A DNA stretch of 64,000 nt, taken from positions 1,172-65,171 of the forward strand of contig JBBRWI010000001.1 of NCBI GenBank assembly GCA_038249305.1, given 5' to 3'. The position numbers and the translations under genes are program-made. A model generated the notes under the pieces. The model searched no databases, had not been told where the DNA came from, and worked only from the letters and a program-made list of their open reading frames with translations. The DNA is from Acetobacterales bacterium. Its GTDB lineage: Bacteria; Pseudomonadota; Alphaproteobacteria; Acetobacterales; Acetobacteraceae. Below, one piece after another: positions 1 to 64,000 of this stretch (the first letter of the stretch is position 1; each line of letters opens with the position of its first letter).

Positions 1-1267
1 CGCCGGTGCCGATCCTGCGCACCGCATCCGTGTCCGCGTGGTCACCACCAACGCCTGGCACGCGCTGTTCGCCCGCAACATGTTCCTGCGCCCGCCCGCG
101 GCTGACCTTGCCGATTTCACGCCCGACTACACCATCCTGCACGCGCCGGACCTCGACGCCGTGCCGCCCGAGGATGGCTGCAAATCCACCACCTGCATCG
201 CGCTGTCCTTCCAGGACCGGATCATCGCCATCGCCGGGACCTCCTACGCCGGCGAAATCAAGAAAAGCATTTTTACGGTCATGAACTGGCTGCTGCCCGC
301 GCGCGGCGTGCTGCCGATGCATTGTTCGGCCAACCTCGGTGCGGCGGGCGATGCCGCGCTGTTCTTCGGCCTGTCGGGCACCGGCAAGACGACCCTGTCG
401 TCGGACCCGGAACGCCGGCTGATCGGCGATGACGAACATGGCTGGTCGGATGCCGGCATCTTCAACTTCGAGGGCGGATGCTACGCGAAGGTGATCAACC
501 TCTCGCGCGCCGCAGAGCCGCAGATCTGGGACGCCTCCCACCGGTTTGGCGTGGTGCTGGAGAATGTGGTGGCGGATGCGACAGGCGCACTCGATCTCGA
601 CGACGGGTCGCTGACCCAGAACACGCGGTCCTGCTACCCGATCGAGTTCATTCCCAATATCGTTCCGGGCGGCCAGGCGGGCTTGCCGAAGAATGTGGTG
701 ATGCTGACGGCCGATGCCTTTGGCGTGCTGCCGCCGATCGCCAAGCTGACGCCGGCACAGGCGATGTACCACTTCCTGTCGGGCTATACGGCACGCGTCG
801 CGGGGACCGAAAAGGGCCTGGGGCGTGAGCCGCAGGCGACCTTTTCCACCTGTTTCGGCGCGCCCTTCCTGCCGCGCCCGCCGGAAACCTATGGCCGGAT
901 GCTGGCCGATCTGATGGCGCGGCACGGCACCGATTGCTGGCTGGTCAACACCGGCTGGAGCGGCGGGGCCTATGGCACCGGCCGCCGCATGAGCATCGAC
1001 GTGACGCGCGCCCTGCTGCGCGCGGCACTGGATGGCTCGCTGGCGCGGGCGGCTTTCGTCCGCGATCCCTTCTTCGGGCTGATGATCCCGACTGCGGTGC
1101 CCGGCGTGCCGCCCGAGGTGCTGAACCCACGCGAGTCTTGGGCTGACAAATCCGCCTACGACCGCACCGCGACCCAGTTGGTCGGGCTGTTCGAGAAGAA
1201 CTTTGGCGCCTTCGAGGCCGGGGTCGGCGAAGATGTGCGGGCGGTGGCGATCAAGGTTGCCGCTTAG
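1..1267 (+). CDS. pckA: Phosphoenolpyruvate carboxykinase (ATP), 5' end cut by window edge
   Basis: The frame is open from nt 2. The translation has the P-loop [19 protein letters not shown] and NTGWSGG blocks typical of ATP-PEPCK. Stop TAG at 1265-1267. Confidence 0.9.
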
Positions 1268-1370
1268 AGCACGATCGATCCAAGTGGATCGATCTCGTGC
1301 TCTAGAAGCCGTTGAATCTAGAGCAAGAAATCGGATCAGATGATTCCATCTGATCCGATATTGCTCTAGG
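1263..1370. repeat. 108-bp double-hairpin REP/MITE-like element, copy 1
   Basis: Exact reverse complement of 34622..34729. It has two imperfect hairpins, both bounded by AGAGCA...TGCTCT (about 1266-1303 and 1320-1367). It starts inside the pckA stop codon. Confidence 0.9.
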
Positions 1371-1427
1371 CGAGGCGACCGCCCGGACAGCCCCCCTACC
1401 CTGCCCAATCCTGGGCGGGCCGCCCTG

Positions 1428-1793
1428 TCAGGTGGCGACAAGCCCGTTGGCGGTGACCGTGATGACCGCCGCGCGGCAGATATCGACCTGGCGCAGTTCC
1501 TGCGCCCGGCCATTGGCGAAGACCACGCGGAAATCGTAGCGCCCGGTATTGGCCGCGCGGAAGGCCAGCGCCTGGCCTGACTTGAGGTCACGCGTACCCA
1601 ACCGGTCGGCGCCCCAATCGCCGAGGGAGGCATGGCTGAAATAGACCTGGGTGACGGTCGCGTTGGTCTGGTTCACAACGCGAAACGAGGTGTCGCAGCT
1701 TCGCCCCGACACTGGTGCGCCCCCGCCGGTCGTGACGCAGCCGCCCAGGGCCAGGGCCGCTGCGAGGACCAAGAAAAGAGACGAACGCCGCAC
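1428..1793 (-). CDS. Small putative lipoprotein, function unknown
   Basis: ORF 1428..1892. A likely GTG start at 1793 is preceded by GGAG. Lipobox-like LALGGC follows a hydrophobic stretch. No recognisable domain. Confidence 0.5.
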   Translation of the reverse strand: MRRSSLFLVLAAALALGGCVTTGGGAPVSGRSCDTSFRVVNQTNATVTQVYFSHASLGDWGADRLGTRDLKSGQALAFRAANTGRYDFRVVFANGRAQELRQVDICRAAVITVTANGLVAT

Positions 1794-1954
1794 GAGATTT
1801 CTCCAGAAATTTACTGCTTTACCGACATTGGCAAAAGCGAACGTGACTGTCGAGGCGCCGGCCTGCGCTTGGGCGTGTGTCCCACCGGTCACGGCCTGTG
1901 TCTAATCTGTCGCGACCATGGCGCCGCGCCTGGCGGGACGTTACGGTGATTCCC

Positions 1955-3679
1955 ATGCCGCATTTGTCTGCCCCGCGCCGCCTTGCCCTCCTCGCCCTGA
2001 CCCTGCTGGCCGGTTGTGCCGCCGCGGGTCCTGAAGCCGCGACCACAGCGTCCACGACCGCGGCCGCCCCGACCGGCGCCTTCGGCCCCTATCTGGCCGG
2101 CCGATTCGCGAATAGCGAGACCGACACCCGCGCCGCCGCCGACCAACTGCTCGCGGCCCTGCGCGTAGAGCCGAATCAGGCCGAAATTCTGACGCGCGCC
2201 TTCCTCGCGACGGTCATGGACGGGCGGATGGACGCGACCCGCCTGGCCCGCCGCCTGCCCGACAACCAAGTCGCGGTGCTGCTGCTGATCGGCGCCGATG
2301 CCCAGGCCGGGCGCTGGGACCGCGCCGAGACCCGCCTGCGCGGGCTGCCGCGCCAGGGGGCGGCTGGGCTGTTGGTGCCGCTCTGGACCGCCTGGGTGCA
2401 ACAGGGCCGCGGGGCGACCGACACCGCCCTGGCCACCTTGCGGCCGCATATCGAAACGGGCCGCCTGCGCGGCACCCATGCCCTGCATGCCGCCATGATC
2501 GCCGATATCGCTGGCCGGCCGCGCGATGCCGAACGCTACATCCGCACCGCCATCGCCGAATCGCCCGAGGCCAACCTGCGCATGCTCACCATCGCCGCCG
2601 GCATCCTGGCCCGGTCGGGGCGCGAGGCCGAGGCGCAGCGCCTGTTGGAGTCCGCCGCCCGCGGGCCGGACGACCTGGCGCTGGCCTATACCAGCGCCGC
2701 CCGCCGCCAGATCCTGGCCAGCCGCGCCGTCGCGACGCCGGTGGAGGGGATGGCCGAGGCGCAGTTGGCGCTCGCGGCCGCCTTGCGCGGCCAGGGCGCG
2801 GGTGAATTCGGCCTGGTGCTGACCCGGCTGTCGCTGCGCCTGCGCCCGGATTTCGCCGCAGCGCTGCTGATGACCTCCGACATGCTGGCCGACGAACGCC
2901 ATCCGGATACGGCGCTGGCAACGCTCGACACCATCCCTTCGGGCGATCCGCTGGCCGCCGTCGTGGCGCTGCGCCGCGCCGTGCTGCTCGACCGCCTGGA
3001 CCGCACGACGGAGGCCGTGGCGGCGTTGCAGTCCCTGTCCGCCGCCCTGCCGGACAATGCGCAGCCGAGCGCCCGGCTGGGCGACATCCTGCGCGCCCGC
3101 AGCCGCTTCCCCGACGCGGTCGTCGCCTATGATGTCGCGGTCGCGCGCGTCCCCAACGCGGGGCCGGCCGATTGGCCGCTGTTCTACGCCCGCGGCATCG
3201 CCCAGGAACGCGCCGGGCGCTGGCAGCGGGCGGAAGCCGATTTCCAGCGCGCACTGCAACTTGCGCCGGAACAGCCCTATGTCCTGAACTACCTAGGCTA
3301 CACCTGGGTCGAGCAGGGTCAGAACCTGACCGAGGCGCGGCGCATGCTGGAACGCGCTGCCGAGTTGCGGCCGCAGGACGGCAACATCGCCGACAGCCTG
3401 GGCTGGGCGCTGTTCAAGATCGGTGACCTGCCCGGCGCAGTGCGCTGGCTGGAGAAGGCGGTCGAACTGGAATCCCGCAACAGCGTCATCAACGACCACC
3501 TGGGCGACGCCTATTGGGCTGCCGGGCGCCGGTCAGAGGCGCAGTTCCAATGGCGCCGCGCGCTGAACACCGACCCGGAGCCCGGCGACGTGGCCCGCAT
3601 CGAGGTCAAGCTGCGCGACGGGTTGGCAGGCCTCCAGGTGCCGACCGCCCAGGCCGGGGCGCCACGGCCGGCCCAATAG
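1955..3679 (+). CDS. Tetratricopeptide-repeat lipoprotein
   Basis: ATG at 1955 gives MPHLSAPRRLALLALTLLAGC (lipoprotein signal). The C-terminal half has TPR-like repeats (YARGIAQERAGRWQRAEADFQRALQLAPEQPYVLNYLGY...). It sits directly upstream of ispE. Confidence 0.75.
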   Translation: MPHLSAPRRLALLALTLLAGCAAAGPEAATTASTTAAAPTGAFGPYLAGRFANSETDTRAAADQLLAALRVEPNQAEILTRAFLATVMDGRMDATRLARRLPDNQVAVLLLIGADAQAGRWDRAETRLRGLPRQGAAGLLVPLWTAWVQQGRGATDTALATLRPHIETGRLRGTHALHAAMIADIAGRPRDAERYIRTAIAESPEANLRMLTIAAGILARSGREAEAQRLLESAARGPDDLALAYTSAARRQILASRAVATPVEGMAEAQLALAAALRGQGAGEFGLVLTRLSLRLRPDFAAALLMTSDMLADERHPDTALATLDTIPSGDPLAAVVALRRAVLLDRLDRTTEAVAALQSLSAALPDNAQPSARLGDILRARSRFPDAVVAYDVAVARVPNAGPADWPLFYARGIAQERAGRWQRAEADFQRALQLAPEQPYVLNYLGYTWVEQGQNLTEARRMLERAAELRPQDGNIADSLGWALFKIGDLPGAVRWLEKAVELESRNSVINDHLGDAYWAAGRRSEAQFQWRRALNTDPEPGDVARIEVKLRDGLAGLQVPTAQAGAPRPAQ

Positions 3680-3681
3680 CC

Positions 3682-4503
3682 TTGGCCGAGTTCGCACCGG
3701 CCAAGATCAACCTGTTCCTGCATGTGCTCGGCCGCCGGGCCGATGGGCTGCACCTGCTCGACAGCCTGGTGGTCTTCGCCGGCGTGGGCGACCGGGTTTC
3801 GCTGAGCGACGCCCCCGGGCTTTTGCTGGAGGGGCCGGAGGCTGCCGGGCTGCTCGCCGAACCCGACAACCTGGTACTGCGCGCGGCGCGGGGGATGGCG
3901 TTTGCCGATGGGCTGCGGTTGGAGAAGCACCTGCCCGTCGCCTCTGGCATCGGCGGCGGTTCGGCCGATGCGGCGGCGACACTTCGGTTGCTGGCGCGGG
4001 TCACCGGGACGGTGGTGCCGGCGGGGCTGGCGGCCCGGCTCGGGGCCGATGTGCCGGTCTGTCTTGGCGCCAGCCCCGCGCGGTTTGGCGGCATCGGCGA
4101 CGTGCTGGCCGCCGCCCCCCGCCTGCCACGCTTCGGGCTGCTGCTGGCCAATCCGCGCGTGGCGCTGCCGACGCCGGAGGTTTTTCGCGCGCGCGGCGGC
4201 GCTTTTTCCACCGTGGCCTTGCTGCCCGCGTCCTGGGCCGATGCGGCGGCGATGGCGGCGGGCCTGTCGGTGACCCGCAACGACCTGCAGGTGCCGGCGA
4301 TCGCCTGCCGGCCGGTGATCGCCGAGGTGCTGGCGATCCTCGGCGGGTTGCCCGGCTGCCTGCTGGCGCGCATGTCAGGGTCGGGGGCGACGTGTTTCGC
4401 GATGTTCGCCGAACCGGGCGCGGCGCGGGATGCCGCGGCGTTGTTGCCTGCCGCATGGTGGGTTTGGGGCGGCGGGCTTCACGAAGGGGGCGGGGCGGGC
4501 TAG
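3682..4503 (+). CDS. ispE: 4-diphosphocytidyl-2-C-methyl-D-erythritol kinase
   Basis: N-terminus APAKINLFLHVLGRRADGLH and the GHMP-kinase motif PVASGIGGGSADAAA. A TTG at 3682 lies 3 nt after the TPR gene stop. The upstream ATG at 3514 would overlap the TPR gene by 166 nt. Confidence 0.85.
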   Translation: MAEFAPAKINLFLHVLGRRADGLHLLDSLVVFAGVGDRVSLSDAPGLLLEGPEAAGLLAEPDNLVLRAARGMAFADGLRLEKHLPVASGIGGGSADAAATLRLLARVTGTVVPAGLAARLGADVPVCLGASPARFGGIGDVLAAAPRLPRFGLLLANPRVALPTPEVFRARGGAFSTVALLPASWADAAAMAAGLSVTRNDLQVPAIACRPVIAEVLAILGGLPGCLLARMSGSGATCFAMFAEPGAARDAAALLPAAWWVWGGGLHEGGGAG

Positions 4504-4519
4504 ACGCTCGCTTCGCTGC

Positions 4520-4594
4520 TGGGGCGTCGCCAAGCGGTAAGGCAGCGGTTTTTGGTACCGCCATTCCCAGGTTCGAATCCTGGCGCCCCAACCA
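4520..4594 (+). tRNA. tRNA-Gln (anticodon UUG)
   Basis: Cloverleaf folded by eye. Acceptor TGGGGCG/CGCCCCA, anticodon stem GCGGT/ACCGC with loop TTTTGGT, T-arm GGTTCGAATCC, encoded CCA. Close to E. coli tRNA-Gln. Confidence 0.9.
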
Positions 4595-4681
4595 GTCGCC
4601 CCAACCTGTCGACTCAGACCGCCAGGATCCGCGCCGTCGCGCATGCCGAACGTCCGGCCATGCGAACGCCGATGCGCGGGT

Positions 4682-5965
4682 TCAGGAGAACATGTCCTGC
4701 GTGATGCTGGCATACCAGGCATCGGCGTAGAGTGCCTCCAGCCGACGCTGCTCAGGCAGCACGCCGCGCGGTGAGACGCCGCCGGAATTCGGCACCTCGA
4801 CGATCGCGGTGCCTTGGGCGTTCGGCCGAAAGATGCCGACGACCGAAATCCCGTAGTCGCTGCCGACGTGCGAATAGCAGGTGTTGAAATACTGCGCCTC
4901 GGGCGGCGCCTCGCCCCGCAGTGACGCCGCGGCGCTGGCGACCGCCTGCTTGGCGGTGCTGTTGGCGACGTAGCCGGATTTGGGCATCGCACCGGGGATA
5001 TTCGCATCGCCGACGACATGGATGCCGGCGGCGGCACGGGCCTCGAAGGTGGCCGGATTAACCGGCACCCAGCCGGTGGCATCGGCCAATCCCGCGTCGA
5101 TCGCGATGCGTGCGGCCGACTGGGGCGGGATGATGTTGGCGACATCGACCCTGTGCCGCGTGCCGAATTCCGTCTCCAGAACACGCTCGCGCGGATCGAC
5201 GCGGACCACGCGACCGTCGCGGCTGGCCGGCACCCATTCGATCATGCCCGGATACAGCGCCGCCCAGGCGTCCTGGAACAGGCCCTGCTTGCTGAAAGCC
5301 TCCTTGGCATCGAGCGCGAGGATCTTCGATCGCGGCTTATGCTGCTTGAGGTAGGCCGCAATCATGCTGATCCGCTCATAAGGCCCTGGCGGACAGCGGA
5401 ACGGGTTGCCGGGGATCACGAGGCCGACGGTGCCGCCATCGGGCATCGCCTCCAACTGGCGGCGCAGCAGCAGGGTCTGCGCGCCATCGGCCGGGACCCA
5501 GGCATGCGGCATGACCTCGGCGGCGGCTTCGTCGTAGCCCTCCAGCGCACCCCAGCGCAGCGCGATGCCAGGGGCCAGGATCAGCCGGTCATAGCCCAGG
5601 CTTTCGCCGCCATGCAGACGCACCTGGCGCGCCACCGGGTCGATGCCGCGGGCCCAGTCGTGCACCACCCGCACGCCACGCGCGCGCAGGCCGTCATAGC
5701 CATGGGTGATGTCGCTGATTTGGCGCAGACCTGCGATGACGAGGTTGCCATAGGGGCAAGTCACGAGCCGTGTCTGCGGTTCGACCAGCGTCACCTGCAG
5801 CCAGGGATGCGCGCGGCGGGCGAAACTGGCGGCCGAGGCGCCGCCGAAACCGCCGCCGATCACCAGAAGCCGGGCCTGGCCCTCGGTTTGCGCCTGCAGG
5901 GTGGTGGGGGCCGCGAGGGCCGCGGCGAGCAGGCTGCGGCGGGGTACAACACGGGTCACGTCCAC
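4682..5965 (-). CDS. fccB: Flavocytochrome c sulfide dehydrogenase, flavoprotein subunit (FccB/SoxF-like)
   Basis: Tat-type signal PRRSLLAAALAAP and FAD fold LLVIGGGFGGASAA. The C-terminal FCSD-like block is YFNTCYSHVGSDYGISV. A cytochrome c gene lies 5 nt upstream. Confidence 0.8.
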   Translation of the reverse strand: MDVTRVVPRRSLLAAALAAPTTLQAQTEGQARLLVIGGGFGGASAASFARRAHPWLQVTLVEPQTRLVTCPYGNLVIAGLRQISDITHGYDGLRARGVRVVHDWARGIDPVARQVRLHGGESLGYDRLILAPGIALRWGALEGYDEAAAEVMPHAWVPADGAQTLLLRRQLEAMPDGGTVGLVIPGNPFRCPPGPYERISMIAAYLKQHKPRSKILALDAKEAFSKQGLFQDAWAALYPGMIEWVPASRDGRVVRVDPRERVLETEFGTRHRVDVANIIPPQSAARIAIDAGLADATGWVPVNPATFEARAAAGIHVVGDANIPGAMPKSGYVANSTAKQAVASAAASLRGEAPPEAQYFNTCYSHVGSDYGISVVGIFRPNAQGTAIVEVPNSGGVSPRGVLPEQRRLEALYADAWYASITQDMFS

Positions 5966-5970
5966 CCTCC

Positions 5971-6264
5971 TCAGCGTGGAACGGTGGCGAGATGGGTCGC
6001 GATGGCCGCAATCTGCGCGTCGCTATAGCCGCGTGCGACGCGGCCCATGATCGTGCCGGGGCGTTCGTTGGCGCGGAAGGCCACCATCAGCGTGACCAGT
6101 TCCGGTGCCGGGCGCCCGGTCAGCCCCGGAATGCCCCCACCTTCTGCCGCGCCCGGCCAATGGCAGCCGAGGCAGGCTTCGGCGAGCAGCGCCCCGGGGG
6201 GGCTGGTCTGCGCTGCGACCGGCGCCGTCAGCAGCGCCGCAAAGAGGGCAAGCATCGATCGCAT
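5971..6264 (-). CDS. Monohaem c-type cytochrome (FccA/SoxE-like partner)
   Basis: 97 aa with a signal peptide and a single CxxCH (CLGCH). GGAGGA lies upstream of the ATG at 6264. Confidence 0.75.
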   Translation of the reverse strand: MRSMLALFAALLTAPVAAQTSPPGALLAEACLGCHWPGAAEGGGIPGLTGRPAPELVTLMVAFRANERPGTIMGRVARGYSDAQIAAIATHLATVPR

Positions 6265-6296
6265 GAAGATCCTCCAACAGCCTATTTCGATACCGA

Positions 6297-6325
6297 ATCA
6301 TAATAAACTGAGCCAGTTCGTTCAA
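6297..6325 (-). promoter_or_regulatory. Candidate sigma70-type promoter for the cytochrome c/fccB pair
   Basis: On the minus strand: TTGAAC (6325-6320), a 17-nt spacer, then TATGAT (6302-6297). It lies about 33 nt upstream of the ATG in a locally AT-rich patch. Confidence 0.4.
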
Positions 6326-6453
6326 TACGTAAATCACAAAAGCCTACGCCCAGGAGCGATGATCTCACCAGGGCGGCGCACCAGCCTTGCCCGTCGGCCA
6401 AGCAACAACGCTCCGATCGCCAACAGCCGCACCCCCAACGCGATTGATACCGA

Positions 6454-7383
6454 TCAGGCCAGTCTCAACCGTAAGAAGGCACCCACCTCGGCCAGCGCCC
6501 CGCGCCCCGCCGCCACCTGCTGATAGAACAGCGCCCAGGCGTGGATCATGTCCGGCCAGACCTGCAACGTGACCCGCACATCCGCGGCCGCTGCCACGCC
6601 AGCCAGGCGGATCGCGTCATCCATCAGCGTTTCTGCCGAACCGGTCTGGATCAGAACCGGCGGCAGGCCGCGCAGGTCGGCGTGCAGCGGCGACACCAGG
6701 TGCCCGGCCGGATCGGCGCCATGCAGGTAGGCCGCGGCCAGTTCTTCGAGGTAGCCGCGGCTGATCAGCGGATCGACCGCGGCCTTGGAATCCATGCTGG
6801 CGCCCTGCATTCGCAGGTCCACCCAAGGCGAACTCAGCCAGGTGCCGCCGGGCAGAGGGATGCCTTGATCGCGCAGCGACACCAGGGCTGCGACCGCAAG
6901 CCCGCCGCCGGCACTTTCGCCGCAAAGCGCGATACGATGCGGCGCGAACCCTTGCGCCAGCAGGAAGCGGTAGCCGGCCAGCGTATCCTCCAACGCGGCC
7001 GGAAAAGGGTGTTCGGGGGCGAGGCGGTAGCCGAGGGCGAGGGTTCGCGCGCCAGCCTGGCGCCCTGCCTCGGCGACCATGTGGCGGTGGCTGGCGATCG
7101 AGCCAGAGACATAGCCGCCGCCGTGCAGGAACAGCAGCACGCGGGCAGGGTCGGCGCCGGGCGCGGTGGTCCATTCGGCGGCGACGCCATGCGCGATGAT
7201 GGGTTCGATCCGGATGTCCGGCGCAGTCGGGTAAAGGGCGCCGAAGCCATCGAGGCGGGCGCGCCGTTCAGCCAGGTCGGCTGCGCGGGGGCTGGCGGCC
7301 AGGATGGCGCGGATCGCGTCGATCTCGGGGTCGGGCATGGCGGTTGGGTTCGCAGTCGGGTCCTGTGGCAGCCAAGTTGACAC
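6454..7383 (-). CDS. Alpha/beta hydrolase (hormone-sensitive-lipase-type esterase)
   Basis: HGGGY oxyanion motif and the GESAGG nucleophile elbow. Confidence 0.8.
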   Translation of the reverse strand: MSTWLPQDPTANPTAMPDPEIDAIRAILAASPRAADLAERRARLDGFGALYPTAPDIRIEPIIAHGVAAEWTTAPGADPARVLLFLHGGGYVSGSIASHRHMVAEAGRQAGARTLALGYRLAPEHPFPAALEDTLAGYRFLLAQGFAPHRIALCGESAGGGLAVAALVSLRDQGIPLPGGTWLSSPWVDLRMQGASMDSKAAVDPLISRGYLEELAAAYLHGADPAGHLVSPLHADLRGLPPVLIQTGSAETLMDDAIRLAGVAAAADVRVTLQVWPDMIHAWALFYQQVAAGRGALAEVGAFLRLRLA

Positions 7384-7563
7384 CAGCGGCTCCGCTGCCG
7401 GTCACGTCTGTTTCGCGGCGTTGCGTATCAAATCCCATCAATGCCCGGCAAGTAGTCAATTTGTTTGTTCGGCACGCCGCACCGCAACGCCGCGAAGCGC
7501 ACCCGGGCCATCGAAGGTGATCGAACCAGCGTGTCCGCCGACCCGTCGCCGCCGTCCACCCGC

Positions 7564-8184
7564 TCAGCGGAGCGCTCGCGCCGGCACGCCGCCCACGCGG
7601 GCGCCGTCCGGCACATCGCGCACCACCGCGGCCCCCGCGCCGACGATGGCATCGCGCCCGATGCTGATGCCCGGGCTTACAGCGCTACCGACGCCCACAA
7701 GCGTCCGCGCGCCCACCGTCACATCCCCCGCCAGCGCGCAGCCCGGGGCAATGTGCGCGGCCTCCCCGATCGCGTTGTCGTGGTCCACCACGGCGCCGGA
7801 ATTGATGATGCAGAGCCGCCCGACCCGGCTTGCAGTGCCGACCACCGCCCGGATCAGCACGACCGCCCCCTCGCCCAACGACGCCGAAGCCGCGACATAG
7901 GCCGCCGGATGGACCAGCACCGGCAGCGCAAAACCCGCCGCGGTCAGACGGTCGCCCAGGCGTTGGCGGGCGGCGTTGTCGCCGACCGCGACGAAGGCGC
8001 CCGTGATGCCCTCGGCGCGCAGCCGATCCAGGTCAGCCTCGTCACCCAGGTAACGCAGGCCCAGGTCCCGCCCGGGCGGGGCGGGACCGACCATACCTGC
8101 CAGGGCGACCCCGCCCACCGTCCGCAACGCCTCGACCAGCACCGCGGCGTGCCCGCCCGTGCCCATGATCAAGCAGGGCGGCAT
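7564..8184 (-). CDS. NeuD/PglB/VioB-family hexapeptide-repeat acetyltransferase
   Basis: N-terminal LIMGTGGHAAV followed by a left-handed beta-helix repeat region. The internal ATG at 8184 overlaps the ppa stop (ATGA). Confidence 0.7.
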   Translation of the reverse strand: MPPCLIMGTGGHAAVLVEALRTVGGVALAGMVGPAPPGRDLGLRYLGDEADLDRLRAEGITGAFVAVGDNAARQRLGDRLTAAGFALPVLVHPAAYVAASASLGEGAVVLIRAVVGTASRVGRLCIINSGAVVDHDNAIGEAAHIAPGCALAGDVTVGARTLVGVGSAVSPGISIGRDAIVGAGAAVVRDVPDGARVGGVPARALR

Positions 8185-8717
8185 CAGCCCTTGGTTTTGG
8201 CGCGTTCGATGGCGGCCTGGACCAGCTGCCTTGCTTCCTCCGGGCCGCCCCAGCCCAGCATCTTGACCCACTTGCCAGGCTCGAGATCCTTGTAATGCTC
8301 GAAGAAGTGCTGGATCTGCTCGATCGTGATCTGCGGCAAGTCAGTATAGGATTTGACGTGCAGGTAACGCTTGGTCAGCGCGTCAGACGGGACCGCGATG
8401 ATCTTCTCGTCGCCGCCGCCGTCATCCTCCATCTTCAGGACGCCAACCGGGCGAACATTGATGACTGCGCCCGGAATGATCGGGCGGGTATTGGCCACCA
8501 GCACATCGATCGGGTCGCCATCATCCGACAGCGTATGCGGCACGAAGCCGTAATTGCCGGGGTAGCGCATGGGCGTGTGCAGGAAGCGGTCCACGAACAG
8601 CGTGCCCGCTTCCTTGTTCATCTCGTACTTGATGGGCTCGCCGCCGATCTGGACCTCGATCACCACGTTCAGGTCCTCGGGTGGGTTCTTGCCGATCGGG
8701 ATCGCGTCGAGGTTCAT
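8184..8717 (-). CDS. ppa: Inorganic pyrophosphatase
   Basis: 177 aa; matches family I PPase throughout ([29 protein letters not shown]). Confidence 0.95.
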
Positions 8718-8808
8718 GCGGAGGTTCCGGGTTCAGGAGAGATGGCAGCAGGCGCCTTACCGGCCATACCCTGCAACATTCCCCGCCCGTCGCACAGGTG
8801 CGGGGCGG

Positions 8809-9465
8809 TCAGCGCCGGACGATCTCCACCCGGCGGTTCTCCGCCCGCCCCGCATCGGTCGCATTGCTCGCGACCGGTGCCGCCATCCCGGCGCCGAAGA
8901 CATCCCCCTCCTGCGGCCGCACCAGCCGCGCCATCAGGTAGGCCTGGTCGGCCCAGTTGTTGCCGAGCGCGGGTGCGATCGGCACCGCCTCGGCCACCGC
9001 GAACCAGAGGTCCGACGCACTGCCGCAGGCCTCCCGCGCACAGGCGAAGACGATTTCAAAGCCTTGCGCGACCAGCCGTTCCTGATGGTTGCGCAGCACT
9101 TCCAGCGCCGAGCGCCCGGCCGCGGCGGGCAGGTTGTAGGTGATGCGGACCGCGCGGCCGGCGACCGCCAGGCTGTTGCCATCATGCCGGCGGCTGCCCT
9201 GCGTGCGCACATCGGCGCTGGTGACGCGGCCCGAGACCATGCGGAATTCGTCGTAGTCGCGCGCGCGGAAGATGCGGATGACGGTGCCCTGGTAGCGCCC
9301 GACCAGCGGGTGATCGCGCGATCCGGCGATATCGGCGGCCGCGGCGGATGCGGGGCGGGGCTGTGACTGGGCGGGGGCGGTAGCGAGGGTGAGCAGCACC
9401 GCGCCGGCCAACCCCAGGATACGGGGTCCGTCCGCGTCGTGACAGGGGCAGGATGCCGACACCAC
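8809..9465 (-). CDS. Secreted DUF4892-like protein with a short OmpA-type C-terminal tail
   Basis: Signal peptide and a SRDHPLVGRYQG block. The C-terminus NATDAGRAENRRVEIV matches only the last ~25 aa of OmpA_C. Confidence 0.55.
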   Translation of the reverse strand: MVSASCPCHDADGPRILGLAGAVLLTLATAPAQSQPRPASAAAADIAGSRDHPLVGRYQGTVIRIFRARDYDEFRMVSGRVTSADVRTQGSRRHDGNSLAVAGRAVRITYNLPAAAGRSALEVLRNHQERLVAQGFEIVFACAREACGSASDLWFAVAEAVPIAPALGNNWADQAYLMARLVRPQEGDVFGAGMAAPVASNATDAGRAENRRVEIVRR

Positions 9466-9486
9466 GACGCACCCGACAAGCCGGCG

Positions 9487-9873
9487 TCAGGCGCTGCGCT
9501 CGACCAATTCCACGCGCACGCCCTCGGGGCTGTCGACAAAGGCGATCCGCACCCCAGGCCGCGCCTGGGTCACCGGCTTGACCAGGGTCGCGCCGTGCCC
9601 GTCCAGGATATGGGCCAGGGCCGCGTCGATGTCGGTGACCGTCAGGCCGAGGTGCTCGATACCGCGGAACGGCGGCGCCGGCGGGGTCGGCGTGCTGGCC
9701 GGGACGGTTTCCAGGAACAGCGACAACCCGCCGAGGTCGAGCACCACGCGGATGCGATCCTCGATCTCCAGGCGCGCCATCGGCTTGGCGTCCAGCGCCT
9801 CGACGAAGAATCGCGCTGCGGTGTCGGGGTCGGCGCTGCGGATATGCAGGTGGTCGAGTTTGAAGCGCGTCAT
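9487..9873 (-). CDS. VOC (glyoxalase/dioxygenase) family protein
   Basis: The internal ATG at 9873 is preceded by GGAGGAA. Translation MTRFKLDHLHIRSADP...GIEHLGLTV fits the paired beta-alpha-beta-beta-beta pattern. Confidence 0.7.
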   Translation of the reverse strand: MTRFKLDHLHIRSADPDTAARFFVEALDAKPMARLEIEDRIRVVLDLGGLSLFLETVPASTPTPPAPPFRGIEHLGLTVTDIDAALAHILDGHGATLVKPVTQARPGVRIAFVDSPEGVRVELVERSA

Positions 9874-9931
9874 GCGGGCAGTTCCTCCGGGCGGCAGTGT
9901 TCCGTCGCACGGCCGCCTCGGCAAGACCGCT

Positions 9932-10651
9932 TCAGGCCAGGGGTGCCGCGTCGCGCAGCATCGCCTCGGCGGCCGGCGTCCAGCCCGTGGCGGCATGCAG
10001 CACCAGGCCCGGCAGCACCGCATCCGGCCCGCGCCCGCCGCGCCGGGTTGCCAGGATGACGCGCCGCGCGGCGATGCCCTCGCGCGGCCAGAGCGGGCGC
10101 AGGGTTATGCCGCCACCGCCGGCGGCGCGCAGGGCGGTCGCAGCCTCGGCCCAGCGTGCCGCGGGCAGCACCAGGCTTGCGCTGCCGCCGTGGCGCAGGG
10201 GGGCCAGCAACGCCGCGGACCAGGCCGCCAGCGGCACCTCATCGGCGTGGGTCGCCCCGGCCCGGATCGCGGCCGGCGGCGGTGTGCCGGCGGGCCAATA
10301 GGGCGGGTTGGCGGCGGCGTGGTGGAGCAGCCCCTGGTCGCGCAGCAGCGCCGGGTCGGCGACGTCGCCGCAGACCACCCGCACCCGGTCGGCCCAGCCG
10401 TTGCGCGCGGCATTGTCCGCCGCCAGGGCCGCCAGGCCGGGGTCACGCTCGACCGCCACCACCGACGCCCCGGGCACCCGGGCCAGCAGGCAGAGAAACA
10501 CCGCCCCCGCGCCGCAGCCCGCATCCAGCACCACCTGGCCCGCGCGGGCGGGGATGGCGGCGGCCAGCGCCACCGCGTCCAGCCCCGCCTTCAACCCGCC
10601 CGCGGCCTGGACGATCCGGACCCGCCCGCCGAGCAGGGCGTCGCCGGTCAA
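9932..10651 (-). CDS. SAM-dependent N6-adenine-type methyltransferase (TrmN6/YfiC-like)
   Basis: SAM motif VLDAGCGAGAV and catalytic NPPY (AAANPPYW). Confidence 0.65.
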   Translation of the reverse strand: MTGDALLGGRVRIVQAAGGLKAGLDAVALAAAIPARAGQVVLDAGCGAGAVFLCLLARVPGASVVAVERDPGLAALAADNAARNGWADRVRVVCGDVADPALLRDQGLLHHAAANPPYWPAGTPPPAAIRAGATHADEVPLAAWSAALLAPLRHGGSASLVLPAARWAEAATALRAAGGGGITLRPLWPREGIAARRVILATRRGGRGPDAVLPGLVLHAATGWTPAAEAMLRDAAPLA

Positions 10652-10857
10652 GCGGCCTCCCCAGCCTCACGCAATACACGCAGGGCGGCGTCGTGGTCGT
10701 CGTCGATCACGGCAAGCCGGCGTGGGAAGGCGCCGATGCCGCCCTCCACCGCGCTGATGTGCTGATCGAGCACGATCGCCTCGATTCCCGCATCGCGCAG
10801 CAGCGCCTCCAGGAAGGACAGCCGGACGATGTCCGAACTCGTTGCCAGTACCCGCAT
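10648..10857 (-). CDS. DUF2007-like small protein
   Basis: ATG at 10857 gives MRVLATSSDIVRLSFLEALLRDAGIEAIVLDQH... (about 69 aa). Its stop overlaps the methyltransferase start. Confidence 0.5.
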   Translation of the reverse strand: MRVLATSSDIVRLSFLEALLRDAGIEAIVLDQHISAVEGGIGAFPRRLAVIDDDHDAALRVLREAGEAA

Positions 10858-10967
10858 GAACAGCCGCCACCCTCCAGCCCGCCAAACCCTTGATCCGCCA
10901 ACCTTGCTGGCCCGACGCACGGGACGTATGTTGCATATAGCGCCCCGCACCACATGTTGCGCCACGG

Positions 10968-12020
10968 GTGCCGGGGGCTCAATCGTCGTTGGATACTTTG
11001 CCGCACACATCGCCCGTCGCTGCCTCCCCCGACCCGGGGCGCGAGGATGCGCTGACCCGCCTGTCGAACCTGGTCGCCGCCGACATGCTGGCGACCAACC
11101 GGCTGATCGTGGCCCGCATGGACAGCCCCGTGGCGCTGATCCCGCAACTGGCGGCGCATCTGGTCGCGGCCGGCGGCAAACGGCTGCGGCCGCTGCTGAC
11201 GCTCGCGACCGCCAGGCTTTGCGGCTATGCCGGGGATCGTCAGATCGCGCTGGCCGCCTGCGTCGAGTTCATCCACACAGCGACCCTCCTGCACGATGAC
11301 GTGGTGGATGAAAGCGCGCTGCGCCGTGGCCAGCCTTCGGCCAACGCGCTGTTCGGCAACCAGCCATCGGTGCTGGTCGGCGATTTCCTTTTTGCGCGCG
11401 CCTTCCAGATCCTGGTCGAGGACGGCAACCTCGATGTGTTGCGCATCCTGTCGGCCGCCGCGGCGACGCTGGCCGAGGGCGAGGTGCTGCAACTCGTCAC
11501 CCAGAACGATCTTGCGACGACCGAGGCGCAATACCTGGCGGTGGTCGAAGGCAAGACCGCGGCCCTGTTCTCCGCCGCCGCCGAGATCGGCGCGGTGGTG
11601 GCCGGCCGGTCGGCGGCCGACCAGGCGGGGTTGCGCGAATACGGCCGGTCGCTGGGTGTCGCATTCCAGCTTGTGGACGACGCGCTGGACTACGCCGCCG
11701 AACAGGATGTGCTGGGCAAGACGGTCGGCGACGACTTCCGCGAGGGCAAGATCACCCTGCCGGTGCTGATCGCGCTCGCCGCGGCCGACGTGTCGGAACG
11801 CGCCTTTTGGGAACGGACCCTGGAACGCCAGGAGCAGGCCGACGGTGATTTCGCGCAGGCCCAGCAGATCCTGGCACGGCACGATGCGGTCGGACTGACG
11901 ATCCAACGCGCGCGGGCGTATGGCCGGGTGGCGGTGCGGGCGCTGGCGCCGTTTCCGGATGGGCCGATCCGCCAGGCGCTGGCCGATACGGTGGCTTTTG
12001 CGGTGGAGCGGGCGCGATAG
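10968..12020 (+). CDS. ispB: Polyprenyl (octaprenyl) diphosphate synthase
   Basis: Both Asp-rich motifs are present (LLHDDVVDES and QLVDDALDY). The exact start is uncertain. Confidence 0.85.
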   Translation: MPGAQSSLDTLPHTSPVAASPDPGREDALTRLSNLVAADMLATNRLIVARMDSPVALIPQLAAHLVAAGGKRLRPLLTLATARLCGYAGDRQIALAACVEFIHTATLLHDDVVDESALRRGQPSANALFGNQPSVLVGDFLFARAFQILVEDGNLDVLRILSAAAATLAEGEVLQLVTQNDLATTEAQYLAVVEGKTAALFSAAAEIGAVVAGRSAADQAGLREYGRSLGVAFQLVDDALDYAAEQDVLGKTVGDDFREGKITLPVLIALAAADVSERAFWERTLERQEQADGDFAQAQQILARHDAVGLTIQRARAYGRVAVRALAPFPDGPIRQALADTVAFAVERAR

Positions 12021-12416
12021 CCCGCAGCAGCCCCGCAGCAGCAGGTCGAAGGATAAGCAGCGGGGCATGGCGCGGGCGGGGACGACCGACAGCGCTGGCT
12101 ACATACCCGCCGAGGCCCCGCCCGATGCACCCCGCCGCACCGTGCAACGGCGTCGCCTCGCGCGATGCGCGGCCCCGGCTGCCCCGCACCTATCGACCGG
12201 GTTCTGACCTTCAGGGAGAAACGGGCGTTCGCCCGAGCGAGGTTGGCCGATCCCTGGAATGCCAGCCTGGGCGTGGTTTTGCGGCGTTGGCCCGGCGCCG
12301 GGTGGGGCGCGACGATCCCGGTCGAGCGTTGACCGCCCCGCGGTAGCGCCCCAGATGCATGCAGCGCGTATTGGAACGCCCTGGGATCACCCCACCGTGG
12401 CGCGCCGGAAGCATGC

Positions 12417-13619
12417 ATGTTCGACCGCAAGATCGCCATCGAGCCCGCAGCGCGGGCATCTGCCGCCCCCTCACCCGTAGCCGCCCCTCGGCGGCGGTGG
12501 GGTTGGCTTGTGGCCGGCGTGGTTGCGGCGGCCGTACTGGTGGCCACGATCCTGGCCGGCGGCTTCCTGCCGCCCTGGTCCGGCGCCGCGCCCCCGGTAC
12601 CCGAGGCGACCCGCATCCGGCCGCCAGTGCCCGTGCTGACCGTGGCGCTGGGCGCGGCGGTGACGCGACCGGTGGTGACGACGGTGACGGGCGACGGCTC
12701 CGTGGTGGCATGGCAGGAACTGGTGGTGGGCGCCGAGATCGGCGGTCTGCGGCTGGTGGAGGCACCGGTTGAGGAAGGCCAGGCGGTCCGAGCCGGAGAC
12801 CTTCTGGCGCGGCTGGATGACAGAGTGCTGCGCGCCCAGGCCGCGCAGGCGGAAGCCGCCATCCTGGAAGCCGACGCGGCAAGGGACCTCGCGGCCGCCG
12901 ACCTCGCGCGGTCCGAACAGTTGGTGCGCAGCCAGAGCGCCTCGGTCCAGGTCACGGAACAGCGCCGCGCCGCGGCGCTACAGGCCGAAGCGCGCCTGGC
13001 TGCCGCCCGGGCCCGGCGCGACGAAGTGGTGGCGCGGCTGGCGCAGACCCGCATCCTGGCGCCCACCGATGGCATAATCGCCAAGGTCAGCGCCCGCATC
13101 GGTTCGGTGTCCGCCATGGGACAGGAAATGTTCCGCATCCTGCGCGACGGCCGCCTGGAGCTGGATGCCCGGGTGCCCGAACTCGACCTGCCCGGGGTCC
13201 AGCCGGGCCAGGCGGTCACGGTGCGGCACGGCGACCGCATCATCCAGGCCGAGGTCCGCGCCATCGCCCCGGTCGTGGCGCCGGAGACCCGGCTCGGGGT
13301 CGTGCATGTCGCACTGCCACCGGGCTCGGTATTGCGCCCGGGGATGTTCGCGCGGGCCGAGATCGTGGGTGCGGTGCGGCAGGCCGTGGTGGTGCCGGCC
13401 GGCGCGGTGGTGTTCCGCGACGGCGCCTCGCGCGTTTTCGTGCTGCCTGAAGGCGAGGACCGCGTGCGGCTTCGCCGTCTGACGACTGGCCTGCGCGATG
13501 ACGGGATGGTGCAGGTCACCGACGGGCTGCAGCCGGGTGAGCGGGTCGTGGTGGTCGGTGCCGGCTTCCTGGCCGATGGCGACCTGGTGCGCGTCGCCCC
13601 CGCCGTGGCGACCCCATGA
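12417..13619 (+). CDS. RND efflux periplasmic adaptor (MFP)
   Basis: N-terminal membrane anchor, coiled-coil region, and barrel/MP blocks (ILAPTDGIIAKV, RPGMFARAEI). The stop overlaps the RND pump start. Confidence 0.85.
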   Translation: MFDRKIAIEPAARASAAPSPVAAPRRRWGWLVAGVVAAAVLVATILAGGFLPPWSGAAPPVPEATRIRPPVPVLTVALGAAVTRPVVTTVTGDGSVVAWQELVVGAEIGGLRLVEAPVEEGQAVRAGDLLARLDDRVLRAQAAQAEAAILEADAARDLAAADLARSEQLVRSQSASVQVTEQRRAAALQAEARLAAARARRDEVVARLAQTRILAPTDGIIAKVSARIGSVSAMGQEMFRILRDGRLELDARVPELDLPGVQPGQAVTVRHGDRIIQAEVRAIAPVVAPETRLGVVHVALPPGSVLRPGMFARAEIVGAVRQAVVVPAGAVVFRDGASRVFVLPEGEDRVRLRRLTTGLRDDGMVQVTDGLQPGERVVVVGAGFLADGDLVRVAPAVATP

Positions 13620-16600
13620 CCATCGAGGACAAGCACCGCAACATCTCCGGCTGGGCGATCCGCAATCCGGTCGCGACATCCGTGCTGTTCCTGCTGCTGA
13701 CGATCGCCGGGCTGTTCGCCTATCCGATGCTGCGGATCAACAACAGCCCGGACATCGACCTGCCCGCCGTGGTCGTGTCCGTCGTGCAGTCCGGCGCAGC
13801 CCCTTCGGAACTGGAAAGCCAGGTGACGCGGCGGGTGGAGGATGCGGTCTCCGGCCTGGGTGACGTCAAGCACATCACCTCCACAATCACCGATGGCAGT
13901 TCGACCACCGTCATCGAGTTCGCGCTCGGCAAGAACATCGACCGCGCAACCAACGACGTGCGCGACAAGATCGCGCAGATCCGCAGCGACCTGCCCGCCG
14001 CGATCCGCGACCCGGTGATCACGCGGGTGGAGGCGACCGGTGGTGCCATCGTCACCTTCACCGTGGCCTCGCCGCGGATGACGGTGGCGGAGCTGAGCTG
14101 GTTCGTCGAAGACACCATCGCCAAGTCCATGCTGTCGGTTTCGGGCGTCGCGCAGGTCAACCGCATCGGCGGCGTGGCACGGGAAATCCGCGTGGCGCTG
14201 CGGCCGGACCGGCTGCTGGCGCTCGGCATCACCGCCAACCAGGTCAACGCCCAACTGCGCGAGCAGAACATCAACCTGCCCGGCGGGCGCGGCACGATCG
14301 GCGCCGGGGAGCAGACCATACGCACCCTCGGCTCGGCCACCAGCGTGGCAGGCCTGCGCGAGCGTCCCATCATCCTGCCGAATGGACGCACCGCACGCCT
14401 GGGCGAGCTGGCGGAGGTGGAGGATGGCACCGCCGAGGTCCGCACCTCCGCCCTGCTGGATGGCCGCCCCGTCGTCGCCTTCGAAATCCTGCGCACCCGC
14501 GATTCCTCCGAAGTGCGGGTCGCCGAGGGCGCCATGGCGCGCGCGCAGGCGATCATGGCGGCGCATCCGGGGGTGGAGATCACCGCCGTCAGCTCCACCG
14601 TCACTTTCGTGCTGGCCGGCTACCATGCGGCGGTCGAGGCGCTGGCGATCGGCGCTGGTCTTGCGATGTTGGTGGTCTACCTGTTCCTGCGCGACTGGCG
14701 GGCCACGTTCATCGCCTCCATCGCCATGCCGTTGTCGCTGATCCCGACCTTCTTCGTCATGCAGATGCTCGGCTTCTCGCTGAACAACGTGACGCTGCTG
14801 GGCCTCACGCTGGTGGTGGGCGTGCTGGTGGACGATGCGATCGTCGAGATCGAGAACATCGTCCGCCACATCCGCAAATCTCCGGGCATCAGCGTCTACC
14901 GCGCGGCGCTCGATGCCTCCTCCGAGATCGGCCTCGCGGTGGTGGCGACGACGGCGACCATTCTGGCGGTGTTCGTGCCGGTGGCCTTCATGCCGGGCAT
15001 CCCCGGCCAGTTCTTTCGGCAGTTCGGCCTGACCGTGGCCGCGGCCGTCGCCTTTTCCCTGGTCGTCGCCCGGCTGCTGACGCCGCTGCTCGGCGCGTAT
15101 CTGCTGAAGCCGCATGATGCGCCGCCGCGGCCGGATGGCGCCATGGTGCGCGGCTACATGGCGACGTTGGGCTGGTGCCTGCGGCACCGCCGGACGACGC
15201 TGGCCGGCGGCGTCTGCTTCTTTGCCTTGTCGCTGGCCCTGGTGCCGTACATCCCGCGGGATTTCGTGCCCGGTGCCGACCGCGGTCGCGCCTCCATCGC
15301 CATCGAGTTGTCGCCCGGTGCCACCTTGTCGAACACGGAATCGTTGGTGCAGCAGGCGACGCGCATCCTCCAGGCACGGCCCGAAGTCGTCTCCGTCTTC
15401 GCCAGCATGGGCACCCAGACCGGCGGCGGCGGTGGGCCGGGCCTCGGCACCACGACGCGGGCCGGAGATCCGCGCACCGCGAACCTGCTGGTGACGCTGG
15501 TGCCACGCACCGAGCGACGGCTGACCCAGACGGAGTTCGAGAGCTCCGTCCGCCCGGCGCTTGAGCAACTGCCCGGCGCCCGGGTGCGCTTCGGCGCCGA
15601 TGGCCAGAGCGGTTCACGCCTGCAGGTCACGCTGGTCGGCAATGACAGCGTGGCGCTGACCGAGGCGTCGCGCAGGCTGGAGGAGCAGATGCGCGGCGTG
15701 CCCGGCCTGTCCGGGGCCCGCTCCACCGCCTCCCTCGACCGGCCTGAGTTGCAGATCCTGCCGCGGGAGGCGCGGGCGGCCGAGCTTGGCGTCTCGGTCA
15801 GCGCCATCGCCGCGACGGCACGGCTGGCCACCATAGGCGATGTGGACCAGGCGCTGGCGCGCTTCACCCTGCCCGACCGGCAGATCCCGATCCGCGTCAT
15901 GCTCGACCAGCGCGCGCGCAGCGACATCTCCGCACTGCAGTCCCTGCGGGTCGAGGGTCGCGCCGGCAGAGCGGTGCCGCTGGAGACGGTCGCGGAAATC
16001 CGGCACGGCTCCGGCCCTGCGCAGATCAACCGCCTGGACCGGCTGCGTCGCGCGACGGTGGAGGCGGAACTGAACGGCATGCCGCTCGGCGACGCCGCAA
16101 AGCTGATCGCCGCGCTGCCCGTCATGCATGATCTGCCGGCGGGGGTGCGCGAATTGTCCGTCGGCGACAAGGAGATCATGGCGGAGTTGTTCGGCGGCTT
16201 CCTGATGGCCCTCGGGGCCGGGGTCCTGCTGGTCTACCTCGTGCTGGTGCTGCTGTTCGGCGGCTTCCTGCAACCGCTGACCATCATGAGCGCGCTGCCG
16301 CTGTCGCTTGGCGGAGCGCTGATGGCGCTGCTGCTGGCGCAGAAGTCGCTCGGCGTCTCGGCGGTGATCGGCGTGCTGATGCTGATGGGCATCGTGGCCA
16401 AGAACTCCATCCTGCTGGTCGAATACGCCATCATGATGCGTGCCGAGGGCGCGGGGCGGGTCGAGGCCATCATGGAGGCCGCGCACCAGCGGTCCCGGCC
16501 GATCGTGATGACCACCATCGCCATGGTCGCCGGGATGCTGCACATCGCGCTGGGCATCGGCGCCGACAGCGAGTTCCGGTCACCGATGGCGCTCGTCGTC

Positions 16601-16738
16601 ATCGGCGGGCTGATCACCTCGACCCTGCTCAGCCTGATTTTCGTGCCTGTCGCCTACATTTATGTGGACCGCGCGGAAAGCTGGATTGCCCGGCGGTTCC
16701 GGCCACGGGCCGCGCCGGCACCCGCAGCGGCTGAGTAG
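13616..16738 (+). CDS. RND efflux permease (AcrB/HAE1-like)
   Basis: 1040 aa with a 12-TM pattern and two large periplasmic loops. Conserved [15 protein letters not shown] motif. Confidence 0.9.
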
Positions 16739-16979
16739 GCGGGCAGGAGGCAGCGACGGTACGATCCAAGCCACCGCGGAACCATCCGACGCCCCAAAAT
16801 TTCTGGTGATCGGCGATGATCGGGCAATCCGGTGGCACCTGGCTCCTCAGCTTTTCCGCCGACTCCCGGGTGATCAGACCCGGTGCTCATGCCCATCGCG
16901 CGCAGGGCATATCTGCGGCCTCGTCGCGTGACCTACCGCGCCGGCCGAGCTTTCGGCCCGCCGAAACGGCCCCTTGGCA

Positions 16980-19016
16980 TCAGCCGCGGGTCAGCAGAAC
17001 CGCGCCGCGCGGCAGCACCTCGGCCGTCCAGCCGGGCGTGACCAACGTGGTGGCATCCAACTGCGTGACGATGGCGGGCCCGGCGAAGCGGTCGCCGCTG
17101 CCGAGGCTGGCGCGATCATACAGCGCGGCCTGTTCCGGCCCTGCCTCGAAATGCACGGTCCGGGTGCCGATCGGCCGGGCGCCGACCCCCGCGGCAAGCG
17201 CCGGCGCCGGGTTTGGCGGCAGCGCCCCGACGGCTTCCAGCCGAAGGGTGACGATCTCCGCCCGGCCTTCCGGCAGGTCGAAGCCATAGAGGGCGCGATG
17301 GGCGGCAGCAAAATCGGCAGCGGCGTCCTGGCCGCGCCAGGCTATCGGCAGTTCGGCGCCCTGCCCGGCATAACGCATCAGCACGGTGCGCGCGGTGCTG
17401 CGGGCCTCGGGCGCGACACTTTCCTCCATGAACCAGGCCGCTGCCTCGGCTTCCAGCGCGACGAAGACCGCATCGATCAGCGCAGGGTCGCCAGCCTGCG
17501 CCGGCAGGATGGAGCGGCTGAACTCGGCGCGCATGTCGGCCGACAGTAGCCCCTGCGCGCACAGCACGCCCGGCGCGGGCGGCACCAGCACCCACGTGAT
17601 GCCGAGCATTGCCGCCAGCGCGCAGCCATGCAGCGGGCCGGCGCCACCGAAGGGCACCAGGGCGAAATCGCGCGGGTCGTGCCCGCGCTCCACCGACACC
17701 ACGCGCAGCGCGCCGACCATGTTGGAATCGACCACGGCGAGGATTCCCCGCGCCGCCTCATACAGGCCAAGGCCGAGCGGCGCCGCGACCTCGCGCTGCA
17801 CGGCCTCGGCCGCCGCCGCCACATCCAACGCCATGCGGCCGCCAAGCAGCGCCGCCGGCAGATTTCCGAGCACCACATGCGCATCCGTCACCGTGGCGCG
17901 CGTGCCGCCGCGTCCGTAGCAGGCGGGGCCGGGATGTGCGCCGGCGCTTTCCGGGCCGACGGCGAGCGCGCCTTCGCGGGTGACGCGCGCCAGCGACCCG
18001 CCGCCGGCGCCGATCGTCACCATGTCCATCATCGGCAGCGGCAGCGGCCAGTCGCCGACCGCGCCGCGCTGCGTCAGTTGCAGCACGCCGCCGCGCATCA
18101 GGCAGATATCCGCGCTGGTGCCGCCGATATCGACGGTGAGGATGTTCGGCACGCCGGCCGCTTCCGCCATGGCGCGCGCGCCGACCACGCCCGCCGCGGG
18201 GCCAGACAGCGCCGTCACGGCCGGCGCGCGGCGGATGGAGGCAGCACCCGCCACGCCGCCATTCGACTTCATCAGCAACAACGGCGCGGCGATGCCGGCC
18301 TCGACGAGCCGTTCCTCCAGCCGCGCGACATAGGTGGAGACTGCCGGCATGACCTGCGCGTTCAGGATGGCGGCGAGCGAGCGTTCATATTCGCGCACCA
18401 CCGGCAGCACATCGACCGAGGCCGTGATCGCCACACCCGGCAGCGCGGCGCGCAGCAGTGCCGCCACGCGCTGCTCATGCGCCGGCACGGTGAAGGCGTG
18501 CAGCAGGCAGATGGCGATGGCTGTCACACCGCTTTCGCGGCAGGCCTCGGCGGCGGCCAGCACGCTCGCTTCGTCGAGCGGGGTGAGAACAGTGCCATCC
18601 GCGCCGATGCGTTCCTGCACCTCGAACACGCGGGATGGCGGCACGGGGCGCGCGGGCTTCACCCAGGCATGCAGGTTGGCGCGGCGCGGGATGTCCTGGC
18701 GGCCGATCTCCAGCACGTGCCGAAAGCCGGCCGTGGTGATCAGCGCGGTGCGCGCGCCCTTGTTCTCCAGAATCAGGTTGGTGGCGATGGTGGTGCCGTG
18801 CAGCACGCGGCCGATGCGCGACGCGCTCTGCGCCGCCCCATCGAGCGCGAGGCGCACGCCGGTGAGGAAGGCGATCGAGGGATCATGCGGCGTGGACGGC
18901 GTCTTGGCCGTCCAGGCGCGGCCCGTTTCGGAATCCTGCAAGGTGATGTCGGTGAAGGTGCCGCCGATATCGACCGCGACCGATAGTGGCCGCGCGTCAG
19001 TCGAGGACATCGGCAT
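16980..19016 (-). CDS. hyuA: Hydantoinase/oxoprolinase family, A subunit
   Basis: N-terminal AVDIGGTFTD and a second ATPase block TVDIGGTSADI. 678 aa. Confidence 0.85.
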   Translation of the reverse strand: MPMSSTDARPLSVAVDIGGTFTDITLQDSETGRAWTAKTPSTPHDPSIAFLTGVRLALDGAAQSASRIGRVLHGTTIATNLILENKGARTALITTAGFRHVLEIGRQDIPRRANLHAWVKPARPVPPSRVFEVQERIGADGTVLTPLDEASVLAAAEACRESGVTAIAICLLHAFTVPAHEQRVAALLRAALPGVAITASVDVLPVVREYERSLAAILNAQVMPAVSTYVARLEERLVEAGIAAPLLLMKSNGGVAGAASIRRAPAVTALSGPAAGVVGARAMAEAAGVPNILTVDIGGTSADICLMRGGVLQLTQRGAVGDWPLPLPMMDMVTIGAGGGSLARVTREGALAVGPESAGAHPGPACYGRGGTRATVTDAHVVLGNLPAALLGGRMALDVAAAAEAVQREVAAPLGLGLYEAARGILAVVDSNMVGALRVVSVERGHDPRDFALVPFGGAGPLHGCALAAMLGITWVLVPPAPGVLCAQGLLSADMRAEFSRSILPAQAGDPALIDAVFVALEAEAAAWFMEESVAPEARSTARTVLMRYAGQGAELPIAWRGQDAAADFAAAHRALYGFDLPEGRAEIVTLRLEAVGALPPNPAPALAAGVGARPIGTRTVHFEAGPEQAALYDRASLGSGDRFAGPAIVTQLDATTLVTPGWTAEVLPRGAVLLTRG

Positions 19017-20769
19017 AGCTCCCGCGATGGAAAGCGCGCGTCACGGGGCGCGTGGCCCGGAGGGCGGCGGTGGCGGCGGCATCGACGCTGCGGCCCGCGA
19101 CCACCACGCCGTAGTCGCGCGCAGCGGCGGGGGCGCTGACCAGGCCGCCAAGCACGTCTTCCAGCACGGCCTCGCCGGGGCGGTCGAAGGGATGGCCGCG
19201 CCCGCCGCCGCCGCCCGTCTCGATCCGCAGGATATCGCCGCGCACCAGACGGTTGCCGTCCGAGAGCGGGCGCAGGGTGCGTTCCTGCGGCGTGCCGGGG
19301 TTCAGCATCACCCGGCCCGGCCGGCCGGATTGCCCGCCGGCGGCGCCCCAGGGCGGGTTCTCCACGCCGTCGAGACGCACGGCGAGGATGGATTCCTCGG
19401 CCATGATCTCGTATTCGCGAATGATGCCGCAGCCGCCGCGCCAGCGCCCCGGCCCGCCGCTGTCGCGATGCAGGCCGTAATGGCGCAGCCGTATCGGGTA
19501 TTCGAGTTCGAGGAACTCGATCGGGTAGTTTTCCTGCGCGACGAAATACACGCCGTCGATGCCATCCGCGAAGCCGCGCGCGCCATAGCCGACGCCGAGG
19601 CCGTCGCTCATCAGGAAGGGCTTCCCGCCGATCGTGCCGCGCAGCAGCATGATGACATAGGCCGCATGCGCCGCCGGCGCCTCGCCGCCCGCGACCGAGA
19701 CCAGCCCGTTCAGCGCCGCCAGCATGCGCATCATGGTCAGCCCGCGCATGCCAAGGGCTGCGGGAAAGCGCGGCGCGAGCAACGATCCCTCGCGCAGCAG
19801 AACGTCATCCAGCGCGCGCGGCCCACCGGCATTCACCACCTGCGTCGGATCACCGCCGAGGAAATACAGGCCGAGCGCCATGCCGGGCACGTCGCGGTTC
19901 ATCAGGAAGTTGACCGGGCCGGGCGATTGATCGTCGGTCTGGGTCGTATCCAGGATGAAGCGGTCGTCGGCCGTGCGGGTCAGCGCGAGACGCAGCCGCA
20001 GGGTGCCGCTGCCATGGCCATCGCCATCGATCCGGTCGGTGAAGCGATGCGTGCCGATGGCGAAGGTTTCCATCAGCCGCGCCCGCACCGTCTCCAGCGT
20101 GCGGGCGAGCAACCGGCGCAGCGCATCCGCCAGCACCGGCGCCCCGAAGCGCTCGGCGATTTCGCGCATGCGCAGCACGCCGAGATCGACGCTGGCCATC
20201 AACGCCCGTGCATCGCCCTGCGCGAGCTTCGGGTAGCGCGAGTTGCGATAGAAGATCGCCAGCGCCGCCTCGTTCAGCACGCCCGCCGCGATCAGCCGCG
20301 TCGGCGGGATGATGACGCCCTCATGGAAGATCTCGGTGGCGTCGGGGCTGATGGAGCCGGGGCGCAGCCCGCCGATATCGGCGAAATGCGCCCAGCCCAT
20401 GACAAAGGCCACGCGCGCGCCATCGAGGAAAACCGGTGCGAGAAAAACCTGGTCGTTGGAATGGCTGACCGCACCCTTCGAGCCGTAGCAGTCATTGTAC
20501 CAATAAAGGTCGCCTTGCTGCATCGAATCCTTCGGGAAATGCGCGAAGACCGGCCCGCAGATATCGCCGAACACCGGCACATTCGAGCCGACGGCCATGA
20601 CGCCCTCGGCATCGAACAGCGCGGTATAGAAATCCTTCTTCTCGCGGATGAAGGCAGACATGGCCGTGCGCTCGATCAGCGCCTCCATCTCCGCCTGCGC
20701 GGCGCGGATGGCGCCGCGCACGATCTCGAGCGTGACGGGGTTGCAGATCGCAGCCGGTAGAACATCCAT
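18997..20769 (-). CDS. hyuB: Hydantoinase/oxoprolinase family, B subunit
   Basis: 590 aa. N-terminal PVTLEIVRGAIRAAQAEMEALIERTAMSAFIREKKDF is typical of HyuB. Overlaps hyuA by 20 nt. Confidence 0.85.
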   Translation of the reverse strand: MDVLPAAICNPVTLEIVRGAIRAAQAEMEALIERTAMSAFIREKKDFYTALFDAEGVMAVGSNVPVFGDICGPVFAHFPKDSMQQGDLYWYNDCYGSKGAVSHSNDQVFLAPVFLDGARVAFVMGWAHFADIGGLRPGSISPDATEIFHEGVIIPPTRLIAAGVLNEAALAIFYRNSRYPKLAQGDARALMASVDLGVLRMREIAERFGAPVLADALRRLLARTLETVRARLMETFAIGTHRFTDRIDGDGHGSGTLRLRLALTRTADDRFILDTTQTDDQSPGPVNFLMNRDVPGMALGLYFLGGDPTQVVNAGGPRALDDVLLREGSLLAPRFPAALGMRGLTMMRMLAALNGLVSVAGGEAPAAHAAYVIMLLRGTIGGKPFLMSDGLGVGYGARGFADGIDGVYFVAQENYPIEFLELEYPIRLRHYGLHRDSGGPGRWRGGCGIIREYEIMAEESILAVRLDGVENPPWGAAGGQSGRPGRVMLNPGTPQERTLRPLSDGNRLVRGDILRIETGGGGGRGHPFDRPGEAVLEDVLGGLVSAPAAARDYGVVVAGRSVDAAATAALRATRPVTRAFHRGSYADVLD

Positions 20770-20780
20770 CCTTGCCTCCG

Positions 20781-21755
20781 TCAGGCCAAATGACAGGCGA
20801 CCGCGCGACCCGGGCCGATTGCACGCAGCAGCGGCGCTTCGTCCGCGCAGCGCGCCACAGCCAAGGGGCAGCGGTCGTGGAAATTGCAGCCGGAGGGCTG
20901 GTTGAGCTGATCGGGTAGCCCGCCCTTGATCGGCAATTGGCCGCGATCCTGATCGACGCGCGGCACCGGCACGGCGGCGACGAGCGCGCGCGTGTAGGGG
21001 TGTGCGGCGGCCGCGATCACCTCTGCCGTCGGACCGGACTCGACGATGCGGCCGAGATACATCACCGCCACCTCCTCACAGACGTAGCGAATGAGCGCGA
21101 GGTCGTGGCTGATGTAGATGGCGGCGAGGCCCAATTCGTCGCGGGCGCGGCGCAGCACGTTCAGCACGCCCGCGCGCACCGAGACATCGAGCATCGAGAC
21201 GGGTTCATCCGCGATGATCGCACGCGGATGCGAAACCAGCGCGCGCGCCAGCACCACGCGCTGCAATTGCCCGCCGGAAAGTTCGTGCGGGTGGCGGTCG
21301 AGATAAGCCTCGGGCGGGTCGAGCCGCACGCGGCCCATGGCTTCGAGGATGCGGGCTTCCGCCTGGTCATCCGGCACGCCGAAGTTGCGCAGCGGCTCGG
21401 CCAGCGAGCGGCGGATGGTGAAGCGCGGGTTCAGCGCGTCGAAGGGGTTCTGGAACACCAGCTGCACGCGCGACCGAAAGGGCAGCAGCGCCTGGCCGTG
21501 CAGTGCCGAGACGTCTCGGCCCTCGAACAACACGGTGCCGGAGGTCGCCTCCTCCAGCCGCAGCAGCAGCCGCGCGGTGGTGGTCTTGCCGCAGCCGCTT
21601 TCGCCGACGATGCCGAGCGCGCGCCCGGCGGCAACCGAGAACGAAACCCCATTCACCGCGCGCACCATTGGCCGATGGCCGCGCAGCATATCGCCGAGGC
21701 GGCGTGACGCCGGGAAGGCCTTCACCAGATCATTGGCGGCGATCAGCGGGACCAT
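20781..21755 (-). CDS. Peptide ABC transporter ATP-binding protein (DppF/OppF-like)
   Basis: Walker A GESGCGKTT, signature LSGGQLQR and a C-terminal oligopeptide-type extension. Confidence 0.85.
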   Translation of the reverse strand: MVPLIAANDLVKAFPASRRLGDMLRGHRPMVRAVNGVSFSVAAGRALGIVGESGCGKTTTARLLLRLEEATSGTVLFEGRDVSALHGQALLPFRSRVQLVFQNPFDALNPRFTIRRSLAEPLRNFGVPDDQAEARILEAMGRVRLDPPEAYLDRHPHELSGGQLQRVVLARALVSHPRAIIADEPVSMLDVSVRAGVLNVLRRARDELGLAAIYISHDLALIRYVCEEVAVMYLGRIVESGPTAEVIAAAAHPYTRALVAAVPVPRVDQDRGQLPIKGGLPDQLNQPSGCNFHDRCPLAVARCADEAPLLRAIGPGRAVACHLA

Positions 21756-22747
21756 GTCACGGCCTCCGCCGCGCGGGGGCGTAGCAGCGGCGCTTCACTG
21801 GTGCGCCAACAGGCGGCGTGGTGGTCGGGCGATTCCTCGACGAGTACCGGGTCCGCCGCGCAGCGCGCCTCCACGAAGGGGCAACGCGGCGCGAAGCGGC
21901 AGCCGCTGGGCGGGTTGAGCAGCGACGGCGGCGCGCCCTCGATCGGCACGAGGTCCCCACCCGCACGCTCCAGATCGGGAAAGGCGTTCATCAGCCCCAT
22001 CGTGTAGGGGTGCAGCGGCGCCTCCAGCACGGCGCGCACCGGACCGCTTTCCACCACCCGGCCCGCATACATCACGACCACGCGGTCGCAGGCATAGGCG
22101 ACCACCGCGACGTCATGCGTCACCAGGATCATCGCCAGGCCAAGCCGCGCCTGCAATGCGCGCATCACATCCAGCACCTGGCGCTGGACAATGACATCGA
22201 GCGCCGTCACCGGTTCGTCCGCGATCAACAGCGCGGGTTCGAGCGCGAGGGCGATCGCGATGGAGGCGCGTTGGCGCATGCCGCCCGAGAATTGGTGCGG
22301 CCAATCGCGCAGCCGCCCGGCATCGAGGCCGACGAGGGCGAACAATTCCTCGGCGCGCTTCGCTGCCGCGCCCTTCGCAAGCCCGCCGCGTTCGGTCAGC
22401 ACTTCCAGGATCTGGTTGCCGACGCGCTGCACCGGATCGAGCGCATTCATCGCCGTCTGCGGCACGAAGGACATGCGGCGCCACAGCAGCTTGCGATGCT
22501 CGGCGGGGGAAAGGGTCACGAGGTCTCGCCCCTCGAACACCGCACGGCCGGCGACGATGGCGGCGGTGCGCGGCATCACGCCCATCAGCGCGCGGCCGAG
22601 CGTGGATTTGCCGCAGCCGCTTTCGCCGACCAGGCCCACGATGGAGCCCGCCGGCACGTCGAAGCTTGCGCCATCCACGGCGCGCACCTGCCCCGCCGCG
22701 GTGCGGTAATGCACCGCCAGATCGCGGACCTGCAACAGCGGTTCCAT
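21743..22747 (-). CDS. Peptide ABC transporter ATP-binding protein (DppD/OppD-like)
   Basis: Walker A GESGCGKST and signature FSGGMRQR. The likely ATG at 22747 overlaps the permease stop (ATGA). Confidence 0.85.
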   Translation of the reverse strand: MEPLLQVRDLAVHYRTAAGQVRAVDGASFDVPAGSIVGLVGESGCGKSTLGRALMGVMPRTAAIVAGRAVFEGRDLVTLSPAEHRKLLWRRMSFVPQTAMNALDPVQRVGNQILEVLTERGGLAKGAAAKRAEELFALVGLDAGRLRDWPHQFSGGMRQRASIAIALALEPALLIADEPVTALDVIVQRQVLDVMRALQARLGLAMILVTHDVAVVAYACDRVVVMYAGRVVESGPVRAVLEAPLHPYTMGLMNAFPDLERAGGDLVPIEGAPPSLLNPPSGCRFAPRCPFVEARCAADPVLVEESPDHHAACWRTSEAPLLRPRAAEAVTWSR

Positions 22748-23628
22748 CAATCCCCCAGCTTCGGAAACAGCAGCTTCTCCGACCCGCGCGAGATCAGGAA
22801 TCCGGCCAGGACGAGCAACACGATGCAAAGGCCTGGTGGAATGAACCACGCCCAGACGCCGCGCGACAGCGCCTGATTGTTGAAGGCGTCCTGCAGCATC
22901 AGCCCCCAGGAAATCGCGCTGGGATCGCCGAAGCCGAGGAAGGAAGCCGAGGCCTCGGTCAGGATCGCCCAGCCGACCGCGATCGATCCGTACAGCGCCG
23001 CCAATGGGGCGACCTGGGGCGCGATGTGCACGAAGATGATGCGCGTGGGCGAACAGCCGGTGACGCGCGCGGCCTCCACCCAGCCGCGCTCACGCAGGCT
23101 CAGCACCTGCGAGCGGATGACGCGCGCCGTATTGGGCCACAGCAACAGGGCGACGGAGGCGACAAGCGTGGTGGTGCTCGGCCGTGTCAGCGCCGAAATC
23201 ACCAGCACGAAGGGCAGGAAAGGCAGGCCGATCACCACATCGGCGATACGCATGACGAGGCGATCGACCCAACCGCCGAGATAGCCCGACAGCAGGCCGA
23301 ACAACGTGCCCAGCACCACCACGCAGAAGGCCGCGGTGACGCCCACGGTCAGCGCCGAGCGCGTGCCGTACACCAGTTGCGAGAACACATCCCGCCCACC
23401 CGCCGTGGTGCCGAGGAAATGCGTCATCGAGGGCGGCAGGTAGCGCGCCACGCGGAAGGTGCCGCTGAACAGGATCTGCCGCGGGTCATGCGTCGCGACC
23501 TGGTCTGCGAAGATCGCGACCAGCGCGAACAGCAGGTAGATCGCGATGCCGACGAAGGCGAAGGGCTGGCTGCGCAGAAATCCCCAGGCGCGCCGCACCG
23601 CACCTGGCTTCGCGGGATGGCCGGACAC
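22747..23628 (-). CDS. Peptide ABC transporter permease (DppC/OppC-like)
   Basis: Typical RRAWGFLRSQPFAFVG N-terminus with a 6-TM pattern. The GTG at 23628 lies 4 nt after the dppB-like stop; the longest ORF reaches 23676. Confidence 0.8.
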   Translation of the reverse strand: MSGHPAKPGAVRRAWGFLRSQPFAFVGIAIYLLFALVAIFADQVATHDPRQILFSGTFRVARYLPPSMTHFLGTTAGGRDVFSQLVYGTRSALTVGVTAAFCVVVLGTLFGLLSGYLGGWVDRLVMRIADVVIGLPFLPFVLVISALTRPSTTTLVASVALLLWPNTARVIRSQVLSLRERGWVEAARVTGCSPTRIIFVHIAPQVAPLAALYGSIAVGWAILTEASASFLGFGDPSAISWGLMLQDAFNNQALSRGVWAWFIPPGLCIVLLVLAGFLISRGSEKLLFPKLGD

Positions 23629-23632
23629 GGCG

Positions 23633-24610
23633 CTAGCGCTTTGCACCGACGGACACCCTCGGGTCGAGCCAAGCATAAAGCAAGTCCGCCACCATGTTCA
23701 TCAGCACCAGCACGCCCGCGATCATGATGAAGGCGCCCTGCGCCAGGGGGTAATCCGCCCCCTGCACGGCCGAAACCAGCACACGCCCAAGGCCGGGCCA
23801 GGAGAAGACGGTCTCGATCACCACATTGCCGCCGAAGGATTGGCCGAGGCCCAGCGCGAAGGCCGTCGCCACCGGCAGCAGCGCATTGCGTGCCGCGTGT
23901 CGCATCACGATGGCCCAGCGCGACAGGCCCTTCATGCGCGCCATAACGATGAACTCGTCATTCAGCACTTCCAGCATGGTGGCGCGCATCAGCAGCAGCG
24001 GCAGCCCTTGCAGATACAGCGCGAGCGTCAGCGCCGGCAGCACGAGATGCCACAGGAAATCCGCCGAGGTCAGCCGCGCCCATTCGGAGGTGAATTCAGA
24101 CCCCGCGACGTTGGCGCCGGATGCGGGGAAGATGCCCAGGCCGAAGGACAGCCACGCCAGCAGGATCATGCCGAGCCAGAATTCGGGCGCGGCGCGCGTG
24201 ATCAGCGCGGCCGGAATGGCGATGCCCTCCACCACCGTGCCGCGCGCAAAGGCCAGGTACGCCCCGGCGATGATGCCGAAGGCGTAGGCCACCACCAGCG
24301 CGCTGACCGTCAGGGCCGCGGTGTTCGGCAGCGCTTCGAGCAGGATGTCGAGCACCGGCCGCTTCTGCAGGAAGGACACGCCGAAATCGCCCTGCAACAG
24401 GCTCCACATGTACAACAGGTACTGCTCATGCAGCGGCTTATCCAGGCCGAAGGCATTGAGCAGCGCTAGTCGCATTTCATCGCTGAAGGATTCCGACAGG
24501 AAGTTCAGTGTCGGATCTCCCGGCATCAGCCGGAACAGCAGGAATGTCAGCGACGCGATCGCCCACAGCACGAACAGCGCATGGCCAAGCCGCCCGAGAA
24601 CGCGCTTCAA
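23633..24610 (-). CDS. Peptide ABC transporter permease (DppB/OppB-like)
   Basis: N-terminus MKRVLGRLGHALFVLWAIASLTFLLFRLMPGDP and an EAA-type loop. Confidence 0.85.
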   Translation of the reverse strand: MKRVLGRLGHALFVLWAIASLTFLLFRLMPGDPTLNFLSESFSDEMRLALLNAFGLDKPLHEQYLLYMWSLLQGDFGVSFLQKRPVLDILLEALPNTAALTVSALVVAYAFGIIAGAYLAFARGTVVEGIAIPAALITRAAPEFWLGMILLAWLSFGLGIFPASGANVAGSEFTSEWARLTSADFLWHLVLPALTLALYLQGLPLLLMRATMLEVLNDEFIVMARMKGLSRWAIVMRHAARNALLPVATAFALGLGQSFGGNVVIETVFSWPGLGRVLVSAVQGADYPLAQGAFIMIAGVLVLMNMVADLLYAWLDPRVSVGAKR

Positions 24611-24620
24611 AACACGACAA

Positions 24621-26300
24621 TCACTGGAAGGCGGGCGTCGTCTCGCGCACGCCGGGGGGATAGTGCAGGCGCCCGTTCACGATACGGTACCCCGCCTCCT
24701 GCAGCAGGCGCCGCGCGCCTTCCAGGTTAGCGCCGGGCACCCGCCCCTCGATCCCCGGCAGATGCCAGGCGGAGAGCGCCGGCGAGACCAGCGAGTTGGA
24801 GGGAACCGCCTGCCCGTTCCACGCTGCCCCGGCCATCATCTCCCGGTTCACGGCGGCCGACATGGCGCGGCGGAAAGCGGGGTCGGAGAAGGGCGGGCGG
24901 CGGTTGTTCATGCCGACGAACTGGAAGCCGATATCCACCCCCTCACGGATCGCGATCATCGTGGCCTGGGATTGCGCCATGCCCTTCAGCAGGTCCGGGT
25001 CGCCGGTGTAGTCGGCGATCACGTTGATCTCGCCACGGCGGAAGGCGCCCAGCGTGGCTTCGATGTTGGTGATGATGCGCATGATCCAACGATCCGCCTT
25101 GGGCTTGGCCCAATGGTTCGGGTTCGCTTCGAGCACCACTTCCTCATTCACGCGCGAGCGTACGAAGCGATAGGGGCCGGAGCCGATCGGCCGCTCCTCG
25201 ACATAGGATTCCAGATTCTGCGGGCGATTCTGGTAGTCGGCCAGCACGGGCGCCCAGGTCGCCTTGGACACGATGTTGAGCTTCGCCAACACCGAAATCC
25301 GAAACGCTGCGTCCGGATTCTTCAGCTTGAACCGCACCGTGCGTGCATCCGTGGCGCTCACGCTCTCGATGTTCTGCACGAAGGGCCGGTACATGGGCGA
25401 TTCATTGCCCATCCCCGGTGCCTCGAAGCTGAACACCACGTCGTCCACCGTGACGGGCGCGCCGTCATGGAAGGTCATGCCCGCGCGCAGCACGCAGTCG
25501 ATCGTGGTGGCGTCCACCTGCGTCACCGTCTCGGCCGCCCAGGGCCGCGGCAGGCCGTCCGGGCCCACGCGCATCATGCGGTCCCAGACCAGGTCGGTCA
25601 CCCACGAATCGGGCGCGCCGCTGATATAGAAGGGGTTGGTCGCCTTCACCGGCTCGGTGCTGTTGACGATGATGTCGCGCTGGCGGCCGGTCGGCGTCAG
25701 GCCGATCCAGTTCCAGAAATTGCGGATGCCGAGGCCGGCCTGGTTCACCGCGCTGGCTTCGGCAAAAACCTGCTTGTTGAAGGCTTGCAGGTTCACGGGA
25801 TGCACGAGGAAGGCGTAGGGCTGGTCGCGGTTCACCAGCTCCTGTACCTGGCGGACGATTTGCTGGCGGCGCGGCTGGTCCATCTCCACGCGCTGCGCCT
25901 GGGCGAGGACGTCGTACTCGGGGTTGTTGTAGCCGACGAAGTTGAAGCCCGTCGCGATGTTCGCGGAATGGAACAGGTTGAACACCAACTCGTCCGGGTC
26001 GCCACGCTCGGGTCGGCCGACCATCTGCCACATCGTCGCGTCCCAGCGCTGCCGCTCGTTCCACACCACCTGACTGTGTGCCTGGTTCGGCATCGGGCGA
26101 AGCTCGACTTGTAGGCCGAGTTTGCGCCATTCCTGGGCAATAAGTTCAGCCGCCTGGTAGGCCGCCGGCGCCCCTGCCTGCGGCCGGGTCAGCAGCACCA
26201 GCGGGCGGACAGGGTCGCCCTGGCCCGCCTGCGCGAGGGCTTCCAGGTGCGGAAGCGCAGTCAGGGAGGTGGCGGCAAGCAGCAGGGTGCGGCGGTTCAT
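24621..26300 (-). CDS. ABC substrate-binding protein, family 5 (DppA/OppA-like), apparently circularly permuted
   Basis: ATG at 26300 gives MNRRTLLLAATSLTALPHLEALAQA (RR signal). The family-5 motifs appear in non-canonical order (see finding). The rest of the 1217-aa track ORF is antisense to the M28 gene. Confidence 0.8.
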   Translation of the reverse strand: MNRRTLLLAATSLTALPHLEALAQAGQGDPVRPLVLLTRPQAGAPAAYQAAELIAQEWRKLGLQVELRPMPNQAHSQVVWNERQRWDATMWQMVGRPERGDPDELVFNLFHSANIATGFNFVGYNNPEYDVLAQAQRVEMDQPRRQQIVRQVQELVNRDQPYAFLVHPVNLQAFNKQVFAEASAVNQAGLGIRNFWNWIGLTPTGRQRDIIVNSTEPVKATNPFYISGAPDSWVTDLVWDRMMRVGPDGLPRPWAAETVTQVDATTIDCVLRAGMTFHDGAPVTVDDVVFSFEAPGMGNESPMYRPFVQNIESVSATDARTVRFKLKNPDAAFRISVLAKLNIVSKATWAPVLADYQNRPQNLESYVEERPIGSGPYRFVRSRVNEEVVLEANPNHWAKPKADRWIMRIITNIEATLGAFRRGEINVIADYTGDPDLLKGMAQSQATMIAIREGVDIGFQFVGMNNRRPPFSDPAFRRAMSAAVNREMMAGAAWNGQAVPSNSLVSPALSAWHLPGIEGRVPGANLEGARRLLQEAGYRIVNGRLHYPPGVRETTPAFQ

Positions 26301-26450
26301 GGAGGCATCCTCATCCGGTCGAGGGAATGGGAGCATGATCCGTGCCACCAGCGCCAGTGCCTCCCATGCGATTTCGCCGCCTTGCGCAACGCTTCGCACG
26401 GTGCTGCGATCGTGCCGTTCCGCCCTGTGACGTCTCAAGGACTGCAAATC

Positions 26451-28187
26451 ATGTCGATCTCCGCCGAAGAGCAGCGCTTTCTCGATGCCATCACCCTCGA
26501 CGCCCCCTGGGATCTGGTGACGACCTTCGCAGGGATGCATCGCTGGCGGCCGGATGATGTGAACACCGCCTGCGACGTGATCGTGGACCGGCTGCGCAGG
26601 CATGGCATACCTGTGGAGGTTCATGCGCCGGAGATCTGCCTCTCGGTGCCACACGACGCGTCGGTCACGGCGGGCGGCATGACGTATCGGGCGAAGCCGC
26701 CATCCTCGGCACTGAGCGTGCCGGAGGGGCGCACGGCAGCCTTGGTCATGCTGAACGCCAACCCCAAGGCGCTGCGCTCCTACAACCGCGACATTGCCAC
26801 ACTGTTCGGCGGCACCATCACTTCGGTCGAAGAAGTTAAGCAGAAAGTCGCGGGCAAGATCGTGGTCATGCAGGGCTTCGGCAACCCCGCCCTGACCAGC
26901 CTGATCGAGGAATGGGGCGGCGTCGGCCTGATCGCAGTCAATCCGGGCATTGATATCCATTGGGGCACCTGCACCACGATCTGGGGCAGCCCCGACCTGC
27001 ACGACCTGCCGCGCAAGCCCAAGATCCCGGTCGTCGCCGTCAACAACCCCGATGGCCAAAAGCTGATGGCGCTGGCCGAAGCCGGCGGTGAGGCCACGAT
27101 CCGCACGGTGATGGAGGAAGGCTGGTTCGCCCAGAAGATACCGGTGGTGACCATCCCCGGCGCCGAAGACCCCGAGAAGTACGTGCTGCTGCACGGCCAC
27201 TACGACAGCTGGGAAGTCGGTGTCGGCGACAATGCGACCGGCGACGCCACCATGCTGGAACTGGCCCGCGTGCTCTGGGCTAATCGCGCGAACATCAAGC
27301 GCGGCGTGAAGATCGCCTGGTGGCCCGGGCATTCGACCGGGCGCTATGCGGGCTCCACCTGGTTCACCGATGCCTTCGCGATCGACCTCGATGAGAACTG
27401 CCTGGCGCAGGTGAATTGCGACAGCCCCGGCTGCCGCTGGGCCACGAGCTACCACCAGACGCGGGCCTTCACCGAAAGTGCAGCATTCGCGACGCAGGCG
27501 ATCCGCGATGTGGTGCCGGATGCCGACATCGCCACCTTGCGCCCGCCCCAGGCCGGCGACTATTCTTTCAACAACATCGGCCTGTCGAGCTTCTTCATGC
27601 TGTCGAGCACGATGCCCGAGGCGCTGCGGCATGAGAAGGGCTACTACGACGTCTCCGGCTGCGGTGCGAACATCGCCTGGCACACCGAGAACGATACGTT
27701 GGAGATCGCCGACCAGAACGTGCTGATGACCGACATGAAGATCTATCTTCTGTCGATCCTGCGGATCATCAACGCCGATGTCCTGCCCTTCGACTGGACG
27801 GCGACCTGCGATGAATTCGCCGACACCATCGCCGGTTACGAAGCCGCGTCGAAGGGCGGCGCCGACCTCTCCGCCGCCCGCGCCGCCGTGGCCGAGTTGA
27901 AGGCCGCACTGACGGGGCTGGCTGCGGCGCCGGTCGCCGCGCGCAACGCCGCGGTGCAGGATCTGGCGCGCATCCTGGTGCCGATCAACTTCACGCGGGA
28001 GGCCCGCTTCGCACACGATCCCGCCTATACCCTGCCGCCGCTGCCCGGCCTCGCCGTCGCCGCCGAGTTGACGCTGCTCGATGCGAGCCTGCAAAAGCCG
28101 GCGCAGGTGGAATTGATGCGCGGGCAGAATCGTTTTGTTGCCGCCATGCGCGCGGCAACGAAGCGGGTGAAGCAGGCGAGCGCTTGA
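26451..28187 (+). CDS. M28-family metallopeptidase with PA-like insert, no signal peptide
   Basis: LLHGHYDSWEVGVGDNATGDATMLELARVL metal-ligand block. The ATG at 26451 is in frame with ORF 26247..28187. Confidence 0.7.
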   Translation: MSISAEEQRFLDAITLDAPWDLVTTFAGMHRWRPDDVNTACDVIVDRLRRHGIPVEVHAPEICLSVPHDASVTAGGMTYRAKPPSSALSVPEGRTAALVMLNANPKALRSYNRDIATLFGGTITSVEEVKQKVAGKIVVMQGFGNPALTSLIEEWGGVGLIAVNPGIDIHWGTCTTIWGSPDLHDLPRKPKIPVVAVNNPDGQKLMALAEAGGEATIRTVMEEGWFAQKIPVVTIPGAEDPEKYVLLHGHYDSWEVGVGDNATGDATMLELARVLWANRANIKRGVKIAWWPGHSTGRYAGSTWFTDAFAIDLDENCLAQVNCDSPGCRWATSYHQTRAFTESAAFATQAIRDVVPDADIATLRPPQAGDYSFNNIGLSSFFMLSSTMPEALRHEKGYYDVSGCGANIAWHTENDTLEIADQNVLMTDMKIYLLSILRIINADVLPFDWTATCDEFADTIAGYEAASKGGADLSAARAAVAELKAALTGLAAAPVAARNAAVQDLARILVPINFTREARFAHDPAYTLPPLPGLAVAAELTLLDASLQKPAQVELMRGQNRFVAAMRAATKRVKQASA

Positions 28188-29584
28188 CCCGCGCAGCGGC
28201 GATAGCCGCCGCAACCGGCACGCTCGACGATGGCAGCCTGCTGGCGCTGCTGGCGCGGCGCGTCGCCGTGCCAACCGCGAGCCAGGATGCGGACAGCGAG
28301 CCGCATCTCTGGCGATACCTGGAACACGAGATCGCGCCGGACCTCACGCGCATCGGCTTCACCTGCACGGTCTATCCGAACCCGACCGGCCGGGGCGGTC
28401 CCTTCCTGATCGGGCGCCGCATCGAGGACCCGGGCCTGCCGACACTGCTCACCTACGGCCATGGCGATACCGTGCGCGGCCTCGACGCCGAATGGCATGA
28501 GGGGCTTTCGCCCTGGGTGCTGACGCAGCGCGGCGAGCGCCTCTACGGCCGCGGCATCGTGGACAACAAGGGTCAGCACAGCGCGAACCTCGTGGCGCTG
28601 GAAGCCGTGCTGCGCACCCGCGGCAGGCTCGGCTTCAACGTCACCGTGCTGATCGAGATGAGCGAGGAAGTCGGCTCCCCCGGCATCGATGAGTTCTGCC
28701 GCGCGCATCGTGACGAACTCGCAGCCGATGTGCTGATCGCCTCGGACGGTCCGCGGCTGGTGCCGGACTGGCCGGCGCTGGTGCTGGGCACGCGCGGCGC
28801 GCTCAGCCTCGATTTGCGCGTGACCTATCGCGAGGGCGGGCATCATTCGGGCAATTGGGGCGGGTTGCTCGCGAATCCCGGCGTGCGCCTCGCGCATGCG
28901 ATCGCCAGCATCATCGACCGAAACGGCCGGGTGCTGGTGCGCGACATCGTGCCGGAGCACATGCCCAACAGCGTGCGCGCCGCCCTGGCGCGCTGCCGCG
29001 TGGATGGCGGCGTGGACGGGCCGGAGATCAACGCCTGGTGGGGCGAACCGGGCCTGACCGCCGCGGAAAAGGTGTTCGGCTGGAACACGTTTGAAGTGCT
29101 GGCCTTCAAATGCGGTCATCCCGAAGCGCCGGTGAACGCCGTGCCACCGGAAGCCTTCGCGCGCTGTCAGATCCGCTACACTGTGGACCGCGCGCCCGCG
29201 ACCTTCATCCCCGCCATCCGTCGCCATCTGACGGAGGCGGGTTTCGACGATGTGATGGTCAGCCCGGTCAAGGCCGGCGCCGAATGGGCGGCGACGCGCA
29301 TGGACCCCGACGGGCCCTGGCCACGCCTGGTTGCCGCCTCGGTCGAGGCCAGCATCGGCAAGGCGCCGATGATCGTCCCCAATGCCGGCGGCTCGTTGCC
29401 GAACGATACTTTCGCTGTCACGCTCGGCCTGCCCACCGTCTATATCCCGCATTCCTACAGCGGCTGTTCGCAGCACGCGCCGAACGAACACGCGCTGCTG
29501 CCGCTGATGCGCGAGGGCCTCGCCATCGCCGCCGGCGTGTTCTGGGACCTTGGCGAGCAGCCCTGGCCGAAGGACGCCGCATGA
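28184..29584 (+). CDS. M20/M25/M40-family dipeptidase-like metallohydrolase
   Basis: YGHGDTV and GRGIVDNKG motifs. The TTG start overlaps the M28 stop. Confidence 0.75.
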   Translation: MTRAAAIAAATGTLDDGSLLALLARRVAVPTASQDADSEPHLWRYLEHEIAPDLTRIGFTCTVYPNPTGRGGPFLIGRRIEDPGLPTLLTYGHGDTVRGLDAEWHEGLSPWVLTQRGERLYGRGIVDNKGQHSANLVALEAVLRTRGRLGFNVTVLIEMSEEVGSPGIDEFCRAHRDELAADVLIASDGPRLVPDWPALVLGTRGALSLDLRVTYREGGHHSGNWGGLLANPGVRLAHAIASIIDRNGRVLVRDIVPEHMPNSVRAALARCRVDGGVDGPEINAWWGEPGLTAAEKVFGWNTFEVLAFKCGHPEAPVNAVPPEAFARCQIRYTVDRAPATFIPAIRRHLTEAGFDDVMVSPVKAGAEWAATRMDPDGPWPRLVAASVEASIGKAPMIVPNAGGSLPNDTFAVTLGLPTVYIPHSYSGCSQHAPNEHALLPLMREGLAIAAGVFWDLGEQPWPKDAA

Positions 29585-29930
29585 CTCCCAATGCCGTCAC
29601 GGTCGAGATCATCAAGGGCGCGCCCAGGCTGAGTGCGAGGCGCTGCTGGAACGCACGGCGATGTCGCCGGTGATCCGCGAGAAGCAGGACTGTTTCATCG
29701 GTTGCTGCGGTGCCGATGGCAGGCTGGTGACGGGCACCAAGCTGCCGCTGTTCGGCGATGTGATGCGCCCGATCCTCGATCGATTCCCGGCCGAGGAGAT
29801 CCGGCCCGGCGACATCTTCTGGTACAATGACGGTTATGCGTCGCGCGGCGGTGTCTCCCGCACCTCCGACCAGGTTTTTGCAACGCAGGTTTTCGTGGAA
29901 GGCGCGCTGGTGGCCTTCGCGCAGATCTGG
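29581..29930 (+). pseudogene. Hydantoinase B (hyuB-like) N-terminal fragment, frameshifted and truncated
   Basis: ATG at 29581 overlaps the M20 stop (ATGA). MTPNAVTVEIIKGA is in one frame; from about 29625 AQAECEALLERTAMSPVIREKQD...DIFWYNDGY...VAFAQIW continues in another. Similarity to the intact HyuB at 18997..20769 stops at 29930. Confidence 0.75.
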
Positions 29931-29932
29931 TT

Positions 29933-30016
29933 ATCGGTGAAGGTGCCGCCAGCATCCACGGCTAGGGTAAGCGGCGCATTGGCTTCTGGTTCCGCCATCC
30001 CGAACTGTTCCGCCAT
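29933..30016 (-). pseudogene. Hydantoinase A (hyuA-like) N-terminal ~22-28 codon fragment
   Basis: The minus-strand translation ...PLTLAVDAGGTFTD matches the HyuA N-terminus (SVAVDIGGTFTD). It abuts the hyuB fragment head to head. Confidence 0.55.
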
Positions 30017-30278
30017 GCCTGCCCCGCAGAGTATCGCCGCACCGTAGGCCGCGCGACTGCAGGGCGTAAACATGCGCAGGCCGCCCGTGCGCCGGCGCAC
30101 GAACTTGCATCAGGTCAAAGCGCGCGTCCCGGCATGGATGGCGCATGGGCGACTTCGCGTGGCGCGGATGTGCCGGGCACATCCTGCAGGTTGCTGCGGC
30201 TCATCTGCACCAGTGACCCCTGCCGTGCGAGCGCCTGATCGCGGTTGATGGACGCCGGAGCCGCCGCGCGCAATCCGT

Positions 30279-30968
30279 TCATGCCGACGCAGGCGATCCA
30301 TCCTGCAAGGCCATGTCGTGTTGCACCCGCTGCATGAGCGCTTCGGCCAATGCCGGCGCGTCGAACCGGCGTTCGAGTTCCTGCTGCGTGGTGACGATCT
30401 GAAACCGCAGCGCCCCCCGGATCGCAATGCCTTCGCCCTGCCGCTGATCGGCGTGGATCGGCAGGGTGGCGAAGAGAACCGCTTCCGCCAAAAGCGGCAG
30501 GCTGGTCGCGGGATAGGCCGCCTCAGCCTGCAGCCGCGCCAAATGTTGCGGCAGGGCATCGCGCGCATCCACAGCACTCGGCGCCTCCGCGGGCGGCGGC
30601 GGCTCCGCCAGGAGTGCCGTGTGATGCAAAGCCGCAAGCCGCTCGGCCAGACGCGCTTCCTGCCCCGCCGCATACGGGCGCAGATGCGCTTCGAGCAGGG
30701 CGGTCACATCGGCGAGCGATGCGAAAAATACCTGCCAACGGCAATGCGCCAGCGCCGCGAGGAAGTCTTCGTTGTTGAAGTACTCCCTCTCCCGGCGACC
30801 GGTCTTTACCCGGCAATAATCCAGCACCGTCTTCTGCGCGACATAGGCGGACTGTGCCTGGATGAAGCACGCCATTTCGGACGGGACGGCACTGCGCCGC
30901 TGCCGAAAGAGATCGAGAAGGGCCACGCGAGAGTCTCCAACGCCAGAACGATATGGCGCTCCCAGCAC
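30279..30968 (-). CDS. Hypothetical protein, no recognised domain
   Basis: 229-aa ORF with a GTG start and coding-like third-position bias. No motif recognised and the start is uncertain. Confidence 0.45.
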   Translation of the reverse strand: MLGAPYRSGVGDSRVALLDLFRQRRSAVPSEMACFIQAQSAYVAQKTVLDYCRVKTGRREREYFNNEDFLAALAHCRWQVFFASLADVTALLEAHLRPYAAGQEARLAERLAALHHTALLAEPPPPAEAPSAVDARDALPQHLARLQAEAAYPATSLPLLAEAVLFATLPIHADQRQGEGIAIRGALRFQIVTTQQELERRFDAPALAEALMQRVQHDMALQDGSPASA

Positions 30969-31061
30969 GCCATTGCCAAATCATTAAACATGAACCATTC
31001 TTAACTTACTAGTCTGCAAATCCTTCGGTAACAATGCCTTGGGATGAGCCATTGCCGAATC
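30969..31061. promoter_or_regulatory. Divergent intergenic region with a 14-nt direct repeat GCCATTGCCRAATC (30969-30982 and 31048-31061)
   Basis: 13 of 14 positions are identical, the copies are 79 bp apart, and the region is locally AT-rich. It lies upstream of the DUF4212/symporter operon. Confidence 0.3.
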
Positions 31062-31084
31062 GTGGCGCCAGGAGGAGGAAAACC

Positions 31085-31393
31085 ATGCCCTTAGTCGAGT
31101 CTGGCAATGAGCCGGAATCCGCCACCTCGGCGGCGGTGGATCCCGAAACCGCCAAGGCCTATTGGAAAAAGACATCGAATTTGATGTGGATCGTCCTGGC
31201 CATCTGGTTCGTCGCCGGTTTCGGCGTGCACCTCTTCGCGCAGACCCTGAACCCCATTCATATCCTCGGCTTCCCGTTGGGTTTCTACATGGCCGCCCAG
31301 GGCAGCCTGATCGTCTTCGTCGTCACCCTCTTCTGGTTCGCCAAGCGCCAGAACGAAATCGACGAGGAATTCGGCGTGCAGGAGGACGCGTAG
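31085..31393 (+). CDS. DUF4212 small membrane subunit of a sodium:solute symporter
   Basis: ATG at 31085 follows AGGAGGAGG. Two TM helices with WFVAGFGVHLFA...GFPLGFYMAAQGSLIVFV. Confidence 0.8.
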   Translation: MPLVESGNEPESATSAAVDPETAKAYWKKTSNLMWIVLAIWFVAGFGVHLFAQTLNPIHILGFPLGFYMAAQGSLIVFVVTLFWFAKRQNEIDEEFGVQEDA

Positions 31394-31394
31394 C

Positions 31395-33443
31395 ATGTCT
31401 GACAAGACCGGGGCCAAAGACCCCTTCATCGCTAATCTGAAGAAAATTTACATCGGCTACACCGGTGGCTTTTTGTTCTTTGTCGTCTGCCTCGCCATCC
31501 TTGAACAAATGGGCGTGCCGGATAAAATCATCGGCTACCTCTTCGTGTTTCTGACCATCGGCGTCTATGCCTATATCGGCATCATCAGCCGCACCCAGGT
31601 CGTCTCCGAATACTACGTTGCAGGGCGACGTGTTCCAGCCATCTACAACGGCATGGCAACCGGCTCCGACTGGATGTCGGCGGCGAGCTTCATCGGCATG
31701 GCGGGCAGTCTCTACGCGCTCGGCTATGGCGGTCTGGCCTTCATCCTGGGCTGGACGGGCGGCTACATGCTGGTCGCCATCCTGCTCGCACCCTACCTGC
31801 GGAAATTCGGGCAATACACGGTGCCGGACTTCCTGGGTGCGCGCTTCGGCGGCAATTGGGCGCGGGGCCTCGGCGTCATCGTGCTGCTCACCGCCTCCTT
31901 CGTTTATGTCGTGGCGCAGATCGTGGGCGTGGGCATCATCACCCAGCGCTTCCTGGAGGTCTCCTTCCTCACCGCGGTGTTCCTGGGACTGGGCGGCATT
32001 CTGGTCTGCTCCATGCTGGGCGGCATGCGCGCCGTTACCTGGACCCAGGTGGCGCAATACATCATCCTCATCATCGCCTATCTGATCCCGGCGATCCTGA
32101 TGTCGGTGAAGGTCTCGGGCGTGCCGATCCCGCAGCTCATGTACGGATTGGCGCTGGAACGGATCGAGGTGCTGGAGCAGGGCTTCCGCGCCGCCGGCAT
32201 GGTGCCGCCACCCGGCGTCACAGGCTTCCACAGTTCCCCCTTCGTTGGCGCCAACGGGCAGTTCAGCCTGAACGCCGCGGTGAATTTCTTTGCGCTGATC
32301 TTCTGCCTCATGGTCGGCACGGCCGCGTTGCCGCACGTCCTGATGCGCTATTTCACCACGCCCAGCGTGCGTGAAGCCCGCGCCTCGGTCGCCTGGTCGC
32401 TGTTCTTCATCTTCCTGCTCTACTTCACGGCGCCGGCCTATGCCGCCTTCGGCAAGCTTGAAATCTACCAGACCGTGATCGGCCAGCCGATCGCGAACCT
32501 GCCGGAATGGATCAAGAACTGGCAGATCATCTCACCTTACGGCACGCCATGGGTGAACATCGTGGACGTGAACCGCGATGGCATCGTGCAATGGGGGGAT
32601 TTCCGCATCCATCCTGACGTGGTCGTGCTGGCCACGCCGGAAATCGCGGGGTTGCCCTACGTGATCGCGGGGCTCGTGGCAGCGGGCGGCTTGGCCGCGG
32701 CACTCTCCACCGCCGACGGGCTACTGCTGGCACTCGCCAATGCGCTCAGCCACGACGTGTATTACAAGATGATCAACCGCGACGCGCCGACGGCCCGCCG
32801 CCTGATCATCTCGCGTGTGCTGCTGTTGCTCGTGGCGGTGCTGGCGGCCTGGACGGCGGGGTCCATGGGGGCGGACATCCTGTTCCTCGTGGCCTGGGCC
32901 TTCTCCATCGCGGCCGGCGGGCTCTTCGCCGCGCTTGTGATGGGGGTCTGGTACAAGAAGACGACCAACGCCGGCGCCTGCTGGGGCATGGCCGTGGGTT
33001 ACCTCGTGACCTTCTTCTACCTGATCTGGTCAGAGTTCTTCGGCCTGCACTTCATGGAGACCTTCGCCACGAAGGAGGCCATCCTGGTCGCGGCCCGCCA
33101 GACCGCGGCGCTGACGCAGGCTTCGGCCGAGCTGAAGGCCTACGCGGCCGGCCTCGTCGCCAATGCGGCGGCGATCCCGGACGGATCGCTCGCCTGGCTG
33201 GGTTCCATGTGGAGCGGCCTGCCGACAGACAGCGTGGTGCTGCGCGGGCGTGTTGTCGGGCGCGTCTGGGGCCTGAACAACATCTCGGGCGGTATCTTCG
33301 GCGTGCCCTTGTCCTTCCTGACCATCTACCTGGTCTCGAAGTTCACGACGGCACCTTCGATCGCGATGCAGAACTTCGTGGAAGACATCCGCATCCCGCG
33401 CGGCGGCGTTCGCCTCGTGGATCGCCGTGAGGCGCTGGAGTAA
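31395..33443 (+). CDS. Sodium:solute symporter family protein (VC_2705-type, DUF4212-associated)
   Basis: 682 aa, polytopic, with YYVAGRRVPAIYNGMATGSDWMSAASFIGMAG. It starts 2 nt after the DUF4212 gene. Confidence 0.85.
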   Translation: MSDKTGAKDPFIANLKKIYIGYTGGFLFFVVCLAILEQMGVPDKIIGYLFVFLTIGVYAYIGIISRTQVVSEYYVAGRRVPAIYNGMATGSDWMSAASFIGMAGSLYALGYGGLAFILGWTGGYMLVAILLAPYLRKFGQYTVPDFLGARFGGNWARGLGVIVLLTASFVYVVAQIVGVGIITQRFLEVSFLTAVFLGLGGILVCSMLGGMRAVTWTQVAQYIILIIAYLIPAILMSVKVSGVPIPQLMYGLALERIEVLEQGFRAAGMVPPPGVTGFHSSPFVGANGQFSLNAAVNFFALIFCLMVGTAALPHVLMRYFTTPSVREARASVAWSLFFIFLLYFTAPAYAAFGKLEIYQTVIGQPIANLPEWIKNWQIISPYGTPWVNIVDVNRDGIVQWGDFRIHPDVVVLATPEIAGLPYVIAGLVAAGGLAAALSTADGLLLALANALSHDVYYKMINRDAPTARRLIISRVLLLLVAVLAAWTAGSMGADILFLVAWAFSIAAGGLFAALVMGVWYKKTTNAGACWGMAVGYLVTFFYLIWSEFFGLHFMETFATKEAILVAARQTAALTQASAELKAYAAGLVANAAAIPDGSLAWLGSMWSGLPTDSVVLRGRVVGRVWGLNNISGGIFGVPLSFLTIYLVSKFTTAPSIAMQNFVEDIRIPRGGVRLVDRREALE

Positions 33444-33469
33444 ACAACCCTGCCGTTTGGGGGTAACAG

Positions 33470-33502
33470 GGGCGGGCGCATCAAGCGCCCGCCCTCTTTT
33501 TT
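33470..33502 (+). terminator. Rho-independent terminator after the symporter
   Basis: 10-bp GC stem GGGCGGGCGC/GCGCCCGCCC with a 5-nt loop, followed by CTTTTTT. Confidence 0.8.
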
Positions 33503-33532
33503 GCGCCCCATTTTTGCGTCACAGCAGGACCC

Positions 33533-33853
33533 ATGGAACAGCCGCATTTCGTCTTCGGGCATCTGCCTTTCTGGCTCATTACCTATACGCTGGCGCTGAC
33601 GGCCTGGGGCTGTATCGGGCGTTTCATGATGGCTTTCTTCCTGCCCCCGGAGTCCCCCAACTACATCTGGCGCGGCTTTCGCCTGCTGAGCGACTGGGCC
33701 GTCTGGTCCGCCGCCCGCCTCGTGCCAAGCTACGTGGCACCGCTCTATCTGCCGCTGATTGCCGCCTTCTGGCTCTTCGCGCTGCGCAGCGTCCTGGGCA
33801 TCCTCATGATCTCGGCTGGCTGGGCGCCGCGCCTCATGCCGGCGGGGGGCTGA
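33533..33853 (+). CDS. Small membrane protein, unknown (weakly YggT-like)
   Basis: 106 aa with about 3 hydrophobic segments. Confidence 0.45.
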   Translation: MEQPHFVFGHLPFWLITYTLALTAWGCIGRFMMAFFLPPESPNYIWRGFRLLSDWAVWSAARLVPSYVAPLYLPLIAAFWLFALRSVLGILMISAGWAPRLMPAGG

Positions 33854-33856
33854 GCC

Positions 33857-34147
33857 ATGACGCCGCAGGGCATTTTCGTTACCATCGTCGCCGTCTGCCT
33901 CATCAACGGCTTCATCTCGCCCATGCTGCCGGTGGTCTGGCACCTGCACCCGGTCTGGATGCCGGAGATGATGCCCTCCACGCGTGAGACGATCTTCTAT
34001 GGCGCGAGCCTGATCGTCTCCACCGGCACCATGCTGCTCTCCGCCGTTCCCGGCGCGATCGGTGAGCGCCTTGGACTTTCGCTGATCAACGCCATGTGGT
34101 TGTGGCTCGGCGCGGCGATGCTGCTCGTGCTATCAGGCTTACGCTGA
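33857..34147 (+). CDS. Small membrane protein, unknown
   Basis: 96 aa with about 3 hydrophobic segments. It starts 4 nt after the previous ORF. Confidence 0.45.
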   Translation: MTPQGIFVTIVAVCLINGFISPMLPVVWHLHPVWMPEMMPSTRETIFYGASLIVSTGTMLLSAVPGAIGERLGLSLINAMWLWLGAAMLLVLSGLR

Positions 34148-34193
34148 AGGCGTCCCTTCGGCCTATGCTGGAGCGCTTTCGCGGGAGGCTCCG

Positions 34194-34577
34194 GTGGAAA
34201 AGCTGCACGCATTCGCCGACATCTCCATCCGCCGCGCCTGCGGCTTTGCCGGTCTGGCGATGGTGACGGTAATGATCTCGCTCTCCTTCGACCCGATTTT
34301 GGCCTTCCGCACCGGTGCCGAGATCGCGGCGATCCTCGCCCTGGGCCTGGCCTTCGCGGCCTGGCGCACGCCGCGGCGCAACATGCGCCATACGGAGGTC
34401 TATGCCATGCTGCGTGGCGATGGCGTGCCGTCGAACTGGCTGAAGGCCGAGGCGAACTGCGCGCAGATCGCCGCCGTGCTGCGGACGCGCCTTGCCTGGC
34501 ATGCCGAGCGCGTGGCGGTCATGGCGGTGGTCCTCTGGGGTCTGGCCCTGCTGTCCTGGTTGGCGGAGAGCCTGTAG
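34194..34577 (+). CDS. Small membrane protein, unknown
   Basis: 127 aa with 3 predicted TM segments. Confidence 0.45.
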   Translation: MEKLHAFADISIRRACGFAGLAMVTVMISLSFDPILAFRTGAEIAAILALGLAFAAWRTPRRNMRHTEVYAMLRGDGVPSNWLKAEANCAQIAAVLRTRLAWHAERVAVMAVVLWGLALLSWLAESL

Positions 34578-34621
34578 CCCCCTTTCAGCACGCCGGTTCG
34601 ACCGAGACGGCCAGCGCTTCC

Positions 34622-34729
34622 CCTAGAGCAATATCGGATCAGATGGAATCATCTGATCCGATTTCTTGCTCTAGATTCAACGGCTTCTAGAGCACGAGAT
34701 CGATCCACTTGGATCGATCGTGCTCTAAG
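34622..34729. repeat. 108-bp double-hairpin REP/MITE-like element, copy 2 (inverted relative to copy 1)
   Basis: Exact reverse complement of 1263..1370 by base-by-base comparison. Confidence 0.9.
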
Positions 34730-35217
34730 GCAATCTCCACCCATTGGCCGACGCGGATGTCGCGCAGCAGAGCCTGCATTTCCGGACGGCGCACCGCGGC
34801 CAGGCGCGGCTGGCCCTTCGGGCCCACGAAGCCCACCGTATTCGCTGTCGTATCGACCGAGGTGATCGTCACCCGCACCCGGACCTGGTCGCCCACAGCG
34901 CCCGCGGGGCGCTGACCCGGTTCCGCGCGTATGGCCACGAATTCGGCCGAGGGCGTGGCGCGCCGGTCGGAACGATCTGTGCCGCGACCGCCTGGAACTG
35001 CGTCACCGTCACCCGGTCGCCGGAACGGATCTGGTCGAAGTTGCGCACGCCGGCGCCGACGCGCAGCGTCAGCAGCGGGCCTGCCTGGCCGCGCACCAGC
35101 ACCTCGCGGGCGGTCCATCGTCTCGGCGATCCCGACCAGGGTGATTTCGTCAGCGCAGGCGGCCGAAGCCTGGCACACGGCCAACAGCGGCAGCAGATGG
35201 GCGGTGCAGTGGCGCAT
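34687..35217 (-). pseudogene. Secreted two-domain protein, apparently disrupted by two frameshifts
   Basis: The signal peptide MRHCTAHLLPLLAVCQASAACA and the C-terminal domain are in one frame. The protein-like middle (LVRGQAGPLLTLRVGAGVRNFDQIRSGDRVTVTQFQAV) is in another frame (ORF 34869..35102). The last 13 codons are read from the repeat element. Confidence 0.35.
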
Positions 35218-35295
35218 GGGGATTCTGCGCGCGATGGTCGTAAAGGCTGGGGCGCCTGGCGCCGTCAGCAGCAAGCGGTTCGCAAATGCGCCGGA

Positions 35296-36762
35296 TCAAG
35301 GCCGCGTGGCGACGACCCGCCGCCGTGGTGCCGGGACGGCTGACGGCGACGGTGCCAGCCCTTCCGCCATGCCGCGCAGCACCGGATTTTCCGCTACCAA
35401 CCGTTCGCCATAAGCAACGAGCGCCACCACATCCTCAGCCGGGATGCTGAGGCCGGTCGGGATCGACTGCAGCCGCGCCCGTTCCACAGGATCGTCGATC
35501 CCGGACAGGGCCACATGCACCAGCGCGCCCTGCACGTCACCGCAGGGCCGGCCGTCGATCACCGGCGCTTCCCGGCAGCGGAACGCCGCCATCCGCTCGG
35601 CCAGCCCCTTCACCTGCGTTTCGGCCAGCAGCAGCGTTTCGAAATTGTAGCTGTCGATCTGCGTGCCCGAGACGGCGCCGAAGATGTTGGACAACCCGTT
35701 GACCAGGCGTTGCTGGCCGAGCGTCGGGTCGGGGGCCGCCTGCCCATCGACGCTGATGACCAGGATGCGGCGGGTGCGGCGGGCGATGTTTCGGAACACG
35801 CCATCGCCGTCGTCAAGCGCGATGAACGTGTTCAGCATCCCGCGCAGCGCCAGGTTGTCGGCGATGCCGCCATCCATCAGGTGTACCCAGCGCGTGCGGT
35901 CGGGATCGGCGTAGCGGTTGGCGATGCGGGCGAGTTGGGCGCGCCGGGCTTCCTCGCTGCGCGGATCGGCCCAGGCCGACGGCGGCGCCAGCGGCGGCCG
36001 CTGCCCACCGCAGAGGCTTACGTGGTTCTCCAGCGTAATCGGGCTGAACAACACGGGAAATCCGTTCGACGCGGCGACCGCGCGCGACACCGGGAACCTG
36101 TTCAGGTCCGAACACAGCAGCCCGAAATTGGTGCCCAGGAAGGGGAAGGAGACCCCATTGGCGATGTCGGTCGCGTTGACCGAGATCAGTGGCCGGCCCC
36201 GCCGCGCCAGATCGCCATAGGTGGCACGGCGAAACATCAGCGTGTCATAGACCTGCGCCATGCGGTCGTTGGTGCCGAAGAAGGGATTGACGATCCAGTC
36301 CCAGTTCCACGGCAGCAGCCAGGCGCCGTAGATATATGCGTTGATGTCCACGTTCAGGAATTCGGCGGGAAACGTCTCGAAGCTGCGGTCGCGGTAGAGC
36401 CCGTAGTGCATCGCCGGGAAACTGCCGCCCGAGACGCCGGAGATGTAATCGACCAGATCCAGCAACCGGCGTTCGGGCTGGCCGTCGCGTCGCACCGGTA
36501 TGCCGCGCAGGCCGCGCAGCACGCCATGCGCGAAGGCGGCCGAACGCTTGCCGCCGCCCGAGAAGGCGACGAAGACAAGCAGGTCATCGCCGTCTTCGTC
36601 GCTGTCGCGCATCAGGTTCAGCAGGCCGTAGTTGGCGGCGTAGTCCGGTGGCCCCGCCGCGGTCATCGCGAGCGGCTGGTTCATCGGCACCTGCACGCTG
36701 CCGCAAGCGCCGAGCGCCAGCAGCAGCAAGGCCGCGAGACTGTTTGTCACCCGACCCGGCAT
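35296..36762 (-). CDS. Patatin-like phospholipase lipoprotein
   Basis: ATG at 36762 follows GGAGGGG. Lipobox LALGAC, oxyanion GGGKRS, nucleophile GVSGGS and catalytic DGGIADN. Confidence 0.85.
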   Translation of the reverse strand: MPGRVTNSLAALLLLALGACGSVQVPMNQPLAMTAAGPPDYAANYGLLNLMRDSDEDGDDLLVFVAFSGGGKRSAAFAHGVLRGLRGIPVRRDGQPERRLLDLVDYISGVSGGSFPAMHYGLYRDRSFETFPAEFLNVDINAYIYGAWLLPWNWDWIVNPFFGTNDRMAQVYDTLMFRRATYGDLARRGRPLISVNATDIANGVSFPFLGTNFGLLCSDLNRFPVSRAVAASNGFPVLFSPITLENHVSLCGGQRPPLAPPSAWADPRSEEARRAQLARIANRYADPDRTRWVHLMDGGIADNLALRGMLNTFIALDDGDGVFRNIARRTRRILVISVDGQAAPDPTLGQQRLVNGLSNIFGAVSGTQIDSYNFETLLLAETQVKGLAERMAAFRCREAPVIDGRPCGDVQGALVHVALSGIDDPVERARLQSIPTGLSIPAEDVVALVAYGERLVAENPVLRGMAEGLAPSPSAVPAPRRRVVATRP

Positions 36763-36797
36763 GCCGCATCCCCTCCGCTTCTGGCAGCCTATACGGT

Positions 36798-38240
36798 TCA
36801 GGCCAGCACGTAGGCCGTCTTCACCATCGTGTAGAATTCCCGCGCATAGGCGCCCTGTTCGCGCGGGCCGTAGGAGGAGCCTTTCCGCCCGCCGAAGGGC
36901 ACATGGTAATCCACCCCGGCCGTCGGCAGGTTGACCATCACCATCCCCGCCTGCGCCGCCCGCTGGAAATGCCGCGCGTGCTTCAGGCTGGTCGTACAGA
37001 TGCCTGAGGACAGGCCGAATTCTGTGTCGTTCGCCGCGACCAATGCCGCGTCGTAGTCCTTCACCCGCTGCACGCTGGCGACCGGGCCGAAGATTTCCTC
37101 GCGCGCGATCCGCATGGTGGGTGCGGTGCCGGTGAACAGGGCCGGTTGCAGGTAGAAACCCTTCTTGGGGCGGTTCAGCACCTCGCCGCCAAAGGCCAGG
37201 GTCGCGCCTTCCTTGCGACCGACCTCGATGTAGTCGAGGTCCTGCTGGAACTGCGCCGCATCGACGACCGGGCCGATATCGGTGCCGGCGGCCAGCGCGT
37301 CGTCCACCTTCAGCGCCTGCATCTTCTCGATCACCGCCGCGACGAAGCGGTCGTGGATGCCCTCGGTCACGATGAAGCGGGACGATGCGGTGCAGCGTTG
37401 TCCGGTCGAGAAGAACGCGCCGTTCACAGCACACCCCACCGCGACCCCGAGGTCGGCATCGTCCAGCACGACCAGCGGGTTCTTGCCGCCCATCTCCAAC
37501 TGCACCTTGGCCCCGCGCGCCACGCATTTCTGCGCGATGGCGCGGCCGGTGCCGACCGACCCCGTGAAGGTCACGGCATCGACATCCGGGCTGTTCACGA
37601 TGACATCGCCGACCACGCTGCCCTTGCCGCAGACCAGGTTCAGCACGCCCTTCGGCAGGCCTGCGCGGTGCAGGATATCGACCAGCGCCGAGGCCGATCC
37701 CGGCACCAGCTCCGCCGGCTTGATGACGATGCAATTGCCATAGGCCAGGGCCGGCGCGATCTTCCAGGCCGGGATCGCGATCGGAAAGTTCCACGGCGTG
37801 ATCATGCCGATCACGCCGACCGGTTCGCGGGTGATCTCGATATGCACGCCGGGGCGGGTGCTGGTCGCCACCTCGCCATTCAGGCGCAGCGCTTCGCCCG
37901 CGAAAAACTTCAGTATCTGGCCGGCACGGGTCGCCTCGCCGATGCCTTCGGGCAAGGTCTTGCCTTCCTCACGCGACAATAGCCGGCCCAACTCCTCGCG
38001 CCGGGCCAGGACTTCGGTGCCGGCCGCGTCCAGGATATCGAAGCGGGCCTGGGGGCTCGCGGCGGCCCAGGCCGGGAAGGCGGCGCGGGCCGCGGCGATG
38101 GCGGCCTGGGCGTCGGCGGCGCTGCCGCTCGGGTAGGCGCCGATGATGTCGGAGGTGTCGGAGGGGTTGATGTTGTCGATCATGCGGTCGGCCTTGACCC
38201 ACTCGCCGGCGATCAGGTTGCCGTGGCTGCCTTCGGGCAT
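36798..38240 (-). CDS. NAD(P)+-dependent aldehyde dehydrogenase
   Basis: 480 aa with the ALDH Glu motif LEMGGKNP and FSTGQRCTA (catalytic Cys). Confidence 0.85.
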   Translation of the reverse strand: MPEGSHGNLIAGEWVKADRMIDNINPSDTSDIIGAYPSGSAADAQAAIAAARAAFPAWAAASPQARFDILDAAGTEVLARREELGRLLSREEGKTLPEGIGEATRAGQILKFFAGEALRLNGEVATSTRPGVHIEITREPVGVIGMITPWNFPIAIPAWKIAPALAYGNCIVIKPAELVPGSASALVDILHRAGLPKGVLNLVCGKGSVVGDVIVNSPDVDAVTFTGSVGTGRAIAQKCVARGAKVQLEMGGKNPLVVLDDADLGVAVGCAVNGAFFSTGQRCTASSRFIVTEGIHDRFVAAVIEKMQALKVDDALAAGTDIGPVVDAAQFQQDLDYIEVGRKEGATLAFGGEVLNRPKKGFYLQPALFTGTAPTMRIAREEIFGPVASVQRVKDYDAALVAANDTEFGLSSGICTTSLKHARHFQRAAQAGMVMVNLPTAGVDYHVPFGGRKGSSYGPREQGAYAREFYTMVKTAYVLA

Positions 38241-38273
38241 TGGTTTTCTCCCTTGTTCATTGGGCCGGACGTG

Positions 38274-39071
38274 TCAGTCGCGGTCGTTCATCGCGCGCAG
38301 GGTCGGCAGGCCGATGCCAGCGGCCTCGAAGCCACCATCCACCGCCAGGATCTGCCCGGTGATGTAGGTCGCGCGGTCGCTGCACAGATAGAAGATGGCA
38401 TCCGCCAACTCACTCTCCAACCCATAGCGGTTGAGCGGCACGGCGGCGTGGTAATCGGCGCGGATCTGCGCCGTATGCACCGCGGCCGCCATCGCCGTAT
38501 CGACCGGGCCTGGTGCGACCGCATTGACCCTAATGCCGACGTTGGCGAGTTCGACCGCCTGCTGCCTGGTCAGATGCGCCAGCCCCGCCTTGCTGGTGCC
38601 ATAGGCGACCCGCAGCGTGGAGGCGCGCAGGCCGGAGATGGATGTCACATTGACCACCGCCCCGCCGCCATGCGCCAGCATCAGCGGCACCGCCGCCTGC
38701 GTCATCAGGAACGGCCCGGTCAAATTCACCGCCATCACCCGCGCCCAATCCTCGGGCGTCGTCTGTTGCAGCGGCTTGAAGATCGCGATGCCGGCATTGT
38801 TCACCAGCGCGTCCAGCCGGCCGAAGCGTTCGGCCAGCAGACGCAGCGCCTCGGCCACCGCCGCCGCATCCGACACGTCGCAGACCAGCGCCATGGTCCG
38901 CGCCGGCAGGGCGATATCGGCCATCGCCGCGGCGATCGTCGCCGGGTCGTTGTCCAGCAGCGCGACACGATAGCCCTCGGCCAGGAAGCGCCGCACCGCC
39001 GCCAGCCCGATGCCGCGCGCGGCACCGGTGACCAAAGCGACGCGGGGGGTGTCAGATGTCGGCGTAGACAT
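38274..39071 (-). CDS. Short-chain dehydrogenase/reductase
   Basis: TGAARGIG cofactor motif, NNAG, and YGTSK (YxxxK). Confidence 0.85.
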   Translation of the reverse strand: MSTPTSDTPRVALVTGAARGIGLAAVRRFLAEGYRVALLDNDPATIAAAMADIALPARTMALVCDVSDAAAVAEALRLLAERFGRLDALVNNAGIAIFKPLQQTTPEDWARVMAVNLTGPFLMTQAAVPLMLAHGGGAVVNVTSISGLRASTLRVAYGTSKAGLAHLTRQQAVELANVGIRVNAVAPGPVDTAMAAAVHTAQIRADYHAAVPLNRYGLESELADAIFYLCSDRATYITGQILAVDGGFEAAGIGLPTLRAMNDRD

Positions 39072-40770
39072 GGGTCTCGGCCGCCCCCCCCGGATGCGTC
39101 ACGGCACCCAGATTGGCGGGCCCGACCAGCTGCGCATATTTCCACAGCGCCCCGGCGTTGTAGTCGGTGCCCCGCGGCTTCCAGGCGGCGCGGCGGGCGG
39201 CGATCTCAGCCTCCGGCACCAGCATGTCGATGGTGCCGAGGGCTGCGTCGATCACGATGCGATCGCCATTCTTCAGCAGCGCGATCGGGCCGCCGATCGC
39301 GGCTTCCGGCCCGACGTGGCCGACGCAGAAGCCGCGCGTGGCGCCGGAGAAGCGGCCATCGGTGATCAGCGCGACCTCACCGCCCATGCCCTGGCCGTAG
39401 ATGGCGGCGGTGGTGGACAGCATCTCCCGCATGCCGGGCCCACCCTTGGGGCCTTCGTAGCGGATGATGATGACGTCGCCCGGCTTGTAGGCGCGGGCAT
39501 CGACTGCCGCAAAAGCGTCTTCCTCGCAATCGAAGCACAGCGCCGTGCCCTCGAAGCGCAATTCGGTCATGCCGGCGACTTTGACGATGGCACCGTCGGG
39601 GGCGAGGTTGCCCTTGAGGCCAACGACGCCACCGGTCGGCGACAGCGGGTCCGACACCGGCCGGATCACGTCCTGGTCCTTCGGGAAGATCACGTCGCGG
39701 TGGTTCTCGGCCAGGGTCTTGCCGGTCACCGTCAGGCAATCGCCATGCAGCAGCCCCGCATCGAGCAGCGCCCGCACGATGATGGGAACGCCGCCGACCT
39801 TGAACACATCGAAAGCCACATAGCGTCCGCCGGGCTTGAGGTCGGCGATATAGGGGGTCCGGCGCATGATTTCGGCGACGTCCTGCAGGGTGAACTTGAT
39901 CCCCGCCTCATGCGCCATCGCCGGCAAATGCAGCGCGGCATTGGTCGAACCGCCCGTGGCGCCGACGATGATCGCGGCGTTTTCCAGCGACTTCATCGTC
40001 ACGATGTCGCGCGGGCGGATGTTCTTCTTCAGCAGTTCCATCACCGCCTTGCCCGATTCCACGGCCCAGCGGTCGCGGTCCTCGTAAGGCGCGGGGGCGC
40101 CGGCGGAATTGGTCAGGGCGAGGCCGATCGCCTCCGACACCGTCGCCATGGTGTTGGCGGTGAACTGCCCGCCGCAGGCCCCGGCCGAGGGACAGGCGAC
40201 GCATTCCAATTCGTGCAGGTCTTCGTCCGACATGTTGCCGGCTGCGTGCTGGCCCACGGCCTCGAACACATCGACGACGGTGACATCCTTCCCCTTGAAG
40301 GTGCCGGGCAGGATCGAGCCGCCGTACATGAACACGCTCGGCACGTTCAGCCGCAGCATGGCCATCATCATCCCCGGCAGCGACTTGTCGCAGCCGGCCA
40401 GCCCGACCAGCGCATCATAGCAATGGCCGCGCATGGTCAGTTCCACCGTGTCGGCGATGGCATCCCGACTGGCGAGGGACGACTTCATCCCCTGGTGACC
40501 CATGGCGATGCCGTCGGTGACCGTGATGGTGGTGAATTCGCGCGGGCTGCCGAAAGCCTGCTTGACGCCGATCTTCACGCTCTGCGCCTGGCGCGACAGC
40601 GCGATGTTGCAGGGGGCTGCTTCGTTCCAGCAGGTCGCGACGCCGACCAGCGGCTGGGCGATCTCCTCCTCGGTCATGCCCATGGCGTAGTAGTAGGAGC
40701 GATGCGGGGCGCGCGACGGACCGATGGTCACGTGGCGCGACGGCATGCGGGACTTGTCCCAGACGGTCAT
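39052..40770 (-). CDS. ilvD: Dihydroxy-acid dehydratase (IlvD/Edd family)
   Basis: ATG at 40770. Blocks APHRSYYYAMGM, CDKSLPGMMMA, and PSAGACGGQFTANTM. 572 aa. Confidence 0.8.
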   Translation of the reverse strand: MTVWDKSRMPSRHVTIGPSRAPHRSYYYAMGMTEEEIAQPLVGVATCWNEAAPCNIALSRQAQSVKIGVKQAFGSPREFTTITVTDGIAMGHQGMKSSLASRDAIADTVELTMRGHCYDALVGLAGCDKSLPGMMMAMLRLNVPSVFMYGGSILPGTFKGKDVTVVDVFEAVGQHAAGNMSDEDLHELECVACPSAGACGGQFTANTMATVSEAIGLALTNSAGAPAPYEDRDRWAVESGKAVMELLKKNIRPRDIVTMKSLENAAIIVGATGGSTNAALHLPAMAHEAGIKFTLQDVAEIMRRTPYIADLKPGGRYVAFDVFKVGGVPIIVRALLDAGLLHGDCLTVTGKTLAENHRDVIFPKDQDVIRPVSDPLSPTGGVVGLKGNLAPDGAIVKVAGMTELRFEGTALCFDCEEDAFAAVDARAYKPGDVIIIRYEGPKGGPGMREMLSTTAAIYGQGMGGEVALITDGRFSGATRGFCVGHVGPEAAIGGPIALLKNGDRIVIDAALGTIDMLVPEAEIAARRAAWKPRGTDYNAGALWKYAQLVGPANLGAVTHPGGAAETHVYADI

Positions 40771-40790
40771 TGTTTGGCGTTCCCTTGTGG

Positions 40791-43526
<2,736 letters not shown>

Positions 43527-43750
43527 GGGTCGCATCCCTGTGGCGCGGCGCGTCCCGCGTCAAGGGCAGGGTACGCCATGGGCCGCACCGGATCGTGGCG
43601 CAGATCCGTCACGCCCATGGTGGGCGGCAGGCAGCGGTAAGACGCCCGCGCCAGGGTCCTGCGCCAAGCCAGGAGGCGGCTGACCGCCCCCTTCGGAACC
43701 AGGACCGATCGGCCGCGGGGATCAGGCCAGGAACCGCCCCCGCCAGCCCG

Positions 43751-44296
43751 CTATTGCGGTGGCGCTCGCCGCCAGACTGTCTGGAGGGTCATGCCATTCG
43801 GCGTCCTCGGGTTGCTGCACGCAAGCTCGGTCGCGGTCAACACGGTGACGATCCGCCGTTGTGCCGGCCCGCCCAGCAGGTTCGCATAGGTGCTGCCCCC
43901 AAGCGTGAGGGATTTGCCGGCCTCATCGACAGCATAGGTGCCGAAGTAGGCGATCGAGTCCCGGACGACCGTCATGGCCTCCTCCGGGGTCGCGCGGGCG
44001 CGGTCGTTTGCCGCCAGGCGGGGAATGTCCGCCTGCGACTGGAACAGGCTGAAGTGGCCGTCGCGGGAGAACATCATGATGCCCTTCGGGGTGGCGCCGA
44101 ATGGCTCGCCTCGGATGCCACCCTCCCGCTCGCTCACCACCGAGACCAGGCTCCACACGCCAACGATCACATCAGCGATCATTGGCGCCTGCGCTGCGGC
44201 CGGCCTTGCTGGAAGACACGAAAAACCCAGCAGGATCGCTGCGGGCAGGCCCAAGCCAGTCCGACGACGCATTACATCGTCCTTAAGCCACGCCAT
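43751..44296 (-). CDS. Secreted lipocalin-like domain protein
   Basis: Signal peptide, then VGVWSLVSVVSERE...PKGIMMFSRDGHF...YFGTY, typical of the lipocalin-like (Lipocalin_5) family. Confidence 0.6.
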   Translation of the reverse strand: MAWLKDDVMRRRTGLGLPAAILLGFSCLPARPAAAQAPMIADVIVGVWSLVSVVSEREGGIRGEPFGATPKGIMMFSRDGHFSLFQSQADIPRLAANDRARATPEEAMTVVRDSIAYFGTYAVDEAGKSLTLGGSTYANLLGGPAQRRIVTVLTATELACSNPRTPNGMTLQTVWRRAPPQ

Positions 44297-44425
44297 GGGG
44301 CGGTGACTAATTATTCATGGAAAGCGAATGACGCTGCAAGGACGAAAGACGCCGACCCGCAGCGTTTGTACCTGACGCGCCTAAAGGCTCTCCCTGGCGC
44401 CCGGCGATTCGGCCCGCAGCCTGCC

Positions 44426-45079
44426 TCAGGGCAGCGACCGCCCGACGACGCGCTCGATTTCCACGCGCACCAGGCGTTCGACCAGCGGCGGCAGGTTGGT
44501 GTCGAGCCAGGCCTTCAGCAGCGGCCGCAGTTCTTCCCGCACCACATCTTCGATGCTGGGGCCGCCGCGATGGACCGGGGAATGGCGTTCGGCCGCGACG
44601 GCGCGGGCCAGGCTGCCGAGCGAGGCCGCCGCCGCGGCGGCGACGGCAGGGGCGACCAGGGCGGAGAGGTCGGCCGCGGGGGGGTAGTTGGCCACGGTTG
44701 GAAGCGCCGGCGGTTCTGGCGCGGCTGCGGGCGTTTCGGGTGCGGGCGCTGCGAGCATCGCCGCCGCCGCCATAGGTGGCGGGGCGGGTTCGGCCATCGC
44801 CAGCGGGGCCGCCATAGGTTGCGGGGCGGGTTCGGCCATCGCCAACGGGGCCGCCATGGGTGGCGGGGCGGGTTCGGCCATCGCCAGCGGGGCCGCATCA
44901 GCGACCGGCGGGGCATCGTCCAGCAGCATATCGGCGGTCAGCGCGTAGGGTGCTGGCGCCGGCGTGTCCGGTGGCGTGGCCGCCTCATCCTCGTTCAGGA
45001 TCTTGCGGATGGAGGCCAGGATGTCCTCCATCGTCGGATCGGCCCCGCCGGGCGCCGGTTCGCCCTGGCCGCCGCTCAT
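44426..45079 (-). CDS. popZ: PopZ-like polar organising protein (DUF2497)
   Basis: The N-terminal helix TMEDILASIRKILNEDE and the C-terminus IEDVVREELRPLLKAWLDTNLPPLVERLVRVEIERV match my recollection of Caulobacter PopZ. The linker is Pro/Ala-rich. Confidence 0.8.
   Translation of the reverse strand: MSGGQGEPAPGGADPTMEDILASIRKILNEDEAATPPDTPAPAPYALTADMLLDDAPPVADAAPLAMAEPAPPPMAAPLAMAEPAPQPMAAPLAMAEPAPPPMAAAAMLAAPAPETPAAAPEPPALPTVANYPPAADLSALVAPAVAAAAAASLGSLARAVAAERHSPVHRGGPSIEDVVREELRPLLKAWLDTNLPPLVERLVRVEIERVVGRSLP
44769..44894. repeat. 3 x 42-bp tandem repeat inside the PopZ-like linker
   Basis: Units are 44769-44810, 44811-44852 and 44853-44894. They differ at 1-3 positions and encode PLAMAEPAP(P/Q)PMAA three times. 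Confidence 0.9.
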
Positions 45080-46602
45080 GGCGTCGCGGCCTGGCGCGGC
45101 GACAGGCCGCGCACGGGGTTGGCCGCCGTCGCCGCCTGGGCCGCCGCGACCTGCTCCGCCGGCGCGTAGAAGCCCGCCCAGCGGTTCCGCACCGCGTTGT
45201 AATACGCCGTCATGTCGTACATCTGCACCGGCAGGGCCAGGTCGAAGGCGGTCAGTCGTCCGACCGAACTCGCCAGCGCGTGGCTGGCATTGACCACCGA
45301 TGTCAGCGCCCGCACCAGCGACACGCGGGCATTCAGCAGTTCCTGTTCGGCGTTCAGCACGTCGAGCGTGGTGCGGCTGCCGACAATGGCCTCGCGCTGA
45401 ACGCCGTCGAGGGCGATTTCCTGCGCCCGGATCTGCGACCGAGTCGCATCGACCGCGGCCCGCGTGCTGGCCAGCGTGGCCCAGGCCGAGTTGGCGGCCT
45501 GCACCGCCGCCCGGCGCTGCTCATCGACCACCGACCGCGCCCGCACCGCATCCTGCCGCGCCGCGCGCACGGCCGCATATTCGGCGCCGCCCTGGTACAG
45601 CGGCACGGTCACGCTGGCGGTCACCTGGTTGCCGGTGAGCCGGGAACCAGGCGCATTGGTGTTGTCGTTGCGGAAGGTGGTGGCGTTCAGCGACGCCTGG
45701 GGCAACAGCGCCGCAGCCTGCACATCGACGAAATCGCGGGCCGCGGCCTCGTCGAACAGCGCCGAGAGGACCTGCGGGTTGTTGTTGGAAGCCGCGGTCG
45801 CGGCCTCGGTCGCGGAACGGGCCGCCGCGGTCAGCGGTTGCGGCGCGGTCAGCCGGGCCGGGGCGATGCCGATGACGCGCTCGAAGATGGCGCGGGCCGA
45901 TTGCAACTGGCCTTGGCTATCGGCCAGGGTCGCGCGCGCCCCGGCCAGGCGCGATTCCGCCTGGGCCACGTCGGTGCGGGTGATTTCGCCGACGCGGAAG
46001 CGTTCGTTGGTCGCCTCCAACTGGCGCAACAGCACCTGCACGTTGTTGACGTTGAGGCGCACCTCCTCCTGGAAGCGGATCACGCCGACGTAGGCGGTGA
46101 TGGTATCGCCCAGCGCCTGCTGTTCGATCGCCAGCACCCGCGCCCGCTGCGCCAGTACCTGGTTTTCCGCCCGCCGGGTCTGCGATGTGGTGCGCCCGCC
46201 GCGATACAGCGGCTGGGAGATGGTGCCCTGCAACGAATAGGGGTCGCGGTCGGGTTGCGAATAAAGCCCGACCTGCTGGCCGTTGATCGTGGCGCGCGAC
46301 CGCGCATTGGCGTCGAACACGGTCCCGGCCGACCCGGCGACGGATACCGTCGGCCGCCAGCCGGCCAGGGCCTGGGGCACGTTTTCATCGACCACGCGCA
46401 GCTGTGCACGGGCGCTCTGCAGGTTCGGGTTGCTGGCATAGGTATTGGCCATCGCTTCCTGCAGCGTCTGGCCCCGGGCGGCGGGGGCCGCCAGCAGCAC
46501 CGCGGCCAGCAGTGCGGTCGCCGCCAGCGGCACCTGCACCGCGGCAACATCCCAGATCCTGGCCTTCGGGATCCTGGCAGTCGGGCAAGTGGAAACCGGC
46601 AT
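45076..46602 (-). CDS. tolC: TolC-family outer-membrane channel
   Basis: Signal peptide, then QTLQEAMANTYASNPNLQSARAQLR and duplicated coiled-coil halves. The likely ATG is at 46602 and the stop overlaps the popZ-like ATG. Confidence 0.85.
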   Translation of the reverse strand: MPVSTCPTARIPKARIWDVAAVQVPLAATALLAAVLLAAPAARGQTLQEAMANTYASNPNLQSARAQLRVVDENVPQALAGWRPTVSVAGSAGTVFDANARSRATINGQQVGLYSQPDRDPYSLQGTISQPLYRGGRTTSQTRRAENQVLAQRARVLAIEQQALGDTITAYVGVIRFQEEVRLNVNNVQVLLRQLEATNERFRVGEITRTDVAQAESRLAGARATLADSQGQLQSARAIFERVIGIAPARLTAPQPLTAAARSATEAATAASNNNPQVLSALFDEAAARDFVDVQAAALLPQASLNATTFRNDNTNAPGSRLTGNQVTASVTVPLYQGGAEYAAVRAARQDAVRARSVVDEQRRAAVQAANSAWATLASTRAAVDATRSQIRAQEIALDGVQREAIVGSRTTLDVLNAEQELLNARVSLVRALTSVVNASHALASSVGRLTAFDLALPVQMYDMTAYYNAVRNRWAGFYAPAEQVAAAQAATAANPVRGLSPRQAATP

Positions 46603-46636
46603 GGAGGCCTCTCTGGCTTTGAGAATCACGAGCGCA

Positions 46637-47356
46637 TCAGAACACAAAACCGGACATCGGCGCGAACCCGGGCAATGCTAGCGTGGCGCAGTCGAATTGA
46701 TCCACCATGCCGAAGCCGGCACCGACCCGGCGCCCGAGCACCGCGCGTGGGCCCTTTTGCGGCTCCACCAGCACGGCGGCGATCCGCCCGCTCTCGGCCA
46801 GTTGCAGGGTCAGCGCTGCCGGCAGCGCCGGCACCGCGCCTTCGACCAGAATGGCCTCATAGGGGCCGGCCGCTGCTTCGCCCTCGGCCGGCGGGGCCTG
46901 CACCAGGCGCACCGCAGCGGGGGCAGTCAGCGCCGCCAGCACCGGGCGGGCGATCGCGAGCATCAGCGGATCGGACTCGACCGCGACGACGGTGGCGCCA
47001 AGCCCGGCCAGCACGGCCGCGCCATAGCCGGTGCCGGCACCGGCCACCAGAACCCGGTCGCCCGGCCGCACAGCGAGAGACTGGATCAGCCGGGCGAGGA
47101 TGCGGGGCTCCATCAGCCCGCGGCCGGCGAAACGCACGTCCTCGTCCAGATAGGCGCGGGCGGACATGGCCTGCGGCAGAAAGGCCTCGCGCGGCAGCGC
47201 ACCCATAACGGCCAGAAGGCGCTGATCGGTCACGCGGTTCGGCCGCAACTGACCATCCACCATGAACTTGCGCGCCGCCGCGAAAGCCCCGGCATCGGCC
47301 CTGGCCCCGGCAACAGCTGGTGCAGCGGTCACCGGCACGTCCATCACCCGATCCAT
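46637..47356 (-). CDS. pcm: Protein-L-isoaspartate O-methyltransferase
   Basis: FMVDGQLRPNRVTDQRLL..., SAM motif VLVAGAGTGYGAAVLA. ATG at 47356. The longer track ORF overlaps tRNA-Cys. Confidence 0.8.
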   Translation of the reverse strand: MDRVMDVPVTAAPAVAGARADAGAFAAARKFMVDGQLRPNRVTDQRLLAVMGALPREAFLPQAMSARAYLDEDVRFAGRGLMEPRILARLIQSLAVRPGDRVLVAGAGTGYGAAVLAGLGATVVAVESDPLMLAIARPVLAALTAPAAVRLVQAPPAEGEAAAGPYEAILVEGAVPALPAALTLQLAESGRIAAVLVEPQKGPRAVLGRRVGAGFGMVDQFDCATLALPGFAPMSGFVF

Positions 47357-47525
47357 GCGGCCCCATCCATGCTGCGCCGCATCGTTATAGGGCGCCCCCC
47401 GGCCCCGGCAAAGCGCACAGCACAACCTATCTGGCCGGGGCCGCGCCGGTGCTGCGACTTGACCCCACCCCTGCGGCGCTGGATACAGCCCCCGCACAGG
47501 TTGCCCCGTCGGGGCGCCAGCGTGC

Positions 47526-47596
47526 GGTCCGGTGGCCGAGTGGTCAGGCAAGGGTCTGCAAAACCCTCCACGGCGGTTCGATTCCGCCTCGGACCT
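47526..47596 (+). tRNA. tRNA-Cys (anticodon GCA)
   Basis: Acceptor GGTCCGG/TCGGACC, anticodon arm AGGGT-CTGCAAA-ACCCT, T-arm GGCGG-TTCGATT-CCGCC and discriminator U. CCA is not encoded. Confidence 0.8.
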
Positions 47597-47693
47597 TATC
47601 TCCTGGTGGTTCTGCGCCACGCATTGGCAAGTTTTTGCCCCGGGGGCCTTTTCCCTGGGCGGTGCCGATGCTAAGTGGCGCGCCCGCGCATGA

Positions 47694-47769
47694 TCCCTGA
47701 TAGCTCAGCTGGTAGAGCACGCGACTGTTAATCGCTAGGTCGTTGGTTCGAGTCCAACTCGGGGAGCCA
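47694..47769 (+). tRNA. tRNA-Asn (anticodon GUU)
   Basis: TCCCTGATAGCTCAGCTGGTAGAGC..., anticodon loop CTGTTAA, T-arm GGTTCGAGTCC and encoded CCA. Confidence 0.9.
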
Positions 47770-47797
47770 GTTTTGCCGCGGACCTGAAAAGCTTGCC

Positions 47798-47834
47798 AAA
47801 AAGGGGGGCGCGTCGCAGGACGCGCCCCTTTTTT
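47798..47834. terminator. Bidirectional rho-independent terminator
   Basis: AAAAA, then a 10-bp stem GGGGCGCGTC/GACGCGCCCC with a 4-nt loop, then TTTTTT. It lies between tRNA-Asn (+) and the phnM paralogue (-). Confidence 0.85.
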
Positions 47835-48989
47835 CTATCCGACCCGCCCCGCCGCCATCGGCGCGACATAGGCCAGCCGGCCCCTGGCAAACACCGCCAC
47901 CACGCTGCGCGCCGCCGGGTCCATCACCACCACATCGCCGCGCAGCCCCGTCGCCAGCCGCCCTCGGTCGGCCAGCCCCAGGGCCGCGGCCGGATTGGCC
48001 GATACCAACGCCCAGGCGGCGGCCAGGTCCAGCACCCCCCGATCGGCCAGAAGGAACGGCGCCAGCGGCAGCGCCGGCCAGACATAATCGCTCGCCAGCA
48101 CGGTCACGAGACCGCGTTCGGCAAGCGGTGCAGCACTGGCCCAGCCGAGGTGGCTGCCGCCCCGCACCACGTTCGGCGCGCCCATCACGACCGGTTCGCC
48201 CTGCGCCCGGGCTTCGGCGGCGACCGCCTCCGCCATCGGGAATTCGCAGACGCGGGCGCCGAGGGCGCGAAACGCCGCCCGTTCGGCCAGGGTCGCGTCG
48301 TCGTGGCTCAGCATCGGCACCCCCGCGGCGCGGCAGGCATCGGCCATGCGGGCGCGCGCGGCCGTAACCTCCGGCCGCATCGCGCCCGCGCGTTCGGCCA
48401 GCCCCGCGAAGGCCTCGGGCGAAACGCCCGCCCGCCCGGCATATTTCGACACCTGCACCGGATCACACAGCCGCTTGAGGATCGACGGCGTGTGGTCGTT
48501 GAACCCGAGGATGGCGATCCGCCCCGCGGCGATCGCCGCCAGGGCTTCGGGCATCGCATCGAGGTTGTCGGCCTCGAAGCGCAGATGGATCAGCAGGTCG
48601 CCCGGGGTCGCCGTACGCGCCGCGTCCAGTGCGGCGTCGATGGCCCGGAACGCCGCCAACGACCGAAGCCCCGGCTCCCACGACAGGGTGACACCGAGGC
48701 AGGCCGTGGTGATCCCGCAGGACAGCACCTGGCGGGCGGTATCGGCCAGCGCGAAGGGGGCCGCCAGATCGACCCCCGGACGGGGTTGCAGGCTGCGTTC
48801 ATGGGCATCGCCGTGGATATCGACGATGCCGGGCAGCACCAGCAGCCCCGCGGCGTCGAAGCGCCGCGCCCCCGGCACGAAGCCATCCGCGACCTTGGCA
48901 TCGGCCAGGAACAGATCCCCCGGCGCCATCGCGCCGTCCCGCAGCACCTGGCCATCGGCCAGCCGCCACCCACGCAGATCACCACTCAT
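47835..48989 (-). CDS. PhnM-family amidohydrolase, divergent second paralogue
   Basis: ATG at 48989. LPGIVDIHGDAHE, SHDDAT, GAPNVVRGGSH and LASDYVWP blocks parallel the PhnM at 54216..55349. Confidence 0.75.
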   Translation of the reverse strand: MSGDLRGWRLADGQVLRDGAMAPGDLFLADAKVADGFVPGARRFDAAGLLVLPGIVDIHGDAHERSLQPRPGVDLAAPFALADTARQVLSCGITTACLGVTLSWEPGLRSLAAFRAIDAALDAARTATPGDLLIHLRFEADNLDAMPEALAAIAAGRIAILGFNDHTPSILKRLCDPVQVSKYAGRAGVSPEAFAGLAERAGAMRPEVTAARARMADACRAAGVPMLSHDDATLAERAAFRALGARVCEFPMAEAVAAEARAQGEPVVMGAPNVVRGGSHLGWASAAPLAERGLVTVLASDYVWPALPLAPFLLADRGVLDLAAAWALVSANPAAALGLADRGRLATGLRGDVVVMDPAARSVVAVFARGRLAYVAPMAAGRVG

Positions 48990-48994
48990 GCCGC

Positions 48995-49774
48995 TCAGCT
49001 CTCCACCACCAACTGCACCCGATGCGCGGCATAGCGCGAATGCGTGACATCCACAGGCACGCCGTCGAGGTCCACGTTGATCGCCTCGGTCAGGATCACC
49101 GGCTGGGCGCGGGCCATGCGCAAGGCCTCGGCTTCCTCGGCGGTCGGCAGGCGGGCGCTGATGCGGGTGGACAGGCGGCGATAGTCGGCCACGCCGCAAC
49201 CGGCCATGGCGGCGGTGATCGAGGCGTCGTGCGCCAGCAGTGCTGCGGCCGCGGCGAAACGCGGCAGCGGGAAATGGTGGGTGCCGATCAGCACCGGGCG
49301 GTTGTCGGCCAGGGCCAGGCGTTCCACCCGCAGCACCGGGCGGCCGGTTCGGATGCGCAGGGCCTCGGCGATCGCGGCCTCGGCCGGGATTTCCTGGATT
49401 TGTCGCAGCACCCCGGCCGGTTCGCGGTTCTGCCGGCGGATGGTTTCGGAAAATCGGGTGCGGGCGCCGAGCGGATAATCCAGCACATCCTCGGTCACGA
49501 AGGAGCCGCGACCCTGCTCGATGCGGACCAGTCCGCGGCTCTCCAGCGCCTCCATGGCGCGGCGGACGGTATGGCGGTTGACGGAGAACACCGCCGACAG
49601 CATCGCCTCGGTCGGCAGGCGGTCGCCCGGGGGGCGATGTCCCGCGCGGATGTCCGCCTCCATCCGGGCCGCGATCTGCCGCCAGAGCGCGATGCCGCCG
49701 CCGCGCGCCAGGGTGACCGGCGGCGCAAGCAACGGGGCCGGGGCCATGCGGTCCGTCATCGAGATTTCATCCAT
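48995..49774 (-). CDS. phnF: GntR/HutC-family phosphonate utilisation regulator
   Basis: Winged-helix LPTEAMLSAVFSVNRHTVRRAMEALESRGLVRIEQGRGSFV followed by a UTRA-like C-terminal domain. Divergent from phnG. Start at 49774 or 49759. Confidence 0.85.
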   Translation of the reverse strand: MDEISMTDRMAPAPLLAPPVTLARGGGIALWRQIAARMEADIRAGHRPPGDRLPTEAMLSAVFSVNRHTVRRAMEALESRGLVRIEQGRGSFVTEDVLDYPLGARTRFSETIRRQNREPAGVLRQIQEIPAEAAIAEALRIRTGRPVLRVERLALADNRPVLIGTHHFPLPRFAAAAALLAHDASITAAMAGCGVADYRRLSTRISARLPTAEEAEALRMARAQPVILTEAINVDLDGVPVDVTHSRYAAHRVQLVVES

Positions 49775-49831
49775 GAAAAGACCGTCTGGTGGCATTGGGT
49801 GGCTTGACGGTAACCGACCGAATATCCGAAT

Positions 49832-49839
49832 GTCTAGAC
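49832..49839. promoter_or_regulatory. Candidate PhnF (HutC-type) operator GTCTAGAC
   Basis: Perfect 8-bp palindrome fitting the GT-n-TA-n-AC signature of HutC-subfamily operators. It lies 10 nt upstream of the phnG ATG in the phnF/phnG divergent region. Confidence 0.4.
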
Positions 49840-49849
49840 CATTAAAGCC

Positions 49850-50308
49850 ATGCCAGATCATTCTCCCCCCCCCGCCGACACCAGCCTTCGCCGCCATTGG
49901 ATGGCCGTGCTCGCACGCGCCGATGCCGCGGCCATCGCGGCCCTGATCCCCGAGCCGCTGCCGGGCCACGCGCGGCTGCGCGGGCCGGAGACGGGGCTGG
50001 TCATGCTGCGCGGCCGCGCCGGCGGCGATGGCGCGCCCTTCAACCTGGGCGAGGCGACGGCCACCCGCTGTTCCGTGCGCCTGGCCGATGGCGGGGTCGG
50101 CCATGCCTGGCGCCTGGGCCGCGATGGGGCGGCGGCCGAGACCTCGGCCGTGCTGGATGCGCTGTTGCAGGACCCGTTGCGGCAGGCGGCGCTGCTCGAT
50201 GCGGTGATCGCACCCCTGGCGGCGGAACAGGCCGCGGCCGCCGCCCTGCTGGCGCGGCGTGCCGAGGCCACGCGGGTCAACTTCTTCACGATGGCAGCAA
50301 TGAGATGA
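49850..50308 (+). CDS. phnG: C-P lyase core complex subunit PhnG
   Basis: 152 aa. Position and the LRGPETGLVMLRGRAGGDGAPFNLGEATATR block are typical of PhnG. Confidence 0.85.
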   Translation: MPDHSPPPADTSLRRHWMAVLARADAAAIAALIPEPLPGHARLRGPETGLVMLRGRAGGDGAPFNLGEATATRCSVRLADGGVGHAWRLGRDGAAAETSAVLDALLQDPLRQAALLDAVIAPLAAEQAAAAALLARRAEATRVNFFTMAAMR

Positions 50309-50883
50309 ACGCCGCCGATGGCCTGCTGCCCGCCTTCGCGCATCCGGTGTTCGGTGCCCAGGCGGCGTTTCGCGCCGTGCTGGCGGCGCTGGCCGAACCG
50401 GGCACGCTGCACGTGGCGGGGATTGGCCTTGCCCCCCCTGCCCCGATGATGCCGGCCGCCGCCGCCGTGCTGTTGGCGCTGGCCGATGCCGATACCGGCC
50501 TGCGCCACGATGCCGGCCCGGTCGCCGACGCCTTCCTGCGTTTTCATTGCGGCGCGCCGGATGCAGCGCTCGGGGACGCCATTTTTGTGCTGGCGACCGG
50601 GGCGATGCCGCGCCTCGCGCAACTGGCGCGCGGCACGGATGAGGTGCCCTCGGCCGGGGCGACGCTGGTCGTGCAGGTGCAGGCCCTGTCCAACGATCCG
50701 GGCTTCCGCCTGACCGGCCCCGGCATCCTGGGCGCGCGGTCCCTGCATGTCCGGGGCCTGCCGGCCGATTTCGCGGCACAATGGGTGGCAAGCCGGCGCG
50801 ATTTCCCGCGCGGTGTCGATGTCGTGCTCTGCGCCGGCACGACCATCGCAGCCCTGCCCCGTTCCGTGACGCTGGAGGCCTGA
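50305..50883 (+). CDS. phnH: C-P lyase core complex subunit PhnH
   Basis: ATG at 50305 overlaps the phnG stop (ATGA). FAHPVFGAQAAFRAVLAALAEPG is typical of PhnH. Confidence 0.85.
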   Translation: MNAADGLLPAFAHPVFGAQAAFRAVLAALAEPGTLHVAGIGLAPPAPMMPAAAAVLLALADADTGLRHDAGPVADAFLRFHCGAPDAALGDAIFVLATGAMPRLAQLARGTDEVPSAGATLVVQVQALSNDPGFRLTGPGILGARSLHVRGLPADFAAQWVASRRDFPRGVDVVLCAGTTIAALPRSVTLEA

Positions 50884-50886
50884 GCC

Positions 50887-51951
50887 ATGTACGTCTCGGT
50901 CAAGGGCGGCGAACAGGCGATCGCCAATGCCCATGCCTGGCTTGACGATGTCCGGCGCGGCGACCCCGCGGTGCCGGAACTCACCGTGGCGCAGATCGAG
51001 GAACAACTCGGCCTTGCGGTCGATCGCGTCATGGCCGAGGGCGCATGCGCCGACCGGGGTCTCGCCGCCATCGCCATCAAGCAATCGCGCGGCGACCTGA
51101 TCGAGGCCGCCTTCCTGCTGCGCGCCTATCGCACCACCCTGCCGCGGCTGGGCGCATCGCTGCCGATGGATACCGCGGCGATGCGCCTCGCGCGCCGCAT
51201 TTCCGCAACCTACAAGGACCTTCCCGGCGGCCAGTTGCTGGGACCGACCTTCGACTACACGCATCGGCTGCTGGAGTTTTCGCTGGCCGCTGCCGGAAAA
51301 ACCCCGCCGCCCCCGGCCGAGATCGAGCCGCCCGAGACCACGCCACCACCCCGCGTCACCGGCCTGCTGGCGCAGGAAGGGCTGATGGCGGCCGAGCCGC
51401 CCGGCAGCGACACGCCGCCCGACCTGACCCGCGAACCGCTGGCCTGCCCGGCCTCCCGCGCTTTGCGATTGCAGGTGCTGGCGCGCGGGGATGAGGGTTT
51501 CTTGCTCGGGCTCGGCTATTCCACCCAGCGCGGCTACGGCAACAACCACCCCTTTGTCGGCGAGATCCGGATGGGCGAGATCGCCGTGGACGTCGTGCCG
51601 CCGGAACTGGGTTTCGCCATCGACATCGGCGACATAACCGTGACCGAATGCCAGATGGTGAACCAGTTCAAGGGCTCGTTGACCGAGCCTGCACAATTCA
51701 CCCGCGGCTATGGGCTCGTCTTCGGCCACAACGAACGCAAGGCCATGGCGATGGCGCTGGTCGATCGCGCGCTGCGCGGCGCCGAACTGGGCGAGGATGG
51801 CGGATCGCCGGCGCAGAATGAGGAGTTCGTGCTCTACCACTGCGACAATGTGGAGGCGACCGGCTTCGTCGAGCATCTGAAACTGCCGCACCATGTCGAT
51901 TTCCAAAGTGAGCTGGAAAACGTGCGCGCGATGCGGGCAGCCCAGAAATGA
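50887..51951 (+). CDS. phnI: C-P lyase subunit PhnI (nucleosidase)
   Basis: MYVSVKGGEQAI...AIKQSRGDLIEAAFLLRAYRTTLPR is typical of PhnI. Confidence 0.9.
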   Translation: MYVSVKGGEQAIANAHAWLDDVRRGDPAVPELTVAQIEEQLGLAVDRVMAEGACADRGLAAIAIKQSRGDLIEAAFLLRAYRTTLPRLGASLPMDTAAMRLARRISATYKDLPGGQLLGPTFDYTHRLLEFSLAAAGKTPPPPAEIEPPETTPPPRVTGLLAQEGLMAAEPPGSDTPPDLTREPLACPASRALRLQVLARGDEGFLLGLGYSTQRGYGNNHPFVGEIRMGEIAVDVVPPELGFAIDIGDITVTECQMVNQFKGSLTEPAQFTRGYGLVFGHNERKAMAMALVDRALRGAELGEDGGSPAQNEEFVLYHCDNVEATGFVEHLKLPHHVDFQSELENVRAMRAAQK

Positions 51952-52769
51952 CCTATTCCTTCGCCTTCCTCGACGAGGCAACCAAGCGGATGATCCGCCG
52001 CGCCATCCTCAAGGCCGTCGCCATCCCCGGCCACCAGGTGCCCTTCGGTGCGCGCGAAATGCCGCTGCCCTATGGCTGGGGCACCGGCGGCATCCAGGTC
52101 ACCGCCAGCATCATCGGCCCCGACGATGTGCTGAAGGTGATCGACCAGGGCGCCGACGACACCACCAATGCCGTGTCGATCCGCCGCTTCTTCGCCCGCA
52201 CCGCCGGGGTCGCCACGACCACGCATACCACGGCGGCGACGATCATCCAGACCCGCCACCGCATCCCCGAAACCGCGCTCGGCCCGGGCCAGATCATCGT
52301 CTATCAGGTGCCGATTCCCGAACCGCTGTCGAAGCTGGAACCGCGCATCGCGGAAGCGACGAAACTGCACGCGCTGGCCGACTATGGGTTGATGCAGGTG
52401 CGACTGTATGAGGACATCGCCCGCCACGGCCGCAGCAGCAGCGCCTATGGCCATCCGGTGATGGTCGATGGGCGGTATCTGATGTCGCCCTCGCCGATCC
52501 CGGCCTTCGACAACCCGAAGATGGACGGCATGGCGGCGCTGCAATTGTTCGGCGCGGGGCGGGAGAAACGCATCTACGCCGTGCCGCCGCATACCAGCGT
52601 GAAGTCGCTGGATTTCGATGACCATCCCTTCGACCCGATCCGCGCCCCGCAGGCCTGCGCGCTCTGCGGGTCGGATGTCTCGTACCTCGATGAGATCATC
52701 ACCGACGATGCCGGCGGGCGGATGTTCGTCTGTTCCGACACGGATTACTGCGAGGGCCGCCTGCCGTGA
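51948..52769 (+). CDS. phnJ: C-P lyase catalytic subunit PhnJ
   Basis: FLDEATKRMIRRAILKAVAIPGHQVPFGAREMP and the C-terminal Cys cluster CALCGS...LDE...CSDTDYC. Confidence 0.9.
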   Translation: MTYSFAFLDEATKRMIRRAILKAVAIPGHQVPFGAREMPLPYGWGTGGIQVTASIIGPDDVLKVIDQGADDTTNAVSIRRFFARTAGVATTTHTTAATIIQTRHRIPETALGPGQIIVYQVPIPEPLSKLEPRIAEATKLHALADYGLMQVRLYEDIARHGRSSSAYGHPVMVDGRYLMSPSPIPAFDNPKMDGMAALQLFGAGREKRIYAVPPHTSVKSLDFDDHPFDPIRAPQACALCGSDVSYLDEIITDDAGGRMFVCSDTDYCEGRLP

Positions 52770-53524
52770 CCGCGCCGCTGATGCAGTCCTGCGGCCTGTC
52801 GCTCGCCTTCGGCCGCATCCGCGCGCTGGACGACGTGGATATCGCGATCTGGCCCGGTGAGGTCGTGGCCATCGTCGGCGAAAGCGGCAGTGGCAAATCC
52901 ACTCTGCTGCGCGTGCTGTCCGGCCAGATGGCCCCCGACGCGGGCCAGGTCCGCTACGAGAACCGCGATTGCGCGACGATGACCGAGGCCGAACGCCGCC
53001 GCCTGCTGCGCGCCGAATGGGGCTTTGTCCACCAGAACCCGCGCGATGGGCTGCGCATGGCGGTCTCCGCCGGCGGCAACATCGGCGAGCGTCTGATGGC
53101 GCAGGGCTCGCGCCACTATGGCCGCATCCGCGCCGCCGCGGCGTCCTGGCTGCAAAAGGTCGAGATCGAGGCCGACCGCATCGACGACCTGCCACGCACA
53201 TTTTCGGGCGGCATGCAGCAGCGGTTGCAGATCGCCCGCACGCTGGTCACCGAACCGCGGCTGGTGTTCATGGACGAGCCGACCGGGGGGTTGGATGTCT
53301 CGGTCCAGGCGCGGCTGCTCGACCTGATCCGCGCCCTGGTCGCGGAATTGGACCTGGCGGTGCTGATCGTGACCCATGACATCGCCGCCGCCCGGCTGCT
53401 GGCCCATCGCATCGTGGTGATGCGGCATGGCCGCGTGGTCGAACAGGGGCTGACCGACCGCGTGCTGGACGATCCGCAACACCCCTATACGCAGTTGCTC
53501 GTGGCCTCGGTGCTGGCGGCATGA
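52766..53524 (+). CDS. phnK: C-P lyase ATP-binding subunit PhnK
   Basis: Walker A GESGSGKST and signature FSGGMQQR, in phn operon order. Confidence 0.9.
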   Translation: MTAPLMQSCGLSLAFGRIRALDDVDIAIWPGEVVAIVGESGSGKSTLLRVLSGQMAPDAGQVRYENRDCATMTEAERRRLLRAEWGFVHQNPRDGLRMAVSAGGNIGERLMAQGSRHYGRIRAAAASWLQKVEIEADRIDDLPRTFSGGMQQRLQIARTLVTEPRLVFMDEPTGGLDVSVQARLLDLIRALVAELDLAVLIVTHDIAAARLLAHRIVVMRHGRVVEQGLTDRVLDDPQHPYTQLLVASVLAA

Positions 53525-54219
53525 GCTGGGCCTTGCGGGCCGAGAACCTCGGCAAGTCGTTCACGCTGCACCTGCAGGGCGGGCTGCACCTGCCGGTGCT
53601 GGCGGATGTGTCGCTGACCGTGGCACCGGGCGAATGCGTGGCCCTGGCCGGCCCATCGGGGGCGGGCAAGTCCACGCTGATGCGCTGCCTGTATGGCAAC
53701 TACGGCGCCGAGGTGGGGCGGCTGCTGATCCTGCACGACGCCGAGGTGCTGGACCTTGCCACCGCCGATGCGCGGCTGGTGCGGGCGGTGCGGCGCGATA
53801 CGCTCGGCTACGTCAGCCAGTTCCTGCGCGTCATCCCGCGCGTGTCGTCGCGCGACGTGGTGGCGCAGCCGCTGATGGAACGCGGCGTCGCGCATGACGT
53901 GGCCCTGGCGCGGGCCGATGCGCTGCTGACCCGGCTGAACCTGCCACGCGCGCTGCACGCGCTGCCGCCCGCGACGTTTTCCGGCGGCGAACAGCAGCGG
54001 GTCAATCTGGCGCGCGGCTTCGCCCCGGGCTATCCGGTACTTCTGCTGGACGAACCCACTGCCAGCCTGGATGCCATGAACCGCGAGGTCGTGATCGACC
54101 TGATCGCCGAGGCCAAGGCCGCCGGCACCGCCATCATCGGCATCTTCCACGACACCGAAGTGCGCGACCGCGTGGCCGACCGGCTCTTTGCCGTGGCACC
54201 CATACCCGAGGCAGCATGA
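53521..54219 (+). CDS. phnL: C-P lyase ATP-binding subunit PhnL
   Basis: Walker A GPSGAGKST and signature FSGGEQQR. Confidence 0.9.
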   Translation: MSWALRAENLGKSFTLHLQGGLHLPVLADVSLTVAPGECVALAGPSGAGKSTLMRCLYGNYGAEVGRLLILHDAEVLDLATADARLVRAVRRDTLGYVSQFLRVIPRVSSRDVVAQPLMERGVAHDVALARADALLTRLNLPRALHALPPATFSGGEQQRVNLARGFAPGYPVLLLDEPTASLDAMNREVVIDLIAEAKAAGTAIIGIFHDTEVRDRVADRLFAVAPIPEAA

Positions 54220-55349
54220 ACCACGAAACCGTTCTGACCGATGCCCTCCTGGTCCTGCCGGGGGAGGTGATCCAGGGGACGATTGTCCTGCGTGACTGGA
54301 TGATCGTTGATATCCAGCCCGGCACCAGCGCGCTCGCCTCGGCCGAGCGGCTGGGTGGCGACCACCTCATTCCCGGCATCGTCGATGTCCATACCGACAA
54401 TCTGGAACGCCAGGTGCAGCCGCGCGCCGGGGCGCGCTGGCCGTCGCGCAGCGCCTTCCTGGCGCATGACGCGCAGACCGCAGCCGCCGGTGTCACCACG
54501 GTGCTGGATGCGCTGTGCCTCGGCGACCTCGGGTTCGACACCGAACGCATCCAGACCTTTCGCGACGGGGTCGCGGACCTGGACGCGCTGGCGCCGACGG
54601 GGGCGCTGAAATCGGACCACTTTCTGCACCTGCGCTGCGAACTGCCCGCGCCCGACATGCCGGCGCTGTTCGAATCCGTCGCCGACCATCCGGCGATCCG
54701 CATGGTCAGCCTGATGGATCATTCGCCTGGGGTCGGGCAGTACCTCGACCTTGCGCGCTATCGCGCGATGCGCGCCCGCAGCGGCATGGATGCGGCGCAG
54801 ATCGAGGCGCGGATCGTCTTCCTGCTCGACCAGCGCGCCCGTGTCGCCGACCCCAACCGCGCCTTCCTGCTGGCGCTGATGGACGGCCGCGGCATTCCGA
54901 TCGCAAGCCATGACGACTGGTCCGCGACCGAGGTCGCGCGCAACGTCCGCGACGGCATCACCATCAGCGAATTCCCGGTCAACATGGAAGCCGCCCGGAT
55001 GGCGCGCGACCTGGGGCAGGAGATCATCGCCGGCGCCCCCAACATCGTCCGCGGCGGCAGCCATTCGGGCAATGTCGCGGTCGCGGCGCTGATCCACGAG
55101 GGCCTGGTGGATGCGCTGGCCAGCGACTACGTGCCGCCGGCGATGCTCGATTCCGCCTGGCTGGCAGCGGCCACCATCGGCCTGCCGGCGGCGGTCGCGA
55201 TGATCACCGACCGGCCGGCGCAGATGCTGCACATGGCCGATCGCGGGCGCCTGGCACCTGGCCTGCGGGCGGATCTGGTGCAGGTCGCGCAGGTGCTCGG
55301 CCATGCCGTGGTGCGGCGGGTGTTCCGCACGGGATTGCGCGTCGCGTGA
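54216..55349 (+). CDS. phnM: RPnTP diphosphatase PhnM
   Basis: IPGIVDVHTDNLE, SLMDHSPG, SHDD and GAPNIVRGGSHSGN, collinear with my recollection of E. coli PhnM. Confidence 0.9.
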   Translation: MNHETVLTDALLVLPGEVIQGTIVLRDWMIVDIQPGTSALASAERLGGDHLIPGIVDVHTDNLERQVQPRAGARWPSRSAFLAHDAQTAAAGVTTVLDALCLGDLGFDTERIQTFRDGVADLDALAPTGALKSDHFLHLRCELPAPDMPALFESVADHPAIRMVSLMDHSPGVGQYLDLARYRAMRARSGMDAAQIEARIVFLLDQRARVADPNRAFLLALMDGRGIPIASHDDWSATEVARNVRDGITISEFPVNMEAARMARDLGQEIIAGAPNIVRGGSHSGNVAVAALIHEGLVDALASDYVPPAMLDSAWLAAATIGLPAAVAMITDRPAQMLHMADRGRLAPGLRADLVQVAQVLGHAVVRRVFRTGLRVA

Positions 55350-56020
55350 CGATGCGTGCCGCGCTGTATTGGGCGCCCGAGATCGACGACCCGCTGCATG
55401 CCGCCGGCAGCGCCTGGCTCGGCCGCGATGCGGAAACCGCGGCGATGCTGCCGCAGCCGCATGTGGCGGATATCGCCGCCCTGACCGCCGACCCGCGCGG
55501 CTACGGGCTGCATGCGACGCTGAAGCCGCCGTTCCGGTTGCGCGGGGACTACCACGCGCTGCGCGCGGTCGTGGAAGCCTTTGCCGCGACGCAGCCGCCC
55601 TTCGACCTGCCGCCGCTGGCGGTCGAGGATCTGGACGGCTTCCTGGCCTTGCGCGAACAGGCCCCCTGCCCGGCCCTGCACGCGCTGGCCGATGCCGCCG
55701 TCACCGCACTCGACCCCCAGCGCGCCGCGACCACGCCCGAGGAGTATGCCCGCCGCCGCCCCGAACGCCTGAGCCCGCGCCAGCGCGAAATGCTCGACAC
55801 CTGGGGCTACCCTTATGTTTTCGCGGAATGGCAGTTCCACGTCACACTGACGCGGCGCTTGTCGGCGGCCGAATTGGCAGTGGTCCGCCCGGCCGCGGAA
55901 ACCTTCGTCGGCCCCGCCGCAGCACGGCCGCGCCGGGTCGCCGCTGTCTGCCTTTTCGTCCAGGCCGGACCGGGTGCGCCCTTCCTGATCGCCGAACGGT
56001 TGGCGCTGGCAGGCTGCTGA
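55346..56020 (+). CDS. DUF1045 / 2H-phosphoesterase-like phosphonate metabolism protein
   Basis: Two H-x-T-x motifs (GLHATLK and FHVTLT). The start overlaps the phnM stop. Confidence 0.75.
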   Translation: MTMRAALYWAPEIDDPLHAAGSAWLGRDAETAAMLPQPHVADIAALTADPRGYGLHATLKPPFRLRGDYHALRAVVEAFAATQPPFDLPPLAVEDLDGFLALREQAPCPALHALADAAVTALDPQRAATTPEEYARRRPERLSPRQREMLDTWGYPYVFAEWQFHVTLTRRLSAAELAVVRPAAETFVGPAAARPRRVAAVCLFVQAGPGAPFLIAERLALAGC

Positions 56021-56041
56021 GAACCGGGGGTTTGCGCCGTG

Positions 56042-56249
56042 GAGAGGCGTGGCCCCCTCCACACCTCCCCCACCAGGGGCCGCCGCCCCTGGACCGGTAT
56101 AATGTTGGTAAAATAAAGGGAGGGGCATGAAGTACCCTGGATCAAAGAAACACCCGTGACGCCCCTCCCTTTATTTTACGAACTATCGTGGGATCCAAGG
56201 GGCCACTGCCCCTTGGTGGGGAGAGTTTGAGTGGGGCCAGTCCCCTCTC
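56042..56249. repeat. About 208-bp nested imperfect palindrome with an AT-rich centre
   Basis: Perfect 17-bp inner inverted repeat AAAATAAAGGGAGGGGC (56110-56126) / GCCCCTCCCTTTATTTT (56161-56177). The outer arms are imperfectly complementary, and each contains its own GC hairpin (CCAGGGG..CCCCTGG; CCAAGGGG..CCCCTTGG). Confidence 0.8.
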
Positions 56250-56278
56250 AAGGCGCCACCCGGCTTTTCAGCCGCCGG

Positions 56279-56794
56279 CTAAGCCGTCAGCGCCGCGACC
56301 AGGCGCACGCCGCCTTCGGCCGGGGTGGCGTCGTTGACGATCTCGATCACCGTCAGGCCGGGCGGCAGCGCCGCCACGCGCGCCAGGCGCTGCGCGACAT
56401 CCGCCGGATCTTCCCGCCCACGCGCGGCCAGGCGCGCGGCGCGCAGCGCGTCCGGCAGGGTGATGTTGACCACGCGCAGCGGGAAGCGCGCGGCGGCCTC
56501 GGCCAGCACCCCGCGCGACAGGTTGGCGACGACACGCCGCTCGCCCAGGGCGGCCGCGCCATCGGCTTCGGTGATGCCATAGTGCAACCCATGCGCCGAC
56601 CAGGACAGGGCAAAGGTGCTGCGCGCGAAGGCGGCCTCGGTCACCGGTTCATGCACCTCGCCGCCCGCTTCGGCCGGCCGGGTGATGACGCGGCGCGCCC
56701 AGAGGAACCGCGCGTCGTCGCGCAAGGCCGCCTGGGCTGCCTCCAGCAGCGTGTCCTTGCCGACGCCCGAGGCACCCACCACCGCAATCAACAT
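56279..56794 (-). CDS. phnN: Ribose 1,5-bisphosphokinase PhnN
   Basis: ATG at 56794 gives MLIAVVGASGVGKDTLL (P-loop), with WSAHGLHYGI typical of PhnN. Confidence 0.85.
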   Translation of the reverse strand: MLIAVVGASGVGKDTLLEAAQAALRDDARFLWARRVITRPAEAGGEVHEPVTEAAFARSTFALSWSAHGLHYGITEADGAAALGERRVVANLSRGVLAEAAARFPLRVVNITLPDALRAARLAARGREDPADVAQRLARVAALPPGLTVIEIVNDATPAEGGVRLVAALTA

Positions 56795-56874
56795 GGGCAC
56801 CCCCCCCCGCTTGACGCGACGTCCGCGCCGCGTGCTTTTTGCAGCGTCCCGCCACGAAAGACGACCCCCCCGAA

Positions 56875-58656
56875 ATGTTCCTGACCCGCCCCGAAATCGC
56901 CGGCACCTTCGGTGTCGCCGCATCGACCCACTGGATTGCGACGGCGGTCGCCATGGCAGTGCTGGAACGTGGCGGCAATGCCGCCGATGCCGCGGTCGCC
57001 GCCGGCTTCGTGTTGCAGGTGGTGGAGCCGCATCTGAACGGGCCGGGCGGCGATTGCCCGATCATCGTGCATGACGCCAAGGCCGGCACGCAATCGGTGA
57101 TCTGCGGCCAGGGCGTCGCCCCCGCCGGGCTGTCGGTCGCGCATGTAAAGGGCCATCTCGGCCTCGACCTGGTGCCGGGCACCGGGCTGCTGCCGGCGAT
57201 GGTGCCGGGCAATTTCGATGCCTTCGCCACCCTGCTGCGCGACCATGGCACGATGCGACTGCCCGACCTGCTGGCCTATGCCATCGGCTATGCCCGGAAC
57301 GGCGCCCATATGGTGCCGCGCGTGGTCGCGACGCTGGAGACCGTGCGCCCGCTGTTCGAGGCCGAGTGGCCGACCTCCGCGGCGCTGTGGCTGCGCGACG
57401 GCGGGCCGCGGCCGGGCGGGCTCTGGGCCAATCCGACGCTGGCCGCGACCTGGACGCGGCTGCTGGCCGAAGCCGTTCGCGCCGATCGCGTCGAGGAAAT
57501 CGAGGCGGCCCGCAACGTCTGGTACAAGGGCTTCGTCGCCGAGGCGATCGGGCGCTTCTGCGCGGCGACCGAGGCGCTCGATGCCTCCGGCCGCCGGCAT
57601 CGCGGCGTGCTGACCGCCGATGACATGGCCACCTGGCGCGCGCCGGTCGAGGCGCCGGTCGCCTATACCTATCGCGGCCATACCGTGCTCAAGGCCGGGG
57701 TCTGGAGCCAGGGGCCGGCGCATCTGCAAACCCTGGCGCTGCTGCAGGGATTCGATCTCGCGGCCATGGACCCGTTGGGTGAGCCCTACATCCACACCAT
57801 CGTCGAATGCATGAAACTCGCTTTTGCTGACCGTGAGGCCTTCTACGGCGATCCGGATTTCGCAGACGTGCCGATCGGGCAGTTGCTGTCCGAGGAATAC
57901 AACATCGCCCGCCGCGCGATGGTGACCGAGGAGGCCTCCCTCACGCTGCGCCCCGGGCGCCTGGCCGATCGCGATACGCCTTGGGTCGATCACGGCGCCG
58001 AAGCCCGCGCCGCCATCCTGACCGCGGCCCCCGGCGCGGGGGAGCCCACGGTCGCGCGGCTCGGTGCTTCGGGCGGCGATACCTGCCACATCGATGTGAT
58101 CGACCGGTGGGGCAACATGGTCAGCGCCACGCCATCCGGCGGCTGGCTGCAATCCTCGCCGGCGATCCCCGAACTGGGGTTCTGCCTCGGCACGCGCGGG
58201 CAGATGTTCTGGCTGGACGAGACGCTGCCGAACGGCCTCATGCCCGGCAAGCGGCCGCGCACGACGCTGTCGCCGGGGATGGTGCTGCGCGACGGCCGCG
58301 CCTGGATGAGTTTCGGCACCCCGGGCGGCGAACAGCAGGACCAGTGGCAGACCATCATGCTGACCCGCATGGTGGACCACGCGATGGGTATCCAGGAGGC
58401 AATCGACGCGCCGGCCTTCCACAGCGAACACTGGCCGTCGTCCTTCTGGCCGCGCGTGGCGCGCCCGGGAAAGGTTGTGATCGAGGGCCGCTACGCCCCC
58501 GGCATCGCCCCCGCGCTCGAAGCCCGCGGCCACCGCACCACGATCGGCGGCGACTGGAGCGAAGGCCGCCTGACCGGCGCGCGGCTGGAACCCGACGGTC
58601 AGATGTTCGCCGGCGCCAATCCGCGCGGCATGCAGGGCTATGCCGCGGGGCGCTGA
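56875..58656 (+). CDS. Gamma-glutamyltransferase-family protein
   Basis: N-terminus AASTHWIATAVAMAVLERGGNAADAAVA. A GGDTCH stretch (Thr within GGDT) sits where the autoprocessing nucleophile usually lies. The start is 56875 or 56839. Confidence 0.75.
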   Translation: MFLTRPEIAGTFGVAASTHWIATAVAMAVLERGGNAADAAVAAGFVLQVVEPHLNGPGGDCPIIVHDAKAGTQSVICGQGVAPAGLSVAHVKGHLGLDLVPGTGLLPAMVPGNFDAFATLLRDHGTMRLPDLLAYAIGYARNGAHMVPRVVATLETVRPLFEAEWPTSAALWLRDGGPRPGGLWANPTLAATWTRLLAEAVRADRVEEIEAARNVWYKGFVAEAIGRFCAATEALDASGRRHRGVLTADDMATWRAPVEAPVAYTYRGHTVLKAGVWSQGPAHLQTLALLQGFDLAAMDPLGEPYIHTIVECMKLAFADREAFYGDPDFADVPIGQLLSEEYNIARRAMVTEEASLTLRPGRLADRDTPWVDHGAEARAAILTAAPGAGEPTVARLGASGGDTCHIDVIDRWGNMVSATPSGGWLQSSPAIPELGFCLGTRGQMFWLDETLPNGLMPGKRPRTTLSPGMVLRDGRAWMSFGTPGGEQQDQWQTIMLTRMVDHAMGIQEAIDAPAFHSEHWPSSFWPRVARPGKVVIEGRYAPGIAPALEARGHRTTIGGDWSEGRLTGARLEPDGQMFAGANPRGMQGYAAGR

Positions 58657-58733
58657 CCTGGGGCATCATCCGTGCAAACGCGGATCGATTGAGCGGATAA
58701 AGATGCTCCCAAAACACAAGGCCGGAGCCTGCT

Positions 58734-59453
58734 CTACGCCACCGCTTCCAGCCCCGCCGAGACGAAGCGGGCCTGGCCCGCGGCCGCGCGCAGCATCGCG
58801 AGCAGGGCCGCGGCGCCGGCCCGATCGGCCGCCCCGGCCGCTATGGCGCCGACATAGGTGGTGACCAGCCCCACCGCGTCGGGCAGGGGTGCGACCAGCG
58901 TCACGCCCGGCACCGCCTTGATTTCCGACGCCTGGGTCAGGGCCATGTCGGCGATGCCGTCGCGCACGGCCTCCACCGCCATGATCCCGCGCGGATAGAC
59001 CAGGATGCGGCCGGCCATCGCCTCGGCCAGGCCCAGGTCCCGCAGCACTGCCGCCATGTGCAGCCCGGTCGTCGCCCCGGCCGCGGGGTCGGAATGACTG
59101 ACCGCGCGGCACGCCAGGATCGCCGCGCGCAGCGCCGCGGGCGTGGACAGGTCCGGCACCGCTTCGCCATCGCGCAGCCCGATGCCGATGCGGACGCGGG
59201 CGACCTCGGCCCGGGTCGCGGCGTCCAGCAGCCCGTCGGCGATCAGCCCGTCCAGCGTGGCCATGGCATTGACCACCAGATCGACCGGCGCGCCGCCGCG
59301 CACCTCGGCGGCGGCCCGGCCGCCGTTCAGGATGGTGACCTCGGTGTCGCGGTCGTTCTGATCGGCCCAGACGGCAGCGGTCCGCAGCAGCGGCGTTTCG
59401 ACCGCGCCGGTGCCGATGATGCGCAAGGGGCCCGAATGGGAAGGCAAGCTCAT
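58734..59453 (-). CDS. ModA-like (type 2) periplasmic-binding-fold protein without signal peptide
   Basis: 239 aa. The pattern RIIGTGAV...GGAPVDLVVNA...LIADGLL resembles the molybdate/tungstate-type SBP fold. The N-terminus has no hydrophobic leader. Confidence 0.5.
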   Translation of the reverse strand: MSLPSHSGPLRIIGTGAVETPLLRTAAVWADQNDRDTEVTILNGGRAAAEVRGGAPVDLVVNAMATLDGLIADGLLDAATRAEVARVRIGIGLRDGEAVPDLSTPAALRAAILACRAVSHSDPAAGATTGLHMAAVLRDLGLAEAMAGRILVYPRGIMAVEAVRDGIADMALTQASEIKAVPGVTLVAPLPDAVGLVTTYVGAIAAGAADRAGAAALLAMLRAAAGQARFVSAGLEAVA

Positions 59454-59572
59454 GCTGGTTCCGCCGCTGATGTGTCAGGCCCCGCTTTTGGGCAGGCTCG
59501 CGCCGCGCGCAAGCCCTTGCCCGCAACCACCGCGGCTGCTTTGGTCGTGGCATCACAGGTCGGACCCGCGCC

Positions 59573-60328
59573 ATGGACCATAATCTGTCGAGCCTCGACA
59601 CCCCCGCGATCCGCGCCGCGCGCATCGACCTTGCGGCCTGTTTCCGCATGGCGCACCGGCTTGGGTTGCACGAGGGTATCTGCAACCATTTCTCGGCCGT
59701 GGTGCCGGGGCGGGACGACCTTTTCCTGGTCAACCCCTATGGCTGGTCCTTCGCCGAGATCACCGCCTCCCGCCTGATCATCTGCGACTACGCGGGCCAC
59801 GTCGTGGCCGGCGACGGCGTGCCGGAGGCCACGGCCTTCTTCATCCATGCGCGGCTGCACCTGAAGGTGCCGCGCGCAAAGGTCGCGCTGCATACGCACA
59901 TGCCCTACGCGACGGCGCTCGCCATGCTGGAAGGCCCACCGCTCGTCTGGGCCGGGCAGAGCGCGCTGAAGTTCTGGGGCCGGACGCTGGTGGACGAAGA
60001 CTACAACGGCCTCGCGCTGGATGAGGCCGAGGGCGACCGGATCGCCGCCAGCCTCGGCGATGCCGATGTGGTGTTCCTGAAGAACCATGGCGTGATGGTG
60101 GTGGGGGCGACCATCGCCGATGCCTTCGACGATCTCTACTACCTCGAACGCGCGGCCGAGGCGCAGGTGCTGGCGCTGTCCACCGGCCGCACCTTGAAGC
60201 CGGTGCCGGAGGCCCTGGCGCGCAAGACCTACGACCAGATGCGGGCGGACAGCGGCGAAAGCGCCCGGCTGCACCTGGCCAGCATCAAGCGTATCCTGGC
60301 GGCGGAAAGCCCGGATTATGCGGATTAG
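59573..60328 (+). CDS. Class II aldolase/adducin-family protein
   Basis: His-ligand region ALHTHMPYATALA and the block VVFLKNHGVMVVG. Confidence 0.75.
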   Translation: MDHNLSSLDTPAIRAARIDLAACFRMAHRLGLHEGICNHFSAVVPGRDDLFLVNPYGWSFAEITASRLIICDYAGHVVAGDGVPEATAFFIHARLHLKVPRAKVALHTHMPYATALAMLEGPPLVWAGQSALKFWGRTLVDEDYNGLALDEAEGDRIAASLGDADVVFLKNHGVMVVGATIADAFDDLYYLERAAEAQVLALSTGRTLKPVPEALARKTYDQMRADSGESARLHLASIKRILAAESPDYAD

Positions 60329-61752
60329 GGCAACCGCATCAGCCACCCCACCACCCGCTTCACCACCGGCTTGAGCAACCGCGGCGCATAATACTGTCCC
60401 GCCGCGCGCTTGGCTGCCTCCGGCAGGGTCGGATACGGCAGCACCAGCCCGGCCAGCGCCGACAGCGGCACCCGGCGCGCGATCATCAACCCAAAGATCC
60501 CGGCCCAGTCCCCGGCGCCCGGCGCCAGCACCGTCGCACCCACCAGCCGCGCGCGGCGGTCCAGCACCAGTTTCACGATCCCCGCCTCGATCCCTTCGGC
60601 GACCGCGCGGTCGTTCTCGGCCAGCGGCCAGCGGACCACCTCGGCACAGGTGCCGGCGGCCCGGGCCTCGGCCTCGGTCAGCCCGACCTGGGCCAGTTCC
60701 GGGTCGCAGTAGGTGACCCGCGGCAGGGCGGCGTAGGACAGCCGGGTCGGCAGGCGGAACAGCATCGACCGCACGATCAGGCCGGCGTGCTGGCTCGCGA
60801 CATGGGTGAAGGCGCGCGGGCCGATGCCCGCGGGGTCGGCGATGTCGCCCGTAGCCCAGACGCGTCGGTTGCTGCGGCTGCGCAGGTCGGGGCCGACGGC
60901 GATGCCCTGCCGGGTCGCCTCGATCCCGGCCGTGGCCAGGTCGAGTGCCGCCAGCCGCGGCGCCCGGCCCAGCGCCAGCAGCAGATGGCTGCCAGCGACG
61001 CGGGTGCCATCGGCCAGCAGCAGCGCGATGCCTTCCGCGTCGGCTTCGGCGGCGATGGCAGCAGCACCCTCGATGATCGTGACACCATCGCGGCGCAGCG
61101 CGCGGCGCAGGGCATCCACCGCTTCCGGGTCCTCGCGCGCGGCGATGCTGGGGGCGGCTTCGACCAGAGTGACGGCGCAGCCCAGGCGGGCATGCGCCTG
61201 GGCCATCTCGATCCCGATCGGCCCGCCGCCCAGGATCAGCAGGTGGGCGGGGGCCTCGGCCAGGTCGAACAGCGTCTCGTTGGTCAGGTACGGCAGGCCG
61301 GACAGGCCGGGCAGGTCCGGCACGATGGCGGCCGACCCGGCGGCGATGACGCAACGGCGAAAGCGGATACGCCGGGTGCCGGCCTCGATTTCGTCCGGCG
61401 CCGTGAAATGCGCCGCGGCGCGGATGACATCCACCCCCATGCCCCGGAAGCGTTCGGCCGAATCATTCGGCGCGATCGCTGCGATGGCGCCCTGGACATG
61501 CGCCTGGACGGCCGGCCAATCCACCGTAACCTCGCCGGTGCGGACACCGAAGCGCCCGGCCTCCCGCGCGGCCTGCGCCGCATGGGCCGCGGCCAGCAAT
61601 GCCTTGGACGGCACGCAGCCAAAATTCAGGCAGTCGCCGCCCATCGCCCCGCGTTCGACCAGCACGACTCGCAGGCCGAGCGCGGCCGAGATCGTCGCGA
61701 CGGAAAGCCCCGCGGCGCCGGCGCCGATGATCGCGATATCCGTGCTATCCAT
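60325..61752 (-). CDS. FAD-dependent pyridine nucleotide-disulfide oxidoreductase (dihydrolipoamide dehydrogenase / mercuric reductase-like)
   Basis: ATG at 61752 gives DIAIIGAGAAG. Redox-active GGDCLNFGCVPSK and a second dinucleotide fold LLILGGGPIGIEMA. Confidence 0.8.
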   Translation of the reverse strand: MDSTDIAIIGAGAAGLSVATISAALGLRVVLVERGAMGGDCLNFGCVPSKALLAAAHAAQAAREAGRFGVRTGEVTVDWPAVQAHVQGAIAAIAPNDSAERFRGMGVDVIRAAAHFTAPDEIEAGTRRIRFRRCVIAAGSAAIVPDLPGLSGLPYLTNETLFDLAEAPAHLLILGGGPIGIEMAQAHARLGCAVTLVEAAPSIAAREDPEAVDALRRALRRDGVTIIEGAAAIAAEADAEGIALLLADGTRVAGSHLLLALGRAPRLAALDLATAGIEATRQGIAVGPDLRSRSNRRVWATGDIADPAGIGPRAFTHVASQHAGLIVRSMLFRLPTRLSYAALPRVTYCDPELAQVGLTEAEARAAGTCAEVVRWPLAENDRAVAEGIEAGIVKLVLDRRARLVGATVLAPGAGDWAGIFGLMIARRVPLSALAGLVLPYPTLPEAAKRAAGQYYAPRLLKPVVKRVVGWLMRLP

Positions 61753-61842
61753 GGCGTCGCCGCTCCGAAGGTTTTTGGGCGGTCGGACCCTAGGCCACGG
61801 CGCCTGTCGCGGAAACCACCAGCCCGCCCCGCACCGGCGCGG

Positions 61843-61872
61843 TTGACGCGACCGGCCCCGGCTACCTATACA
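61843..61872 (+). promoter_or_regulatory. Candidate promoter for rpmH-rnpA-yidD-yidC
   Basis: TTGACG (61843-61848), an 18-nt spacer, then TATACA (61867-61872). It lies about 85 nt upstream of the rpmH GTG. Confidence 0.3.
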
Positions 61873-61955
61873 GCGCGCTTCCCGCCGGGGCGCCCTGCCG
61901 CCGGCAGTTTTCTGCGCCGGTCCTGTGCGGCGCGCGATCATCAGGAGTTGCCGTC

Positions 61956-62090
61956 GTGAAGCGGACCTACCAGCCCTCCAAGCTCGTGCGGAAGCGCCGC
62001 CACGGGTTTCGCAGCCGCATGGAGACCGTGGGCGGTCGCAACATCATCGCCAACCGCCGCTCCAAGGGCCGCAAGAAGCTGTCGGCCTGA
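61956..62090 (+). CDS. rpmH: 50S ribosomal protein L34
   Basis: Not in the ORF track (44 codons, GTG start after AGGAG). Translation is (M)[43 protein letters not shown]. Confidence 0.95.
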
Positions 62091-62185
62091 GGTCGGGCCA
62101 CACCTGTTCGGCAGCGCCGCCCCGGCCGAAAACGCCCCGATTGGCCGCTTTCCCGGATCTCGGCCTTCGCGGGGGGATATCACCC

Positions 62186-62539
62186 ATGGCCTTGGTCCGA
62201 TTGACGCGCCGGCGCGAATTTCTCCGGGTCGCCGGCAAGGGTCGGCGCGCCGCCCGAGATGGGCTGGTGCTGCAGGCCCTGGCGCAACCCGGCGCGGCCT
62301 TGCGGGTCGGTTTCACCGTGACCAAGAAAGTCGGCAACGCCGTGGTGCGCAACCGTGCGAAGCGGCGGCTGCGTGAGGCCGCGCGCGCGGTGCTCGGGGC
62401 CGCCCCGCCGCCCGGCTGGGACCTGGTGCTCATCGGCCGCGACCAGACACCGACGCGGCGTTTCGCGGCCCTGGTCGGCGATCTGCGCGGCGCGCTCGGC
62501 ACGCTGGGCGTGATCCCCAAGGGCACGACGCCCCCATGA
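62186..62539 (+). CDS. rnpA: Ribonuclease P protein component
   Basis: ATG at 62186. LTRRREFLRV...VGFTVTKKVGNAVVRNRAKRRLRE (RNR motif). Confidence 0.9.
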   Translation: MALVRLTRRREFLRVAGKGRRAARDGLVLQALAQPGAALRVGFTVTKKVGNAVVRNRAKRRLREAARAVLGAAPPPGWDLVLIGRDQTPTRRFAALVGDLRGALGTLGVIPKGTTPP

Positions 62540-62790
62540 GCCCCGCGGCCCATGCCCTGCGGGCCGCGGTGGTGACCTACCGCTGGACCTTGCGGCCCTT
62601 CATCGGGCCGCATTGCCGCTTCCACCCGCATTGCAGCGACTACGCGATGGAGGCCCTGGCCACCCATGGCGCCCTGCGTGGAAGTTTCATGACGGTCCGC
62701 CGGATTGGCCGTTGTAATCCCTGGCATCCCGGCGGCTACGATCCCGTACCGCCGCCCCGCTTCACCTGCGACGCCCCCCGCGCCACCTGA
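62536..62790 (+). CDS. yidD: Membrane protein insertion efficiency factor YidD
   Basis: YRWTLRPFIGPHCRFHPHCSDYAMEAL...RIGRCNPWHPGGYDPVP. Confidence 0.9.
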   Translation: MSPAAHALRAAVVTYRWTLRPFIGPHCRFHPHCSDYAMEALATHGALRGSFMTVRRIGRCNPWHPGGYDPVPPPRFTCDAPRAT

Positions 62791-62823
62791 CGCGCGACCG
62801 CCGCGACCCCAACCGAGAGCCCG

Positions 62824-64000
62824 ATGGACAATAAGCGCCTGCTTGCCGCGATCGCGATCTCGATCGGGATCCTGTTGCTCTTCGACGTGTACAACCGGCC
62901 GCAACGCGATGCGGCGAACCGCGCGGCACAGCAGCAATCGGAGCAGGTCGCGCCCCCCCGCCCGGTCGATGCGGCGGGCGTGCCGCTGCCGCCGGCCCTC
63001 ACTGTCGCGCCCAATGCGGCAATCGTCGCGGCCGGGCCGGCCAGCGGTAGCGAGGCCGCCGCCGCCGCCCGCCCAGCCGCGGCCCGCATGGTGATCGAAA
63101 GCCCCCGCGTCGCCGGCAGCCTGAACCTGCGCGGCGCGCGCCTGGATGACCTCGTGCTGCGCGACTACCGGGATACGGTGGCGCCCAACAGCCCGCTGGT
63201 GCGCCTGTTCGCCGGGCGCGACGATCTGCAACCCTATTTCGCCCAATGGGGCTGGACCGCCGCCGATGGCCGCACCGCGGTCCCGGGGCCGGAGACCGAC
63301 TGGACCGCCTCGCCCGGGCCACTGTCGCCCAGCAACCCCATCCTGCTGACCTGGAACAATGGCGCCGGCGTGACCTTTCACATCGCCATGAGCCTTGACG
63401 CCAACTACATGTTCTCGGTCGATCAGCGGGCGGTGAACAACACGGCCGAACCGATCTCGGTGCTGCCCTGGTCGCGCATCCGGCGCGAACGCACGCCGCA
63501 GGTCGCGGGCTTCTATCTCCTGCACGAGGGCTTCATCGGCGTGCTGGATGGCCGCCTGACCGAAACCACCTATTCCGATGCCAAGACCGAGGCGAACAAG
63601 CGCCGCGGCCCGGCGCTGGAGATTGAAAGCCCGGGCGGCTGGGCCGGCTTGACCGACAAGTATTGGCTGGCAGCGATCCTGCCCGCGGCGCAGCAGCCTG
63701 ACGCGCCGCGCCAGCGCTTTGCCTTCCGCCACATCGCCGATGGCGGGACGGCGGCGACCAACGACCGCTGGCAGGTCGATCTGGCCCCGCCGGCGGCCGA
63801 GACCATCGGCGCCGGGGCGACCGGCAACCTGACCAGCCGGCTCTTCGCCGGGGCCAAGGAAGTCCGCCTGCTGGATGCCTATCGCGAAACCCTGGCGATC
63901 GTCGACTTCGACAAGGCGATCGATTTCGGCTGGTTCTACTTCATGACCAAGCCGTTCTTCTACGCGCTGGACTGGCTGTTCCACCAGACTGGCAACTTCG
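62824..64000 (+). CDS. yidC: Membrane protein insertase YidC, 3' end cut by window edge
   Basis: ATG at 62824 gives MDNKRLLAAIAISIGILLLF. The frame is open to the window end. The periplasmic domain is followed by ...FGWFYFMTKPFFYALDWLF. It is not listed in the ORF track because no stop lies in the window. Confidence 0.9.
   Translation, partial: MDNKRLLAAIAISIGILLLFDVYNRPQRDAANRAAQQQSEQVAPPRPVDAAGVPLPPALTVAPNAAIVAAGPASGSEAAAAARPAAARMVIESPRVAGSLNLRGARLDDLVLRDYRDTVAPNSPLVRLFAGRDDLQPYFAQWGWTAADGRTAVPGPETDWTASPGPLSPSNPILLTWNNGAGVTFHIAMSLDANYMFSVDQRAVNNTAEPISVLPWSRIRRERTPQVAGFYLLHEGFIGVLDGRLTETTYSDAKTEANKRRGPALEIESPGGWAGLTDKYWLAAILPAAQQPDAPRQRFAFRHIADGGTAATNDRWQVDLAPPAAETIGAGATGNLTSRLFAGAKEVRLLDAYRETLAIVDFDKAIDFGWFYFMTKPFFYALDWLFHQTGNF

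What the first reader, a model, noticed from the sequence alone, without database searches (positions are those of the whole stretch)
24621..26300. Family-5 ABC substrate-binding protein with its sequence blocks in circularly permuted order
Directly after the signal peptide, the 559-aa protein carries blocks that lie in the last third of DppA/OppA-type proteins. These are AAYQAAELIAQEWRKLGLQVELRPM, GRPERGDPDELVFNLFHS, NFVGYNNPEYDVLAQAQ and QELVNRDQPYAFLVHPVNLQAFNKQV. Only after them come the canonical N-terminal and middle blocks: WAAETVTQVDATTIDCVLRAGMTFHDGAPVTVDDVVFSFEA, PIGSGPYRFV, NPNHWAKPKADRWIMRII and FVGMNNRRPPFSDPAFRRAMSAAVNRE. The protein ends at ANLEGARRLLQEAGY, the segment that normally sits immediately before the first group. 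Each element occurs once, the ORF is intact, it has an RR-type signal, and it heads a complete DppBCDF-like operon. This fits a functional circular permutant rather than debris. I do not recall a described permuted cluster-C SBP, but I cannot search for one.
Basis: partly seen in the sequence, partly recalled or inferred. Interest (0 to 1): 0.7.

Follow-up and report, generated by a model that had tools for sequence, protein, structure and literature searches.

The report
Naturally circularly permuted peptide-type binding protein
This gene encodes an intact, conserved ABC-transporter binding protein whose last third has moved to the front of the chain, and it belongs to a large family with this order, found in bacteria and haloarchaea, that I could not find described or structurally solved.

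Summary
The 559-aa protein (window 24621-26300, minus strand) matches family-5 solute-binding proteins in two non-collinear pieces. Residues ~25-205 correspond to the canonical C-terminal third. Residues ~206-559 correspond to the canonical N-terminal two thirds. Re-joining the pieces in silico gives one end-to-end match to PF00496, to B. subtilis AppA and to E. coli DppA.

It is not an artefact or debris:
- More than 250 homologues from independent assemblies share the order and the same break point. They include complete genomes of Roseomonas and the Haloferax volcanii DS2 plasmid pHV3.
- dN/dS is 0.08-0.28 over the whole gene, including the new junction.
- The gene always precedes DppBCDF-type genes.

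After un-permutation, 117 permuted sequences separate from 31 canonical ones in a neighbour-joining tree (bootstrap 99/100). This fits a single old permutation event.

The protein most likely works as an ordinary Venus-flytrap binding protein, with its chain termini relocated into domain III. The ligand is unknown, and DppA's dipeptide-clamping residues are not conserved.

No PDB entry has this topology. No paper found describes it in cluster C. The precedent is TpMglB-2 in cluster B. I rate it a new topological variant of a known kind, of moderate interest.

The parts
24621..26300 (-). Complete CDS (559 codons plus stop) of the circularly permuted family-5 (cluster C) substrate-binding protein
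   Evidence: ORF and translation. PF00496 scores 235 bits in two non-collinear stretches. Full-length homologues exist. dN/dS is 0.08-0.28.
26232..26300 (-). Signal peptide, residues 1-23 (MNRRTLLLAATSLTALPHLEALA|Q). It has a twin-arginine motif and an AxA cleavage-type site.
   Evidence: Read from the sequence. RR and A-x-A-Q are conserved in the family consensus. Two homologues are named 'twin-arginine translocation pathway signal protein' by NCBI. No signal-peptide predictor was available.
25686..26228 (-). C-block, residues 25-205. It is equivalent to the last third of canonical proteins (AppA 376-495, DppA 387-516), that is, the second half of domain III plus the final domain-I strand and tail.
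   Evidence: dN/dS is 0.04-0.19.
25665..25715 (-). New covalent junction, about residues 196-212 (...WNWIGLTPTG|RQRDIIVNS...). It joins the ancestral C-terminal tail directly to the ancestral mature N-terminus.
   Evidence: Alignment with canonical relatives. AF2 pLDDT is 87-95 across residues 181-210. dN/dS for 176-215 is 0.09-0.26.
24624..25685 (-). N-block, residues 206-559. It is equivalent to the first two thirds of canonical proteins (AppA 23-349, DppA 77-367), that is, domain I, domain II and the first half of domain III. It ends at ...AGYRIVNGRLHYP..., the point where canonical proteins continue into the strand that now opens the mature protein.
23633..24610 (-). DppB-like permease
   Evidence: BPD_transp_1 and BPD_transp_1_N. 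Syntenic in all loci with enough sequence.
22747..23676 (-). DppC-like permease
   Evidence: BPD_transp_1 and OppC_N. Synteny.
21743..22849 (-). DppD-like ATPase
   Evidence: ABC_tran and oligo_HPY. Synteny.
20781..21755 (-). DppF-like ATPase
   Evidence: ABC_tran and oligo_HPY. Synteny.
16980..20769 (-). Hydantoinase/oxoprolinase B (18997-20769) and A (16980-19016) genes at the end of the same gene string. They probably act on the imported compound.
   Evidence: Pfam Hydantoinase_B, Hydantoinase_A and Hydant_A_N. Conserved downstream of the transporter in Acetobacteraceae and several other alphaproteobacterial loci.
26451..29584 (+). Divergently transcribed M28-family peptidase-like gene (probable start ATG 26451, end 28187) and M20-family peptidase gene (28184-29584)
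   Evidence: Pfam Peptidase_M28, Peptidase_M20 and M20_dimer. An M28 homologue lies next to the permuted SBP in most related loci. Start read from the sequence.

Best explanation
The gene encodes a functional, exported (probably Tat-dependent) substrate-binding protein of a DppBCDF-type ABC importer. It is a natural circular permutant of the family-5 / cluster C fold.

The ancestral chain was opened in a surface hairpin of domain III. In canonical proteins this is '...AGy.D.DGDG.l.k.dGk|pl.l.l...', around E. coli DppA precursor residues 370-373. The ancestral C-terminal tail was joined directly to the ancestral mature N-terminus inside domain I.

The mature chain therefore runs in this order: second half of domain III, last domain-I strand, new link, domain I, domain II, domain I, first half of domain III. 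Both inter-lobe hinge crossings are kept and no extra crossing is needed. The protein should therefore still close on a ligand like a Venus flytrap and dock on the permeases as DppA and OppA do.

What is shown: the permuted order, its conservation, purifying selection, and the operon context. What is inferred: the fold equivalence of the N-terminal block, the unchanged mechanics, and the origin. The origin was probably one ancient event of tandem duplication, in-frame fusion and loss of the two outer parts with retention of a signal peptide. It probably occurred in a lineage related to archaeal-type canonical SBPs that carry a C-terminal anchor.

The ligand is unknown. It is probably not a plain dipeptide bound in the DppA manner. 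The neighbouring genes (M28 and M20 peptidases, hydantoinase/oxoprolinase A and B) point to a peptide-like or cyclic-amide nitrogen compound.
For: 1. Non-collinear matches to PF00496, AppA and DppA become single end-to-end matches after in-silico un-permutation.
2. The junctions are seamless, with nothing duplicated or lost.
3. The same order and the same break point are found in 251 of 253 two-block homologues. These include 131 of the 150 best 50%-identity cluster representatives, many at only 27-35% identity.
4. 32 genome loci have the order: Acetobacteraceae, Rhodospirillales, Azospirillales, Hyphomicrobiales, Rhodobacterales, Trueperaceae and Chloroflexi. So do plasmid genes of Haloferax volcanii DS2, Halalkalicoccus, Natrinema, Ketogulonicigenium and Neorhizobium.
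5. dN/dS is 0.08-0.28 overall, 0.04-0.19 in the moved block and 0.09-0.26 at the new junction.
6. The AF2 model is compact (pTM 0.80, mean pLDDT 82), with pLDDT 87-95 across the new junction. Its best structural neighbours are AppA, TM1226, NikZ, YliB and DppA, aligned over ~370 columns, which is the N-block only, as expected for a sequence-order-dependent aligner.
7. DppBCDF genes always follow the SBP gene, also in distant members.
8. After un-permutation the permuted sequences form one bipartition against the canonical ones (NJ, 99/100 bootstraps).
9. Both blocks have the same two best canonical relatives, P0236 and P0264.
Against: No coordinates could be exported. A permutation-aware superposition of the model on DppA or OppA was therefore not done, and the placement of residues 25-205 in domain III rests on sequence homology and the confident compact model.

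Residues 95-114, the most conserved motif (GRPERGDPDE...), are modelled with pLDDT below 50.

DppA R383 and D436, which clamp the dipeptide termini (PMC12136057), align with Q41 and R96 and are not conserved. Peptide binding in the DppA manner is therefore not supported, and the ligand proposal rests only on gene neighbourhood.

The single-origin inference uses only 31 canonical sequences, chosen by similarity to the query, and a distance tree. Un-permutation could itself add shared signal near the junctions.

No experimental data exist for any member that I could find.
Confidence: 0.85

Rival explanations
1. The two blocks come from two different family-5 SBP genes, joined by illegitimate recombination or gene fusion. 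On this view a C-terminal fragment of one gene lies in front of an N-terminal fragment of another, and there was no true circular permutation of one ancestral gene by duplication and truncation.
For: Family-5 SBP genes are often multi-copy and adjacent. For example, a canonical SBP operon lies directly upstream of the permuted one in L024 and L025. The authors of the TpMglB-2 paper considered such an origin for their permuted segment (PMC4990184). Across the 31 canonical sequences, the N-block and C-block scores correlate only weakly (Spearman 0.25, p = 0.17).
Against: Both blocks have the same two best canonical relatives, P0236 and P0264, which are clearly ahead of the rest for both blocks. 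The pieces complement each other exactly, with no overlap or gap relative to PF00496, AppA and DppA. The result would in any case still be a circularly permuted topology.
Confidence: 0.1
2. The order is an assembly or annotation artefact, or the gene is a decaying remnant of a rearranged SBP gene.
For: The window is about 66% G+C, so long spurious ORFs abound. For example, a 1217-aa stop-free reading frame runs through this gene. A truncated hydantoinase B remnant lies 3 kb away, so local decay does occur.
Against: The same architecture is found in independent isolates and complete genomes. These include Roseomonas sp. OT10, Roseomonas sp. CCTCC AB2023176 (chromosome CP170086), Falsiroseomonas stagni DSM 19981 and H. 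volcanii DS2 pHV3. The gene has an intact ORF, an RBS and a signal peptide. dN/dS is 0.08-0.28. Operon synteny is conserved.
Confidence: 0.01
3. The permutation is adaptive and changes how the protein works. Moving the N-terminus (the tether or export end) from domain I to domain III, close to the ligand-binding half of the cleft, might alter tethering geometry, Tat-export folding or docking on the permease. On this view the family is mechanistically distinct from DppA and OppA.
For: Several distant members, some from haloarchaea, carry a lipobox-like Cys just after the signal peptide (P0133, P0135, P0173, P0255, the H. volcanii protein). If lipidated there, they would be tethered through domain III. 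The closest canonical relatives are tethered by a C-terminal TM helix instead. The new N-terminus lies about 13 residues before the position of DppA R383, a ligand and scoop-loop contact. A family-specific conserved motif G-R-P-x-R-x-D-P replaces the canonical loop.
Against: No data show any functional difference. The hinge crossings are unchanged by the permutation (inference from the DppA domain boundaries). Members with a Sec signal, a Tat signal or a lipobox-like motif all occur, so no single export or tether mode correlates with the topology. The operon partners are ordinary DppBCDF homologues.
Confidence: 0.15

Closest known systems
Canonical family-5 / cluster C substrate-binding proteins (B. 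subtilis AppA 1xoc, E. coli DppA 1dpp/1dpe, OppA, NikA, NikZ, YliB/GsiB)
   Same: The protein is homologous over the whole length (PF00496 at 235 bits; AppA at E = 1e-31). All sequence elements are present once. It has an export signal. It is the first gene of an operon with two permeases and two oligo_HPY ATPases. These proteins are also its best structural neighbours.
   Different: The order of the chain is circularly permuted. The last ~180 residues of the canonical protein come first, the termini lie in domain III, and the ancestral termini are fused. It reaches no curated NCBIfam equivalog cutoff; for example DppA scores 84 against a cutoff of 1005 and OppA 57 against 947. DppA's R383 and D436 are not conserved.
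Treponema pallidum Tp0684 (TpMglB-2), founding member of the circularly permuted 'Type Ic / Cluster Bc' glucose-binding proteins (PMC4990184)
   Same: It is a natural circular permutation of an ABC-transporter binding protein. The permutation is conserved in a clade of homologues, and ligand binding and closure are retained. It is the direct precedent for naming a permuted sub-cluster.
   Different: It belongs to a different structural cluster (B, type I fold, rather than C, family 5) and is not homologous at the sequence level. In TpMglB-2 about 70-100 N-terminal-equivalent residues moved to the C-terminus, a fourth hinge crossing was created, and sequence similarity of the moved part to the canonical protein is poor. 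Here about 180 C-terminal residues moved to the N-terminus. Both parts remain clearly homologous to the canonical family, and no extra hinge crossing is expected.
Closest canonical-order relatives, with a C-terminal membrane anchor of the kind I associate with archaeal SBPs (P0236, P0264; metagenomic, organism unknown)
   Same: They are the best canonical matches of both blocks. They share the tail motif '...GLRN.(W/Y)S(W/F).SL.P..' that forms the new junction in the permuted family. P0236 also precedes DppB- and DppC-type genes.
   Different: They have the canonical order. The tail is followed by a Thr/Pro-rich linker and a C-terminal transmembrane helix, not by the N-terminal strand.

Membership tests
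Pfam PF00496 SBP_bac_5 (family-5 / cluster C SBPs) | Significant match to the family model above the gathering threshold | tested here: met
   235.4 bits against a cutoff of 32.4, E = 1.4e-69
Pfam PF00496 SBP_bac_5 (family-5 / cluster C SBPs) | Collinear, single match along the model (canonical order of the sequence elements) | tested here: not met
   The native protein gives two stretches in reversed order: 251-545 to HMM 2-285, and ~34-115 to HMM 288-366. A single stretch covering HMM 2-366 of 368 appears only after artificial un-permutation.
Pfam PF00496 SBP_bac_5 (family-5 / cluster C SBPs) | N-terminal export signal | tested here: met
   MNRRTLLLAATSLTALPHLEALA|Q has an RR motif, a hydrophobic core and an AxA site. 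These are conserved in the family consensus. This was judged by inspection only; no predictor was available.
Pfam PF00496 SBP_bac_5 (family-5 / cluster C SBPs) | Encoded with Dpp/Opp-type permeases (BPD_transp_1 with OppC_N) and two ATPases carrying the oligo_HPY domain | tested here: met
   The arrangement is conserved in related loci and in distant members.
Pfam PF00496 SBP_bac_5 (family-5 / cluster C SBPs) | Three-domain cluster C fold with the ligand cleft between domains I/II and III | tested here: inconclusive
   The AF2 model has pTM 0.80. Foldseek's top hits are all cluster C SBPs, but they align only over ~370 columns (TM 0.44-0.48), because the aligner is order-dependent. A permutation-aware superposition could not be run.
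Pfam PF00496 SBP_bac_5 (family-5 / cluster C SBPs) | Binds a ligand and delivers it to the transporter | not testable with these tools
   No experimental data were found for any member.
DppA dipeptide-binding protein (NCBIfam NF043070 equivalog) | Score above the equivalog cutoff | tested here: not met
   83.6 bits against a cutoff of 1005
DppA dipeptide-binding protein (NCBIfam NF043070 equivalog) | Arg383 and Asp436 (precursor numbering), which salt-bridge the dipeptide carboxylate and ammonium groups (PMC12136057) | tested here: not met
   These residues align with Q41 and R96 of the query. The columns are variable across the permuted family. The loop alignment is somewhat uncertain.
OppA / Opp4A / NikA equivalogs (NCBIfam NF011684, NF045467, TIGR02294) | Score above the equivalog cutoff | tested here: not met
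   OppA scores 57.4 against 947. Opp4A scores 112 against 650. NikA scores 86 against 393.
Circularly permuted 'Cluster Bc' binding proteins (TpMglB-2 type) | Homology to the MglB-type cluster B / type I fold, with N-lobe strands relocated to the C-terminus | tested here: not met
   The query matches only PF00496 in Pfam. The moved segment is the C-terminal third, relocated to the N-terminus. The resemblance is analogy of principle only.
Permuted family-5 SBP clade (defined here) | C-block directly followed by N-block, with the break point at '...AGY.(W)D..GRL.YP' and the mature start at the '..V..l.ll' strand | tested here: met
   The query and 251 of 253 two-block homologues share the order. 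The representatives end at query position ~548-550. The clade separates from canonical sequences with 99/100 bootstrap support.

The most novel reading that the evidence does not exclude
The gene represents an undescribed topological subclass of cluster C binding proteins, which could be called 'cluster Cc' by analogy with TpMglB-2's 'Bc'. The subclass would have arisen once, long ago, by circular permutation. It has since diversified across Alphaproteobacteria, Chloroflexi, Deinococcota and Halobacteria, including the model archaeon Haloferax volcanii, and its gene neighbourhoods suggest different ligands (peptide-like or cyclic-amide compounds in some, sugars or sugar acids in others). Relocating the N-terminus into domain III beside the binding cleft may have functional consequences for tethering, export or docking.
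Probability: 0.55. Interest if true: 0.6.

Novelty: new variant of a known kind. Interest (0 to 1): 0.5.

Why it matters
Family-5 binding proteins are among the most abundant and best-studied transporter components. Their structural classification (cluster C) assumes one chain topology.

A large, conserved, naturally permuted clade has four consequences:
- It adds a second topology to that classification.
- It explains why domain databases split these proteins into two partial hits and why annotation pipelines give them only generic names.
- It offers a natural experiment on how an exported two-lobe hinge protein tolerates new termini and re-acquires a signal peptide.
- It shows a permissive break site in domain III that could guide engineering of split or insertion biosensors from DppA- and OppA-type scaffolds.

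None of this overturns how ABC importers are thought to work, so the importance is moderate.

Tried and rejected
1. Misassembly, chimera or pseudogene. Rejected on the number of independent full-length homologues, the synteny and the dN/dS values.

2. Tandem duplication remnant (N-C-N-C). Rejected because each element occurs once and the length equals that of a canonical protein.

3. The low-identity genome hits L033-L072 first looked like full-length collinear matches in the summary table. Block-wise tblastn showed that they have the canonical order. They were then used as the outgroup.

4. Search for a solved structure with the permuted order. None was found by phmmer, by a family profile or by Foldseek.

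5. Literature searches for a described permuted cluster C, OppA, DppA or SBP_bac_5 protein, and for the H. volcanii locus tags. Nothing was found except the cluster B precedent.

6. Attempt to identify the organisms of distant members through their contigs. Most are unnamed metagenomic contigs. The plasmid collection gave named hosts instead.

7. Attempt to infer the ligand from DppA's binding residues. They are not conserved, so no ligand could be assigned.

Full report
**1. The observation**

The minus-strand ORF 24621-26300 encodes a 559-aa protein beginning MNRRTLLLAATSLTALPHLEALAQ. A GAGGA Shine-Dalgarno sequence lies about 8 nt upstream of the ATG at 26300. The mechanical ORF list extends this frame to 1217 aa, but only because the ~66% G+C sequence lacks stop codons.

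Pfam finds only PF00496 (SBP_bac_5), at 235 bits, in two stretches. Residues 251-545 cover HMM positions 2-285, and residues ~34-115 cover HMM positions 288-366. Phmmer against PDB sequences gives the same picture for every top hit. For B. subtilis AppA, query 209-543 aligns to chain 23-349 and query 50-174 aligns to chain 376-495. BLASTP against E. coli K-12 DppA, taken from NC_000913.3, gives 249-537 to 77-367 and 45-178 to 387-516.

I then re-ordered the sequence in silico, placing residues 206-559 before residues 25-205. The result matches PF00496 in one stretch (HMM 2-366 of 368, 242 bits). It also matches AppA in one stretch (35-495) and DppA in one HSP (77-516, E = 1e-25). The protein is therefore a clean circular permutant at the sequence level.

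**2. Where the cuts are**

I aligned un-permuted family members with canonical relatives. The canonical continuous segment '...AGFkDeDGDGfleRkGePfkFtiitnqGn...' corresponds to two separate ends of the query. One is the query's C-terminus, '...AGYRIVNGRLHYPPGVRETTPAFQ*'. The other is its mature N-terminus, 'AGQGDPVRPLVLLTRPQAG...'.

At the other junction, the ancestral C-terminal tail 'LGIRNFWNWIGLTPTG' runs straight into the ancestral first strand 'RQRDIIVNS'. Nothing is duplicated or lost.

In DppA precursor numbering the break lies near residues 370-373. From the published DppA domain boundaries, which I recall rather than tested here, this is inside domain III. The fused old termini lie in domain I. 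Both inter-lobe crossings are retained.

**3. Not an artefact, not debris**

The word-indexed protein search returned 120 listed homologues at 57-96% identity. Nearly all are ~553-581 aa long, and they cover 90-100% of the query. They include proteins from Falsiroseomonas stagni, F. frigidaquae, F. bella and the complete genome of Roseomonas sp. OT10.

A scan of one genome per GTDB species gave 72 loci. Block-wise tblastn shows that L001-L032 (47-96% identity) carry the C-block immediately followed by the N-block. L033-L072 (about 30% identity or less) carry the canonical order. The permuted loci come from these groups:
- Acetobacteraceae
- Rhodospirillales
- Azospirillales
- Hyphomicrobiales
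- Rhodobacterales
- Trueperaceae
- Anaerolineales / Chloroflexi

Nei-Gojobori dN/dS against five orthologues is 0.08-0.28 for the whole gene. It is 0.04-0.19 for the moved block and 0.09-0.26 for the new junction, residues 176-215.

**4. The family is large and old**

An exhaustive phmmer search of 1.84 billion 50%-identity cluster representatives found 39,600 hits at E of 1e-3 or better, and 323 at E of 1e-30 or better. Of the best 150, 131 have the permuted order, 2 are canonical (P0236 and P0264) and 17 are one-block fragments. Many permuted representatives share only 27-35% identity with the query. They still align collinearly from about residue 25 to about 549 and end at the same point.

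Several have Tat signals followed by a lipobox-like Cys, and acidic composition. A tblastn search of the plasmid collection with one of them (P0255) found single-piece, near-full-length matches in these organisms:
- Haloferax volcanii DS2 pHV3
- Halalkalicoccus jeotgali
- Haladaptatus
- Natrinema
- Ketogulonicigenium vulgare
- Neorhizobium galegae
- Microvirga
- Nitratireductor
- Roseomonas marmotae

The H. volcanii protein is WP_004041133.1 (HVO_RS00095). It lies beside permease and ATPase genes and close to the xylose-dehydrogenase gene. I verified that it is permuted: residues 85-225 match DppA 386-523, and residues 290-622 match DppA 73-401.

**5. One origin?**

I un-permuted 117 full-length permuted sequences and aligned them with 31 canonical ones (511 columns). 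A neighbour-joining tree contains the bipartition of permuted against canonical sequences, and 99 of 100 bootstrap replicates recover it. No permuted sequence has a canonical nearest neighbour.

Profiles of the two blocks, scored separately against the canonical set, both rank P0236 and P0264 first. This argues that both blocks derive from one ancestral lineage rather than from two unrelated genes.

P0236 and P0264 have the tail motif that forms the new junction. In them the tail is followed by a Thr/Pro linker and a C-terminal membrane helix.

The usual route to circular permutation is tandem duplication, in-frame fusion and loss of the outer parts. For an exported protein this route also requires retention or re-acquisition of a signal peptide. 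It fits the data but is an inference. The canonical sample is small and was chosen by similarity to the query.

**6. Structure**

AlphaFold2 with a 30-sequence family alignment gives a compact model with mean pLDDT 81.9 and pTM 0.80. pLDDT is 87-95 across the new junction and 87-91 next to the new termini. Residues 95-114, which carry the family's most conserved motif GRPERGDPDE..., fall below 50.

Foldseek against the PDB returns only cluster C binding proteins, including AppA, TM1226, NikZ, YliB, DppA and OppA. All align over about 355-390 columns with TM 0.40-0.48. That is what an order-dependent aligner should give for a permutant whose larger block is ~350 residues.

A profile of 40 diverse permuted proteins was searched against PDB sequences. 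All 60 listed hits match in the canonical way: profile positions ~204-549 align to chain positions ~1-370, and the C-block is found separately. I therefore found no solved structure with this topology. A permutation-aware superposition could not be run because coordinates are not exposed. This is the main untested step.

**7. Function and mechanism**

The gene heads a co-directional string of DppB-, DppC-, DppD- and DppF-like genes. This string follows the permuted SBP gene in every related locus with enough sequence, and also in distant members.

In the window and in most alphaproteobacterial relatives, an M28-family peptidase-like gene is divergently transcribed. It is often followed by an M20 peptidase gene. 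Hydantoinase/oxoprolinase B and A genes follow the ATPase genes.

Distant members sit in other contexts. One lies with a GntR regulator, an amidohydrolase and an ATC hydrolase. Another lies with an IclR regulator, an aldo-keto reductase, an SDR, an enolase-superfamily enzyme and a gluconolactonase. The neighbourhoods therefore suggest that the clade has diversified in ligand.

In E. coli DppA, R383 and D436 clamp the dipeptide termini and contact the DppB scoop loop (PMC12136057). Both positions fall in the moved block. They align with Q41 and R96 of the query and are not conserved in the family.

My best account is an ordinary Venus-flytrap binding protein of a Dpp-type importer for a peptide-like or cyclic-amide compound. 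The permutation relocates the chain ends but not the hinge.

**8. Comparison with what is known**

The protein is homologous to canonical cluster C proteins but fails the collinearity that the family model assumes. It reaches no curated NCBIfam equivalog cutoff.

The only natural circular permutation of a transporter binding protein that I found in the literature is T. pallidum TpMglB-2. It is a cluster B protein, and its authors proposed the label 'Cluster Bc' (PMC4990184). That case differs in fold cluster, in the direction and size of the moved segment, and in needing a fourth hinge crossing.

Seven full-text searches for a permuted family-5, cluster C, OppA or DppA protein found no description, and neither did one for the H. 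volcanii locus tags. Subscription-only literature and domain-database notes could not be searched.

**9. Verdict**

The correction is one of scale. This is not a singular event in this genome. The gene is one member of a widespread, old, apparently unnamed permuted clade of family-5 binding proteins.

I rate it a new variant of a known kind. Interest is moderate (0.5). It would be a solid and somewhat surprising addition to binding-protein classification and a useful natural experiment in protein topology, but it does not challenge transport mechanisms.

Noticed in passing
window 29550-30047 (+), homology at 29622-29930: This is a truncated remnant of a second hydantoinase B gene. Only residues ~17-119 of a ~598-aa protein remain (89% identical to the intact copy next to the M20 gene in Falsiroseomonas tokyonensis, L002). 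Relatives L002, L004, L007 and L011 keep a full second HyuB/HyuA pair here. The window genome seems to have lost it by deletion.
   Followed up: partly
window 26247-26450 and 24621-28274: Two mechanical ORF calls are misleading in this high-G+C region. The SBP reading frame stays open for 1217 codons upstream. The M28 gene is listed from a GTG at 26247, overlapping the SBP start. Its likely start is the ATG at 26451 (MSISAEEQRF...), which leaves a 150-bp divergent intergenic region at 26301-26450.
   Followed up: partly
window 26451-28187 (+); related loci L002-L032: A ~580-aa M28-family peptidase-like protein co-occurs with the permuted SBP operon across distant taxa. It is sometimes present in two or three copies per locus (L022, L024, L025, L030) and is even inserted between dppC and dppD in a Chloroflexi locus (L029). 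This looks like a functional partnership, and it may point to the transported substrate.
   Followed up: partly
L081 (Haloferax volcanii DS2 pHV3, record 20888-26834): The model archaeon H. volcanii carries a permuted family-5 SBP (WP_004041133.1, 622 aa). It lies with two permease genes and a fused double ATPase gene, a few kb upstream of the D-xylose 1-dehydrogenase and FAH-family genes. I found no paper mentioning the presumed old locus tags HVO_B0021-B0024 (my inference from gene order, not verified). The organism is genetically tractable and would suit testing the family.
   Followed up: partly
window residues 95-104 of the SBP (nt ~25989-26018); alignments A1 and A2: The family-specific motif G-R-P-x-R-x-D-P (GRPERGDPDE in the query) is invariant among close relatives and nearly invariant at R99, D101 and P102 across the whole permuted clade. 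Relative to canonical proteins it contains a 2-3 residue insertion, at the loop that carries DppA D436. AF2 models this stretch with pLDDT below 50. It may be a ligand-contact loop or a mobile loop.
   Followed up: partly
window 31034-33443 (+): A small membrane-protein ORF (119 aa) is followed by a 682-aa ORF that looks like a sodium:solute symporter. G+C drops to ~0.59-0.60 around 30500-32000, against ~0.66-0.70 in the flanks. These ORFs were not scanned against any family library.
   Followed up: no
L024 and L025 (Hyphomicrobiales MAGs), locus positions ~2389-7655: A complete canonical-order family-5 SBP operon lies immediately upstream of the permuted SBP operon in the same orientation. 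Such tandem arrangements are the raw material for a duplication-fusion route to permutation.
   Followed up: no
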